Assembly (NCBI GenBank): GCA_002269645.1
Contig: NIVC01000130.1
Coordinates: 682,001 to 746,000 of the forward strand
DNA from: Macrostomum lignano
Taxonomy: Eukaryota
DNA: 64,000 bases
Reading direction: 5' to 3'
The notes beneath the pieces were generated by a model that was given only the letters and a program-made list of their open reading frames with translations, was not told the origin of the DNA and ran no database searches. Positions 1-64,000 of the stretch are shown in pieces. Each line of letters opens with the position of its first letter. Within the stretch, counting starts at the first letter, position 1. The position numbers and the translations under genes are program-made.

Positions 1-19
1 TGTATATTCTTTGCAACAG

Positions 20-3000
20 GAGAACATCAGTACCCTTGAAAAGCAAATTGAAAAGCTGGAATACGACATCGAGCTGTTGATTGCGAATAGCAAAAAGAAG
101 AAGTTAGATCGCGATGTAAGTTCATAATAGAATTTAGCATCAAATTTTCCTATATTTCTGTACTTTTCCTTCAGTTTTATTGCTTAAAAATCTCTTTTAG
201 AAGCAAGACGAAATGGACTCAAAGAAAGACATTATTGGCAAGCATCGGTTCCACATTCAGCGCCTCGAAGCCATCATGCGAATGCTGGACAATGACAACT
301 TGGAGCTTGAGAAGGTACAAAACGTTATAAGAGTTCGATTTTTGACCAAGATTCCCGACTTCGGGCCTTGGGGACAGGGAAGCTCGGCGATCGGGGGTTT
401 GTCTTGCGATGTCACACTTATGAGGACCAATCCACAATGCGCAGGGAGTGTACATGTCTGACGATTAGAAAGTCAGGTCCACTGTGCACCCTGTGTGAGC
501 GTGTGCATGAGTGCGTGCCTGTGTACAGTATTGGTGCGCTTGTGTGTGCTCAGCAGTCAGCAGAATGAGCAGAATTGTCTTAGGCGCTGCTTGTGGGCCG
601 ATGGCAAGTCATCACCTTGTTTTATTAACTTTCCCAGGTGAAAGACATTAAAGACGACGTTGAGTATTACGTCAATCAAAATGAGGAAGCCGATTTCTGG
701 GAGAACTACAACGAAAATATCTACGACGAACTGGAGTTGGAAGATATTGGCGGTAGGTTGTTAATTTTGTCCTGACTTGCTGACACAAATTTTCAGTAAA
801 TTTTCTGAAAATCATCATGTATTGTCTGTCATTCTCACGACCTTCGTAACACAGCGCTGCCGCTTTTATGACTCAATATCACGAATTTCTTAACACAATC
901 TCGCGACTTTCGCTGACACAATCTCACGACTTTCACTGACACAATCTCACGACTCACTGACACAATCTCACGGCTTTCACTGACACAATCTCACGAATTT
1001 CTTAACACAATCTCACGACTTTCGCTGACACAATCTCACGGCTTTCACTGACACAATCTCACGGCTTTCACTGACACAATCTCACGACTTTCACTGACAC
1101 AATCTCACGACTTTCACTGACACAATCTCACGACTTTCACTGACACAATCTCACGACTTTCACTGACACAATCTCACGACTCACTGACACAATCTCACGA
1201 CTTTCACTGACACAATCTCACGACTTTCACTGACACAATCTCACGACTCACTGACACAATCTCACGACTTTCGCTGACACAATCTCACGACTTTCACTGA
1301 CACAATCTCACGACTTACTGACACAATCTCACGACTTACTGACACAATCTCACGACTTTCACTGACACAATCTCACGACTTACTGACACAATCTCACGGC
1401 TTTCACTGACACAATCTCACGACTTACTGACACAATCTCACGACTTACTGACACAATCTCACGGCTTTCACTGACACAATCTCACGACTTACTGACACAA
1501 TCTTACGACTTTCACTAACACAATCTCACGGCTTTCACTGACACAATCTCACGGCATTCACTGACAATCTCACGACTTTCACTGACACAATCTCACGACT
1601 TACTGACACAATCTCACGACTTTCACTGACACAATCTCACGACTTACTGACACAATCTCACGACTTACTGACACAATCTCACGACTTACTGACACAATCT
1701 CACGACTTTCACTGACACAATCTCACGACTTTCACTGACACAATCTCACGGCTTTCACTGACAATCTCACGACTTTCACTGACACAATCTCACGACTTAC
1801 TGACACAATCTCACGACTTACTGACACAATCTCACGACTTTCACTGACACAATCTCACGACTTACTGACACAATCTCACGACTTACTGACACAATCTCAC
1901 GACTTTCACTGACACAATCTCACAGCCTTCCTGACGCTGGTATCCAACAACACCCTCCTACATCCGCAGCAATCCTCGCAACTTCGCCGCACGACTCCGT
2001 TGACGAGACCACTCTGTCAGCCTCTATGGCAGCCGCAGCCGCCGCCGCCTCTGCGACCCCAACGACAACGTCTGCAACCAACGACAGTCAGCCTGCTGCT
2101 GCTCCACCGGCCGCATCAACCAGATCTGCATCCAGTGCATCCGCCGCCGCCACCACCGCTGCGACCGCTTATTCGGAGTCGACTCAGCCGCAGTCGCCGT
2201 TGACTCCGGCATCGCAGTCCGCGCACCCGCAGCCTCCGCCGCCGTTGATTCTGCCTTCTCAGCATCAGCACAACCAGCAGCAGCAGCAGCAGCCGCTGAT
2301 GTCCACCGCCGTTGCGAATCCGGCCGTTTCTTCTGGTTCTGCCGCTGCTCAGTCTCAGGCTGTGAAGTCACAGCTTCTGCCACAGCAGCAACAACAGCAG
2401 CAACAACAGCAACAGCAGCAGCAGATGGCACAGAATGTCACTACAGGCGGCAGCAGTCAGGCTACAAACGATGGCTCGGATCGCGAAGGCTCGACCGCTT
2501 CTGTTTCTGAAGTGGCGTCGCCTTCGGTGCTGTCTGGCGGGCAGCTGAAATCGCAGGACTTGTTCTCTAATCTGGGTGAGCCATTGTGGCGCCTCCGTTT
2601 TGTCAGCTTCTAGGTTATCCATCAAGGATGTGGTTTATCCACATCCTCTCAATGTTCAGTTGGGGGTTATCCACATCCTCCCAATGTTCAGCTGGGTTAT
2701 CCACATCTTCCCAAAGTTCAGGTGGAGGTTATCCACATCCTCCCAATGTTCAGGTGGGGTTATTCACATCCTATGTTAAGATGGAGGGTATCCACATCCA
2801 ATGTTCAGGTGGAGGTTATCCACATCCAATGTTCAGGTTAAGGTTATCCTCATCCTCCCAATGTTCAGGTGGGGTTATCCACATCCTCCCAATGTTCAGG
2901 TGGGGTTATCCACATCCTCCAAATGTTCAGGTGGGGGTTATCCACATCCTCCTAATGTTCAGGTGGAGGGTATCCACATCCAATGTTCAGGTTAAGGTTA

Positions 3001-5054
3001 TCCTCATCCTCCCAATGTTCAGGTGGGGTTATCCACATCCTCCCAATGTTCAGGTGGGGTTATCCACATCCTCCAAATGTTCAGGTGGGGGTTATCCACA
3101 TCCTCCTAATGTTCAGGTGGAGGGTATCCGCATCCAATGTTCAGGTTAAGGTTATCCACATCCTCCTAATGTTCAGGTGGGGGTTATCCTCATCCTCCCA
3201 ATGTTCAGGTGGGGTTATCCACATCCTCCCAATGTTCAGGTGGGGTTATCCACATCCTCCAAATGTTCAGGTGGGGTTATCCACATCCTCCAAATGTTCA
3301 GGTGGGGGTTATCCACATCCTCCTAATGTTCAGGTGGAGGTTATCCACATCCTCCAAATGTTCAGGTGGGGTTATCCACATCCTTCAAATGTTCAGGTGG
3401 GGGTTATCCACATCCTCCTAATGTTCAGGTGGAGGTTATCCACATCCAATGTTCAGGTTAAGGTTATCCTCATCCTCCCAATGTTCAGGTGGGGTTATCC
3501 ACATCCTCCCAATGTTCAGGTGGGGTTATCCACATCCTCCAAATGTTCAGGTGGGGGTTATCCACATCCTCCTAATGTTCAGGTGGAGGGTATCCACATC
3601 CAATGTTCAGGTTAAGGTTATCCTCATCCTCCCAATGTTCAGGTGGGGTTATCCACATCCTCCCAATGTTCAGGTGGGGTTATCCACATCCTCCAAATGT
3701 TCAGGTGGGGGTTATCCACATCCTCCTAATGTTCAGGTGGAGGGTATCCGCATCCAATGTTCAGGTTAAGGTTATCCACATCCTCCTAATGTTCAGGTGG
3801 GGGTTATCCTCATCCTCCCAATGTTCAGGTGGGGTTATCCACATCCTCCCAATGTTCAGGTGGGGTTATCCACATCCTCCAAATGTTCAGGTGGGGTTAT
3901 CCACATCCTCCAAATGTTCAGGTGGAGGGTATCCGCATCCTTTCAGTCTTGAGGGGTGGTTATCTACATTCTTACCAGCCTTAGGAGAAAAGTTATCCAC
4001 ATCCTCCCAACGCTCATTAATCCCATAATCCCCATAAATCGCTGCAGGCGGCAGCGCCAATTCGCAGTCCAGCAGTCAGGGGGGCGGCAGCGTCGGTGGC
4101 GGCGGTCTGCAATCGCTGCTCAGACTGAGCCAGGCGGGCCTGACGCCGCAGCACCAGTTGCTTCTGCAGCAGCAACAACAGCAGCAGCAGCAGACTGCAT
4201 CGTCGCTTCTGTCAGGCGGTGACGGCATCGGTGGATCATCAGTCGAGCCGCTTCTGCAGCAGCGCTCCGGTGGCATCCGCAGTCTGGCCGCCTCAGCTGC
4301 TGCTGCAGCCAACACCCAGCAGCAGCAACTGTTGCTTCAACAGCAGCAGCAGCAAGCGGCGGCTTCGTCAGGCAACTACTATGGCCAATCCACTGATCAG
4401 GCCCACCCAGCCGACCTGAAGCAGCTGTCATCGCAGGCTATTCTGGCTCGCCAACAACAGCAGCAGCCAGTTGTCTCCGTAGCCGGTTATCATCCGTCTT
4501 CGTACCTGACCTCCGCAGCTGCCCAGCAGCAGCAGCAGCAGCAGCAACAGGCTCAGCAACATCTGCAGACAATCCGACTCGACCCAATGTCCATAGCCGC
4601 CCCGTTACGGTCCCAGACTCCGCCTAGGCTGCAGGAGGCGCTCAGCAAGTTGGAGAACGGCTTCAAGAAGCTGCCGCACGCCGCCGATTCTGAACGATTT
4701 CGGCAGCACACAACGCATAATCCTACTCAGGTGCCGCCCTATTATCCGCAGTCGCCGCCGCCGGGCATGGACACCGAGGAGTTCTACGCCCGGCTAGACG
4801 TGCACACTCTGTTCTTCATCTTCTACTACTTCGAGGGCACCAAAGCCCAGTACTTGGCCGCTAAAACATTGAAGAAAATGTCCTGGCGATTCCACACCAA
4901 ATATCTGATGTGGTTCCAACGCCACGAGGAGCCCAAAACCATCACGGACGATTTCGAGAAGGGCACCTACGTTTATTACGACTACGAGAAGGCGGTGCAA
5001 AAGCGACGCGACTTCACGTTCGAGTACAAGTACCTTGAGGACAAGGATCTGTGA
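20..5054 (+). CDS. CNOT3: CCR4-NOT transcription complex subunit 3 (5'-partial). Exons 20-115, 201-314, 638-752, 1970-2575, 4048-5054
   Basis: Exons 1-3 translate to [32 protein letters not shown]|[38 protein letters not shown]|[37 protein letters not shown] (Not3 N-terminal domain). The last exon encodes the NOT-box ([52 protein letters not shown]...[10 protein letters not shown]). All introns are GT-AG with matching phases (0,0,1,1); exon sum 1938 nt is divisible by 3. Confidence 0.95.
890..1925. repeat. Intronic minisatellite, 21/23-bp unit (ACTGACACAATCTCACGACTTTC)
   Basis: Directly visible tandem array inside CNOT3 intron 753-1969, with degenerate copies leading into it. Confidence 0.95.
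2612..3940 (+). repeat. Intronic minisatellite, ~31-32-bp unit (GGTTATCCACATCCTCCCAATGTTCAGGTGGG)
   Basis: Tandem array in CNOT3 intron 2576-4047; source of the spurious ORFs at 2586-4028. Confidence 0.95.
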
Positions 5055-5644
5055 GACTGCGGCTTCTATAAATAAGCACAATGGATGTAATAGGTGTGCG
5101 CTAATACCAAGGACTGGCTCTGTCCGCGTGTCCGTCTCTATACATAACCATACACATTCACTCATTCACTATAAGCGTTTGAAGATTTATATGACGGCAT
5201 TTTTGCCAACAAGTCAACCGTATCTAGGGACACCCAGTGCGCGTATTTCTTCTGTCTACGAGTACTACCCTTCTGAACTTCTCAGTCATCGATTTCTTCT
5301 GATCTGCTTCTTCTTTGTCGTCTGTCTGTCTCTGTCTTATTGTTTGTTGGTTCGCTGCACCCATTCTCCCTCTCAACTCCCCGGCCATTGACTGCATCTG
5401 TGTCACTTCTTATTACCTATTATACGACATAATATAACTAACTAAAAAAGTGGTTTTAAAACGGCAGTAATGAAACAAAAAACATTTTGACAAGTTTACT
5501 ACTTCTTTCGTGTTTTTTGCTTCCATTCTTACACAAATTTTCTTTGAATTTGCTGACAAAACTCATAGCGACTCTTGTTCTCCACATGAGTAAGTTTCGC
5601 CCTAATTTAAAGGCAAACAGCGCTGACTAGCAGTGCTCTCTGAA

Positions 5645-7220
5645 TTTTGGGAGGATGTGCGGTCACCCACTGAAGCTTGGGAGGATGTCCATAACCCAGT
5701 CACTGAAGCTTGGGAGGGTGTGCATAACCAGTCACTGAAGCTTGGGAGGATGTGCAGTCACCCACTGAAGGTAGGGAGGATGTGCATAACCAGCCACTGG
5801 AGGTTGGGAGGATGTGCATAACCAGCCACTGAAGGTTGGGAGGATGTGCATAACCAGCCACTGGAGGTTGGGAGGATGTGCATAACCAGCCACTGAAGGT
5901 TGGGAGGATGTGCATAACCACCCACTGAAGGTTGGGAGGATGTGCATAACCAGCCACTGGAGGTTGGGAGGATGTGCATAACCACCCACTGAAGGTTGGG
6001 AGGATGTGCATAACCAGTCACTGAAGGTTGGGAGGATGTGCATAGTCACCCACTGAAGGTTGGGAGGATGTGCATAACCAGCCACTGAAGGTTGGGAGGA
6101 TGTGCATAACCAGCCACTGAAGGTTGGGAGGATGTGCATAACCAGCCACTGAAGGTTGGGAGGATGTGCATAACCAGCCACTGAAGGTTGGGAGGATGTG
6201 CATAACCAGCCACTGAAGGTTGGGAGGATGTGCATAACCAGCCACTGAAGGTTGGGAGGATGTGCATAACCACCCACTGAAGGTTGGGAGGATGTGCATA
6301 ACCAGCCACTGAAGGTTGGGAGGATGTGCATAACCAGCCACTGAAGGTTGGGAGGATGTGCATAACCAGCCACTGAAGGTTGGGAGGATGTGCATAACCA
6401 GCCACTGAAGGTTGGGAGGATGTGCATAACCAGCCACTGAAGGTTGGGAGGATGTGCATAACCACCCACTGAAGGTTGGGAGGATGTGCATAACCACCCA
6501 CTGAAGGTTGGGAGGATGTGCATAACCAGTCACTGAAGGTTGGGAGGATGTGCATAGTCACCCACTGAAGGTTGGGAGGATGTGCATAACCAGCCACTGA
6601 AGGTTGGGAGGATGTGCATAACCAGCCACTGAAGGTTGGGAGGATGTGCATAACCAGCCACTGGAGGTTGGGAGGATGTGCATAACCACCCACTGAAGGT
6701 TGGGAGGATGTGCATAACCAGTCACTGAAGGTTGGGAGGATGTGCATAGTCACCCACTGAAGGTTGGGAGGATGTGCATAACCAGCCACTGAAGGTTGGG
6801 AGGATGTGCATAACCAGCCACTGAAGGTTGGGAGGATGTGCATAACCACCCACTGAAGGTTGGGAGGATGTGCATAACCAGCCACTGAAGGTTGGGAGGA
6901 TGTGCATAACCAGCCACTGAAGGTTGGGAGGTTGTGCATAACCAGCCACTGAAGGTTGGGAGGATGTGCATAACCACCCACTGAAGGTTGGGAGGTTGTG
7001 CATAACCAGCCACTGAAGGTTGGGAGGTTGTGCATAACCAGCCACTGAAGGTTGGGAGGATGTGCATAACCACCCACTGAAGGTTGGGAGGATGTGCATA
7101 ACCAGCCACTGAAGGTTGGGAGGATGTGCATAACCAGCCACTGAAGGTTGGGAGGATGTGCATAACCAGCCACTGAAGGTTGGGAGGATGTGCATAACCA
7201 CCCACTGAAGGTTGGGAGGA
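5645..7220 (-). repeat. 32-bp minisatellite (CACTGAAGGTTGGGAGGATGTGCATAACCAGC), inverted relative of the 2612-3940 array
   Basis: About 49 near-identical units; the reverse complement GGTTATGCACATCCTCCCAACCTTCAGTGG aligns with the intronic unit. Confidence 0.95.
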
Positions 7221-7559
7221 CTGGTAGCTATAGTCGATGGCTCCAAATCCTGAAGAATTTAATTTTTCTCAGCAACCACAGGATTTTGCAATTGGCTCGA
7301 CATGCAGCTACGCTCGTGCGTGGCTTGATTTAATTTCTGTTGCGGAATAATTAAAGTACATGTATAACAAACTTCATTTATGGGAGGCTTGCGTAATCTT
7401 TGAACCGCTTAGATTGAAGGTTGTGTCATATGGTATCATATTTTTCACAACAAGAATGGTGTCATATTTATACATGTATCTCTTTAACTAAAGAAACCCT
7501 ACTTTTAAATCCGGAGTTAGGTTAAACGCGTAAAAGCTTCCAACAGTGAGAGTGACAGA

Positions 7560-9600
7560 TCTTAGCACTCTGAGTCTGTCACTCTTCAGATCTGTAACTC
7601 TGAATCTGTAACTTTCAGATCTCTTACAATTAACAGCCAACTAACAGTTAGTACTCTTCACAACTAACAGATTGAATCTGTCACTCTCAGTACTATCAGA
7701 TGGGCACTCTGAATCTGTCACTCTCAGTACTGTCAGATCGGCACTCTGAATCTGTCACTCTCAGTACTGTCAGATCGGCACTCTGAATCTGTCACTCTCA
7801 GTACTGTCAGATCGGCACTCTAAATCCGTCGCTCTCAGTACTGTCAGATCGGCACTCTGAATCTGTCACTCTCAGTACTATCAGATCGGCACTCTGAATC
7901 TGTCACTCTCACACTACTGCCAGATTAGCACTCTGAATCTGTCACTCTCACTACTGTCGTATTGGCACTCTGAATCTGTCACTGATCTCACTCCTGTCAG
8001 ATCGGCACTCTGAATCTGTCACTCTCACTACTGTCGTATTGGCACTCTGAATCTGTCACTCTTCACAACTATCAGATTGGCACTCTGAATCTGTCACTCT
8101 TCACAACTATCAGATTGGCACTCTGAATCTGTCACTCTCACTCCTGTCAGATCGGCACTCTGAATCTGTCACTCTTACTACTATCAGATCAGCACTCTGA
8201 ATCTGTCACTCTCACTACTATCAGATCGGCACTCTGAATCTGTCACTCTCACTCCTGTCAGATCGGCACTCTGAATCTGTCACTCTTACTACTGTCAGAT
8301 CGGCACTCTGAATCTGTCACTCTTACTACTATCAGATCGGCACTCTGAATCTGTCACTTTTACTACTATCAGATCGGCACTCTGAATCTGTCACTCTTAC
8401 TACTATCAGATCGGCACTCTGAATCTGTCACTCTTCACAACTATCAGATTGGCACTCTGAATCTGTCACTCTCACTTCTGTCAGATCGGCACTCTGAATC
8501 TGTCACTCTTACTACTATCAGATCGGCACTCTGAATCTGTCACTCTCACTACTATCAGATTGGCACTCTGAATCTGTCACTCTCACTCCTGTCAGATCGG
8601 CACTCTGAATCTGTCACTCTTACTACTGTCAGATCGGCACTCTGAATCTGTCACTCTTACTACTATCAGATCGGCACTCTGAATCTGTCACTTTTACTAC
8701 TATCAGATCGGCACTCTGAATCTGTCACTCTTACTACTATCAGATCGGCACTCTGAATCTGTCACTCTTCACAACTATCAGATTGGCACTCTGAATCTGT
8801 CACTCTCACTCCTGTCAGATCGGCACTCTGAATCTGTCACTCTTACTACTATCAGATCGGCACTCTGAATCTGTCACTCTCACTACTATCAGATTGGCAC
8901 TCTGAATCTGTCACTCTCACTCCTGTCAGATCGGCACTCTGAATCTGTCACTCTTACTACTGTCAGATCGGCACTCTGAATCTGTCACTCTTACTACTAT
9001 CAGATCGGCACTCTGAATCTGTCACTTTTACTACTATCAGATCGGCACTCTGAATCTGTCACTCTTACTACTATCAGATCGGCACTCTGAATCTGTCACT
9101 CTTCACAACTATCAGATTGGCACTCTGAATCTGTCACTCTCACTCCTGTCAGATCGGCACTCTGAATCTGTCACTCTTACTACTATCAGATCGGCACTCT
9201 GAATCTGTCACTCTCACTACTATCAGATTGGCACTCTGAATCTGTCACTCTCTTTCCTGTCAGATCGGCACTCTGAATCTGTCACTCTTACTACTGTCAG
9301 ATCGGCACTCTGAATCTGTCACTCTCACTCCTGTCAGATCGGCACTCTGAATCTGTCACTCTTACTACTATCAGATCGGCACTCTGAATCTGTCACTCTT
9401 ACTACTATCAGATCGGCACTCTGAATCTGTCACTCTCACTCCTGTCAGATCGGCACTCTGAATCTGTCACTCTTACTACTATCAGATCGGCACTCTGAAT
9501 CTGTCACTCTTACTACTATCAGATCGGCACTCTGAATCTGTCACTCTCACTCCTGTCAGATCGGCACTCTGAATCTGTCACTCTCACTTCTGTCCCATTT
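7560..9600 (+). repeat. 37-38-bp minisatellite (CAGATCGGCACTCTGAATCTGTCACTCTTACTACTAT), left arm of a foldback-like structure
   Basis: Tandem array visible directly. Confidence 0.95.
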
Positions 9601-10124
9601 GGCAGTTTAGATCTGACACTCTCCCAGTTGGTAAGGAGGCGGTTCGTCTAGAAATTATCAGTCTATGAAATTTTGTTTTACTTCATAAGCTTAACGCTGC
9701 AGATACTCACAAGTGGCATTACATGTAGCTGCACATTTTGTTCTCTTGCTCATTGAATCGAAGTGTATAAATAATAAATAAATAGCTACAGTGACAAAAC
9801 AGACCATTTTTACAATTGGCATCCAATTAATAGCAATAAAATGGAAATTTACTACGAGCTACTAGTGGATTATCTCTATATTTTGCTGTCCTAAAATTGG
9901 AGCTCAGTCGTCCATTGTTAAACAGAAATGCTTATTTTTTCCTTAATTTTAATTGCAGTTGGGGCCGCTGCTATTAAAGCGTTTAAGCAATAAAAAATCA
10001 TTTATGCTGGAGTCAGACTGATTTCGGAACTAGATCAAAGACGCGAAATTCTGGGAATCATAATTATGATTTCTCTTATCAGATTCACTCTTTTTGTTCT
10101 GACTATGCTAATTAATCTGCCAAT

Positions 10125-10893
10125 CTGACAGTAGTGAGAGTGACAGATTCAGAGTGCCAATCTGGCAGTAGTGAGAGTGACAGATTCAGAGTGCCAATCT
10201 GATAGTTGTGAAGAGTGACAGATTCAGAGTGCCAATCTGATAGTTGTGAAGAGTGACAGATTCAGAGTGCCAATACGACAGTAGTGAGAGTGACAGATTC
10301 AGAGTGCCAATCTGGCAGTAGTGTGAGAGTGACAGATTTAGAGTGCCAATACGACAGTAGTGAGAGTGACAGATTCAGAGTGCCAATCTGATAGTAGTGA
10401 GAGTGACAGATTCAGAGTGCCAATCTGGCAGTAGTGAGAGTGACAGATTCAGAGTGCCAATCTGATAGTTGTGAAGAGTGACAGATTCAGAGTGCCAATC
10501 TGATAGTTGTGAAGAGTGACAGATTCAGAGTGCCAATACGACAGTAGTGAGAGTGACAGATTCAGAGTGCCAATCTGGCAGTAGTGTGAGAGTGACAGAT
10601 TTAGAGTGCCAATACGACAGTAGTGAGAGTGACAGATTCAGAGTGCCAATCTGATAGTAGTGAGAGTGACAGATTCAGAGTGCCAATCTGATAGTTGTGA
10701 AGAGTGACAGATTCAGAGTGCCAATCTGATAATTGTGAAGAGTGACAGATTCAGAGTGCCAATCTGATAATTGTGAAGAGTGACAGATTCAGAGTGCCAA
10801 TCTGATAGTTGTGAAGAGTGACGGATTCAGAGTGCCAATCTGATAGTTGTGAAGAGTGACAGATTCAGAGTGCCAATCTGGCAGTAGTGAGAG
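10125..10893 (-). repeat. Same 37-38-bp family in inverted orientation (GACAGTAGTGAGAGTGACAGATTCAGAGTGCCAATCT), right arm
   Basis: Unit is the reverse complement of the 7560-9600 unit; ~520-bp unique spacer between the arms. Confidence 0.93.
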
Positions 10894-11118
10894 AAACACG
10901 AACAGAAATTGCCATTACTGTTTGCACTGCAAAGTACATGGCACGTACCGGTCGATCTTAATGCTTGTTTTATGGTTATTGTCTGCAATTAAAACCATGT
11001 TAACAATCGCACTTACTTGACGATAGAAGAGTAAAACAAAAACGCCCCTGAAAAAAAATCAGTTCAAATTGCTCATAATTATTGCTGTTTCCTGCCCTCA
11101 CTTCCGCTGTCTCAAATG

Positions 11119-11127
11119 TATTTATAA
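11119..11127 (+). promoter_or_regulatory. Candidate TATA box (TATTTATAA) of the small peptide gene
   Basis: Lies ~80 nt upstream of the ATG at 11205; position and consensus only. Confidence 0.35.
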
Positions 11128-11204
11128 GCCTACTGTTTTGGCGTGACAAAGCTAATCGAATTTAAACTTTTGGATTCATCAATTTTTTTCGAAACAAAAA
11201 AGCC

Positions 11205-11381
11205 ATGCGTATTTTGTGTCTTGCAGTGCTGCTGATTTGCTCTTTAGCAATGACCACCTTGGCCTGTCACCATCCAGGACATGTGTCTGACTGCAGCTGC
11301 GGTTCCGATCACTGGTGCCGTGGATCACACTCACGTTGCAAAGGCGGCTTCTGCATTGGTCAGGGAGGCTGCTATCACTGA
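11205..11381 (+). CDS. 58-aa secreted cysteine/histidine-rich peptide (defensin/toxin-like), single exon
   Basis: MRILCLAVLLICSLAMTTLA-CHHPGHVSDCSCGSDHWCRGSHSRCKGGFCIGQGGCYH*. Classic signal peptide (basic residue, hydrophobic core, T-L-A cleavage site), good Kozak context (GCCATGC), and AATAAA at 11411-11416. Below the 60-aa cutoff of the ORF track. Confidence 0.8.
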   Translation: MRILCLAVLLICSLAMTTLACHHPGHVSDCSCGSDHWCRGSHSRCKGGFCIGQGGCYH

Positions 11382-11503
11382 GTAGCCAGGCTCAAACATT
11401 TAAGTCTCTGAATAAATAGTACAGCATTGCAACTAACGGCTACTCTTTTGTGCAATGCTAGCATCTACCCAGCTGTGAATTGCCGTCTCAGTTATTTTAA
11501 AAA

Positions 11504-11623
11504 GTCAGTCAGTCAGTCAGTCAGTCAGTCAGTCAGTCAGTCAGTCAGTCAGTCAGTCAGTCAGTCAGTCAGTCAGCCACTCACTCACTCAAGTCAGTCA
11601 GTCAGTCAGTCAGTCAGTCAGTC

Positions 11624-11655
<32 letters not shown>

Positions 11656-12126
11656 AGTCAGTCAGTCAGTCAGTCAGTCAGTCAGTCAGTCAGTCAGTCA
11701 GTCAGTCAGTCAGCCACTCACTCACTCAAGTCAGTCAGTCAGTCAGTCAGTCAGTCAGTCAGTCAGTCAGTCAGTCAGTCAGTCAGTCAGTCAGTCAGTC
11801 AGTCAGTCAGTCAGTCAGTCAGTCAGTCAGTCAGTCAGTCAGTCAGTCAGTCAGTCAGTCAGTCAGTCAGTCAGTCAGTCAGTCAGTCAGTCAGCCACTC
11901 ACTCACTCAAGTCAGTCAGTCAGTCAGTCAGTCAGTCAGTCAGTCAGTCAGTCAGTCAGTCAGTCAGTCAGTCAGTCAGTCAGTCAGTCAGTCAGTCAGT
12001 CAGTCAGTCAGTCAGTCAGTCAGTCAGTCAGTCAGTCAGTCAGTCAGCCACTCACTCACTCAAGTCAGTCAGTCAGTCAGTCAGTCAGTCAGTCAGTCAG
12101 TCAGTCAGTCAGTCAGTCAGTCAGTC

Positions 12127-12158
<32 letters not shown>

Positions 12159-12526
12159 AGTCAGTCAGTCAGTCAGTCAGTCAGTCAGTCAGTCAGTCAG
12201 TCAGTCAGTCAGTCAGTCAGTCAGCCACTCACTCACTCAAGTCAGTCAGTCAGTCAGTCAGTCAGTCAGTCAGTCAGTCAGTCAGTCAGTCAGTCAGTCA
12301 GTCAGTCAGTCAGTCAGTCAGTCAGTCAGCCACTCACTCACTCAAGTCAGTCAGTCAGTCAGTCAGTCAGTCAGCCACTCACTCACTCAAGTCAGTCAGT
12401 CAGTCAGTCAGTCAGTCAGTCAGTCAGTCAGTCAGTCAGTCAGTCAGTCAGTCAGTCAGTCAGTCAGTCAGTCAGTCAGTCAGTCAGTCAGTCAGTCAGT
12501 CAGTCAGTCAGTCAGTCAGTCAGTCT
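11504..12526. repeat. (GTCA)n microsatellite with recurring GCCACTCACTCACTCAA interruptions
   Basis: Directly visible; source of the 418-aa SVSQ ORF. Confidence 0.97.
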
Positions 12527-13362
12527 GACAGTAGTGAGAGTGACAGATTCTGAGTGCCCATCTGACAGCTGTTTCTGTCTTTTAAAGAAACCAAATCGGT
12601 TTTTTATGAGCCTGAATTTAGTAATCATTGGTTTCTCAAAATTATGGCTGTTACGAGCTAGGTTGGAGTTCAAAATTTACTGATTTTACAAAGCGAGATA
12701 CAAAAGTAGGAAAAAGTCCGGATTTCATCAGAAATCAAATGTTTAAAACTGGACAGGCTACATATATGTGGATATATATAAGAGGGGCATGCAGATGTGG
12801 GGGTGAAGGCAGCTCCAGCCAATCAACGAACGAGAGGATGAACCCATGTAGTTTCTACTAAACTATGCTTTGTTGGAGGCCGCAAAAGTACATATTTTAC
12901 CTCTCTCAAAAAAACGCACGTATGCTTTTGGTTCCTTCCAACATTATATTTTACATTCTCGTCGTATTCAATGATCTACATTCAAACTAAGTCTCCTGCA
13001 TAGATCGATTGCAAACTGTGAAACTTTAGTGGTCGAGAGAGAGAGCGCGAGAGACGGAGACAGAAAGCCAGGCACGCAGGATCAAGTGCGATTTCGAAGA
13101 CAATGAGCAATGATCTAAGGCTACTCACCCGGCTCCCATTCTTTTCTGCCCGCGTCTGTCTGTCTGTCTGTCTAAAACCTGCTTCAGACCGCAACTAAGG
13201 AAGCAACTTGCGGAATTCTCGCCACTCTCGAGCAATGCACAGCTAGAATGCAGTACAGTGCAGTGCAGTGTACGCCTATTTCGCAAGCTAACACTTGAAA
13301 AAAACTCTCTTAAAGCGTTGAGGGAGTGGAGAATTTTTTTCGGGAAACGAGACCTCAAAGCA

Positions 13363-14256
13363 ATGTTCCTCCTACTGAACAACGGCAAACGCGAGCAGCA
13401 GCAGCAGCAGCAGACGCCGGAGCCAACTCAGTTCGGTCGTCGGGCGTTTCAATTTGACGTGGACGACAATTTCGACGCATCCTGGGACACGCCCTCGTCA
13501 CCGATGCGTCGGCAACAGCAGCAGCAGCGGCGGCAGCAGCAGCAGCAGCAACCGAAGTACTATCCGGAGAATCATCCAATTCATCCAGAAGATGAACGAC
13601 TCAACGTGAAATGGCCCGCCAAACGGGAGACTCGGCCTCAGCAGCAGCAGCAGCAACAGCAGAAGCCGTCCAAGAGTAGCGGAGTGCAAGCTGGTGTTGT
13701 ATCAGCTGATTCAGATGGATCTTTTGAGCATAGGTTTGTGGGTGTGACGATATCGTAGGTTGGGAGTTGAGGTGTTTTCAGGGAGTGAGGTGGACGCCGG
13801 GAGTGAGGTGGGTGCAGAGAGTGAGGTGGTTGCAGAGAGTGAGGTGGGTGCAGAGAGTGAGGTGGGTGCAGGGAGTGAGGTGGGTGCAGGGAGTGAGGTG
13901 GGTGCAGCTAGGGAGTGAGGTGGGTGCAGGGAGTGAGGTGGGTGCAGCTAGGGAGTGAGGTGATGCAGCTAGGGAGTGAGGTGGGTGCAAGGGAGTGAGG
14001 TGGGTGCGGGGAGTGAGGTGGGTGCACGGAGTGAGGTGGGTGCAGCGAGTATGGCTGGTACTGACAAAATTTCAACAAAAGCACAAAAATCAATAGCCAG
14101 TCCCAATTTCGAACAACTCTGGTCAGACTTGGCGGCAGAGCGCAGACGCCACTCAGCTATCATTCATCGCCAGTGTCGCAACGATTTATGCCGTCGACAA
14201 TGCAACCGCAGCCACTGCCGCCTCCGCCGCCAATGCCGAAGCAGACCCTGCCTTTA

Positions 14257-14287
<31 letters not shown>

Positions 14288-17200
14288 CAATGTCGCTGCT
14301 GGCTCGACCAGGTGCTGGACCGCCGCCTCCTCAGCAATTTCAATATCAACTACAGCAGATATCTCAGCAGCAGCCGCAGCAGCAGCAGCAGCAGCAGCCA
14401 CCGCTGGCTGACCAGCACCTGCACAGACTATTCGAAGAGATTTATGCACTACGCGGCGAAGCGGAGACGGTGCAGTTCAAGTACCGTCAGGAGCGCGACG
14501 CCTGGGCCTACGAGAATGCCGCACTGCAGGCGAGACTGGAGGACCTGGCTCAGAGGGCGGAGCGGCAGGCGGGAGTCGAGGCGGCCTACACTGAGGAGCT
14601 TGAGACTCTGCAAGCGGAGAACCGGGACCTGCGAATCCAGATGCAGGAGGAGCGGCTGGCCAGGGAGCTGGAAGCTGGCGATGATGCTGCGGCCAAAAGC
14701 GGAACTGCAGCTGCCGCTGGCGATCCGGCAACTCAACAGCAGGTGGATCAGCTGGTGAATGAGCTGGCAGCTTTGAAGGTAAAACTGCTGCTGACTTGGC
14801 TGCGGGTGGTGCTCGAGTGGGGTGGGTGATTACTGGAGTGAGTGGGATGATGCTGGAGTGAGGTGGGGTGGGTGTTGCCGGAGTGAGGTGGGGTGGGTGT
14901 TGCCGGAGTGAGGTGGGGTGGGTGTTGCCGGAGTGAGGTGGGGTGGGTGTTGCCGGAGTGAGGTGGTGTTGCCGGAGTGAGGTGGGTGTTGCCGGAGTGA
15001 GGTGGGTGTTGCCGGAGTGAGGTGGGTGTTGCCGAAGTGAGGTGGGTGTTGCCGGAGTGAGGTGGGTGTTGCCGGAGTGAGGTGGCTGTTGCCGGAGTGA
15101 GGTGGCTGTTGCCGGAGTGAGGTGGCTGTTGCCGGAGTGAGGTGGGTGTTGCCGGAGTGAGGTGGCTGTTGCCGGAGTGAGGGGGGTGTTGCCGGAGTGA
15201 GGTGGGTGTTGCCGGAGTGAGGTGGGTGTTGCCGGAGTGAGGTGGGTGTTGCCGGAGTTTCCTGTTTCATCGCAGCTAATTAAATGAATGACATCATCCC
15301 AGCGTGATCTGGAGCGGCTGCAACACCGCTATCGCACAGAGCGCGACCGTTGGTCGGCCCGACGCCGCGAGCTGGAGAAGGCCATCGACGATCTCATTGC
15401 TGGCAAAGATCCGAAAGCGGTGCAGAAGCGATTGAAAGCGGCGGAAGCGGCCGAGCCGAAAGCTGAGGAGCTGCACCGAAGCGGCTTCGATCCGGTGGCC
15501 GACGATGACGACTTGGCCACGGCCACCATGGCCTACTATTCCAGCGCCAACACCGTCAAAAAGGAGAAGGCCGTGCTGGAACTCGAGTTAGAAGACGAGA
15601 AAAGAAAGAATAGAGTACTAGAAATTGAGGCGAGTGAGCTCTAATGATGTACCGAGGAGCAAATCATGGACGCACTCATTAAGTCATAAACTCATGAACT
15701 CACTCATGAACTCCCTCATGAACTATTAACTCATGAACTGACTCATGAACTCACTTATGACTTCACTCATAACCTCACTCATAAACTCACTCATAAACTC
15801 ACTCATGAACTCACTCATGAACTCACTAATGAACTCACTCATGAACTCACTCATGAACTCGCTCATAAATTTACTTATAAACTCACTCATTAACTCACTC
15901 ATAAACTCACTCATAAATTTACTTATAAACTCACTCATAAACTCACTCATGAACTCACTCATGAACTCAATCATGAACTCGCTCATGACTTCACTCATAA
16001 CCTCACTCATGAACTCACTCATAACCTCACTCATGAACTCACTCATAAACTCACTCATGAACTCACTCATAAACTCACTCATAAATTTACTTATAAACTC
16101 ACTCATGAACTCACTCATGACCTCACCCTCTACCAAGGTGGAGGTACTTCGGGACCAGGTGATGCGAGCAAACAAAAAAGTTCGCGGCGAAGTTGCCGAT
16201 GACGGCGAAGCCGAAGGAGCCGCTGGTAGCCGGGATGCCGATTTACCGTTGGAGAAGGGCTCCGTTGAGGCGTCCGAGAAGCGTCGGGACTCGCGAAGAC
16301 CTTCTGAGACACCGGTTGGGTCACTAGTTGATTATTGTGTCTGGTTTTCCAGATCCCATCCATCCGATCCCCAAATCCCATTCACCCAATTCCCAAATCA
16401 AAGATTCACAAAATCCGAAACTCCAAATCTCGATCCCAAATCTCAAGTACAAAATCACAGATCCCAAATCAAAAATCTTAAACCCTAAATACCGAATCCT
16501 AAATTCTACACTCCAAACCCCAGATTCCTAATCCCAAATCCCAAATCCCAAATCCCAAATCCCAGATCCCAGATCTCAAGCCCAAAATCCTAAATCGAAA
16601 ATCCCAGATCCTAGATCCCAAGCCCTAAATCCCAAATCCCTAATCGAAAATCCCAGATCCCAGATCCCAGATCCCAAATCCCAAATCGAAAATCCCAGAT
16701 CCCAGATCCCAGATCCCAAGCCCTAAATCCAAAATCCCAAATCGAAAATCCCAGATTCCAGATCCCAGATCCCAGATCCCAAGCCCTAAATCCCAAATCC
16801 CAAATCCCAAATCCCAGATCCTAAACCCCAAATCCCAAATCCCAGATCTCGAATCCCAACCTGATTTCAGCGCAAACACGAGCGCAAGGACCCTTACTCA
16901 AGCACCCCGGACGAGCAGCAGCAAGAGGATCAGCCGAAGCAAAAGCAGAAGCCGGCAACTGTGCAACAGAAGCTAAATGAAGCGCGCGAAGAGCTCAAGG
17001 CGGCCGCTGAGGAGCGGGATCAGGCTCGAGCCGAAGGCGAACGACTCAAAGCTGAGAACGAGCGACGCCGAGAGGAGAACAAACGGATGAAGGACGAGCT
17101 GGTTCGCGCGGCTGAGCAAGAAGAGAAAGCCAATGAGGAGCGGAAACGCGACGCGGAAGAGAAAGCCAGACTGGAAGACGAGAATCGCGAGCTCAAAGAC

Positions 17201-17954
17201 AAGCTGGACAAGCAGAGACGCGAGAACGACGCTGAGGTGGACAAGTTGAAGCAGGAGAAGCGCCGGCTGGAGGACAAGCTGAGGAACATCAGGGACAAGT
17301 GAGGACTTCTTTGATGTTGATGCATTGTCCACGAACTAGTGACCCCACTCACCGAATTAGTGACCCTCTCACTGAATAAGTAACCCCTGTCACCAGAGTG
17401 GTGGCCTGTCACCAGAGTGACGCTGTCACCAGAGTGGCCTGTCACCAGACTGACCCTGTGAACAGAGTGCCCCATGACACTAGAGTGACCTGTCGCCATA
17501 GTTACACCTGTCGCCATAGTTACACCTGTCGCCATAGTTACACCTCTCGCCATAGTTACACCTGTCGCCATAGTTACACCTGTCGCCATAGTTACACCTG
17601 TCGCCATAGTTACACCTGTCGCCATAGTTACACCTGTCGCCATGGTTACACCTGTCGCCATAGTTAAACCTGTCGCCATAGTTACACCTGTCGCCATAGT
17701 TACACCTGTCGCCATGGTTACACCTGTCGCCATAGTTACACCTGTCGCCATGGTTACACCTGTCGCCATAGTTACACCTGTCGCCATGGTTACACCTGTC
17801 GCCATAGTTACACCTGTCAACAAGGAAATCGATATAAACCTTAATGCAATTTCGCACCTCCTACTTGTACAATTTTTCTAGAATGGCCGACGGTCAAAAG
17901 AACTACAAGCACTTCCAAGGCGAATTTGAAGAGCTGGCTAAACTTTGCGAGTGA
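13363..17954 (+). CDS. Q/P-rich long coiled-coil protein of unknown family (~665 aa). Exons 13363-13733, 14157-14778, 15303-15629, 16138-16314, 16871-17298, 17882-17954
   Basis: Heptad-rich E/K/R/L/A segments ([24 protein letters not shown]; [28 protein letters not shown]). Phases match (2,0,0,0,2) and the sum of 1998 nt is divisible by 3. The intron 1 acceptor and exon 4 donor are less certain; the intron 3 donor is GC. Confidence 0.75.
13770..14045. repeat. 18-bp G-rich minisatellite (GGGAGTGAGGTGGGTGCA), intron 1
   Basis: Tandem array. Confidence 0.9.
14832..15258. repeat. 20-bp G-rich minisatellite (GTTGCCGGAGTGAGGTGGGT), intron 2
   Basis: Tandem array sharing the core GGAGTGAGGTGGGTG with the intron 1 array. 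Confidence 0.92.
15688..16125. repeat. 12-bp minisatellite (AACTCACTCATG/A), intron 3
   Basis: Tandem array. Confidence 0.92.
16355..16860. repeat. 7-bp telomere-like repeat (CCCAAAT/CCCAGAT), intron 4
   Basis: Degenerate tandem array; G-rich on the minus strand. Confidence 0.88.
17490..17818. repeat. 18-bp minisatellite (CACCTGTCGCCATAGTTA), intron 5
   Basis: Tandem array preceded by degenerate GTCACCAGAGTG units from ~17340. Confidence 0.92.
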
Positions 17955-18439
17955 CTAAAAATGCAAAAACAAATTATATATTAACATTTTCGAAACAATA
18001 TTTTTGGCTTATTGGTTTTTAACAATTTATAAGGTACGATTTGACAATTTCCATATAAATAAAACAAACACAGGGTAATTTTTTGCTATTTCGTAATAAT
18101 TTCGCAGAATTTCCAGTAAAAACTATTTTCGTATGCAATGTTCCTTCAAACTACTAATTGGCTGCCGTCAGTAGTAGTGAACGGTTGTTTTCCTTTAATG
18201 CAATACATAAAATATTGTCGCTAAAAACCGACGAATATTTTCTCAAACAGCTAAAGATAAGATTTGATCGCAGACTCAAGCTGAGTCACCGCCCCGTCTT
18301 ATCGCCGGCCTTCTTATCTAGCTCTAGCAGAAACTCTCCAACCCCATCTGCCCTAAGCTAATATAATACAAGTCTACTTCACTAAGTAGAACGGTTTGAA
18401 AAAATTGCCTGCAACCTAAAGCTAGATTAAGCTTGAATC

Positions 18440-19562
18440 ATGACAGAGTTTCAGCATGGACTGTTCGCCTGCTTTGATGACTGCGGTGAGCCAATGTGTT
18501 CTCTGTTAATACGTGTATGATTGTCCAAGACATGTGGCATGGTACTGTGACGAATAAGGAGAATAAGACGGATTTGTGTAGCGGTTAATTTAGATAGTTC
18601 ACGATTAGTTGGCAGATCGGCAAGCCGCTTCAACCCTTAGACTTTTGCTAGTGCTACTTAAAATTGCTGGGTCAGTTAATTAACTAATTGGTGTGCCAAG
18701 GTAGACGGCGGAAGAGTTGGTGTATAGGAGGCCAGACAGCGTCACAGCTAAGGGTTAGCAAGCCTAGGTCTAGAGGCGAAGCAAGGGGAAGGGCGAGAGC
18801 GGCTGCTGACTGCAGTGTAAGCATATATTTAAAGGTAAACAGATAACAACAACACCCTTAATCCAAAACCCAGACAAAAAAACCCCCACGCAACGCGCAA
18901 TGTACATGTACAAATTAATCGATAATATATATCGTGCAAGAATAACATCACGTCAGTACATGTACATAGGTAGAAATACTTTACGAGAAATAATAACGAT
19001 ATGAATGAAATACAAATAATAGAATAAATACATACGAGGCTACAAAAACAAAGCAATTAACAGTAAAAATAGCGCGATAATAATACGTACGAATATTGTT
19101 AAAATAAATGAAAGAATACGGTATGCATATGAAAATAAAAAAATACGATACACGCGCTTCTACGAATCACACTGTCACAGTACACTATTGATTAAGTGAC
19201 TGGGATACAGTATTCACTACATGATTGAGATGCAGCATTGATTCAGTGACTGAAATATTATGCATACACACTCAACCATAGGTCTCTGCCTTATCACCTA
19301 TCTCGTGCCGTGCTACACCTTCGGCATGAACGCCGAGGCCGTTGGCGAGAATTGCTTCGTCTGCGGCCTGGGCATGGTCTGCGGCCTCAGCTTCATTCTT
19401 GGCCCAATGATTCGAAGCAAAATTCGCGAACGCCAAGGCATACCGGGCAGCTTCATGGCCGACTGTTGTATTTGGTTCTTCTGCAGCTTCTGCGCTCTGG
19501 TGCAGGAGGGCCTGGAGGTCAAGACGTTCGCTGCTAGGCCACAGCGCATCGAAAGGGAATAG
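18440..19562 (+). CDS. PLAC8/cornifelin family cysteine-rich protein (108 aa). Exons 18440-18485, 19282-19562
   Basis: MTEFQHGLFACFDDCG|LCLITYLVPCYTFGMNAEAVGENCFVCGL...IRSKIRERQGIPGSFMADCCIWFFCSFCALVQEGLEV. Matches the PLAC8 signatures (GLF.CFDD, .PC..FG, R.KIR...GIPGS...DC...CC..CAL.QE). Phase-1 GT-AG intron. Confidence 0.9.
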
Positions 19563-19689
19563 AAAACTCAACTGGATCTCTGTGATTAAATAATTTTGCT
19601 GTCATATAATTTTATAGACTTTGTAGTTTTTATAGACTCCTTTCGAAGAATCCTAGGGGTCTGTTGTAACTTACCATTAACAGACTCTG

Positions 19690-20400
19690 CGGAGAGCGGA
19701 ATCGCTAGATAAAATGAGGTGGTGGGTTGAGGGAGGCTTGTTGCTGTGCAGTAATGAGCTCTGCGGTGAACGGAATCGCTAGATAAAATGAGGTGGTGGG
19801 TAGAGGTAGGCTTGTGTATGTACACTGATGAACTCTGCGGAGTCGGAATCGCTTGATAAAATGGGGTGGTGGGTAGAGGTAGGCTTGTGTATGTACACTG
19901 ATGAACTCTGCGGAGTGGGAATCGCTGGATAAAATGAGGTGGTGGGTAGAGGTAGGCTTGTGTATGTACACTGATGAACTCTGCGGAGTCGGAATCGCTA
20001 GATAAAATGAGGTGGTGGGTAGAGGTAGGCTTGTGTATGTACACTGATGAACTCTGCGGAGTCGGAATCGCTAGATAAAATGAGGTGGTGGGTAGAGGTA
20101 GGCTTGTGTATGTACACTGATGAACTCTGCGGAGTGGGAATCGCTGGATAAAATGAGGTGGTGGATAGAGGTAGGCTTGTGTATGTACACTGATGAACTC
20201 TGCGGAGTGGGAATCGCTGGATAAAATGAGGTGGTGGATAGAGGTAGGCTTGTGTATGTACACTGATGAACTCTGCGGAGTCGGAATCGCTGGATAAAAT
20301 GAGGTGGTGGGTAGAGGTAGGCTTGTGTATGTACACTGATGAACTCTGCGGAGTGGGAATCGCTGGATAAAATGGGGTGGTGAGTAGAGGGAGGCTTGTT
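19690..20400. repeat. 73-bp minisatellite, ~10 units
   Basis: GATAAAATGAGGTGGTGGGTAGAGGTAGGCTTGTGTATGTACACTGATGAACTCTGCGGAGTCGGAATCGCTA recurs every 73 bp (e.g. 19782, 19855). Confidence 0.93.
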
Positions 20401-21121
20401 GGTGTTCTCATTGCTCTCAATAAAATTGGCTTATTTTTGTGTTGTATGTTGTTTTAAAAATGAAATGGCAATCTATGATTTACTCAGATCATCGTTTTAC
20501 TTGATTTTTATATATGATGCAACTCAAGTTTTCTTATTTACTCTTAGTAATCGCATCTTGTCAATCTACAGCGTGAAGCTTATCCCGCGCTTGGAATGAA
20601 AATTGGAAGATAATTAAGCATCATAATTATCGTAATTAAGCATCGTAAAGTACTCTTATTGCTTGTTATTATAATAAATCCCGATTGTTGTAGACTGTAT
20701 AGCTACGAGCATAAGTTAAATGTCCAAAATACGCTCGTAAACTTTCATATTCATTAAAATCTAATTGACTACTTCCGATGTTGATGATAAGTATTTTTCT
20801 TTACTTTATGGTCTTACCTTATAATAATTGATTACACCTGCCCTAATGGGCAGATGTGCAACCGACAGCTCAGCCGCAGCTATCGCGCGGCGCATCTGAA
20901 GGCTGCGTACGGCTGTTCAGTCCAACTTTAGTATATTTCTATTGGTACTTGTGTATATGGTTCTATTCTAATAATTTTAGTCAATCATTGACACATGGTC
21001 AAGCCTTCAAAAATGGCTCTCACTACCCATTGTCTATGGCCAAAAAGCCATCTTTCACCAATAACGCGACCGTGCGGTAAATTCCAGCCACTGTGTGGCA
21101 AATTCCCGCACGAATTCAAAC

Positions 21122-21262
21122 CAAGGACTACTTAACAACTCAGGACGTTACACTCGCGAATGATAGAAATTCTAGAAACGGGCGCTTGCTTTAGCTGTGT
21201 CTATGGCAATGAAGCCTTTTCACTAACATTCTTTCATATCCTGAGTTGTTAAGTAGTCCTTG
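21122..21262. mobile_element. 141-bp MITE, hAT-like (24-bp perfect TIR, 8-bp TSD)
   Basis: TIR CAAGGACTACTTAACAACTCAGGA at both ends; flanking direct repeat ATTCAAAC at 21114-21121 and 21263-21270. Confidence 0.88.
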
Positions 21263-21465
21263 ATTCAAACTTTGAAATTTATTTCAAACAAATCTTAAAC
21301 AATAAAACAAGCACAGACAGTGGTCAGATAACAAAACAAAGCAGTTTTTATTGCAAAAACTAGTGCACCAGGATGATACTTAGTGTAACACACCTGACAG
21401 ACGTGGCGTCGTTCAGATCTTGCTAAATGTGCAGTTACTGACTGGTCTGTGGAAATTGAAAACAA

Positions 21466-22476
21466 CTAAGTTGGATATGTAGAAACAAACTTCCGAAAGA
21501 GGCCCAAGTAGAGAATTTCTTGTTGCTTTGTCTCTTCAACACAGTTGGTCTTCTCAAATTCATGCAAATCCTGGTCCAACTCCGTCAGTGCAGCTTCTTC
21601 CTGGCCAGGTCCATCAATCTCCCATAACAATTCGAAGAGTCTGTTGCTTGCCTCGTCGAGATAATCGTCATCGTCATCACCAAACACCCCGTTGCTCATC
21701 AACCAGCGCCATCACTCCATGCCAGTCCAAAGTCTGGTCTATCTCCGTAGCCGTAAGACCCGAAATCATTTCATCTCGAAATTTAGAGAGGTCAATAAGT
21801 CTAGCGGTTCGAGACATTTTCGGCTCCTGTCTTTCTTGTCTAGTCTCGTCTTTCTGGTCCAACTCAAACTTTAAGTCACCGCTCTTATAATCTCTTAGTT
21901 TGTGGTAAAACTCCAGCTTCGTGTGAAAACCCTCGATGTCTTTGGCTATCCATATATGTCTATGGCTATCCATCTATGTCTATGGCTATCCATCTATGTC
22001 TATGGCTATCCATCTATGTCTATGGCTATCCATCTATGTCTATGGCTATCCATCTATGTCTATGGCTATCCATCTATGTCTATGGCTATCCATCTATGTC
22101 TATGGCTATCCATCTATGTCTATGGCTATCCATCTATGTCTATGGCTATCCATCTATGTCTATGGCTATCCATCTATGTCTATGGCTATCCATCTATGTC
22201 TATGGCTATCCATCTATGTCTATGGCTATCCATCTATGTCTATGGCTATCCATCTATGTCTATGGCTATCCATCTATGTCTATGGCTATCCATCTATGTC
22301 TATGGCTATCCATCTATGTCTATGGCTATCCATCTATGTCTATGGCTATCCATCTATGTCTATGGCTATCCATCTATGTCTATGGCTATCCATCTATTTC
22401 TATGGCTATCCATCTATGTCTATGGCTATCCATCTATGTCTATGGCTAAAATCAGGAGATCGAAGGCTTCGCCCAT
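21466..22476 (-). pseudogene. Acidic ~169-aa protein-like ORF broken by a 500-bp satellite and one frameshift
   Basis: Removing 21948-22447 restores MGEAFDLLILAKDIEGFHTKLEFYHKLRD...; a 1-nt shift in the G run near 21687-21690 continues into VFGDDDDDYLDEASNRLFELLWEID...STYPT*. Minus-strand AATAAA at 21347-21352. Confidence 0.55.
21948..22447. repeat. 20-bp minisatellite (TATGGCTATCCATCTATGTC) x25
   Basis: Nearly perfect tandem array. Confidence 0.97.
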
Positions 22477-23127
22477 AAATCTAGGAATCTACCGATTGGT
22501 TCCTTCATGCGTAAATAGGCTAGTCCTGGCAAGAGTGCGCGTCTAAGCGATAAATCTACCATTGTCTGCCTTTAAAACCATGGACAAAATCATTAACACA
22601 CAAACTGACTAAAGGTTTCTGCTTCATATTACCTGGCGCACAATAGAGTACATGTACACCTGACAGAGCTTGGGTTGGGCATGGTAACTCAGCTGGGGTG
22701 ATTGAGGGCAAATTCTTTGCACTACAGACCTGACACGCAGGCTTTCTCTCCGTTGACTGTCAGAATTGAATGGCTGTGTTTAAATTGTGGTATTGTACGC
22801 TCAACTCAAAGCAGCCGGTGAGACTGAGAGTACAATGCTACCTAACATTGTATTGGGACGATCGGTTGAATCTATAAATGTAAAAACTGTCCGGGAATTA
22901 GCTTTGTGATTGCTACAACTCTGCCTACCAACCCTAGCTATCCAGAACTATAGGTACCATCAATGCAGAGTGCAATGTTGACATACATCTACGAGAAACT
23001 CCTGGCAAATTGTCAAATTCATCTAAACCGGAAGGGCCTTCTACATGCACTGCTGCTGGAGGTACAATAGCTGCATTACTGCTATTGTACCTCTAGTTTG
23101 GAGACTACAATTAACTCGAGCAGCATG

Positions 23128-23300
23128 AGATGCACTCTCCAGAGATTCGTTTGCCGCATGCGGCTCTGTCAAACCAGACGCCTGCGGAGCTTATGGCACC
23201 TGTCAGCAATCAGGACAATCCACCTCGTCGAGTTTGAGCCGCTGGTACCGTCGAATCTATACCTAAACTCTGAGATCTATTGTATCCGGCATCACATCCC
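23128..23300 (+). pseudogene. Degenerate partial duplicate of PHM exon 1
   Basis: Aligns by eye to ~24570-24770 (GAGATTCG.TTGCCGCA.GCGGCTCTGTC; GTCAGCAATCAGG.CAATC.AC.TCGTCGAG.T.GAGCCGCTGGT), with deletions and frameshifts. Confidence 0.75.
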
Positions 23301-23592
23301 GCCCTCCGCAGGGCCCTGCTTCTACTCAACCTCAAGGACATCAGGACGGTAACCATGGCCCTCTCGGATCATGGCTGTTTTGCCAGGCATCGCTACCTCA
23401 TTGAGCATTGAGAATTCTGGCTCTCCTGCGTTGAAAATGCGGAATGTCTTGCCTTTACTCAGGAGAGTCACCTACTTCGGCCCAAAACCGGACCTTCCGA
23501 CGTTTTTAAGCCCGAGAATCTCTGCCAGCTCGTCCGCAACCAAAGGGCTACCAGGCGAGTGACCATCCACCTCCTGGACTCTCCGGAGGGGG

Positions 23593-23775
23593 CTTAGCTG
23601 CAGGGCTGTCCCGGAGGGGACACAGCGGGAAGGCGCGGGCGCCCATTCCGCTAACCGGAGGGGGCAGTCAGAGCGCCGCGCGGGCACCGGCACCACCGGA
23701 TCTCCCTCCCTGCGCGACACCGCAGCACTAGCCTCGACGCCTTCCCGCTGTATCCGGAACCCCCTGCAGCTGAGT
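23593..23775. other. GC-rich element with imperfect ~40-bp terminal inverted repeats (MITE-like or hairpin)
   Basis: TAGCTGCAGGG...GACACAGCGGGAAGGCG pairs with CGCCTTCCCGCTGTATC...CCCTGCAGCTG. No TSD seen. Confidence 0.45.
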
Positions 23776-24380
23776 CAGGTACATGTAAATCTCTTGACGT
23801 GCGTAAGAAGTCTCGTGTACTCGAGTAGTCGAGTTTAAGCTGTTCATAGTCATCAATATTTCGTTAAATTGGTAAGCTGTTGTACGTAACATGCACGAAA
23901 AATTGTAGCTTGGTAACTTTGTGTAAAGCAATCGAAATGCATCAACTACTAACATATATTTCAACTACTCGTATTAGCAGTCTCGATAAGAAAATGTAAA
24001 CCCTTTCATCAGTGTGCATTCCTCCTTTACATAACCCACCCCACGCCACTGCCACCCCACTTCACTCTGAGAGAGGTTTATTTTGGGGGCGTCCGATACA
24101 GGGTTGATGCTCTTGCAGACTCAAACAAAGCATTTTGGCTCCATCTCCCCAGAAGCGCTAAAATAGACCAAGTCAATAGAAATGTACAGTGGCAAGCATT
24201 AGACCTACTGCTTTTGATGCAGCGCCAATTCCTAGGGCTGCTATTTAATGGCAAGCGCGAATTTTGCTCTGAAGGGGTGCACGTACACTGAGAGATGAGA
24301 TTATTAGGAGTACTAGCCTGCAAAATGAATCGTGCATGAAAGCTGTTTGCATCTAGGTTCTGCTCTGAGAAGACAAATAT

Positions 24381-25745
24381 ATGTCTGTAAAAGACAGCTC
24401 TATGGAGCGAACAAACATCGAGGTCAGCAAGATGAAGTCCATCTGCCGAAGACTATTTTGCATGCGCTTCTCGTCCAGTGGTCGACTGCAGTTCAACAGG
24501 ATCAGTCTGTTGGCTCTGGTTGCGTATCTTCTGCTTGTGCAACTACTCTTGGCGCACCTTTGGCGAAGCACTTATAAGATACACTCCATGGAGATTCGCT
24601 TGCCGCAGGCGGCTCTGTCGAGCCAGACGCCCGGAGCTTACTTGTGCACCGCTGTCAGCCTCCGAGACCCGAGGAACGCGTCAGCAATCAGGCCAATCTA
24701 CATCGTCGAGTTCGAGCCGCTGGTGCCACCGAATCCAACAAACTCCGAGATCCATGTGCATCACATGCTACTCGCCGAATGCAACGAGCTACCAGAAGGT
24801 GTCGGCGTCAATGGGCACGGCTGGTGGAACTGTGGTCTGGGACACCACAAAGACAGCGCCGTATCCGGGAACAGCAGCAAAGAGATGTGCTCGGTACGGC
24901 AGCGGTACCTGTTCGCCTATTCGAACAGTGCGGAAGCGTTCCAGCTACCGCGGAAGGTCGCGATGCCCGTGGGAGACTCTCGTTTCTACGGCGGAGCGCA
25001 CCTGGTGCTGCAGGTACGAAGATCTACATATTTTGTGTCTCATAATAAGTACAAGCAAATGTCTCGTACTGACAACTAATTATGCGTAAATGACAACCAG
25101 GTGCACTACTCTAGTGGAAACCAACGGTTGCACGTCCATCCAAATCAGCATCACTCCCCTGCAGTTGGAGACCGCAGGCCCGGTCTCCGTCTCCGCTACC
25201 TGAATGAGACGGGAAATCATTACCGAGTGGCCGGAGTCCACCTGTCTTCAACGTCGATCAGACCCGACGTCCGCTCTCGACACACCACCGGCTGTGAGTA
25301 CACTGGCGAACTGCCGATAAGACCATTTGGTCTTCGGGTGCACACTCACTCGCTGGGCAGGCTGGTCTCCGTGTACAGAGTGCGTCGGCCCCGGCTGCCC
25401 CAGGACCCGATGGTTTGGCACCTCATCGGCCAGGCCGACCCGCGCCAACCGCAGGCCTACTATGCCGCAAATGCGAGCAGCGACCTGACAGTGAAGCCAG
25501 GCGATCTCATTGCGACAGCGTGCGCCACTACAGGCGGCAGAGGTGGCAGGTCCGCCCCAGTTGAGACGTGCAACGCCTGGCTCATTTTCTGGTTTGAGCA
25601 GTTGGACGCATTGTCGAAAGTGACTGGGCCGGATGGCCACGAGGGCAAAGTGGATCTGCAACAAGACTGCATCAGTAGTGGCTCGGCGTTGAGCCTCTGG
25701 TCTGATGCGCCGAAATGGGTTGAGAAGCAGGCTTTTTTGGTGTAA
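24381..25745 (+). CDS. PHM: Monofunctional peptidylglycine alpha-hydroxylating monooxygenase (PHM)-like protein, 425 aa. Exons 24381-25013, 25101-25745
   Basis: Motifs AYLC, HVHHMLLAEC, LVLQ|VHY, LRVHTHSLGRLVSVYRVR, LIGQADPRQPQAYY, VKPGDLIATAC, ETCN correspond to the copper type II ascorbate-dependent monooxygenase domains. 87-bp phase-0 GT-AG intron; N-terminal hydrophobic anchor; no PAL domain. Confidence 0.88.
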
Positions 25746-26149
25746 TCAGTACTTATAGTAATCACTTTTGGTGACTGTTTTTTTAACTATTGAATGGAAT
25801 TCAAGTTTGAATTTATGTTTGCTCATTACATTCGCAAGAAATTTCAACAGTGATAATCGCTTGCTAATTCTGGTTAAAAAACTTCTGTGCATCTTCAAGC
25901 TGTTAAAAGCTTATTTCATTCTTTAAATACGAGTATTCCTCCAAATTACACCCATGATGAATCATTGATGATTATTAGTTTTGGCTTGAAATCTTTACAC
26001 GTAAGTATTGTATTGCTTTATATTCCAGCTTTTACTACGAGTAGAATATGCAGGTGCTGCTGTCCTTTGCTTCTTCAGTAAGTCAGCTTAAATAATTGGG
26101 TTTTTGTTCTACGAGTTTGTATTTTACTTCAATGTGTAATTTTTACGAT

Positions 26150-27420
26150 GCTGTCAGATTCCATATAATGTTTGTAGTGACTTGTCAGATCCCATATGAT
26201 GTCTGTAGTAATTTTCAGATCTCTGAATATGATGTCCGTAGTGACTGTCAAATCTTATATGATGTTTGTAGTGACTGTCAGATCTCATATGATAGTGATT
26301 TTCAGTTCTCATATGATGTCCGTGGTGACAGTGAAATCCCATTGGATGTCTGTAGTGACCGTCAGATCCCATATGATGTCTGTAGTGATTTTCAGATCCC
26401 ATAGAATGTCTGTAGTGACTGTCAGATCCCATAGAATGTCTGTAGTGACTGTCAGATCCCATAGAATGTCTGTAGTGACCGTCAGATCCCATATGATGTC
26501 TGTAGTGATTTTCAGATCCCATAGAATGTCTGTAGTGACTGTCAAATCCCATAGAATGTCTGTAGTGACCGTCAGATCCCATATGATGTCTGTAGTGATT
26601 TTCAGATCCCATAGAATGTCTGTAGTGACTGTCAAATCCCATAGAATGTCTGTAGTGACTGTCAGTTTTCATATGATGTCCGTAGTGACAGTGAAATCCC
26701 ATTGGATGTCTGTAGTGACCGTCAGATCCCATATGATGTCTGTAGTGATTTTCAGATCCCATAGAATGTCTGTAGTGACTTTCAAATCCCATAGAATGTC
26801 TGTAGTGACTGTCAAATCCCATAGAATGTCTGTAGTGACTGTCAGATCCCACAGAATGTCTGTAGTGACCGTCAGATCCCATATGATGTCTGTAGTGATT
26901 TTCAGATCCCATAGAATGTCTGTAGTGACTGTCAAATCCCATAGAATGTCTGTAGTGTCTGTCAGATCCCATAGAATGTCTGTAGTGACTGTCAGATCCC
27001 ATAGAATGTCTGTAGTGACTGTCAGATCCCATAGAATGTCTGTAGTGACTGTCAGATCCCATAGAATGTCTGTAGTGACCGTCAGATCCCATATGATGTC
27101 TGTAGTGATTTTCAGATCCCATAGAATGTCTGTAGTGACTGTCAAATCCCATAGAATGTCTGTAGTGTCTGTCAGATCCCATAGAATGTCTGTAGTGACT
27201 GTCAGATCCCATAGAATGTCTGTAGTGACCGTCAGATCCCATATGATGTCTGTAGTGATTTTCAGATCCCATAGAATGTCTGTAGTGACTGTCAAATCCC
27301 ATAGAATGTCTGTAGTGACTGTCAGATCCCATAGAATGTCTGTAGTGACTGTCAGATCCCATAGAATGTCTGTAGTGACCGTCAGATCCCATATGATGTC
27401 TGTAGTGATTTTCAGATCCC
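26150..27420. repeat. 30-bp minisatellite (GATCCCATAGAATGTCTGTAGTGACTGTCA) with higher-order variant pattern
   Basis: About 42 units; source of ~410-aa ORFs on both strands. Confidence 0.95.
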
Positions 27421-28760
27421 CATAGTCACTACGCTGATTGACCAACTGTGAAGTCTCAATTGTGCTGAGCGATTGCTCAGACGCATCATGCTCTCTACAT
27501 GTTAGCTCTTACTCACCATTATGGTAACTAACTATTAGAATTACGTACTGTAATTATAATTTCCCTTGCGTTTTCTTTCTCTAACCTACACTATGCAACT
27601 GTGTGCTCCAGGCAGTGCTAGAATGTCTAATAGTGTGCGTGTGCATCGGATTTCCTTTCCCTGTATCATACCGGCCTATGAAATGCTGAGACCAACGACT
27701 TCACCTGGGCGAGTGTACATTCGATATTTGTAGACTATAGAGACCACTGAGTTCTAGAGTTAACTAGCTATCTGGATTGGAAAGCTAGAGCAACCTCGTG
27801 TATAAGAGAACTTTTTTAAACGTGGTGGAAGTGGAAGTAGTGGCATAGCCATAGCCTCAGGGATCATAGAGGTCATATGGGGGTCATGACGCGCCCCCAA
27901 ATAGCTAACGATGAAAATTTTGAATCTTAATTAATTTTATAATCGGCGCTATGGGCGCTGATTTAGCGCCACTGACTAGATGTTTCTCACACCTCTCAAA
28001 AAATGTTACGCTCCTAAAGAAGCTTTAAAGATTGAAATACAAGTAGCCGTGCCCGTGATCGATATCTTTCATTTTTTAGTCACTCAATGAACTTTTTACG
28101 AACTTCCCGCAAACAAGCGGTACATGTAGAGGACAATTGACAAGGCATTAATAGCGTGCCTATTGATAAGTTCCGCTGAACCTGCGGGGTAAGTCCATGT
28201 CCTGTCCCGCCTGTTATTCTTCCTTTGGCGAGGCGGTGCGTTTAACAACTGTCAATGGGGTTGTTAACTTGTTTCCTTTCTAATTCTAGTCTAGATTTCG
28301 TTAAGTCTAGAACTCCGTGACTCACCGCCCCGCCCCAAACCCCCCTTTACCACCCACCACCCCAAGCACCCACCACCCCAAGTACCCACCACCCCGAACA
28401 CCCACCACCCCATACCCTCGTGCCGCACATGACCAACTCTGCCCTCTCCTCGCTTGCGCGTAGAAAATAGCTTGCTCCTGCAGATGCTCTAGCTTCTATG
28501 TAGAATAGAACGAGAACCCAGCCAGCGCCCACTCCCTTCCCCATTGCCCTCTAGCTGTATATATTAACTGTACATTGTACAATTAATTCCTGCAAACTCA
28601 CTTTTTAGTTAAGCAAGAATAAATATTCTCCCACGCTGGGCTTTTACAGTCCTTAACTGTTTACTGTGCTCCAGCCCTAAACAAAAAGCGACAAGCTAAG
28701 ATAAGATAAGAGATAATTAGAGCCACTTGCAACTCCCGTAACACAAATTAGCTTCCCCAA

Positions 28761-31700
28761 ATGGACTCTACTCAGTCTACTGCAGTCACAACGTCCAATA
28801 GCACTAGCAGCCTAGTGTACATCAGTCGTCGAATTCTAGACGACATCAAGCACAGTCGCAATTCCGACATTAAACGACACGCTATCTATCCGGAGGAGCG
28901 AGCTCTAACCCTGCCAATTGAAGAGGCGATTATCTACGCTATCCAGATGATTAATAGCGATGCTGTTCATCGATTGATTGAGCTGTGTGGTCGGACTAGG
29001 ATTAACTTCCGTTATACTGGTGAGTGACGCTTGCCGGAAAATTCCGGATAATCAAAAGATAGGCAAAAAATAGAATGTCGCCATGACGCAAAACGAAAAC
29101 AGATAAATTGATGTCAGTGGCCAGCGGTGGCGCCTGACCAAAACAGGTGTCAGCGTGGTGTTAAAAATGGGCATCAATGTACGTGGCGTTAAACTGCAAA
29201 CGTGCGTTGAAGGCACCAGCCACGAGGACTCGAAACCATTCCCTTCCTTATCCATTCTCCCAGACTCCCGAGGTCGACGCTTCATCCACCACGCCGCCGA
29301 GTCGGGCAGCGCAACCCTCATCAGAGTGTTCCTGACCAGCGGCCCGCTGAACGTGCAGGACGCCGACGGCTGGACGCCGCTGCTCCGAGCAGCTGATCGA
29401 GGCCACACTCAAGTAATCGAAATTCTCAGCCAAGAGTCCTCGGTGAACATGCCGAAGACTCCGCGACCGGAGATCATGTCCGCGCTACACCTGGCAGTCC
29501 GGGGGCGCCATTGCGACTGCGTTGACGCGCTGCTGGCGCGGGGCGCCTGTCCCGACATGCTGGCTGGCGGAGGCGAGACGCCGCTGCACCTGGCCGTGGA
29601 GTCCGGCTGCCTGCACTGCGCCCTGGCGGTTCTGGAGCGCGGAGCCGACCCCCGCTGCGTGGACGTCTACGGGCAGACGCCGCTGCACCTGGCCGCTAAG
29701 AGGGACAACGTGACCATGGCCGATTGTCTGCTGAATGCCGGAGCCGAGCCCTGCGCCAGGGACACCAACGGAAAGTCGCCGCTGCATCAGGTGAGCGTGT
29801 TCTACAAATTGGCGCAAGTCTTCTTCTAGATTTAGAGGCCTCCATCCTTGAAATAGCCTCCGTTAGTGACAGAATGTCAGGTAAATCGCTGACAGAATCG
29901 CTAACCAGTGTTCAAAACCTTGACTTACCAGTGACCGAAAATCTCTCGTCAGTGGCAAAAGACGTCTAGCTTCTAAGCCAGTGCCAGAACCCCAGAACCT
30001 CGTACCAGTGCCAGCATTTTATCTAAAAGTGCTAGAACCTCGTATTATACATGTACATTTACCTTGGCCGGAACCTCAGTCACTGAACAAGCCCTCATCA
30101 ATCTCATTCATTTCCCCAATCCGCAGGCCATCTTAAACGATCGCTGGGTCATGGCTGACTACCTGCTCGCACAACCTGGCGTCGATGTCAACTCCGCCGA
30201 TCATCAGGGCGTCAGACCGCTGCATCTGGTCATCATTCGTTGCGCCGGCAGCTCCGGGATGCTCTTGGCCAACGCTGGTCAGGCAGCGTCGGCATCAGCT
30301 GCAACCTCGACAGCTGCAGCTCCGACGATCGAAGCTGCTCGCATTGAACTGCTTGAGAAGCTGCTGGCTCAGGGCGCTGATGTGAGTTCAAGGGTGATCG
30401 ATAATGGAAAGTGTTAGATCGGCGTTGAAGACATTCGCAGCTGATTTTATTCGACTACAAAACCGCCCAATATGACGCCAAAACGCAAAACTACTCAATA
30501 TACGACTACCACTGAAAAACACATTTAGCTACATGAACGCTCGTACACAGAAAACAGTAACGCAATACCTTTCTCAAACGACGTGGTTTCTAGGGCAAAG
30601 GGTGACTCATGGTCTCTGAATCACTTCCTCCCTTCCCCTCTGTCTGCATGAGACTACTTAAGCTTAATATTTCGTGTACTCCAAAAGGGCGTCGCCGCTC
30701 AAGCACAGCCCAATCCTCTAGTGCTTGCTACCTTCAGATTCAGGAGTGAGCGAGTGGGCAACCAACTGCCAGTCAACTTACTGAATCATTGATTTGACGC
30801 TCTGCGAACCCAGAAATCAATATCGCTGCTTGGAATTTCTTAGCCATAATATAGTCTGCACGGGGGACAGGGGGTAGAGTGTGTCTGAATTTCGCGTTAA
30901 AGTATCGTGGTTCGATTCCACATTAATTTGGGAATTGTGCACTCAAATTAACCAGCTGGCTTGTCGTGAGATTCACGACCCCTAAGGCACAATCGAGAGT
31001 TTACATGCCTGACGATCAGAAATTCAAGGCCTCTGGAGTCTGTAAAACCCTGTGTATGTTCCAGGCTCGATTCCTATAGTGCAGTCACATTAAGTTGGGT
31101 CTAACTTGGAATCTCGGCTTGGCTCTGCTCGTGCCATTAACGCCCTAAGGAACAGTAAAGTCTGCATGCCTAACGATATATCACGTTGGGCCGCTATAAA
31201 CTCCTGTGTGTGCCTGTGCTTATGATTGCGTACGTATCCTTGCGCTTATGTGCCTGCTCAGGGGAGTCGGCGGAAGTGGCAGTAATGCCTCTCGCCGGTT
31301 GTGTGACAATGTCGCTTAAAGTGCGCCAGAGTGCACATAGCCCATGCTTCTAATAGAAAAAGTACATCCTGTGTGATTACATGCTCAACTGGTGCATGAC
31401 TGTTAGTTCGCTCTTCGATTTGAAAGCAGGCGTCTTCTGCACCTGTACCTCTTCTGTCAACCTAATCAGGTAAACGCGCTGACAGACGAGGCTGGCGAGT
31501 CGCCGCTCTCCTTGGCGGTGACCTCCGGTAGCGAGGCTCTGGTCCGCCTTCTACTAGCCAACGGTGCCAGCGTCTTATCCGCCGACAAGAACGGCGCGAG
31601 CCCGCTGCACCGAGCGAACCTCTTGACCACTTCGTCTAGGAACTCGATCCTGTCCGCGCTGATTGAGCACGGCTGCGATGTGAACTCCTGCGACAAATTT

Positions 31701-33715
31701 GGTTATTCACCAATTAGTAAATGCGTCTTCCAGCTCATGGTCGATCGGATAACGCAAGCCGACTGCTTCGAGGGACTGCGGCTCATGGTGCGGGCTGGGG
31801 CCACGCTGGGTCCCCTGCGGCGGCCTCAAGAGCAGCAGCAGCAGATGCAGCAGGTACTTACTTTGCACCTTGCTTTGTACCAGCAATATTTAATTAGATA
31901 CTAGTAGATTGTTTCGGAAGAGTGCTTGCGGTAGAGTAGCCAGCCAAATTGTCTCGGTAGAGTGTCTGAGTAGAGTAGCTGAGTAGAGTGTCTAAGTAGA
32001 GTGTCTGAGTAGAGTGTCTGAGTAGAGTAGCTGAGTAGAGTGTCTAAGTAGAGTGTCTGAGTAGAGTGTCTGAGTAGAGTAGCTGAGAAGAGTAGCCGAG
32101 GAGAGTGTCTGAGTAGAGTGTCTGAGTAGAGTGTCTGAGTAGAGTAGCTGAGAAGAGTAGCCGAGGAGAGTGTCTGAGTAGAGTGTCTGAGTAGAGTGTC
32201 TGAGTAGAGTAGCTGATTAGAGTAGCTGAGTAGAATGTCTGAGTAGAGTGTCTGAGTAGAGTAGCTGAGAAGAGTAACTGAGTAGTGTGTCTGAGCAGAG
32301 CAGCTCAGCAGAGCGGTGTGTCGCTGTGACCAGGCTGCTGCTCAATCCGCCCCATCCCGCACATCGATCCCGCCCAGCAGCAGCCCGCTCGCCAGCTGAA
32401 CTCGCCCATCGTGTTTCTGGCGTGGCGCGGCCACTGGCCCGGCGTGATGTTCCTAATCCGGTGCGGCTGGCGCCTTCAAGACGACGCCAATCTGCTCCCG
32501 GTGCTCACCGCGTCCGCCGGCTCGCTGCTGCCGCCCGACCCCGTCAGGGAGCGGCTGGCCCGCTGGGTGGAGGCCGCGTGGCTGCGCCGGCCGGCTACTC
32601 TGGCGCACCTGTGCCGCGCCTCCGTGCGGGAACACCTGGGCGGAGTGCTGGCGGAACAGGTGAGGATCTGGGACAGGGGTGGGGTGTGACTAGGATCCGA
32701 GGTATTAGGATATATAGGATTTGGGGATCTAGGATTTCGATCTTGGATGTCGGCATCTCACAAAGATTCCCTAACTAAAGATTCAGTATGAACTTAACCG
32801 ACCCAGACGCGACCCCAGTATTTATAATTTGGGATTTGGATTTTGGCATTAGGAATATGGGATTTGAAATATAGAACTTGGGATTTGGGATTTGGGATCT
32901 GAGATATGGGATTTGTATTGTAGGAAATGTGATTTGGGATATGAGATTTTAGATTGGATTCGGTATATGGGATTTGCGATTTGAGATAAGGGATTAGGAA
33001 TCCAGGAACTTGAACCCACGAGCAAGAGTCATGTGTGTTACTATGGGTTCGTACTTTAGGCTTGCCAAATACGAGATGCTGAGGATTCCGTCTTGTCACA
33101 ACAATAACCGTCTTGTCACAACCATCCTAATGAACGGACGAGCGTATGCTCGTTCAATCCACGGGGTCTAGCGCGGCGCTCTGATGCGCCATGCGGCGCA
33201 GGCTCGATTCCAAGTGCAGTCGCATTAATTTGGGGCTAAACTGAAATCTCGGCTTGGCTCTGCTCGTGCAATTAACAACCCTGAGGGCCAACCCCCAAGG
33301 CACAGTGAAGTGTACATGCCTAGCGATAAATAGATTTTAGGGCCGCTGTACACTCCTGTATGAGTGTGTGCCTGCGCGTATGACTGCGTAAGTATCCGCG
33401 CGCTTGTGTGCCTGCTCAGGGGAGTCGGCGGAATGGGCAGTATAATGCCTCTTGCCGGTTGTGCGACAATGTCGCTTAAAGCGCGCGCCAGGGTGCACAC
33501 AGCCGCCTGCCAGCTCAACTCAAAAACAAAACCCCTCAATCCTGCCGCAGAAAATCAAGCAACTGCACCTGCCAATCAGTCTGAAATCCTACCTTCTCTA
33601 CGAGCCCGAGTGTCGGGCCTTTGAGGACACCTCGATGCAGGACTTTGACGAAGACTTCAGCGACTGTGACGCCGATCCAGAAGTCGAGGCTGAAGCCGGC
33701 ACGTCCAACGCTTGA
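28761..33715 (+). CDS. Ankyrin repeat and SOCS box-containing protein (ASB-like, ~622 aa). Exons 28761-29019, 29264-29790, 30127-30381, 31470-31853, 32381-32659 (NAGNAG/32396 alternative acceptors), 33551-33715
   Basis: Multiple ankyrin repeats (GWTPLLRAA, GETPLHLAV, GQTPLHLAA, GAD|VNALTDEAGESPLSLAV). C-terminal SOCS box split by the last intron (PATLAHLCRASVREHLGGVLAEQ|KIKQLHLPISLKSYLLY). Phases match; sum is 1869 nt. Confidence 0.9.
30900..31350 (+). mobile_element. tRNA-derived SINE copy (~31065-31350) preceded by an older diverged relative (~30900-31060)
   Basis: B-box-like GGCTCGATTCC/GGTTCGATTCC. Body matches the copies at 33160, 53300 and 59295 (ATCTCGGCTTGGCTCTGCTCGTG ... TGCTCAGGGGAGTCGGCGG ... 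GACAATGTCGCTTAAAG). Confidence 0.8.
31955..32290. repeat. 13-bp minisatellite (GAGTAGAGTGTCT/GAGTAGAGTAGCT)
   Basis: Tandem array in ASB intron 4. Confidence 0.92.
32820..33000. repeat. Degenerate GGGATTT telomere-like repeat
   Basis: Same motif family as 16355-16860, opposite strand. Confidence 0.7.
33160..33510 (+). mobile_element. tRNA-derived SINE copy
   Basis: Head GGTCTAGCGCGGCGCTCTGATGCGCC...GGCTCGATTCC; ~350-bp body shared with three other copies. Confidence 0.82.
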
Positions 33716-35974
33716 CTTTTGAATCTCTCTGGCCCAGAGAAACCCTGGGAAGGGCGCGCAGCTTTCACAGTTTTTTGCTGTCATCAGCGAGATAAAGGAA
33801 GTTTTCTGATGTTTTGTAGCACCAAATATCTAACCTGTGCACTCAGAGATGCACTCAAAAGTTTATCGAGAAAAAATTGAAAAGCATCGTTGAAGAGCGG
33901 CAACGTAACGTAAAACTACCCTGATGCAGAGAAATTTCTAGTCGATCATTATTAACTGCTCTGCAGGATTCTGTAACTCATCAACTGCTAAAAAGGAAGT
34001 TAGACAAGAAGCAATACAATTACTACTTTTAGTGATACGTAACGCTTCATTTTGACGTTTTATTTTTCCTGCGATCTCATGAGCAATGGTGTATACGATG
34101 TTACGATTTTCGTATTTTTTAGCTGAAAAATGTTATTATCATCTGCATGGTACCACAGTCACAGTCGTGCCGAAAACTGCATGGTTCGATTCCTACTAGC
34201 GCGAACTAAAATAGCCACATGTAATCTGAGGCTTGTCCAAGTCCAAGAGGGCGGACCTGTTACTGATTATTTTGTTATAGTCTGTCAGCTATTAGTGTTG
34301 TAACCGTCTTTGATTAACGTATTGATGAAGCTAAAATATAACATGATGCATGACGAAAATTCTAAAAAGTTTCCTATCTTCTAGTTCAAAATTGTATTTA
34401 TAAATATCTGCTCTTTCACTAAATTAAATTCATTGTTAGCACATACGATTATTTTATTTGGCTGTTTCTCATTTATTAAACCCACTGTCTGTTGAGCAGA
34501 TAGCTAGTGCGAGTTCTTAGGCCACAAGTTAGTTGCTTGTTTCTATATAAACTGTTCTTTAAACAAAAATCAAAGTATAGCTACATAAATTATTTTATCG
34601 AGTGGAACCATTTTTCATGATTAATTTATCAAAAATTAACTGTATCGGATTTAGTATTTTAAATATTTTTGTTGTTTTCATTCAAAATTCATTTAGCTAA
34701 AGTTATTCAAATTCAACTTTGAACTCAAAATAGAAATGTCCTACATTTTATAATTTGTTACTTGTTAGTAAAAAACTAAAAAATTTCCCAAAACTGATTG
34801 ACGCGAAACTAGCTTATATTATTGATGAATCTAAATATGTTTATTAATAAACATACCGGTAAATAAGGATTTGGCATGATGCAGCTTTAGATATAGTGGT
34901 TATTCGTACTGTACCCTTTTAAATCCAGTAAATCCAGAATTAAAAATGAAGTCAATTTTTTCATTTTGAAGCTTCAAAAAATTATCTTTAGACAGCCGAC
35001 TTCAATAACTAAAACTTTAATTTTAACAAAATCATTTTTAGAATGAGGCACAATGACAACTGAAACCAGTGATTGGATAGCTAATAAAACAGAGTATATT
35101 GTCTTTTGGCAAAATATAGGCAAGGCAAATGAAATATAAAAATATAACTATAGAAAAAGTTAATAATACCAGCAGCAACTAATTTTTTAAATGATTTTAA
35201 AAATCAGACAGTACATCTGATTCTTGTGCATGGTAAATAATATTTACTATTAACTGTTACGGTTTGACAATGAATATTTTATTTGATTAAACAAACAGGC
35301 AAAATAATCGTTACAAATTACTGAATTTAGCTACAATGATAAGTTATAGTTCTATGTATATAGTATAGAAAACTTTTTTCATTGGACTCGTATTTGGATA
35401 AAAAAAGGCAAATGAAATTAACAAAAAATTCACCATTGAAAAAGCGATCTATGAGCAAACTGTTTTCGGATACAAATGATGAAGAGAAGACATGAACACG
35501 GCAAAACCAGCCAAATGTACGCTAAATATAATGGCAGTAGGAAAGGTGTACAAGCAGCGTATTTTGTTGTACAATGTAATGTCAAATAAAAACTATAATA
35601 AATACGCTCGTAATGTAGTGGAAATTTCTGAATAAAAATTAGTAATAAACACTATTAAGCATTGAAACCTTACCCCACTCATGCTGTATGATCACGAAAA
35701 GTTCAGAGAGAAATGGAAATCTACAAGCAGTGTAAGAACTTGTTTAATTTTTTTAAAATAAAAATTTTCAAAAGTTTTCAGCAGCAAGGATATAAAAACA
35801 TACACACTATAATAATTTCAGTAAATGTACAGCGGATAATAACCAATAGTAAAATTCTAAACAGTAAAACTAAAATATTAAATATGAGAAAACAACCTAA
35901 AATACCCATATTAAGTGTGAATAAACAAGATTTTTTGGCTTTGAAATCGTTCAGTTGTCCGTTATACTCGTATT

Positions 35975-36634
35975 TTAGTCTCTAAACGTAATCTCTTCGA
36001 CGCACTTCTTAGCTCTTTCTCGACAGGCCTCGGGCAGGTAGTCGAATTCCGTAATCATTTTAACACCGTTCAATAGCTCCTCGTCGCGTTTCCGTTTGAG
36101 CAGCAGGTCGGCCAGTCTAATCAAATAAACGGACGCCTCCTCATCTGGCACTCCGTCACCCATGGTGGCCATCATTCCTATAGCCAGGCCGACCGCTTCC
36201 ATCATGCTAGGCCGATCCCAGGGCCTCGAACGCAGGCTAACATTGCCCATTAGAACGTATGCACAGTCTAGCAGGCGGCGGAACATCACAGGCCGATTCC
36301 AGCCATCTTGGATCAACTCTTCTAGGCCGTCGATCACCTGCATGCGCGAGAGAAAGGACGGGATGTGAGGGATGAGTTTAAGGGGAGGGGGTGGGGGGCG
36401 GGCCATGTACATTTAGGGACGAGATTTAGCGTGTGTGTGTACATTTAGGGACGAGATTGAGTGAGTGAGTGAGTGAGCGAGTGAGTGAGTGAGTGAGTGA
36501 GTGAGTGAGTGAGTGAGTGAGTGAGTGAGTGAGTGAGTGAGTGAGCGAGTGAGTGAGTGAGTGAGTGAGTGAGTGAGTGAGTGAGTGAGTGAGTGAGTGA
36601 GTGAGTGAGTGAGTGAGTGAGTGAGTGACCGATT

Positions 36635-36698
<64 letters not shown>

Positions 36699-39600
36699 AT
36701 TGGGGGACAGGATTGGGCCTGTGTGTACATTGGGGGACAGGATTGGGCCGGTGTGTACATTGAGTCAGGAACGAGATTGAGTGAGAGCAAATATGGAACA
36801 AAATTTAATGTACATGCGCGCTCGTACGCTGCATAAGTGCAATACATTGAGAGCAAAATATATGAAACTAACAATGCACATTAAAGACGGCCTCTGCCTG
36901 TAAATTAGGCGCCTGTACATTACATCAAGCTTACCCTATTTGACGTAATATAAAAGCGCACTCACATCTTTAAAGTGTCTCTCTTCGTTTAGCCGATAAG
37001 CGAGCTTAGGGCACTGGACCAGCTGCCGGAACAGCCTGTATTGCAGCTCCTCAATGCGATCGCTATACTCCACAGTGATTGGCTCCGAGAACAGTTTCAT
37101 CATGAACTCCGGAAAGTTAATCCGATTGCAAATCATTCGACAGACGTCCGTCTTTTCGCAGACCATGCACATTACCTCCATTGACAGGACGCGCATAGCG
37201 CCTGGGTATTTGTTTGGTTCGCGTATCATCTCAACGGATATGTCGATAATGTTGGGCATTTGAATGTAGCGAATAACAGTGTCGCGACAGTCCGGCATGA
37301 TTTTGAGGCCCATCGACCAGAGGCCCATCATTACGTAGAGCTCGTGGTGCGTCATTTTTTTCAGCGGCGTGCGTACAATTCTTGGTATCGAGCGATGTCG
37401 AATCTAAAGATTGTTCAGGGGTGGAATGAGATTTGAATTTGAATTTTCTCCTAATCTACAAGTAGGGAAGTGGATCCCGAAATCCAATTGAAATTGAATC
37501 TGTATCCTGGGGTCACAGAAATCTGATATTTTTGCATAAATTACTTCCAACCTTTCAATACGTACCTTCTCCAACCATAAAGCGTACCTTATCACTACTA
37601 TTGACTGTCTCACCAGGCCACCCGCCGACACAGCCCCACTCCATACATTCCTACCCCTTTAACTGCATTTCATTACTGCTATCACTGCTGTTTATTGGCT
37701 GTCTCGCCATCCCAACCCCCCACCCGCCGCCACAGCCCCGATCCATACATTCCTTCCTATCCCTTCTAACTGTATTTTATCACTGCTATCTAGTAAGGAC
37801 TGGATGAGCGACGGTTATTATAATTTCTATCCAATCAATTAGAAATTTCTTATCACCAACTGACCAGCATATCAAAGCCGCCCTTCTCTTTAAATTTGGT
37901 GTACAATTCTGTGCCGCGTTTATCCGCCACAGCTTCGCCTAGACAGTGGAAAGCACCGGCAAAGAACAATTGGGGGGCGTCGAACCATTCCTGGCCGTTA
38001 AATAGGTTTAGGAGTTGCTCGGCGTCAGCGATTCGCTCCGGTGTGGGGCCGAATTCTGCGTTGCAATGGAGATGTTTTGCTTTTTTCGGTTAAAATGATG
38101 ACTACGGGGTAGTTGATTGATAAGATCTGGTGTTTGCTGGTCTGGGCAGTGTGTACATTGGGGCATTGGGGGTAGGGTGTTTGCTGGTCTGTGCAGTGTG
38201 TACATTGGGACATTGGGGGTAGGGTGTTTGCTGGTCTGGGCAGTGTGTACATTGGGACATTGGGGGTAGGGTGTTTGCTTGTCTGGGCAGTGTGTACATT
38301 GGGGGTAGGGTGGGTGTTTGCTGGTCTGGGCAGTGTGTACATTGGGGGTAGGGTGGGTGTTTGCTGGTCTGGGTAGTGTGTACATTGGGGGTAGGGTGGG
38401 TGTTTGCTGGTCTGGGTAGTGTGTACATTGGGGGTAGGGTGGGTGTTTGCTGGTCTGGGCAGTGTGTACATTGGGGGTAGGGTGGGTGTTTGCTGGTCTG
38501 GGCAGTGTGTACATTGGGGGTAGGGTGGGTGTTTGTTGACCGGGGCTCTGACTCACCATCGGTCTTATTGAATTGGCTCTCGTATTGCTCTAAAAAGTGC
38601 CTACATGCGGCATTGAACAGCTGGCCGGGGTTATCGTGCAGCCTACGCATCTCTAGCGCAGTGGCCGCGGCTCGCGCCCAACGACGAGTCTCAGCAGCGC
38701 GACCGCTGTTGAGCACCTTGTTAACCTGTAAAAAGCAGGTAGGGTGAAGACGGTTAAAAATAAATTGACAGTGTAACAATTACGGTTAGGGCGTTAAGAA
38801 TTGAAAGCAGATTTATCAGAAAAAGTATTAAAATAAGAAGTATTAAAGCTTTAAGGAAGTTTTAAATACGACAATCAGGCCCTTGAAAAACTTTTTTTTA
38901 GTTCTAGATCGGTGAAAAAGCAAACCCTGAAACTATGAAAGAATCAGGCCCTGAAACTATGGAAGAATCAGGTCCTGAAACTATAGAAAATCAGGCCCTG
39001 AAACTATGGAAGAATCAGGCCCTGAAACTATGGAAGAATCAGGCCCTGAAACTATGGAAGAATCAGGTCCTGAAACTATAGAAAAATCAGGCCCTGAAAC
39101 TATGGAAGAATCAGGCCCTGAAACTATGGAAGAATCAGGCCCTGAAACTATGGAAGAATCAGGTCCTGAAACTATGGAAGAATCAGGCCCTGAAACTATG
39201 GAAGAATCAGGTCCTGAAACTATGGAAGAATCAGGTCCTGAAACTATGGAAGAATCAGGTCCTGAAACTATGGAAGAATCAGGTCCTGAAACTATGGAAG
39301 AATCAGGTCCTGAAACTATGGAAGAAGTCAGGCCCTGAAACTATGGAAGAATCAGGCCCTGAAACTATGGAAGAATCAGGCCCTGAAGCTATGGAAGAAG
39401 TCAGGCCCTGAAACTATGGAAGAATCAGGTCCTGAAACTATGGAAGAAGTCAGGCCCTGAAACTATGGAAGAATCAGGCCCTGAAACTATGGAAGAATCA
39501 GGCCCTGAAGCTATGGAAGAAGTCAGGCCCTGAAACTATGGAAGAATCAGGCCCTGAAACTATGGAAGAATTAGTACCTGAAAGGCTGAAACTATGGAGG

Positions 39601-42061
39601 AATCAGTACCTGAAACTATGGAAGAATCAGGCCCTGAAGCTATGAAAATCTAGTTGAAACTAATAAAGCAGTGTAGACCCTAAAAAAGAGAATCCAATTA
39701 AAGCATTAAATCGTAACCATACACGATTAAGTCCAACTAACCATTTCGCCGATCGCGTTGCACTCGCTTAGTATCTCGTCGGTTTGCGGCAAATCCATCA
39801 GCAGCATAGACATGCAGCCAAACATGCGGCCCATGGCCAACGTACCCTCGGGCGACACCTCGTCTAACAGGTTCTCAATGGCCGTGCGACAAGCCTCGAC
39901 TAATCCAGGCTGACGCATTAAAGCCTCTCGAATGCAATAGTGCTGGCATAGACTGAAATCAATTTAGCTTTACTATTAATGACCTGACAACACTCCTTTG
40001 ACATCTTGAGTGCTAAGCCACCTATCTGCCTCTCACTCCTAAACCACCCCGAAGCATTTTCATGTTTTTACAATTCAACTCTTTCGAGAAGGTCAATTTC
40101 CAGATTCTATAGACCCGCAAAGGTTAAACAATCGAATTTGACTATGAGAGAAGTTTTGAGCTAATAAAAAAACGATCCTGTTTCAGAGGTTGGATTTCAT
40201 TTGCATTTGCTGTGCAAAACATTAATAAGCTACTATTCCAGAAAAACGAATACTTCTTCGCGTCTACCGGTAGATTTCAACCCTAAATCATTCTCTCTCA
40301 GTCCAACAATCGCTACGGTAGCTATACTCACCGGTAAGCAGCGTTGCAAAACTCCCCAAACGATTTCGGATGCTCACTTCCGTTAACAAGACCCTCTCGA
40401 ATGGCTTTGGCAATGTAGTCAATTTTCTTAGAGTCCTGATCAATCACGCGAACGTAGAACCTTGGACACAGCGCAATGGTGGCCACGAGTTTGTAGGCCT
40501 CGGCACGGGCCAGATCGGATTCGCTGCCAGTTCTTAGCATGAGATGCATATTGGCTCGAATTTTGTTGCTACCAAATATGCCGTAGTCGCTATCGAACAA
40601 TGCAGTCTCAGTCAAGTCGTACTTGTTGCACATCAGCTTGCAAACGTTCGGATCGGAGAGCACACCGATAGCGTATTGAATGCCTTCAAGGCTGACATCT
40701 TCCAGCATACGCTTCTCGGTGCACACCATTTCGAATACGTTGTCAATGACGCCGCGGACTTGCAACGAGCGCACGGCGTTGTCTTTGAAGTCGCGAGAGG
40801 CGTGCTTGCACAGCGTGTAGGCAGATTTTAACACCTGGGATTGGTTGGCATGTAGGTTGTTAGTGGAACTAGTATCTTCTGTTGCCTGTTACTAGTGCAT
40901 TATGTTCTCAGATTGACTGAAATAATGCACTGTACGAACTTTTTCTGAGGAAAAAACGTAATATTGAAACTAAAAAAATGTAAATTTCCACGGCTTTTCC
41001 ACGCCTTAATAATTTAGTGAGTGAGCCATTGTCGGCTTTTTAGGGCCTGGTGCACTTTGGGCCTGGCCGCTGGACTTTGGCGTGCCCCTTCCCTGCCGTG
41101 CACCCTGCCCCGTGCTCTGTGCTGGTTGGCTGCGGCCAGCCCTGCTGTGGCACGAGGGCTGCGCCCTGCCCCGGGCGGGGTTTTGATTGGCTGGCTCTGA
41201 GCGCTGTTCTGCGCAGCTTAGTCTGTGGGACAGGCTGTTCCCCAACCCCTCCTCTCAAGGCCCAAGGTCTGTTTTTTTTAATCATTTATTGTCTTCTTTG
41301 CGCCTTTTTTACTCTGTTATTGTTAGTCTTTTGCACCAATTTGCTACTACAAGTTCCAAATATACTAATCTCTATCCATATACTAAAAATGGTCTGTCGG
41401 TAGGTAGGTATGTGGGTATGTGATCGATTTCAGAAAAAACTGCTTAACCGATTTTCTTCGAACTTGTTTACTCTACAAATATACGGGTGTTATTTATTCA
41501 GCTTCTGGTAAGCACTTTGAAAAAAAATTATACAACTCCCGAAGCATGGGACTTTAGTCTAACAAAAAAACATTTTAACATAACTTTGTGCAACTAATCG
41601 AACTTGAATCTTGATACTGAAAGAGTGAACTAGGATAAAAAACTTTGAGTCCAGTCATGTGGACAAAGTTTCAAGTCAATTGACTTGTTCGATTTCAAGT
41701 TGAGTACTTAGATTGTACTCCTAGTAGTTAAGACGAAAATCAATGATTTAAAACAATATTGGCTGTAAAAACTAACCTTCAACTCGTCTGGGTACATATT
41801 ATCAACAGTTTTGGCCATTACTGCACTAATCTTTGGATTTCGAATGAGAACATTGAAGCCATTGTTTTTCTTGAAGCTGAAGCGCATTTCATCATCGCTA
41901 AGTGAATTTGCAAAAGCAACAAGTCCATCAGCATAAAATTGTAATTCTTGATCTGGAGGCGAAAGGCTGTCCATTGTGGCTTTGATTACATCACCAAACT
42001 TGTCTTCCCTTGGTGGTGGCGGCGGTGGCCCCTGCTGCTGCTGCTCTGTCTCTTCAGCCAT
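35975..42061 (-). CDS. 719-aa alpha-helical (ARM/HEAT-like) protein with an internal duplication, unknown family. Exons 42061-41777, 40834-40332, 39952-39742, 38725-38557, 38055-37865, 37403-36966, 36337-35975
   Basis: All six introns are GT-AG with matching phases (0,2,0,1,0,0); exon sum is 2160 nt with no internal stop. The two halves align (FSFKKNNGFNVLIRN vs TKFKEKGGFDMLIRH; VRSLQVRGVIDNVFEM vs IRYIQMPNIIDISVEM; YKLVATIALCPRF vs YRLFRQLVQCPKL). Confidence 0.85.
36460..36700. repeat. Compound (GAGT)n + (GT)n microsatellite
   Basis: Directly visible in the last intron of the helical-repeat gene. Confidence 0.95.
38128..38535. repeat. 43-47-bp G-rich minisatellite (GTTTGCTGGTCTGGGCAGTGTGTACATTGGGGGTAGGGTGGGT)
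   Basis: Tandem array in intron 4; shares GTGTACATTGGGGG with short repeats at ~36690-36760. Confidence 0.92.
38925..39650. repeat. 24/25-bp minisatellite (GAATCAGGCCCTGAAACTATGGAA)
   Basis: Tandem array in intron 3; source of the MEESGPET ORF. Confidence 0.95.
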
Positions 42062-44464
42062 TTCGAGCTTATAACTAAGATAAGCTGCAAGTCACAAACT
42101 GAAATAAATTTTGAATGAATATTTTATTGATCAGCATAACTGTAAACTGAATTTTTAGTTAGAATGATGAAAAACATAATTACATAGTGTGATAGTGCAC
42201 TGCTGCCAACTGATTAACATAATGTAGACTATAGAACTTTGCCTAAGTGCCTCTCCCACTGTTATGTTTGTGACCCAAATAGATGCTCAAGTTGAGAAGC
42301 CAGACTGCTACTTGAGGCTTGGCAAGTAAACTTTCTTTTCTTGCTTGCTTGGCTATAGCCTAGGCAAATGGCTACATTGTCATTAGTCATTTATATTATT
42401 AAATTAGAAACTAAAAAAATGTATTCTCCAAAATAAAAAGCAATTTTAACCATTAAGGTTATTATACAGTACAAATATATAATATTTGCTTTTCCACACC
42501 ATGATATTATTTTATACTGTATATATTATAGTTATACATTATCTAATTTAAGTGTAGATCAAAAGAATACATCATAAGATAATATCATATCCTTAGAAAC
42601 TCAAAATTTTCCAAATAAGATAAATTAGCAAAATGCCTTTTCTACCTATATTATAGATTATTTGGTAAAAGAAATTAAAGATTTATACTAGATGTAGATA
42701 TATTTTTATAAATGTAATAAAATATCCTACTGAAAATACTTCATTTACACATCAATATACACATATCAATAATTGATTAAGTAAGCCGAAAGAAAAAAAC
42801 AGACAGCCACTTTAGAGCAAGATAAATCAAAAGGTTTTAAGTTTTAACTTCGCAATTCTAACAAGGAACCATATTCACAAATCATTGTGATTAGCATGTT
42901 TTAGCGAAAGTTTCCCGAATTCTTGTTTAATAAATCATAAGACTTACAAAAGCGTATTTCAATAGACTATCAAGAAGATTTTAACTGTAAATTAATTATA
43001 ATTATGGAATTATTTATAACTAAAAAGTAAAACGTACGACCAAGGGCAACGAGCGTTTTTTAATTCTATGGCAAAACAGGCGTCTGAATGCCCGAAGAGA
43101 AAGTATCAAGGCGATAACGAGAATAATAGGTAGATAAATAGGTAGATTAATTTCTCCTAGTATCGACTAAGTCACTCAGGTGTAAAGTGTAAAGCCTTTG
43201 GGCAATACTTATTCTTTAAAAGCGATTTACAAAATCAGTGGTAAAATGTCAACTTTTTCGAAAGCGAAATTTATACAAGGTACTAAACTTTAGCTTCTGT
43301 AATAATTAGGCAGTAAATTTAAAAAAAGATCTTGAATAAAAATTGCAAATGCATTATTTTACTTTTTTAATTCATTAAATTCTATGTAAATAATTAGTAA
43401 ACTTTGTTAATGTAAGCTGAAGCCGTCAAAATTTATCTCAATGTTTGTACTTGAATTGATATGCTTATATGAATAGTGGGCATAACTTTTGTGATCTCTA
43501 GCTTAGTTTTTATTTCTCTCCCTATTTTTTTCTATGTGTATAAACATCTGTCCTATTTGCAGTTGGCTTTTCTGCATGCTGTATAACAGGAGCTAGTAAG
43601 GCAGGAATAAAGGGTCTCCTCCAGTGAAGTCCAGGGCTGCAGAAGCTCGATGGAAAAAAACTTGGCGGGAAAAAACTGGCTTGAGAATCTAGCGCGGAGG
43701 GTTTACCGAGGAAACCCTCCTGCGGGTAACCCTCCTGCGGGAAACCCTCCTGCGGGGAAAACTCTGGAGGAAAATCAAGCGGTTGATGGCAAGTTAAAGT
43801 GCTTTTAATGCTGAGCTATGGCCTCTGAGACTTTACTCGTAATATTAAGTTGACACATTTTAGCCAGATGATTGTTTGTGTTTTTCAAAATACAGTGAAG
43901 TACATGTAATATTAGTATACACCGGTAGAGAGCTTAACAGCGTAAAAGAACCCCCCCCCTGTGCCGAACTAGCTCCTTTCTTTGTCTTTGCGCCAGCACC
44001 AAGGGGACGCCATTATAAGTGTGTGTGCATTTCGTAGACTAGACTAGCTACTCGCATTAGCATAAATAAACTGGTCGCGGAATGATTAATTTTCTTTAAT
44101 TATCTCTGCATGGTTCAGATTTTGATTACAATTTTCACATATAACAAGCCAACAAGCTGTTTGAATTTAACATATGCTATACATGAATGCATGAAACCGG
44201 GTGTAAACAGTGATTTTCTGACCGGAAATGTTTAGACCACTTGATGGCGTTTAACTTATTTTGCCCCTTGGCACAAGTTAGTAGCATTGCAATACGTGAA
44301 ACCTCAGCTTGTCAGGCGCAATTAACATGACATATTCGCTTCCTCTATTAAAGTGCCGCTGTGTGTATAAAGAACGATTTACGACTATAAGCTGGTCTAC
44401 ATACATGTATATGTTCAATATGGTGCGGTTGGACTTTTGTCGGCTATTTTGGTGTACATACTCT

Positions 44465-44875
44465 TCCTAATGTTTTTGTACAGTCTCTTCCTAATAGTTT
44501 TGTACAGTCTCTTCCTAATAGTTTTGTACAGTCTCTTTCTAATGTTTTGTACAGTCTCTTTCTAATGGTTCTGTACAGTCTGTTCCTAATAGTGCTGTAC
44601 AGCCTGTTCCTAATGGTTTTGTACAGCCTGTTCCTAATGGTTTTGTACAGTCTGTTCCTAATTGTTTTGTACAGCCTGTTCCTAATGGTTTTGTACAGCC
44701 TGTTCCTAATGGTTTTGTACAGTCTGTTCCTAATTGTTTTGTACAGTCTGTTCCTAATTGTTTTGTAAAGTCTGTTCCTAATGGTTTTGTACAGTTCTGT
44801 TCCTAATGGTTTTGTACAGTCTGTTCCTAATGGTTTTGTACAGTTCTGTTCCTAATGGTTTTGTACAGTCTCTTC
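44465..44875. repeat. 24-bp minisatellite (GTTTTGTACAGTCTGTTCCTAATG)
   Basis: Tandem array. Confidence 0.93.
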
Positions 44876-45639
44876 CAAATTTTCCGGCACTGCCTGACCC
44901 TCAGAAATGGAATTGTGGTTCTGTATCATTATAAATGTATGGATTAAGCATTGTTGTATTGATGGTACTAGCATAGATTTCTAACGTAGATTATAGCCTC
45001 TGTCTGGACTAACACTACACTAATATGCACTATACATTATGTATAAACATATGACAATTTACAAATTGTCATATGTTCTGAGGACGCAGAAGATCGAGCA
45101 CACGTATGCTGGCAGGGAGAATTCTGGAGAGTAGCGTGAGACTGGGGTTATATAGCCGAATAGATCGCGTGAGGTGATTTTTTCAGAATTATTATTTCGG
45201 CCAATGCAGCGAAGGCTCTATAGGATGACAGACAGAGACTGAGGCAGAGAGAGGGGGATGAAGATGGATCAAATCAGCTGCCAAGATGAAGAAGCAAAAT
45301 CTTTCTGGAAGTGAGCACTATTGCATTCTCAGCTGTATGCGCTCCCGTGTGAGTCATCTCTATCCCATGTTTTTCTGAACCTCTGCGAGTGGGAATAGAG
45401 CTGATGGGATCAGTGGGTAGCGGCTGTATGGCTGCCGGCTAGGAGAAGCAAAACTGCATAAAATAACATTTTCTGGCAGCGGGAAGGGCTGCCCAGGCTA
45501 GAGCAGCTTGGCTTGGATTGGGACTGGTGAGCGCCTGAAGTTCGAGCTGATAGTATTCGACAGCACGAATCGGTGGCAGTCAGAGAACGCTGACTGCCAG
45601 AGAAAATAAGATTTGAAATGACTAAAATGACACTTAAAT

Positions 45640-46710
45640 TCTATATGACCCATTTAAATCCTAAATGACCCACTCAGACCTTGTATGACCAACTCAAATC
45701 GAAAATGACCCACTCCGACTTTATATGACCCATTCAGATCCAATATGACCCACTCAGACTTTATAAGACCCCTCAGACATTATATGACCCAATAAACTCC
45801 AAATGACCCACTAAAATCCAAAATGACCCACTAAGATTCAAAATTACCCACTCAAATCCTATATGACCCACTACTATCCTAAATGACCCACTCAGATCCT
45901 AATGACCCAATCAGATCCAAAATGACCCACACAGATTCTACACTGTATATGACGGACTCAGAACTTATATGACCCACTACTTAGATCAAAAATGACCCAC
46001 GCAGATCCTATATGACCTACTCATATTCAAAATGACCCTCTCGGATCCTATGTGACCCACTAAGATCCTCTATTACCCACTCCGATTCTATATGACCCAC
46101 TCAGACCTTATATGACCAACTAAAATCCAAAGTGACCCACTCAAATCCTATATGACCCACTCAGGTCCTTTATGACCCACTCAGATCCTTTATGACCCAC
46201 TCAGATCCTTTATGACCCACTCAGATCGTTTATGACCCACTCAGATCCTTTATGACCCACTCAGATCGTTTATGACCCACTCAGATCCTTTATTATCCAC
46301 TCAGATCCTTTATGACCCACTCAGATCCTTTATGACCCACTCAGATCCTTTATGACCCACTCAGATCCTTTATGACCCACTCAGATCCTTTATGACCCAC
46401 TCAGATCGTTTATGACCCACTCAGATCCTTTATGACCCACTCAGATCGTTTATGACCCACTCAGATCCTTTATTATCCACTCAGATCCTTTATGACCCAC
46501 TCAGATCCTTTATGACCCACTCAGATCCTTTATGACCCACTCAGATCGTTTATGACCCACTCAGATCCTTTATAAACCACTCAGGTCCTTTATGACCCAC
46601 TCAGATCCTATATGACCCACTCAGGTCCTTTATGACCCACTCAGATCCTTTATGACCCACTCAGATCCTTTATGACCCACTCAGATCCTTTATTACCCAC
46701 TCAGATCCTT
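45640..46710. repeat. 20-bp minisatellite (ATGACCCACTCAGATCCTTT), degenerate on the left and homogeneous on the right
   Basis: Tandem array. Confidence 0.93.
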
Positions 46711-47439
46711 TTGAAAGTCTTGAGTCAACCATAACGCCAATCCATAGTCTCGGAAGCAGAGCAGACTAAGCATAGCTCGTATAAACAGTAAGCTGAGGAC
46801 ATTTCCCCCAATACACATACGGCTAAGCATATATTGATGGCGATAACCGCCCCGGGGCTTGAAGGGCAAATTGGACTTGCCATCTATAATCCGTATAGGC
46901 TAAAGTTATGTCTTCTCGCATAGTAAGCGTGCGATAGAAAATGAGGAGCGGACAGAGGACACGAGAATCCGGGGAGAGGGTAGAAAGACGGGAGATACCG
47001 CCCAAGGGGGGAATTCTTAGTTCCCCTTCCCTTCCTTCCCGAGGAAGGATCTCGCCGAGCCAACCAAATCAGCGCTGATTGGTCGATCGCAGCACCCCCA
47101 ACCCCCTTCGTTGCCCCCCGATCCCCCCTCTCCCACAGACGCTCGCTAGCTGGTCAGTTTTTTAAAATTGGTAACCCTCCCTCCCTCCTCTCCCGCCTCG
47201 CCTCTTAATTCCCCGGCTTTTTGGGACTCGCCGAGGCGTGGGAATGGGTGCGATGGAGAGAGAGGGAGAGACTGGCAAAGAGTAGGAAGACGAGAAGAGA
47301 GGCTGAGTGTAAGAGGAGGGAGGGTGAGCCGAGCGAACTGATCAGACGGGGCTTTTTTGAGTGAAATCTTCTGCATCAGCGTCGGGTTGGTCCGAGTAAT
47401 TCTTGGCGGGTGCACACGAGACAAGAAGCGAGGAATATC

Positions 47440-50400
47440 ATGCAGCAATCTGGGAGAATGGCGGGTGCTGGCTTTTCAACGAAGCAGCACCAGCAACAAC
47501 AGCAACAACAGCAACAGCAGCAGCATCTTGTGTGCACTTGTCCACCGGAAGTGCATCAAGGTGAGTGACGATTTTTAGAAAAGAATTAAAAAACAGAAAC
47601 ATAATATAAGACGAAAAACAGTTTTGAAAAACATTTGTTTACAGAATGACTAATTTTACCTGTGGCCTACGCAGGGTGTCTTTTGATGGGTGCCCCTGTC
47701 TCTTGGTGGGTGCCCCTGTCTCTTGGTGGACACCCCTGTCTCTTGGTGGGTGCCCCTGTCTCTTGGTGGGTGCCCCTGTCTCTTGGTGGGTGCCCCTGTC
47801 TCTTGGTGGGTGCCCCTGTCTCTTAATGGGTGCCCCTGTCTCTTGGTGGGTGCCCCTGTCTCTTGGTGGACACCCCTGTCTCTTGGTGGGTGCCCCTGTC
47901 TCTTGGTGGGTGCCCCTGTCTCTTGGTGGGTGCCCCTGTCTCTTGGTGGGTGCCCCTGTCTCTTGGTGGGTGCCCCTGTCTCTTGGTGGGTGCCCCTGTC
48001 TCTTGGTGGGTGCCCCTGTCTCTTGGTGGGTGCCCCTGTCTCTTGGTGGGTGCCCCTGTCTCTTGGTGGGTGCCCCTGTCTCTTGGTGGGTGCCCCTGTC
48101 TCTTAATGGGTGCCCCTGTCTCTTGGTGGGTGCCCCTGTCTCTTGGTGGGTGCCCCTGTCTCTTGGTGGGTGCCCCTGTCTCTTGGTGGGTGCCCCTGTC
48201 TCTTGGTGGGTGCCCCTGTCTCTTGGTGGGTGCCCCTGTCTCTTGGTGGGTGCCCCTGTCTCTTGGTGGACACCCCTGTCGTTTGGTTGACGCCCCCTGT
48301 CTCTGGTTGGCTCGCCCTGTCGTTTGGTTGACGCCCCCTGTCTCTGGTTGGCTCGCCCTGTCGTTTGGTTGACGCCCCCTGTCTCTGGTTGGCTCGCCCT
48401 GTCGTTTGGTTGACGCCCCCTGTCTCTGGTTGGCTCGCCCTGTCGTTTGGTTGACGCCCCCTGTCTCTGGTTGGTGCGCCCTGTCGTTTGGTTGGCACCC
48501 CCTGCCTCTTGACGGGCGCCCCTGTCGCTTGGTGGGCGCCCCTGTCTCCTGGTGGGCGCCCCTGTCTCCTGGTGGGCGACCTCTTAAAACCTTTTCCTCT
48601 TCAAAGGACTGTAACACACCCACACTGTCAAGCTCCGTGCTTCGCTGATGCCGTAGTAGGTTGCTATCAGTAGAAAATCAAAGCATTTTTATTATACAAT
48701 TCGGTGCACTTTCACCTCAACGGCCGCCCAACCTCTTGTCCATAGCCATGCACGAAGCGCAGCGCTATGTTAAATCCGGCAGACCGCTGCCCAAGGAGCT
48801 TCTACAGGTGCTATCGTCAGGTGGAGCTGCTGGTTCAGTCAGTCAGCACCAGCACCACCAGATGGCCGATCAGTTCAGGTAAGAGATTGTTGGCATTGCC
48901 CAAAGCAAGTGTGCAACAGCTGCTTCGCTTGGTCACTAGTACGAATTATTGCATAGATCAAACCTGCCCAATCTGCATGATGGCTAATCCATCCCATTCA
49001 TCTCTGATTTTGTCCGGTTCTGTTTGGATTTATAGGGGGGGGGAGGAGGTTGTCTGCAGCAAAACTGCAGACTGATTTGCTTATACAATCAGCAAGTTCG
49101 TTTCTACCGGACTTCAGCCAAACTCTGATAGTGAATCGTAATCAGTGTTGCAGCTGCAGATGTATACGAAATGATATAAGCCGGGGCGATTCATTGTACC
49201 AGTAGAAACTTCTTGCAATCTTCACAACTGATGAACCTGAAAATATAAGACCAATTTTAACTGTTCTCTACTTATTAAGAAGTTGGTCAACTTGTTGAAG
49301 AATCGCATATTTCAGCGGTCGTCTATCTCAAGCTGAAACGCAACTGAGCCACGTCAACAGCTGCTTCGTCCAGCAGCAGCAGCAGCAGCAGCAACAACAA
49401 CAGCAGAAGGTGACGACATCCCACATTCCCAGCAACTGCAGTTTGGATAGCGCAATCTCTGCTCAAAGCGGTGAGTAAATGTACATCAATGTACAGTATT
49501 ACAATGTACAATGTACAATGTACAGGGACTAACCTTCCTGATAAAAAGTCGTTGAAAATTATGCAGCGTAATTAATTGAACTTTTATCAATCTAGAATTA
49601 TGATTGAGTATTTTAATCAAATATATCTGTAAGGACTCTTTGTATCCAGGGATGCTTGCTATCTGGGGTATGCTTACTATCGGGGGATTCTTGCTATCTG
49701 GGGATGCTTGCTATCGGGGGGATGCTTGCTATCTGGGGTATGTTTTCTGTCTGGGAAATGCTTGCTATCTGGGGGGATGCTTGCTGTCTGGGGGATGCTT
49801 GCTATCTGGTGGATGCTTGCTATCTGGGGGATGCTTGCTATCTGGTGGATGCTTGCTATCTGGTGGATGCTTGCTATCTGGCGGATGCTTGCTATCTGGG
49901 GGATGCTTGCTATCTGGGGGATGCTTGCTATCTGGTGGATGCTTGCTATCTGGTGGATGCTTGCTATCTGGGGGATGCTTGCTATCTGGGGTTATCGGGG
50001 GGATGCTTGCTATCTGGGGGATGCTTGCTATCTGGTGGATGCTTGCTATCTGGGGGATGCTTGCTATCTGGGGTATGCTTGCTATCTGGGGGATGCTTGC
50101 TATCTGGGGGATGCTTGCTATCTTGGGGGATGCTTGCTATCTGGGGTATGCTTGCTATCTGAAGTTATCGGGGGGATGCTTGCTATCTGGGGATGCTTAT
50201 GGTCTGGGGGATGCTTGCTATCTGGGGGATGCATGCGGTCTAAGGGATGCTTGCATGCTGTCTGGGGATGCTTGCTTTCTTGGGATGTTTTCTTTTTAGA
50301 GGGAATGTCTGTTGTTTTTTTGAAGGCTTTATTTTGCTGTCCATTTGTTACTTGTAAAGAACAAGGATTCTATCCAGATGTCCCCCATCGGGGGGCGAAG

Positions 50401-52697
50401 ATTGCTAGTATCAATCTGAAATCAATCCGACATCAACCTGACATCCATCAGATATCAATCTGACATCATAACTAAGCATCAGTCTGGCATCATCACTAAG
50501 CCTCAGTCTGACATCATGACTAAGCATCAGTCTGACATCATGACTAAGCATCAGTCTGACATCATGGCTAAGCCTCAGTCTGACATCATGACTAAGCCTC
50601 AGTCTGACATCATGACTAAGCCTCAGTCTGACATCATGACTAAGCCTCAGTCTGACATCATGGCTAAGCATTAGTCTTACATCATGGCTGAGCATCAGTC
50701 TGACATCATCACTAAGCATCAGTCTGACATCATGACTAAGCATCAATCAGACACCTCGTGACTAAGCATCAATCAGACACCTCGTGACTAAGCATCAATC
50801 AGACACCTCGTGACTAAGCATCAATCAGACACCTCGTGACTAAGCATCAATCAGACACCTCGTGACTAAGCATCAATCAGACACCTCGTGACTAAGCATC
50901 AATCAGACACCTCGTGACTAAGCATCAATCAGACACCTCGTGACTAAGCATCAATCAGACACCTCGTGACTAAGCATCAATCAGACACCTCGTGACTAAG
51001 CATCAATCAGACACCTCGTGACTAAGCATCAATCTGACACCTCGTGACTAAGCATCAATCTGACACCTCGTGACTAAGCATCAATCAGACACCTCGTGAC
51101 TAAGCATCAATCAGACACCTCGTGACTAAGCATCAATCAGACACCTCGTGACTAAGCATCAATCAGACACCTCGTGACTAAGCATCAATCAGACACCTCG
51201 TGACTAAGCATCAATCAGACACCTCGTGACTAAGCATCAATCAGACACCTCGTGACTAAGCATCAATCTGACACCTCGTGACTAAGCATCAATCTGACAC
51301 CTCGTGACTAAGCATCAATCTGACACCTCGTGACTAAGCAAGAACCTCTCGAAATTATTTGCATGCTTTTTAGCTCATCAGGCCGCAGCACACGTTTAGC
51401 AACAGTTGCTCGAGTTGAGCCAGTGAGGGTTGTACTTTTATTTCGAACAGAAAAACACTCTACCAGTAGTTCAAAGCATATAAAATTCAGGCCCACAATC
51501 TCACGGCTGCGGCCCGCTAACCAATAAATCGATATTGATGAAATGCGCTATACGCAGACACCGGTGCGGCTTGGTTGCTTTTTTTGCTCGAGCCGTCCCT
51601 GAGCACTAGGCAACCTCTCACTCGCTATCCTACCCTCTCTCTCGCGAAGGCCTCACTCCAGGACTCAGCTGGGTTAAACTGATCGCTCATTTCTACTTTC
51701 CTTTCCTATATGCATACATATATGTTTATAACAGCGCTGCAGAGTGTTGGCTGATAGCTAAAACACTATACACTGTATGCCGCATATGCATACGATATTA
51801 TGCTACATCGAGATGCTGATGCCACAAATCCCTTAATGGCCATGGACGCGTTTGTTCGCCTTGCGTAGCCTCCACTGTGAAAGTCTTTTTTGCTTCTGCT
51901 TAAAAAAGTGAAGAGAATGCGAGAGACGAGAGAGATGAGAGAGAGAGAGACAGAACGCTCTTACCACGTAACTTACACAGCCATAAAATTCTAGCCAAGA
52001 CGAGAACAAGAAATTCGCTTCTTGACATCTGAAGCGTAATTTTGGGTTTAAACTTCTGCCCTTTCATGGTAGGCTACCGTTCGGGATTATATAGTTTAAT
52101 TCTTGAAATTCTGGATTGCTACTGTATCGCTACTGATGAGGAAGGAGGCTGAAACTAAATTATCAAACATTAGTATCGGATATATGCATGTTGATAAAGA
52201 TCAATATCACTTTTCTGCCCGAGAATCCGTTGGTAAACTCTACGATTATGGGTCTGCCACAACCTACACTTTGCTCCTACATGCTACGAATGAAAAAAAT
52301 GTTGTATTTTGGCAATATCATGAAAAAATGCCTTCTGCAAAGCTGCGAAACTTATTTATAGAAGTATGCGAGCAATATCTTCGGATTGAAGCTTAAATTA
52401 ATATCTGATATTAAATATCCGCAGGAGGGCTGTGGGGATCCTTGCGCAACACCTGCCCGTTTCCCGTTTCTGATCCTCAGGTAGAGCTGCAGTTTACAGC
52501 TCTGCGTAGACCGAGTAGTTTTGTTTGGTCAAGGGGTCGGCAAACTCCGACCGGGGAAGCCTCAAGGACCACTAGAAGTTACTTTTGTAACGGTAACTTC
52601 TAGTAGTCCTTGGGAAGCCTCTCTATCTGGCCCTCAGGTTCTTTGAAACTTCACAATAGCAATCCGGCCCACTCACGGTTTGTGTCTCTTCTCAGCT

Positions 52698-52774
<77 letters not shown>

Positions 52775-55700
52775 TCTTCTCTCCTTTCATCTCTCATCTC
52801 ATCTATTCTCTCATCTTCTCTTTCCTCTTCTCTATTCCCTCTACTTTCCTGGCCTTTTCTAACCCTTGAGGAAATCCACCTTCCTTCATCGGATAGGTCA
52901 TATTTTTGCTATATGGCCACCTTGAATGGATGCTTCAAGTCATAAGCATGCATTGCTAATGCCAATAGAACTGTCAATCATAGTTCTCGATGCAATCGTC
53001 AGGTGTTTTTCTGACTATCGTTTTAATGTTTTTATTCATCTGGCTGAAGTTGAAAAAAGCACTTAGTTGGCTCCGGGGACTAATAGAATGCCACTCATGT
53101 AAACTATAAATCTACGATCTATTTCATCCTGTTTCACTCTGTCCCAAATGAAAAACGAAACAGTCCGTTAATGAGCCTTGTAGATTGATTGTAGATTATT
53201 CCGGTAATGAATTAAACGAACATTATTAAGCTTTGGGCTTATTTGTAAATTCTACTCTGAATAGTTCTTTAGCGCGTGCTATGGCTCCTTTTAAATCGCA
53301 TCTTTTATAGAGGCCGTGGGCTGTGTGCACTCTGGCGCACTTTAAGCGACATTGTCACACAATCTGCACGAGAGGCATTGCTGCCCATTCGGCCGACTCC
53401 CCTGAGCAGGCTCACAAGCGTAAGGATACGTACGCAGTCATACGCACAGGCACACACTCACACAGGAGTGTACAGCGGCCCTAACTTATTATCGTTAGGC
53501 ATGTAGACTTCACTGTGCCTTGGGGGTTGGCCCTCAAGGCCGTTAATTGCACGAGCAAAGCCAAGCCGAGATTCCAATTCAGCCCCAAATGTGACTGCAC
53601 TTGGAGTCGAGCCTGGACCGCTGGCACACGAGAGCGCCGCGCTAGACCATTGCTAACGGCCCCATTTTCAAGTTTGAAACTTCGGAGATGACGCGAACAA
53701 ACGAATTCAATTCAATCAACCAAGCAGCCTCTAAACTGAAACTTTTGCAGCCAAAAGTGGCGGCAGCATTCACGAAGTTCTGACACGAACAAGGCACGAT
53801 TTGGTTCGACTCCGGTCGGAATTCGAAGCCCTGAGATCGTGCTACCGGCAGAGCCTTGTTGACGTGAGCCAAATGTTCGCTGAACAGCTCGCTTGTTTGA
53901 AGGTGAGACCGAGAAAAGCCTGGAATTGCCAACATTACCGGTTGAGTGGAGCTTGATTGCAGGAAGGCGTTCAAGGTGACATTCAAGCAGCTTGGCGTTA
54001 TACATGAACAATGGATCTGACTTTCTAAAGTGTACAAGTGTACACAAGGCGCCTCGGGAGAGGGGTGTTCCTATAGGCGTGAGTCGCAAGTCAAGCCCCA
54101 GGAAAGCATTTTTGTGGCTGCTCACGGAACCACGGGTCGGGGCACGAAAGTCAGACGCATTGATCATTAAGCTGCTCTGCGCCTGCTTGCCACCAATTGA
54201 AAACAAACTTTTCTTTTTTAATTGAGTTCTTCGCCATCCCGCAGAAGATGCAGAGCGGTGGCCAAGGTGCGGCACAAAATCACCACAATCACGCGCAACA
54301 TCCGATGCATCTTCCGTTGTCGATGCACCAGGCTCATCCAACTCAGCAGCATCTGCAGTCGAAGCGGCGATCTCAGCTGCGCTCAACATTGCAATCCTAC
54401 CGACAAGAGACTCAAGCAACGGAGCGTCAGTTAGCTGAGTTGGAACAATCTGTGGCGGCAGCAGCGGCAGCTAAGAACGCAACCAGCTCCCAGCCTGTTG
54501 AGAGAACCTGCAAGAGTCTGCAGGACTCGTTAGGCCAAGTAACCAAGTCGCTGATTGGAGCAAAGACAGTCTTTGAGGCCGAGATCAATCGCGGCGTTCG
54601 TGACTTAATTCGGGATGGATTTGAGGATGCCACCACAGCTGAGTAGTAAGGAATTCACCAGCCTATTATAAATGTACCAGGAATGTAAATAAAGCGTAGA
54701 CCAATAGTGGAAACACGGCTTGTAGAAGCGCTACAAATAGCATATAAATAGCATTTCGCACCAATGTATGACACCTCTCAGACTTCTGTTTAACAGTCGC
54801 TTGAAAAGCAACCTTGTTTTCTCTGCAGTTTCGTGAGCCAAGAGCCAACCCGACTGGAGCAGTGCTTTCAAAGATGCCACAAACTCTCGGACGCCATCAA
54901 ATCGTTGAGGTACGTACGAACTTAAAGACACTTTCGCATTCAAAGCTCGTAACAATTTTCAAAAGCTTTACAATGATTAATAATTAATGCTAGACGCAAA
55001 CTGACTGAAATATTCTTAAAGCAGTCAGGTTGCACTCAAAGACACCGTCTAAATCCAGTCAGAAATTCCTTGAGGCATAATAATTTCAACATACACAGCT
55101 TTGAAAAACTGTACTTACAAAAATAAAAGAACCTATATGAACCATCTTGCAGCACGTCCTCGGAGATGGCCAACTCCAGTGGCGAAAGTCGACGCTTTTC
55201 GCCCATTAAGAAGCAGCAGCAGCAGCTCATGAACCAGCTCAAGCCGGCCGAGGCGATGTACCATTCGCAGCCAGAGTTTCGTCCAGCTGTAATTTTTCAC
55301 TCTCAGGTGAGATTTTTCTTTGCAATTTCCTGCTGCGACTAACAGTCATCGGCCGAGCTAATAAAACAATTAACTTTGAACGACAGCAGCCGCAGCAACA
55401 ACCAGAGACGCTGCCTCCGCCGCCTCCGCCGACGCAATCAACTCCAACGCCACCCAGAGTTTTGCCTAAGCCTGGAAGTCACGTGAATCCAACATACGAT
55501 GAATATCTGCTGCCTCCACCGCCGCCACCGTCACAGCCAGCAATGCAGGCCTCTCATCTGACGCAGCTGCAGCAACCGCCAAGCCGGCCAATCAGGCAGC
55601 CAGGACGGCCTCAAGTTGCATTTAGCAACACTGTCAAAGTGGACGATGGTAGCGAAGTTGTCCGACTGAACTGGCCAGACGAGGAGCTTCTCGACAGCGA

Positions 55701-56166
55701 GACAGTCGTTAGAAGGCCTCCCCCAACTAAAATAGTTTCTCAGCCCCAACCGCAGCAGCAGCAGCAGCAGCAGCAGGTGCAGCAGCGAACGCCGCCGCCA
55801 CCACCGCCGCGAAAGTCATCCGCGTCGACTTCGTCTTCGTCGCCACCGCCACCGCCGTTGTCTCTCACCGGGCCTGGCCAGAGACCAAGCGACTATGAGA
55901 ACCTCGACATAGAATCGTTGACCTCTCGACAGCAGTACCACGTGTTCGATATCGATCCGCCAGCGCGCCAGAAACACCCGACAGCTCAGCAGATCAACGG
56001 GCAAGTGCAGCGAACGCCGCAGCATGACATCTGGCTTCGGCAGACGTCGTCAGCAGCACCGTCAGGCTCCGGAAATCAGCACCTGCGCTCCAGGAGCGAG
56101 CCGGATGCGAGCAAAAGTGCTCAGCCGTTGTTTCAGCAGCGTCAGTCCAGTTCGCGTGCTAACTAA
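47440..56166 (+). CDS. SRCIN1/KIAA1217 (AIP3-type coiled-coil) family-like scaffold protein, ~658 aa. Exons 47440-47560, 48746-48878, 49316-49470, 53751-53902, 54245-54645, 54829-54909, 55153-55306, 55387-56166
   Basis: Phases match throughout (1,2,1,0,2,2,0). Coiled coils are present (LTRTRHDLVRLRSEFEALRS; LRSTLQSYRQETQATERQLAELEQ). YFVSQEPTRLEQCFQRCHKLSDAIKSL resembles, from memory, the p140Cap/SKT motif FLKEEPQRLDGLLKRCRGVTDTL. Pro-rich tail. The family call is tentative and the 3' end may splice further. Confidence 0.65.
47685..48580. repeat. 20-bp minisatellite (GGGTGCCCCTGTCTCTTGGT) turning into a 41-bp dimeric variant at ~48280
   Basis: Tandem array in intron 1 of the SRCIN1-like gene. 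Confidence 0.95.
49640..50285. repeat. 18-bp minisatellite (GGGGGATGCTTGCTATCT)
   Basis: Tandem array in intron 3. Confidence 0.93.
50425..51340. repeat. Two-phase minisatellite: 24-bp (GACTAAGCATCAGTCTGACATCAT) then 26-bp (GACTAAGCATCAATCAGACACCTCGT)
   Basis: Switch occurs at ~50745. Confidence 0.93.
52563..52612. mobile_element. 50-bp minimal MITE (20-bp TIR, 8-bp TSD), same termini as the 21122 element
   Basis: CAAGGACCACTAGAAGTTAC-ttttgtaacg-GTAACTTCTAGTAGTCCTTG (19/20 paired); GGAAGCCT at 52555-52562 and 52613-52620. Confidence 0.8.
52696..52771. repeat. (CT)n microsatellite
   Basis: Directly visible. Confidence 0.95.
53305..53663 (-). mobile_element. tRNA-derived SINE, apparently full length
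   Basis: Minus strand begins GGGGCCGTTAGCAATGGTCTAGCGCGGCGCTCTCGTGTGCCAGCGGTCCAGGCTCGACTCC (A-box-like, anticodon-type stem GGCGC/GTGCC, B-box-like). Confidence 0.85.
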
Positions 56167-58161
56167 CTACAAACACACCTTTATTAAAAAATCCAGTATT
56201 TTGACTAATTTTATTGCTAGCTTGTGATAATATTCTTGCCGAAGAAAGAGTATCAAGACCTACCGCTATAGGTGAGTTTGTAACAAAAACTATTTTGGTT
56301 CGACTTCAATATGGGCTCAAATCCGAACTCAGTGAATTTTGTTCAAATTTAGTTCATCACGAAACTTGAAAAGTAGCTTTTTGAACTTCAAAGCCGCTGA
56401 AAACTTTTTTAGATCTGTAATTCTAAAGGGAACAATTTACTAAGCCAGACTGACCTGAGAGCTTGATACTTTGAGAAAGGCTTCAAGTCCACTTCTGCAT
56501 GCTTACCTCGATCTGCTTTTCATATTGTATAGCTAGTGCCTCGGAACAGATCCAGTGAGGATTTTCCGAAGCTGTTTTGGCGCACTGAATGCTTTTGAAC
56601 TATGAGCAGTCCAGCAGGCAAACTCTTTGCTTTAGTTTGAGACGAACTCGATCTATTTTTAAACTCGAAAAACCTGTTTATAACTCGTGATATTGGACCT
56701 ATTGGCATTCGCTGACTGTGTAAGGTCAGGGAGGGGTCCCTGGCCTGGAGAAAAGTGACACGGGTCCATGAGAATTGCCCGCAGACGCTGAATTTCTCCA
56801 GAATGGTAATTCCGATTTTGACAAATTAATTATTCACTTTATTAGCTATATCTTAGAAAGCGATTTGGACTGGGTTGGTAGATTGTCACATCCATGTCTC
56901 CAGGGCTCCCTGTTTAGGGTCTTTTTTGCTTTGTCAGCGTTGTGTAACAGTTATTATTCATTATGTACCTCTTTCGTTATTTTCTTCTTTCATGGTGTTT
57001 AATTAACTACCAAAGCTTGTAGTTGGAACTTCCTTGAGCACAAAGCTGACAGAAGAAAAGATAACTCTAATGACGTCACATTAGGCTCATAGTTCAGATT
57101 TTTATTTCGCATTGAATCCCAGCAGATCGCCGGCAAATCTGCTGACAGAAAAAAATCACATCGATACGTTTATTCAAGCGTGACAACATCGAACAAAACA
57201 TGATATGTGATGTTAGAGTGCCATTTTGTCAGTGTTTTTAAAATGAATTACGCCACAAGAATAATATTTTTCAGAGTATAACAGCAATTATTTGCATCCA
57301 ATAAATCAACAATAAATGCCGTCTGATTCTTCTGCTAATTAAAACAATATACATGTAACAAACCTTATATAGTATGCAGAGAATGAAATTTTCTATTTTT
57401 ATTTTTTACCTCTAATTTAAAGAGTTATAATCTTTGAGACATATCTTTGGTAACTGTATAGTATTGCGTCAGCAGTAACTAATCCACCTTAATAGTACAC
57501 AAGTTGAAGCCATTCAGTGTTATTAAAAGTACAAAGCTTGCAAGGAGTTAGGAGCATGTGTGGTTGAAAGTGCTATAATTATCTGTGATGGCCCCCCATT
57601 TGAAACTGACATCAAAATCGACATCATAAACATCCAAATTTTGTTCAACCCAAGGTTAGGATATGTTAGGAGAAGAGTTTAACAAAAAAGAAATTTGTGC
57701 AAAAAAATCACAACAGCAGCTAAATGCCATCAGAATATAGTGGCGATATTCTATCGAAGGAAACGAGGTGTCCGTAAATAACACTAGGCCATTGTGAGCG
57801 CACAAAGGTCCTTTTATAACAGCATTTACATGTACCATGCAAAAAATAATCAATATCGAATGGATGCGCGCAAATGTTTAAAAGAAAAAATGGGAACCGC
57901 AACAACATTCGCGGGACAATTATCAACAGCTGTTCTCCGCTTTGCGCAAACGTGTGGACAGGTGCAATGCATAGTTTTAAAATCGATACTTTTTCGCTGA
58001 TAAAGACACTAAAAACACTTGAAAATACTTTAAAACTTTGCTGATTGATTGTGCCAGAATAGAAAATGTATATTTGGGAAGTTGTTTTCTATAAGAAAGA
58101 AATAGTCCGAGAGTTTGTATTGACCCCGTACAAAACCATGACGAATAATTAAAATTGTTAA

Positions 58162-61100
58162 TTAGGAAGTGGGGAGCCTTAGTGATTCGCCGACTTCTCC
58201 GCGACTAATTGAGCCACTTGAAGGCGGAGTAGCAACTTCCACAGCTATGGACTGATGCTCGTCATTGGAGACCAATGCGCACACTGCTGTCTCTTGCGGG
58301 TGGCAAGAATCACTAGCAACCGCCGCTCCCTGTGCTGCGGCCTCTTCACCTTCATCATCGAGCTGTTTTGATGTTGTTCAACGTAAGGGTTGAAAATTAA
58401 CTTAATACTTGTAGTCCCGTTGATAAGCTAGAAACCTGGCAGGTTTCATTAAAATATTTGGACCTTGTGAAGCTTCAAGCTTGTGAAGTGTACTGCGTAC
58501 AAAGCGGAACGATATTCTGGGCTATCCTGTGTCATCCTGTGATATCTGTGTCATCCTGTGTCATCTTGTGACATCTGTGCCATCCTGTAATATCCTGTAT
58601 CATCCTGTGTCATCCTGTGTCATCCTGTGTCATCCTTCGCCATCCTGTGATATCCTGTATCATCTTGTGTCATTCTGTGTCATCTTGTGAAACCCTGTGA
58701 CATCCTGTGTCATCATGTGCCATCCTCTGGTAACCTGTGTCATCATGTGACATTCAATGATATGTGTCATTCTGTCATCCCGTGACTCCTGTGACATCCT
58801 GTGACCAGACATCAAATGACTTAACTATGCAGTGCGTAGCATCTTAGCTCTCCTCTGACTTCATCAGGTAATTGTACTCTAAGTTAATTCATTCCTTTTT
58901 CCATTGGGTTCTACCTAACGTGTACTGTAGTATATGAGTAATCTGATGCGCATTCCTAATCTCTTCACTCTTATTAATCAGCTCGATAACCAGTAGTGAA
59001 AAGGTACCAAACTGTGCAAATATGAATAGAAATCTGACATTTCTCACCTCATGCACTCGCCGCTCTTGGATCTCTCGTTGACGCTGCTGCTCACGCTGCT
59101 CTTCCTCCAGCTCGCGTCGGATCTCCTTCTCTAACTCGTCGTCATCAGACATCATTTTGTGCGACTCCTGTTTACGAATCGTTTTTTAATTAAAACTGTT
59201 AACTGTGGATTGCAATAGATTTTACTAGAGTAAAAAGCTTGACGTTATAGTGCCGACTAAAAAGTTTATTTAGACTTTGTGTACTTTTTATCAGAGGCAG
59301 GAGCTGTGTGCACTTTAAGCGACATTGTCACACAGCCTGCGAGAGGCACTACTGCCCGTCCCGCCGACCCCCCTGAGCAGGCACACAAGCGCAAGGATAC
59401 GTACGCAGTCAAACACACAGGCACACACTCACACAGGAGTGTACAGCGGCCCTAACTTTTATTATCGTTAGGCATGTACACTTCACTGTGCCTTCTTGTG
59501 GGTCGGCCCTCAACGGTATTAATTGCCCAAGCAGAGCCAAGCCGAGATTCCAATTTAGCCCCAAATTAATGCGACTGCAGTTGGGAATCGAGCCCGGACC
59601 GCTGGCACGTAAGAGCGCCGGCCCCCTGACTTTGCGTACTTAGCTAATTCCCACCGCAACTCCGTGATCTACGCTCACCTCCAAGTGTTTCATTAGCACA
59701 GCAACCACAACATTCACCAGGACAAACTGCGCCATGAGCACGAATACCACGAAATAGATTGGCGCAATTATAGGCGAGACGCAGCAGTTCTTGACGCAGT
59801 TGTCGCTAGGATCGCATTTCTCCCGCAGGGTGTCCTTCATAATGCCATTCCAGTTGTCTCCAGTGGCAATGCGAAACAGCGTTAGAAATGCCATGCCGAA
59901 GTTTTCGAAGTGGGCGTGTCTGCTCAGGCCGACACACGGATTGTCTAATGAGCACTCTGAAATGAAAAAAATATTATGTTATTATCGTTTTTATAATTTT
60001 GGGGTATTTCAACAAAAATGCTTTTAAAATTATGGGTGCATTAATTATTGGATGGTAAAATTCAAGTCAGTTGTTTAGTATCTTAGTATCTCACCAAGTC
60101 TCCCAAACAGCTCAACGCCCAGAGCGGCAAAGATGAAGAACAATAGAAAGAAGAGCAGACCGAGATTGCCGACCTGCGGCAATGCTTGAATGACGGTGTC
60201 CAGCAGTGCTCTGATGCCTTTGGCCATCTTGAGCAGTTTCAGCACTTGAAAATGAATGTTAACAATTTTTGTGCTCTATTGAATGAAAATTCCTAGGGTA
60301 GGGTTAGAGTAGTATTATGGCTAAAATAATCTCCCTGTCAGCCATAAAAGACTCACGGGGGACATTGCTAAGATGTCAAGGCTTATAGATGATCCGACTT
60401 ATATCTTAGGCTACATAGCTGGCTTTCAGGGCTAAGATGCGGACAGTACAAGGTCATAACCTACGTGTAGTTTATTCAAACATTTTTTGTGGCCTCCCCA
60501 ACGACGTGGGCGCTTATTGGTATTGAAAATTCCAATATAAAACTCATCAACAATAGCTTACCTCTGGCTATTCGAAGAACTCGCATAACCCGAATAATGG
60601 TTGGATTTATTGGAATCAGCGTGTACTGAACCTCCTCCAGAATGATGCCGGCAATGGAAAGTGCAACGATTATTACATCGAGCTGGTTCCATCTGGAGTG
60701 GTTTGGAGTTGACGTGAGCCAAGAGTGCTAAACGTTTGCTAAATTGTTGACACTATTTACGCAACTATATAGATTTCTTACTTATCCTTGAGGTAGCGTT
60801 GCAGCCCGAGAGCAAAAATTTTGAAAATCGCTTCAAATACAAACACGGTTGAAAATGCATAGTTAGTAATCTTGAGTCCCATTTCGAACTCCTGTGGTAA
60901 AATGAATTGATTGTTTTTATTGCGCAGTCTAAACGTCAACAATATTCTCAATTAAAGTTAATACGCTCGTAAAGGCTTACCGGCGGCATCATATAGAATT
61001 CCATCGCCATGGTGATTACGTTGACACCAATAATTGTTGCTATAATTAGGTCAAAGTACTTGCTTTCTACGAATCGGTGCACTGTACGCCGAGTTCTCGA

Positions 61101-63449
61101 ATATTTTGACCAATAGGGTATCTCACGAATGCCTGAAATGTATTTATGATTTAGCAATGTTCACTTTTATCGTAGATTTTTGCGCGTGCCAATTTCAGCT
61201 ACATCCCGCCGCTGGCACGAATTGCCAAATTTCAACTTACGCCTTCGCTTCTTCTCCATCCTTCTGGCTCGCTTGGCAGCCCTTCGCGCCTTCTCTTCTT
61301 TCTCCTGGCTTGCCCGGCATTTGTGAAAGTTTTCAACAACAACGCCGACAAACATGTTAAGCACGAAGAAGCCTACTAATAGTAGGAACGAGATAAAATA
61401 CAGCAGCAGCCACTCGTTGTTGTTCTCCTTCGGCTGCTGATTTTCGCCCACAGCGTCCAGTCCCGTGTACATAATTTGAACCCAGCCGTCTCTTGATGAC
61501 AAAACAAACAGCGCCATAAGTGCCTGGCCAAGGTTGTCAAAGTTGTACTTGTGCCTTTCCCAGGTGTTGCGCCTGTCGGCCAAACAGTTGGTTTTGTTGG
61601 TGACGCCTGTCAAATCGGGTCCTTTGCAGTAGAAAAACTTTCCTTTAAAAAGTTGTACACCAAGAATGCCAAAAATGATGAAGAATGTGCAACAGATTAA
61701 CACGATGTTGCCTATGGGTCTAAGCGAAGACAGCAGAGTTTGCACGACCAATTTGAGCCCTGGTGCCCTGCTAATCACGCGCAAAGGTCGTAAAGTTCGT
61801 AACAGGCGGAAAACCCGTAAAATTCCGAAAATCCGACTAGTACTACCAAACAGTAGTACCACGAGGATATCAATCAGTGAAATGAACACGAGAGCTCCGT
61901 CCATTATGTTCCAACCGCTTCGCAAATAGGAATGACGACTTATAATGAGACCGTGGGATACTAGCTTAATTAGCATCTCGACCGTAAATATGACCGTAAA
62001 TATATTGTTGCTGAGACTGAGGAATTGACGCTCCTGAAATTGTTTGTGCAATTACATCGTCACATATGTAACAAATAAAAGTACATTATTACAACAAAGT
62101 ACAAAACAACTTACTGTACTATTCTGTGGAATCGAAGGTCTTTCCATAGCCAGAGTGATGCAGTTCAGAGCGATGAAAAATAGTACTGTGTAGTCGAACC
62201 ATCGCTGCTGCGTTATCTTATTGCACAATAAGCGGAATCTGGCGGACATGTGGGTGATTATTAATAAATATGCGAACTTAACCCATCAGTAATAATCTAA
62301 ACTACCTTGATGAGCTTCGTTCACTTCTCCACCTACGAGCGTACATTACCGTTTCTTAATCGGTAATTTAAATATCCATACAGTGAAAAATAGTTTCTAC
62401 AATTTCTTATTCAAGATTTCCTGATTGCAAAGATAGACAGTAGATTTACCTGTTAGTTGGACTGAACAGATACAATGCGTAGTCTTCGCGATCTTTGAAA
62501 CAGCCAGTGGTCGGTACAACATACTCGCTGAGCCATTTCAGCTGCTGCAAAATTGGTAGATGAGAGCTTCTATTGTAGAAATCGTTGGAACGGCGGAAGC
62601 ACTTTTCTGACAGCTACGATACAATACAGTAGACATTTGGAGGCGGCTATCACATGCTCGAAATCCTTCATAAGATCAAAAATTCACTTGATTAAGTATT
62701 CAAGTCGTCAAATTGTTTTGGTTTTTTTTCGACGCTGTAAAAAGTGAACCTATGATGTCCCACTTTGCCTGTATGCCTTGTCTATGTAGCTAGTGCTTTG
62801 CAAGCGGAGATTGTCACTAAGTAACCTCCGCTGCCATAGACAATAAAATTAACGCCTTGAGCCAGAGTGAGGTTGGTTGAGCACTTTCTTCTACCATAGA
62901 CAAAACGTGTCCCGCGAATACAGGGAGCGGAGAACACTCATAATCTCCGCAAATCTAGTCAATATTCTCCGCTCCTTGCATTCGTGAGATACATTTCAAT
63001 AACCAACTGAAATTTGGAGAATTTCTATGCAGACAGACATTCTCCTCGTTTCAGTAGGTTATTATACATGTTTCGAGCTAGTGATATTCTTGTACTTGTG
63101 AAAGCAACCACAGACACTTCTCCCATATCCTCTTACCAAATCGTCCTCCGTACTAGCGTTGCTGTCACGCTCCTCTTCGGCTCCGGATTCTCTTTCGACT
63201 GGACGTCCGGCAGAGCCTTCGCATGCCCGCCGGCTGCCCAGCTGCGATCGGTTACTGCTGAAACTTCCAGCGCCGTCTTCGTCGTCCTTGTTATTGTCCA
63301 AGTTGCGCATTCCCAATTCGTCGGCTTGATTTTCAATTGGCGACGAGCGGAGAAACGGGCCGCGACCGTTGCTGCCGTCAGACTGATGGCGAGCCACGAG
63401 TTGGCCGTTGCAACCACTGGAAGGTTCATCGGTGGACTTTTCATTTTTA
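58162..63449 (-). CDS. Cav3: Voltage-gated T-type calcium channel alpha-1 (Cav3), 5'-partial: II-III linker through C-terminus. Exons 63449-63137, 62544-62450, 62238-62115, 62033-61241, 61132-60981, 60891-60782, 60692-60562, 60244-60095, 59956-59679, 59167-59048, 58362-58162
   Basis: Domain III S4 [43 protein letters not shown]; pore SSRDGW (D); III-IV linker EKKRR; domain IV S4 [32 protein letters not shown]; pore [12 protein letters not shown] (D); S6 [21 protein letters not shown]. Asp in DIII and DIV is diagnostic of T-type. All introns are GT-AG and phase-consistent. The last exon is less certain. Confidence 0.96.
58520..58805. repeat. Degenerate 10-bp repeat (CATCCTGTGT)
   Basis: Tandem array in the last Cav3 intron. 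Confidence 0.85.
59295..59625 (-). mobile_element. tRNA-derived SINE copy in a Cav3 intron
   Basis: Co-linear with 53305-53663 over ~300 bp; head GGCGCTCTTACGTGCCAGCGGTCCGGGCTCGATTCC. Confidence 0.85.
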
Positions 63450-64000
63450 CTTTTAAACAGTCCTTAAACATTTCTGAATTGATTTTGTTTTCGTAATTAG
63501 GTCGAATTCGCTACTCGTATTTATAATAGACGATTTCGACTTAGTAACAATAAATGTAAAATGTGATGCACATTTCGGACAATATGTGAAAACGCGAATT
63601 AGCGGTTGGCAACAAAGAACTTAAATTAAACCCCATTTACCTTCCAATGTGCTTTTAAAGTGCGTAAATAGAATGATTTGTAGGTGCACACTTGAGATAC
63701 GCGCTGAGATGCGTTGGATTTTAAGAAATCAATTTACCTATGAGACCTATAGGAAAACTAGCCTTTTGATCAACAGATTTATGCTGCAAGTCCTAAGACG
63801 AAAGTTCCTTTTGTGGCTTTGGATGCCCAACTAAAACTATACGAGTATGATAAACCTACTCGCATGGGTGTTAGCACAAGGGCTGCGGTTTGCGCTAGGC
63901 TTGCCTTGAGCAAACCGGCTTTAGTGCCCAAGTGCGCTGCGTCTGTGGTGCGCCCCCCCCGCCGCGTGTGTACGTTCTGTGTTGTTTAGGTGGGCGCCCA

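Follow-up and report, generated by a model that had tools for sequence, protein, structure and literature searches.

A unique 609-bp island at positions 10894..11502 carries what we read, with slightly better than even credence, as a small, intronless and lineage-restricted gene for a secreted Cys-rich peptide. The island, which would hold the whole putative gene unit, lies in animal nuclear DNA and has no second copy in the window (the entire stretch of 64,000 nucleotides analysed here). The gene reading is favoured because the open reading frame (ORF) is rare under a null model, forms an exon-like GC island, is followed by a complete poly(A) layout and begins with a plausible signal peptide.

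The ORF occupies positions 11205-11381 of the forward strand. It translates to MRILCLAVLLICSLAMTTLACHHPGHVSDCSCGSDHWCRGSHSRCKGGFCIGQGGCYH, a product of 58 amino acids (aa), followed by a stop codon (TGA, 11379..11381) identified by direct reading and translation. An earlier sequence-only reading held that the ORF track had overlooked this peptide for being shorter than 60 aa. This is confirmed: the translation is identical, and the ORF enters the list only if the minimum length is set below 60 aa (30 aa was used). There is an in-frame stop 13 codons 5' of the ATG at 11205 and no other start in between. Hence, the position of the ATG is fixed. It sits in the start context AAGCCATGCG (11199..11208, forward strand), with a purine (G) at -3.

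The first 20 residues, MRILCLAVLLICSLAMTTLA (11205..11264, forward strand), form a predicted signal peptide. The n-region is MR, the h-region spans I3-A15 and the c-region is MTTLA. We applied heuristic n-/h-/c-region rules, rather than a trained predictor, asking for a positive n-region, an h-region of 7-15 hydrophobic residues and small residues at -3/-1. All three features are present, in the arrangement MR, ILCLAVLLICSLA and MTTLA followed by C. The best 10-residue Kyte-Doolittle mean of the N-terminus is 3.52, and a value of 2.3 is reached by 2.7% of ORFs in the null model. The -3/-1 rule is satisfied after A20 (TLA/CH) and also after A15 (SLA/MT). By these heuristics the signal peptide proposed earlier, with its hydrophobic h-region and compatible cleavage sites, stands. 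No dibasic processing site, propeptide or amidation signal was found in the 58-aa precursor. A neuropeptide precursor was considered and rejected, dibasic and amidation sites being absent.

The region C-terminal of Ala20 is the predicted mature peptide (11265..11378, forward strand). By count, its 38 residues include 7 Cys, 6 His and 8 Gly. The Cys spacing is C-8-C-1-C-5-C-6-C-4-C-5-C. Both the Cys and His counts and the spacing agree with those given previously.

Signals that could direct expression flank the ORF, and were read directly from the DNA. A TATA-like box, TATTTATAAG, is located at 11119..11128 of the forward strand (TATAAG at 11123-11128), 82 nt 5' of the ATG. Its presence upstream had been claimed; the match alone is weak, since the window has ~1.2 TATAA strings per kb. 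On the 3' side, the AATAAA hexamer reported 30 nt after the stop was found at 11411..11416 of the forward strand. It is followed by CA dinucleotides at 11422-11431 and, 3' of the putative cleavage site, by a U/GU-rich element, CTCTTTTGTG (11443..11452, forward strand). We take CTCTTTTGTG to be a downstream element, by analogy with the usual order of signals at metazoan poly(A) sites. The order of the poly(A) region is canonical: AATAAA, then CA 6-15 nt on, then the GU-rich sequence. An AATAAA within 80 nt downstream was seen for 7 of 148 ORFs in the window. Two genes in the window have similar ends. For CNOT3 (4158-5075) an AATAAA lies ~16 nt after the stop, and for PLAC8 (19260-19590) an ATTAAA lies ~25 nt after it. 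Very short 3'UTRs would thus seem to be the norm in this genome, and one of 30 nt for the ORF fits.

The alternative that best survives is a chance ORF in unique, non-coding intergenic DNA that separates two unstable repeat arrays. We regard this as unlikely, though it has to be taken seriously. The TATA-like and AATAAA strings are each frequent. Furthermore, the window holds 43 open frames with at least 6 Cys per 38 aa. These are mostly derived from repeats, whereas the sequence of the ORF is non-repetitive. Among the 148 ATG-initiated ORFs of 40-120 aa in the window, only two combine a hydrophobic N-terminus with at least 6 Cys; the second is a genuine PLAC8 exon. As a null we used a 3rd-order Markov model of the window. 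In 400 simulated windows, the expectation for a signal-peptide-like N-terminus with at least 7 Cys was 0.0275 per window, which at these loose criteria amounts to dozens per genome. In addition, the ORF was a post hoc choice from a whole-genome scan. Conversely, no simulated window (0/400) held an ORF at the observed stringency (hydrophobicity of at least 3.0, at least 7 Cys and no more than 70 aa). Multiplying further by the frequencies of an AATAAA within 80 nt (~5%) and of a TATA-like box (~13%) gives far less than one such ORF per genome, if these are independent. Thus, the ORF as a whole exceeds chance expectation.

Base composition also argues against a chance ORF. The ORF has a GC content of 53%; the portions of the island 5' and 3' of it have 36% and 40%, respectively. 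In sliding windows, GC is 0.52-0.60 within the ORF and 0.30-0.40 outside, and the changes fall at the start and stop codons. The result is a sharp GC island exactly over the ORF. By GC content the ORF ranks 9th of 147; the PLAC8 exon ranks 3rd.

Codon usage is neutral, which suits a chance ORF. When all six frames over this interval are scored for codons, that of the ORF comes out best. Its Cys codons (TGC 7, TGT 2) and His codons (CAC 4, CAT 2) agree with the preferences of the exons in the window (0.73 and 0.75). The synonymous-codon score is -0.02, compared with a mean of -0.17 for non-coding ORFs and 0.17-0.40 for five of six exons. GC3 is low (0.53): five of six exons reach 0.71-0.80, and the sixth, from the ion channel, stands at 0.55. 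The codon log-likelihood and synonymous scores did not discriminate. The want of any homologue, paralogue or recorded product in the collections searched, described next, would also be expected of a chance ORF.

No homologue of the peptide was returned by a word-indexed search of 5.8 billion clusters or by exhaustive phmmer against 1.84 billion representatives, and PDB sequences gave no match at E<=10. A back-translated scan of JGI metagenome contigs produced 499 pattern matches, none of which was confirmed. The exact product has no record in the product index, the peptide string has no match in literature full text, and tblastn within the window detected no paralogue. Rfam and tRNA scans were empty, ruling out an explanation by a non-coding RNA or a SINE head. 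The only Pfam match, to DUF6732, was rejected as sub-threshold and reliant on the signal peptide. The precursor scores 18.1 bits against a gathering threshold of 27 bits, and the mature peptide alone scores 10.4 bits (E=0.62). The alignment runs across the junction of the signal peptide with HHPGH. No literature was found for DUF6732.

The source lineage appears, from sequence comparisons, to have no close representative in the collections searched. The C-terminal exon of CNOT3 (4158-5054) encodes the highly conserved NOT-box region, yet its best database identity is only 61-70%. A 168-aa ORF elsewhere in the window (40328-40834, reverse strand) has no detectable relative. Hence, the failure to find homologues of the peptide is a weak negative. 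It is weakened further because, in databases of such size, relatives of a Cys-rich module of 38 aa would fall below significance at 35-40% identity. The sequence-only reading would have had the peptide abandoned if transcript, peptide and homologue evidence were all lacking. In the collections searched all three are absent, a result that counts for less given that the lineage itself is missing.

A second alternative concerns the repeats on either side. The ORF had been placed in a repeat-unstable pocket, and this description is apt. A minisatellite with a 37/76-bp period (10118..10893) abuts the island on its left and an (AGTC)254 microsatellite (11503..12525), with periodic AGCCACTCACTCACTCA interruptions, abuts it on its right. 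Beyond the microsatellite lies a minisatellite relic of ~1.2 units (12525..12568), with the same unit as the 10118-10893 array. The segment 10894-12525 could have entered the minisatellite whole, for instance as an mRNA retroposed by LINE machinery or as a non-autonomous element, the same unit being found on both sides of it. In that case the ORF would belong to a mobile element, or else be a live or dead retrocopy of a gene at another locus. We consider such an origin improbable. The first 16 nt of the relic, CTGACAGTAGTGAGAG, match 10878-10893, CTGGCAGTAGTGAGAG, at 15 of 16 positions. This direct duplication, CTGRCAGTAGTGAGAG (10878-10893 and 12525-12540), brackets the 1.63-kb segment of island and (AGTC)254. 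It resembles, and may be, a target-site duplication left by an insertion that ended in simple repeats, but we treat it as a lead only. It is weak evidence because the interruption of a periodic array always yields some overlap. The long simple-repeat tail that ends the segment would suit an insertion, although it begins ~85 nt past the AATAAA and not ~20 nt. An intronless ORF with its own AATAAA is likewise expected of a retrocopy, and codon usage unlike that of the neighbouring genes would suit a decaying one. Against this, the window contains no other copy of the island, the segment has no tRNA-like or Rfam-recognised head, and TE protein domains are absent nearby. An insertion would, in any case, be compatible with a functional peptide gene.

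That the ORF is instead one exon, first or internal, of a larger gene with several exons, and the 58-aa product not the real protein, is very unlikely: the introns of this genome can be short with weak polypyrimidine tracts (87 nt, GTACGA...ACCAG, in the PHM gene) and there are GT dinucleotides within the ORF, but these are poor donors on inspection, the frame is closed by the stop 13 codons upstream and the stop at its end, the AATAAA, CA and GU signals follow directly, ~1 kb of microsatellite comes next, and no further non-repetitive Cys-rich frame or exon was found near the ORF.

The sequence-only reading went beyond a secreted peptide, and proposed a metallo-antimicrobial one on the strength of two motifs. 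The first is the gamma-core, for which the formula is [X1-3]-GXC-[X3-9]-C and which is described as a positively charged, amphiphilic beta-hairpin (PMC9820530). The segment GFCIGQGGC fits the formula, so that the claim of a pattern match is upheld. The antimicrobial role drawn from it is not. A GXC-X3-9-C pattern occurs in 63% of composition-preserving shuffles of the mature peptide, and the match thus has no discriminating value given the 8 Gly and 7 Cys present. Moreover, GFCIGQGGC contains no charged residues, and the predicted hairpin (24-26/29-31) overlaps it only in part. The second motif is ATCUN, a free N-terminal X-X-His. This would require cleavage exactly after Ala20, when a site after Ala15 satisfies the -3/-1 rule as well, and 16% of shuffles place a His third. 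The ATCUN claim is not supported. Unlike the ORF as a whole, neither the gamma-core nor the His3 motif exceeds chance expectation.

The calculated net charge of the mature peptide is +0.9 at pH 7.4 and +5.6 at pH 5.5, the rise being due to the six His. A charge of +0.9 at pH 7.4 is not typical of cationic antimicrobial peptides. With uninformative motifs, low charge and no known Cys framework, the case made for a metallo-antimicrobial peptide falls away. Such a reading is possible, but would take its substance only from the His richness and the pH-dependent charge; any antimicrobial or ATCUN function is speculative.

The Cys spacing had been described as unlike that of CS-alpha-beta defensins. 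This is correct, and the beta-defensin, knottin, EGF and hepcidin patterns fail as well. The CS-alpha-beta framework, which we took to be C...CXXXC...GXC...CXC, has no full match in the mature peptide, and no CXXXC is present. Defensin families in Pfam gave no match at E<=10. There was no regular-expression match to the beta-defensin/big defensin pattern C-x4-8-C-x3-5-C-x9-13-C-x4-7-CC, adjacent CC being absent, or to the knottin loops CX3-7CX3-8CX0-7CX1-4CX4-13C. The eight-Cys arrangement of hepcidin, with C-x2-CC, is absent from a peptide with seven Cys and no CC. An EGF-like domain was rejected, the EGF_1 and EGF_2 patterns and Pfam all being negative. A metallothionein was rejected too, since the precursor has a signal peptide, His and aromatic residues are present, and no profile matched. 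Well-folded disulfide peptides seldom have an odd number of Cys, as this one does.

A single-sequence AlphaFold2 model of the mature peptide is of moderate confidence, with a mean pLDDT of 65.6 that rises to 76-77 over residues 11-30. It shows one beta-hairpin, formed by residues 24-26/29-31. Foldseek against the PDB returned nothing below E=4.8. The matches, to evasin-4 and a ginsentide over 14 aligned columns (E ~5), are to cystine-knot peptides, non-significant and without evidential value.

In its general organisation the candidate resembles the secreted disulfide-rich effectors of invertebrates. These likewise combine a signal peptide, here of ~20 aa, with a Cys-rich module of 30-50 aa, here of 38 aa with 6-7 Cys, in a compact gene. 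They are often lineage-restricted orphans, and here too no relatives were detected outside the lineage. The candidate differs in having no propeptide, dibasic or amidation site and an odd number of Cys, and in being known from sequence alone. With the CS-alpha-beta and beta/big defensins it shares its size, the signal peptide, at least 6 Cys and the formal GXC-X3-9-C match. Unlike them, it has neither CXXXC nor CC, its C-X-C is N-terminal rather than C-terminal, and its charge at pH 7.4 is +1. Knottins also have six Cys in ~30 residues and a short beta-hairpin, which here is predicted. However, loop 1 of the candidate is 1 or 8 residues, outside the knottin range, and there is no significant structural match.

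Three further classes bear on metal binding. Hepcidin-25 has an ATCUN X-X-His that binds Cu/Ni, 8 Cys with CC pairs, and a propeptide removed by furin cleavage. The candidate is alike in being a disulfide-rich secreted peptide with a putative X-X-His N-terminus, which hinges on the predicted cleavage site. The CC pairs and the furin-cleaved propeptide are absent. Microplusin and hebraein, from ticks, are helical, His- and Cys-rich peptides of ~90-100 aa that chelate copper, with metal sequestration rather than membrane lysis as their proposed mode of action; the literature links microplusin to copper. The candidate would share secretion, 6 or more Cys, His enrichment and the proposed metal sequestration. 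Conversely, the tick peptides are longer and helical, and the candidate has no sequence or family match to them. Metallothioneins are cytosolic, lack a signal peptide, contain ~30% Cys and are usually without His and aromatic residues. C-X-C (CSC) and CKG-type motifs and a Gly/Ser-rich composition are common to these proteins and the candidate. The candidate, in contrast, has a predicted signal peptide, His and aromatics, and no Pfam match.

For the small peptide gene that we favour, we infer from these features how transcription, secretion, cleavage, disulfide formation and activity might proceed. Transcription would start ~30 nt past TATAAG and the transcript would be cleaved ~15 nt past AATAAA, giving an RNA of ~280 nt. 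The 58-aa precursor would enter the ER by means of its N-terminal signal peptide. Signal peptidase would probably cut behind Ala20, releasing a peptide of 38 aa, with Ala15 as the second choice and a 43-aa product. The released peptide might fold as a compact module, built around a beta-hairpin (residues 24-31 of the mature form) and held by three disulfides within the chain, leaving the seventh Cys free or available to form a dimer. The six His would confer a strongly pH-dependent charge (~+1 at pH 7.4, ~+5.6 at 5.5) and a capacity to coordinate divalent metals. The peptide could then act as an extracellular effector in host defence, as a toxin or in metal handling. A bolder proposal, which we regard as a long shot, is that it is the founding member of an unseen His-/Cys-rich family from a sparsely sampled group of animals: a pH-switched, Cu/Zn/Ni-binding defence effector with a new seven-Cys framework and possibly a disulfide dimer.

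If transcribed, the ORF would exemplify the short secreted-peptide genes that length-thresholded gene finders miss. It would add a new Cys framework, with unusual His content, to the invertebrate effectors of a lineage without close database relatives. Its site within a pair of fast-mutating repeats, possibly following insertion, would make it a case for the origin and movement of young secreted-peptide genes. If it is not transcribed, it serves as a caution that gamma-core and ATCUN "motifs" are nearly free of information in Gly/Cys/His-rich sequence.

The repeats next to the ORF have further structure. The AGCCACTCACTCACTCA blocks punctuate (AGTC)254 to give a higher-order repeat and an artefactual ORF of 418 aa (11427-12683). 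Arrays of the 37-bp minisatellite unit are found at ~7540-9588 and 10118-10893, in opposite orientations. They enclose a unique, AT-rich core of 528 bp (9590-10117, GC 35%). A long inverted pair of tandem arrays of this kind bears a likeness to a foldback-type element or a hairpin-prone structure. Within the core there is an ATG-initiated ORF of 43 aa (9691-9822, reverse strand), probably due to chance, whose N-terminus is hydrophobic and whose short tail has the spacing C-x4-C-x3-C (MPIVKMVCFVTVAIYLLFIHFDSMSKRTKCAATCNATCEYLQR).

Besides the CNOT3 exon and the PLAC8 exon at ~19260, the window contains an ankyrin-repeat exon and an ion-channel exon (Pfam Ion_trans), the latter presumably resembling a T-type calcium channel. 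A PHM-type copper monooxygenase is encoded by two exons (24381-25745) separated by an 87-nt GT-AG intron (25014-25100), in which a polypyrimidine tract is almost absent. Two blocks, at 34001-36000 (GC 29%) and 42001-44000 (GC 34%), are markedly AT-rich compared with the window mean of ~46%. Minisatellites are exceptionally dense: more than 20 unrelated arrays, with periods of 12-76 bp and many longer than 1 kb, occupy introns and intergenic DNA and make up a large share of the window. Examples are at 869-1935, 2635-3969, 5667-7220, 19684-20399, 21936-22448, 26151-27425, 38925-39644, 45644-46711, 47677-48576 and 50495-51340. The minisatellites are the source of most long ORFs on the six-frame track.

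Follow-up and report, generated by a model that had tools for sequence, protein, structure and literature searches.

The 24381-25745 gene of Macrostomum lignano codes in two exons for a 425-residue protein of PHM type that keeps all five copper-binding histidines of the family but has threonine (Thr367) where the thioether ligand of the CuM site, Met314 of competent PHM (EC 1.14.17.3), belongs. We favour, with moderate confidence and as the most likely reading, a lineage-restricted, highly diverged and catalytically impaired PHM paralogue (pseudoenzyme). Engineered replacements of the CuM methionine have all crippled the enzyme, and nature here supplies a Met-less protein, with the five histidines, the fold and a reshaped strand, on which the need for this residue could be tested. 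Were it inactive, the copper monooxygenases would have a clear-cut pseudoenzyme among them, which might bind copper or Gly-extended peptides in the lumen; were it active, it would overturn the view of the thioether as indispensable, and the ‘essential’ CuM methionine would be dispensable in nature. M. lignano is amenable to transgenesis and RNAi, hence the question is testable. For a single lineage-specific paralogue known from sequence, this importance is potential rather than demonstrated.

Gene structure, predicted fold and probable membrane anchor

The features of the gene are collected in Table 1; the window is the whole 64,000-nucleotide stretch of DNA that was analysed. The gene model comes from ORF analysis and splicing of the translation. 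An initial reading of the letters (the sequence-only reading) had described the ORF as otherwise intact, which needs amending: frame 1 of the unspliced gene is interrupted by an intronic TAA, and the frame is open only once the intron is removed, fusing ...HLVLQ with VHYSS.... UniProt entry A0A1I8HU36 (P0151) is identical to the spliced 425-residue product. No functional linkage was found to the neighbours in the window, which comprise a CNOT2/3-like exon, an ion-channel exon, a PLAC8 gene and satellites.

Table 1. Coordinates of the M. lignano gene and its features (positions within the window).
Feature	Position	Strand	Description
Exon 1	24381..25013	+	aa 1-211: N-terminal tail, hydrophobic anchor (probable) and the greater part of the N-terminal (CuH) domain, with His127/His128; ORF and translation
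Intron	25014..25100	+	87 nt, GT..AG; in-frame TAA at 25077-25079; holds the 2-nt indel, the sole one relative to the L001 copy
Exon 2	25101..25745	+	aa 212-425 and TAA stop: His213 (rat His172), linker, C-terminal (CuM) domain
Hydrophobic segment aa 41-61 (ISLLALVAYLLLVQLLLAHLW)	24501..24563	+	Kyte-Doolittle; helix 40-61 in the AF2 model
His127-His128 (rat His107/His108, CuH ligands)	24759..24764	+	Alignments to rat PHM and 38 PHMs
His-rich insertion LHVHPNQHH, aa 221-229, interdomain linker	25128..25154	+	Absent from most aligned PHMs; pLDDT 51-71 (low)
Arg290-Val-His292-Thr-His294 (rat Arg240, His242, His244)	25335..25349	+	Substrate carboxylate binder and two CuM His ligands; alignments
VETCNAW, aa 365-371, replacing the family motif DEMCN[FL]Y	25560..25580	+	Thr367 (ACG, 25566-25568) for Met314, Trp371 for Tyr318, Val365 for Asp312; alignments
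Partial copy of exon 1, degenerate and with a disrupted frame	23125..23280	+	tblastn and blastn within the window; matches 24574-24755 at 70% identity with a 31-nt deletion

Both catalytic Cu2 monooxygenase domains score above their Pfam gathering cut-offs [Cu2_monooxygen (PF01082), 3e-13, 50.4 bits against a cut-off of 30; Cu2_monoox_C (PF03712), 5e-14, 52.5 bits against 23], and they are the only domains present; DOMON was not detected with Pfam. Every match to a PDB sequence in phmmer is PHM/PAM, rat PHM being matched at 4e-18. The AF2 model (pLDDT 80.7, pTM 0.80) agrees with this: its top 29 Foldseek matches are all rat PHM (E ~1e-21 to 1e-18, TMt 0.67-0.79), the best of them at E ~1e-21 and TM 0.72-0.79, and human DBH ranks after PHM. 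With both Pfam domains over threshold and a predicted PHM fold, the assignment as a PHM-like monooxygenase made from the letters holds. We place the protein in the copper type II ascorbate-dependent monooxygenase superfamily, with a predicted two-domain β-sandwich fold. It is of PHM rather than DBH/MOXD type, being devoid of DOMON and closer to PHM.

The single hydrophobic segment (Kyte-Doolittle maximum 2.3 over 19 residues) follows 40 residues, the last 21 of which include five K/R and no D/E. It probably acts as a type II signal anchor, a cleaved signal being the alternative. Thus, of the uncleaved type II anchor proposed after ~40 residues, the position stands as claimed and the absence of cleavage is probable.

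Ligand residues and divergence of the CuM strand

In the phmmer alignment ‘vetcnaw’ sits under ‘demcnly’ of rat PHM, and VHHMLL, LQVHY and RVHTH are matched too; the columns of a MAFFT alignment with 38 PHMs (40 sequences) agree. Both independent alignments put Thr367 at the position of Met314 and Trp371 at that of Tyr318, so that the VETCNAW motif and its ACG codon stand as first reported. The CuH ligands His107, His108 and His172 are retained as His127, His128 and His213, and the CuM histidines His242 and His244 as His292 and His294; the five copper histidines originally listed (HH, VHY, HTH) thus all align with rat PHM ligands. Gln170 and Glu313 are kept as well, as are two members of the substrate-binding trio, Arg240 (Arg290) and Asn316 (Asn369). 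The third, Tyr318, which is Tyr in 108 of 114 aligned domains, is replaced by Trp371.

The eight cysteines of the luminal part (89, 134, 151, 170, 276, 352, 368, 401), described as structural in the sequence-only reading, exactly occupy the Cys columns that are invariant, or nearly so, across the family. The fifth disulfide pair of rat PHM, Cys47-Cys186, has no conserved counterpart among the aligned invertebrate PHMs. The loop before VETCNAW, already noted as shortened, is 5 columns short of the consensus in the MAFFT alignment. A 7-residue hairpin insertion in the C-terminal domain contains a methionine, M315; similar insertions, free of Met, occur in canonical PHMs. We considered a misalignment that conceals the ligand and rejected it: phmmer and the 40-sequence MAFFT alignment agree, and the only methionine of the C-terminal domain is M315, within the hairpin insertion.

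The combination is rare. Among the 113 homologous domains that have all three CuM columns aligned, 107 carry His-His-Met, and His-His-Thr occurs in this M. lignano protein only. One apparent non-Met relative (P0102, H-H-V) was discarded as a frameshifted or mis-spliced prediction, and a literature search for natural Met-less PHM paralogues found none. The word-index search, run with the full length and with the core, returned the M. lignano cluster and four distant PHMs but no orthologue outside M. lignano, and an exhaustive HMMER search found no relative above 37% identity. Monofunctional invertebrate PHMs are the nearest relatives in sequence, and no specific sister group can be identified among them.

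The rest of the protein is less canonical than was first implied: 42 of 57 highly conserved PHM positions are kept, the low end of the range seen in canonical PHMs (median 55). Beyond Met314, six conserved residues of the CuM motif and strand are changed (Asp312, Phe/Leu317, Tyr318, Met320, Tyr321 and, just upstream, Thr362, which is Ser). Losses are concentrated in this strand, with 8/13 conserved columns lost within aa 351-374 versus 6/43 elsewhere (Fisher p = 0.0015). This clustering suggests that constraint on the CuM strand was relaxed or redirected long ago, with other regions of the fold staying constrained. We do not read the retention of five histidines as a sign of a constrained copper site, because at ~74% retention of conserved columns all five would be kept with a probability of 0.74^5, ~0.22, so that 5/5 is not itself significant.

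A second locus and the competing explanations

A second M. lignano locus (L001, GenBank PAA47899.1), ~1% diverged and 98% identical to the spliced product, differs from the window gene at 11 exonic positions, yet retains ACG and the VETCNAW motif. Its two-exon model matches that of the window gene and stems from the GenBank annotation, which is transcriptome-derived (PMC5730564) and gives the sole, indirect hint of expression. None of the transcript-like contigs searched encodes the exact protein, and the gene identifier was not found in literature full text or in the supplements of PMC5816591 and PMC12896417. The substitutions between the two copies (8 non-synonymous, 3 synonymous) give a dN/dS of 0.85, which is uninformative because it rests on 11 changes. 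A ratio near 1, which the sequence-only reading had named as evidence against its proposal, is formally approached by this two-copy value, powerless at 8 + 3 changes. In the same two-copy comparison pN (0.83%) is only marginally under the non-coding divergence of 1.7% (p = 0.05), a difference too small to establish purifying selection at present, and exon divergence (0.86%) is close to that of intron and upstream sequence (1.1%).

The dN/dS value and the exon divergence fit a gene that is simply decaying: one of many redundant copies in a partly duplicated genome, its function lost with the change from Met to Thr as one of the lesions, its sequence drifting and its frame open for want of time. 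We regard this as possible, though clearly less probable than the favoured impaired paralogue. In the M. lignano assembly, duplicated blocks of at least 95% identity add up to 180 Mb (PMC5730564), and the degenerate exon 1 fragment 1.2 kb upstream points to local duplication and decay. The missing orthologue in the word-index and HMMER searches and the low number of conserved positions would be expected too. However, at ≤ 37% identity to other PHMs the 425-codon frame is intact and the splice sites are precise, while the eight conserved cysteines, the five histidines, Arg240, Asn316 and a confidently predicted fold are all kept. A gene that has diverged so far and stayed undisrupted has, by implication, been under purifying selection for most of its history. 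The losses, moreover, are clustered in one strand (p = 0.0015) rather than spread, and the one indel between the copies lies in the intron, the exons having none.

It is very improbable that the threonine codon is not translated as such, whether through an error of sequencing or assembly, a polymorphism between strains or the restoration of AUG by C-to-U editing of the RNA. ACG is a single transition from ATG, but it is shared by the second locus, which has 11 other exonic differences and lies in a different assembly record, and Thr occupies the Met314 position in two UniProt entries. Sequencing error, which the sequence-only reading wanted checked, is excluded because ACG recurs in this diverged copy. 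We know of no description of C-to-U mRNA editing in flatworms. A restored methionine alone would in any case not yield a canonical site, since six further conserved residues of the CuM motif and strand are changed.

The third explanation sees in the protein a working copper monooxygenase or oxidase whose CuM site does without Met (His2 with water, the Thr hydroxyl or a loop ligand) and whose remodelled pocket (Trp371, Ala370, Val365, short loop) would accept a new substrate. We consider this unlikely. In its favour, the five histidines, Gln170, Arg240, Glu313 and Asn316 are all kept, and the changes in the CuM strand are concentrated and possibly co-ordinated. The His-rich linker insertion (aa 221-229) and M315 in the 7-residue hairpin are potential new ligands. 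M315, however, opens the third strand, which by the hairpin register puts two strands and 3-4 residues between it and His292 (an estimated ~14-16 Å), and such hairpins occur without Met in canonical PHMs. Thr is a poor Cu(I) ligand. Mutagenesis also argues against this explanation. No activity was detectable for PHM M314I/H/D/C, and TBM M471H/D were inactive (PMC2988203); M-site and H-site ligand variants of PHM such as M314H had ≤ ~5% activity, and M314I still bound Cu, with water in the place of Met (PMC12164859). The tested substitutions thus abolish or nearly abolish activity, even with His, and the need for the CuM methionine in catalysis asserted at the outset is in line with these mutants (PMC12164859, PMC2988203). 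Some turnover is possible without Met, since TBM M471C has measurable activity left (PMC2988203), and whether the methionine of PHM, DBH and TBM serves electronic tuning, fluxional dynamics or conformational gating is debated (PMC2988203, PMC12164859). By analogy, loss or severe reduction of classical activity would be the default expectation for the Met-less M. lignano protein.

Slightly more doubtful still is the specific proposal of a naturally Met-less yet active PHM/DBH-family member, whose CuM copper is bound by two His and something other than a thioether (water, a loop residue or the Thr hydroxyl) and which acts on a new substrate within the secretory pathway of the flatworm. In a possible extreme version, the protein would be the only amidating enzyme of the animal; if M. 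lignano has no other PHM, it would have to be active, which would count against the favoured reading. A canonical M. lignano PHM was not found; the 30 representative homologues, where sourced, are cnidarian, annelid, mollusc, sponge, nematode, hemichordate and crinoid. One candidate flatworm PHM (P0004) proved aphid-like.

Under the favoured pseudoenzyme explanation, the protein would cross the membrane once in N-in orientation and expose a two-domain PHM fold, disulfide-bonded and glycosylatable, to the lumen of the secretory pathway. Copper would most likely still be bound by the three His of CuH and, less tightly, by a CuM site built from His2 plus water or hydroxyl. A C-terminal carboxylate is probably still recognized via Arg290 and Asn369. 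Lacking the thioether ligand, and with its CuM strand remodelled throughout, the protein probably does not hydroxylate peptidylglycine efficiently. Its role, if it has one, would then be non-catalytic: to bind copper or Gly-extended peptides, or to act as a modulator.

Comparison with known copper monooxygenases

The core of rat and human PHM (PAM; PDB 1PHM, 1OPM, 1SDW) shares with the predicted M. lignano structure the two-domain β-sandwich (Foldseek TM 0.72-0.79), the CuH ligands His107/His108/His172, the CuM histidines His242/His244, and Gln170, Arg240, Glu313 and Asn316. Four disulfide-forming Cys pairs are also common to both, as is, by implication, a luminal location. At a sequence identity of ~24-37%, the M. 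lignano protein differs by Met314 to Thr, Tyr318 to Trp, Asp312 to Val and Leu/Phe317 to Ala, by a pre-motif loop 5 residues shorter, and by three insertions (the 7-residue hairpin, the His-rich linker and 6 residues before the HH pair). Its N-terminus carries a segment resembling a signal anchor where rat and human PHM have a short signal peptide, and the PAL domain is absent. Monofunctional invertebrate PHMs (cnidarian Calliactis/Nematostella, mollusc Patella, insect PHM) are likewise PHM-only, with neither DOMON nor PAL; unlike the M. lignano protein (identity ≤ 37%), they all have DEMCN[FL]Y.

The closest experimental analogues of the natural Thr variant are the engineered Met-site mutants PHM M314I (PDB 1YI9) and M314H and TBM M471H/D/C, which lack the thioether and have both CuM histidines. 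Their activity is ≤ ~5% or undetectable, with a trace in M471C, and Thr is not among the substitutions described (PMC12164859, PMC2988203). These are single substitutions in otherwise canonical enzymes, whereas in the M. lignano protein the surrounding strand is remodelled as well.

Other natural PHM-like domains with a replaced CuM methionine, of which three serve as examples, are degenerate. P0124 (an ENA PAM-like protein) has Ile at Met314, QR for HH, Tyr for His172 and Glu at His242, only His244 being kept. P0129 (Anneissia japonica ‘PAM B-like’) has Glu for Met314 and Tyr/Asn for His242/His244, with His172 kept. P0084 (Glandiceps talaboti ‘putative PHM 1’) shares the Thr; its HH pair and His244 are present, His242 is replaced by Arg, and the stretch around His172 is missing. 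We rejected all three as equivalent non-Met relatives, their other ligands being degenerate too. The CNFY scaffold is kept in P0124 and P0084, and P0129 has CRFY. The M. lignano protein displays the opposite pattern: its histidines are kept and the strand that carries the methionine is remodelled.

Gene model, second copy and surroundings

The reading frame of the PHM-like gene, described in the sequence-only reading as otherwise intact, is interrupted by a TAA at 25077-25079 when translated unspliced and is open once an 87-nt intron (see table) is removed. In the spliced frame ...GAHLVLQ runs directly into VHYSSG..., and the resulting 425-aa protein is identical to UniProt A0A1I8HU36. GenBank PAA47899.1 (BOX15_Mlig031046g2, Macrostomum lignano) has 98% identity to it, with equal length and exon structure. 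This protein is encoded at a second locus, L001 (NIVC01004296.1), a duplicated block with about 95-99% identity to the window over > 14 kb; the Mlig_3_7 assembly holds 180 Mb in duplicated blocks of at least 95% identity (PMC5730564). The two gene copies show 11 exonic and 2 intronic differences, and the sole indel (2 nt) lies within the proposed intron, the exons having none. Since the spliced product matches a database protein exactly, the exon structure is shared and the lone indel is intronic, the gene model is sound.

Support for expression is indirect. The annotation carrying PAA47899.1 was built on a transcriptome assembled from RNA-seq with the genome as guide (StringTie/TACO plus de novo assembly) and not on ab initio prediction (PMC5730564), which implies that reads support the two-exon transcript from at least one of the near-identical loci. 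No transcript contig for the exact window protein turned up in a contig search, and the gene identifier is not mentioned in the full texts searched or in the supplements of PMC5816591 and PMC12896417.

The neighbouring NOT2/NOT3/NOT5, ion-transport channel and PLAC8 genes have no obvious tie to the PHM-like gene. The upstream tandem arrays are in line with published descriptions of M. lignano DNA as rich in tandem repeats. The minisatellite ∼ 400 bp downstream contains spurious ORFs of > 400 aa on both strands, and its L001 counterpart is apparently much shorter.

Features of the window and residues of the PHM-like protein with their counterparts in rat PHM
Feature	Position	Strand	Evidence or remark
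NOT2/NOT3/NOT5 C-terminal domain exon	4158-5054	+	8e-34
PLAC8-domain gene	about 18.4-19.6 kb		homology with L001
Tandem array, 73 bp x 9.8 copies	19684-20399		95% match
Tandem array, 20 bp x 25.6 copies	21936-22448		99% match
Block around exon-1 fragment	22310-23593		96% alignment to paralogous locus L001
Degenerate partial exon-1 copy	23125-23280	+	∼ 1.2 kb upstream of gene; 70% nucleotide identity to 24574-24755, 31-nt deletion, frame-shifted
PHM-like gene	24381-25745	+	
Intron, 87 nt	GT at 25014 to AG at 25099-25100	+	splice consensus
LHVHPNQHH insertion (aa 221-229)	25128-25154		
Minisatellite, 30 bp, 42.5 copies	26151-27425		86% match
AT-rich stretch	34001-36000		GC 0.29 (window average about 0.46)
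AT-rich stretch	42001-44000		GC 0.34 (window average about 0.46)
Ion-transport-family channel segment exon	61167-62051	-	2e-60
His127 / His128			rat His107 / His108, kept
Gln211			rat Gln170, kept
His213			rat His172, kept
Arg290			rat Arg240, kept
His292 / His294			rat His242 / His244, kept
Gln329			rat Gln272, kept
Val365			rat Asp312, changed
Glu366			rat Glu313, kept
Thr367 (ACG)	25566-25568		rat Met314, changed
Cys368			rat Cys315, kept
Asn369			rat Asn316, kept
Ala370			Leu/Phe317, changed
Trp371			rat Tyr318, changed
Ile373			rat Met320, changed
Phe374			rat Tyr321, changed

Fold, active site and topology

The window protein belongs to the copper type II monooxygenase superfamily and has PHM-type architecture. 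In Pfam, its two copper type II ascorbate-dependent monooxygenase domains exceed their gathering scores and neither a DOMON nor a PAL domain is detected, and phmmer against PDB sequences matches only rat PHM/PAM chains (4e-18). An AlphaFold2 model built from a 40-sequence alignment (mean pLDDT 80.7, pTM 0.80) retrieves rat PHM structures as its first 29 Foldseek matches (E values of about 1e-21 to 1e-18; target-normalised TM 0.67-0.79), followed by human DBH.

Residues were assigned by aligning the protein pairwise with rat PHM in HMMER and jointly with 38 diverse PHMs in MAFFT. Both agree with the sequence-only reading that the five copper His are kept, that Met314 is replaced by Thr and Tyr318 by Trp, and the loop before VETCNAW, proposed to be shortened, does fall five columns short of the consensus. 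The eight Cys of the luminal part, noted earlier as structural, sit exactly in the invariant or near-invariant Cys columns of the family. Directly after the CuH ligand His213, the interdomain linker carries the His-rich insertion LHVHPNQHH, modelled with low pLDDT; an unrelated PHM from a Logan contig (P0018) carries a His-rich insertion of another sequence at the equivalent site, which hints at a recurrent, putatively metal-capturing loop.

In keeping with the N-terminal anchor suggested earlier, 40 residues are followed by a single strongly hydrophobic 21-residue segment (aa 41-61) with five K/R directly ahead of it. This arrangement, together with four sequons for N-glycosylation in the catalytic region, would fit a probably uncleaved signal anchor in N-in orientation that places the enzyme domain in the lumen. 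Met1, Met8, Met18 and Met28 are candidate starts, and trans-splicing is common in M. lignano (PMC5730564).

Constraint and possible function

Threonine is a poor Cu(I) ligand. The M314I variant of PHM retains copper at CuM, where water takes the place of the thioether, which perturbs CuH, and ligand variants such as M314H retain at most about 5% activity (PMC12164859); early studies of M314I/H/D/C detected none, and in tyramine β-monooxygenase M471C alone retains measurable, self-inactivating turnover (PMC2988203). From these variants and the ligand chemistry, our default expectation, held with about even confidence, is a membrane-anchored pseudoenzyme of the secretory pathway. It could retain copper binding and might also engage a C-terminal carboxylate by way of Arg290 and Asn369, but would not hydroxylate peptidyl-glycine efficiently.

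A drifting, functionless duplicate is a rather unlikely alternative, to which the near-neutral dN/dS ratio, the overall erosion of the protein and the decayed exon-1 fragment all lend weight.

By the Nei-Gojobori method the two copies differ by 8 non-synonymous and 3 synonymous changes (pN 0.83%, pS 0.97%), and with 11 differences the ratio of 0.85 is statistically compatible with both 1 and strong constraint. Non-coding divergence is 1.1% in the intron and upstream and 1.25-3.1% in other flanks, pN being marginally below the pooled value (p = 0.05). The gene's deeper history tells more. Of the 57 columns with at least 85% conservation among canonical PHMs, the window protein keeps 42 (canonical PHMs: median 55, minimum 41), and it is unusually eroded. 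Nevertheless, at ≤ 37% identity to any relative, the gene retains its 425 codons in an open frame, its canonical splice sites, every conserved Cys and a fold predicted with confidence, which requires purifying selection through most of its past. Changes are concentrated in the Met-bearing strand (8 of 13 conserved columns in aa 351-374 versus 6 of the other 43; Fisher p = 0.0015, post hoc partition); retention of all five His has a chance probability of about 0.22, not significant alone. In our reading, the CuM strand has long been released from constraint or placed under a different one, the rest of the protein having been constrained in the past, not necessarily today.

That the protein is an active enzyme using other CuM ligands or another substrate seems improbable to us. 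Genes for amidated neuropeptide precursors are generally reported from flatworms, among them M. lignano, so a canonical PHM is expected in this species; none was found among the matches listed, and were there none, the active-enzyme reading would become compelling. Error or RNA editing at the Thr codon is the least credible explanation: L001, though diverged, has both ACG and VETCNAW, which rules out the sequencing or assembly error that had been a concern.

Comparison with relatives and competent PHMs

HMMER, run exhaustively against 1.84 billion cluster representatives, yielded 284 matches. The best beyond the M. lignano cluster is Nematostella PAM-A at only 37% identity (146 bits), followed by Owenia, an aphid-type PHM, Desmophyllum and Calliactis and, lower, Sycon, Patella and a Tegillarca cluster; hence this search turned up neither an orthologue beyond M. 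lignano nor a recognisable sister group. Among 113 aligned domains covering all three CuM positions, 107 have His-His-Met and the M. lignano protein alone has His-His-Thr. A His-His-Val relative (P0102) was rejected as naturally Met-less, its prediction being frameshifted or mis-spliced. Our literature search returned no paper tying Macrostomum to this family and no description of a natural His-His-Thr CuM site. The gene is real, unusual and testable in a tractable animal, a single lineage-specific paralogue known from sequence.

Three relatives lack the CuM Met and have lost His ligands too, so dead PHM domains seem to have arisen several times. The Met is replaced by Ile in P0124 (an ENA contig), Glu in P0129 (Anneissia japonica XP_033126806.1) and Thr in P0084 (Glandiceps talaboti XP_077988554.1); in P0124, His244 is the sole survivor of the six copper ligands and an apparently complete PAL-like region follows. 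These domains keep the CNFY/CRFY scaffold and have lost metal ligands, whereas the window protein shows the reverse pattern. Compared with catalytically competent PHM, it lacks one defining feature, the Met ligand, and is equivocal at another, Tyr318 (Trp371), and the automatic UniProt name 'Peptidylglycine monooxygenase' therefore claims more than the sequence supports.
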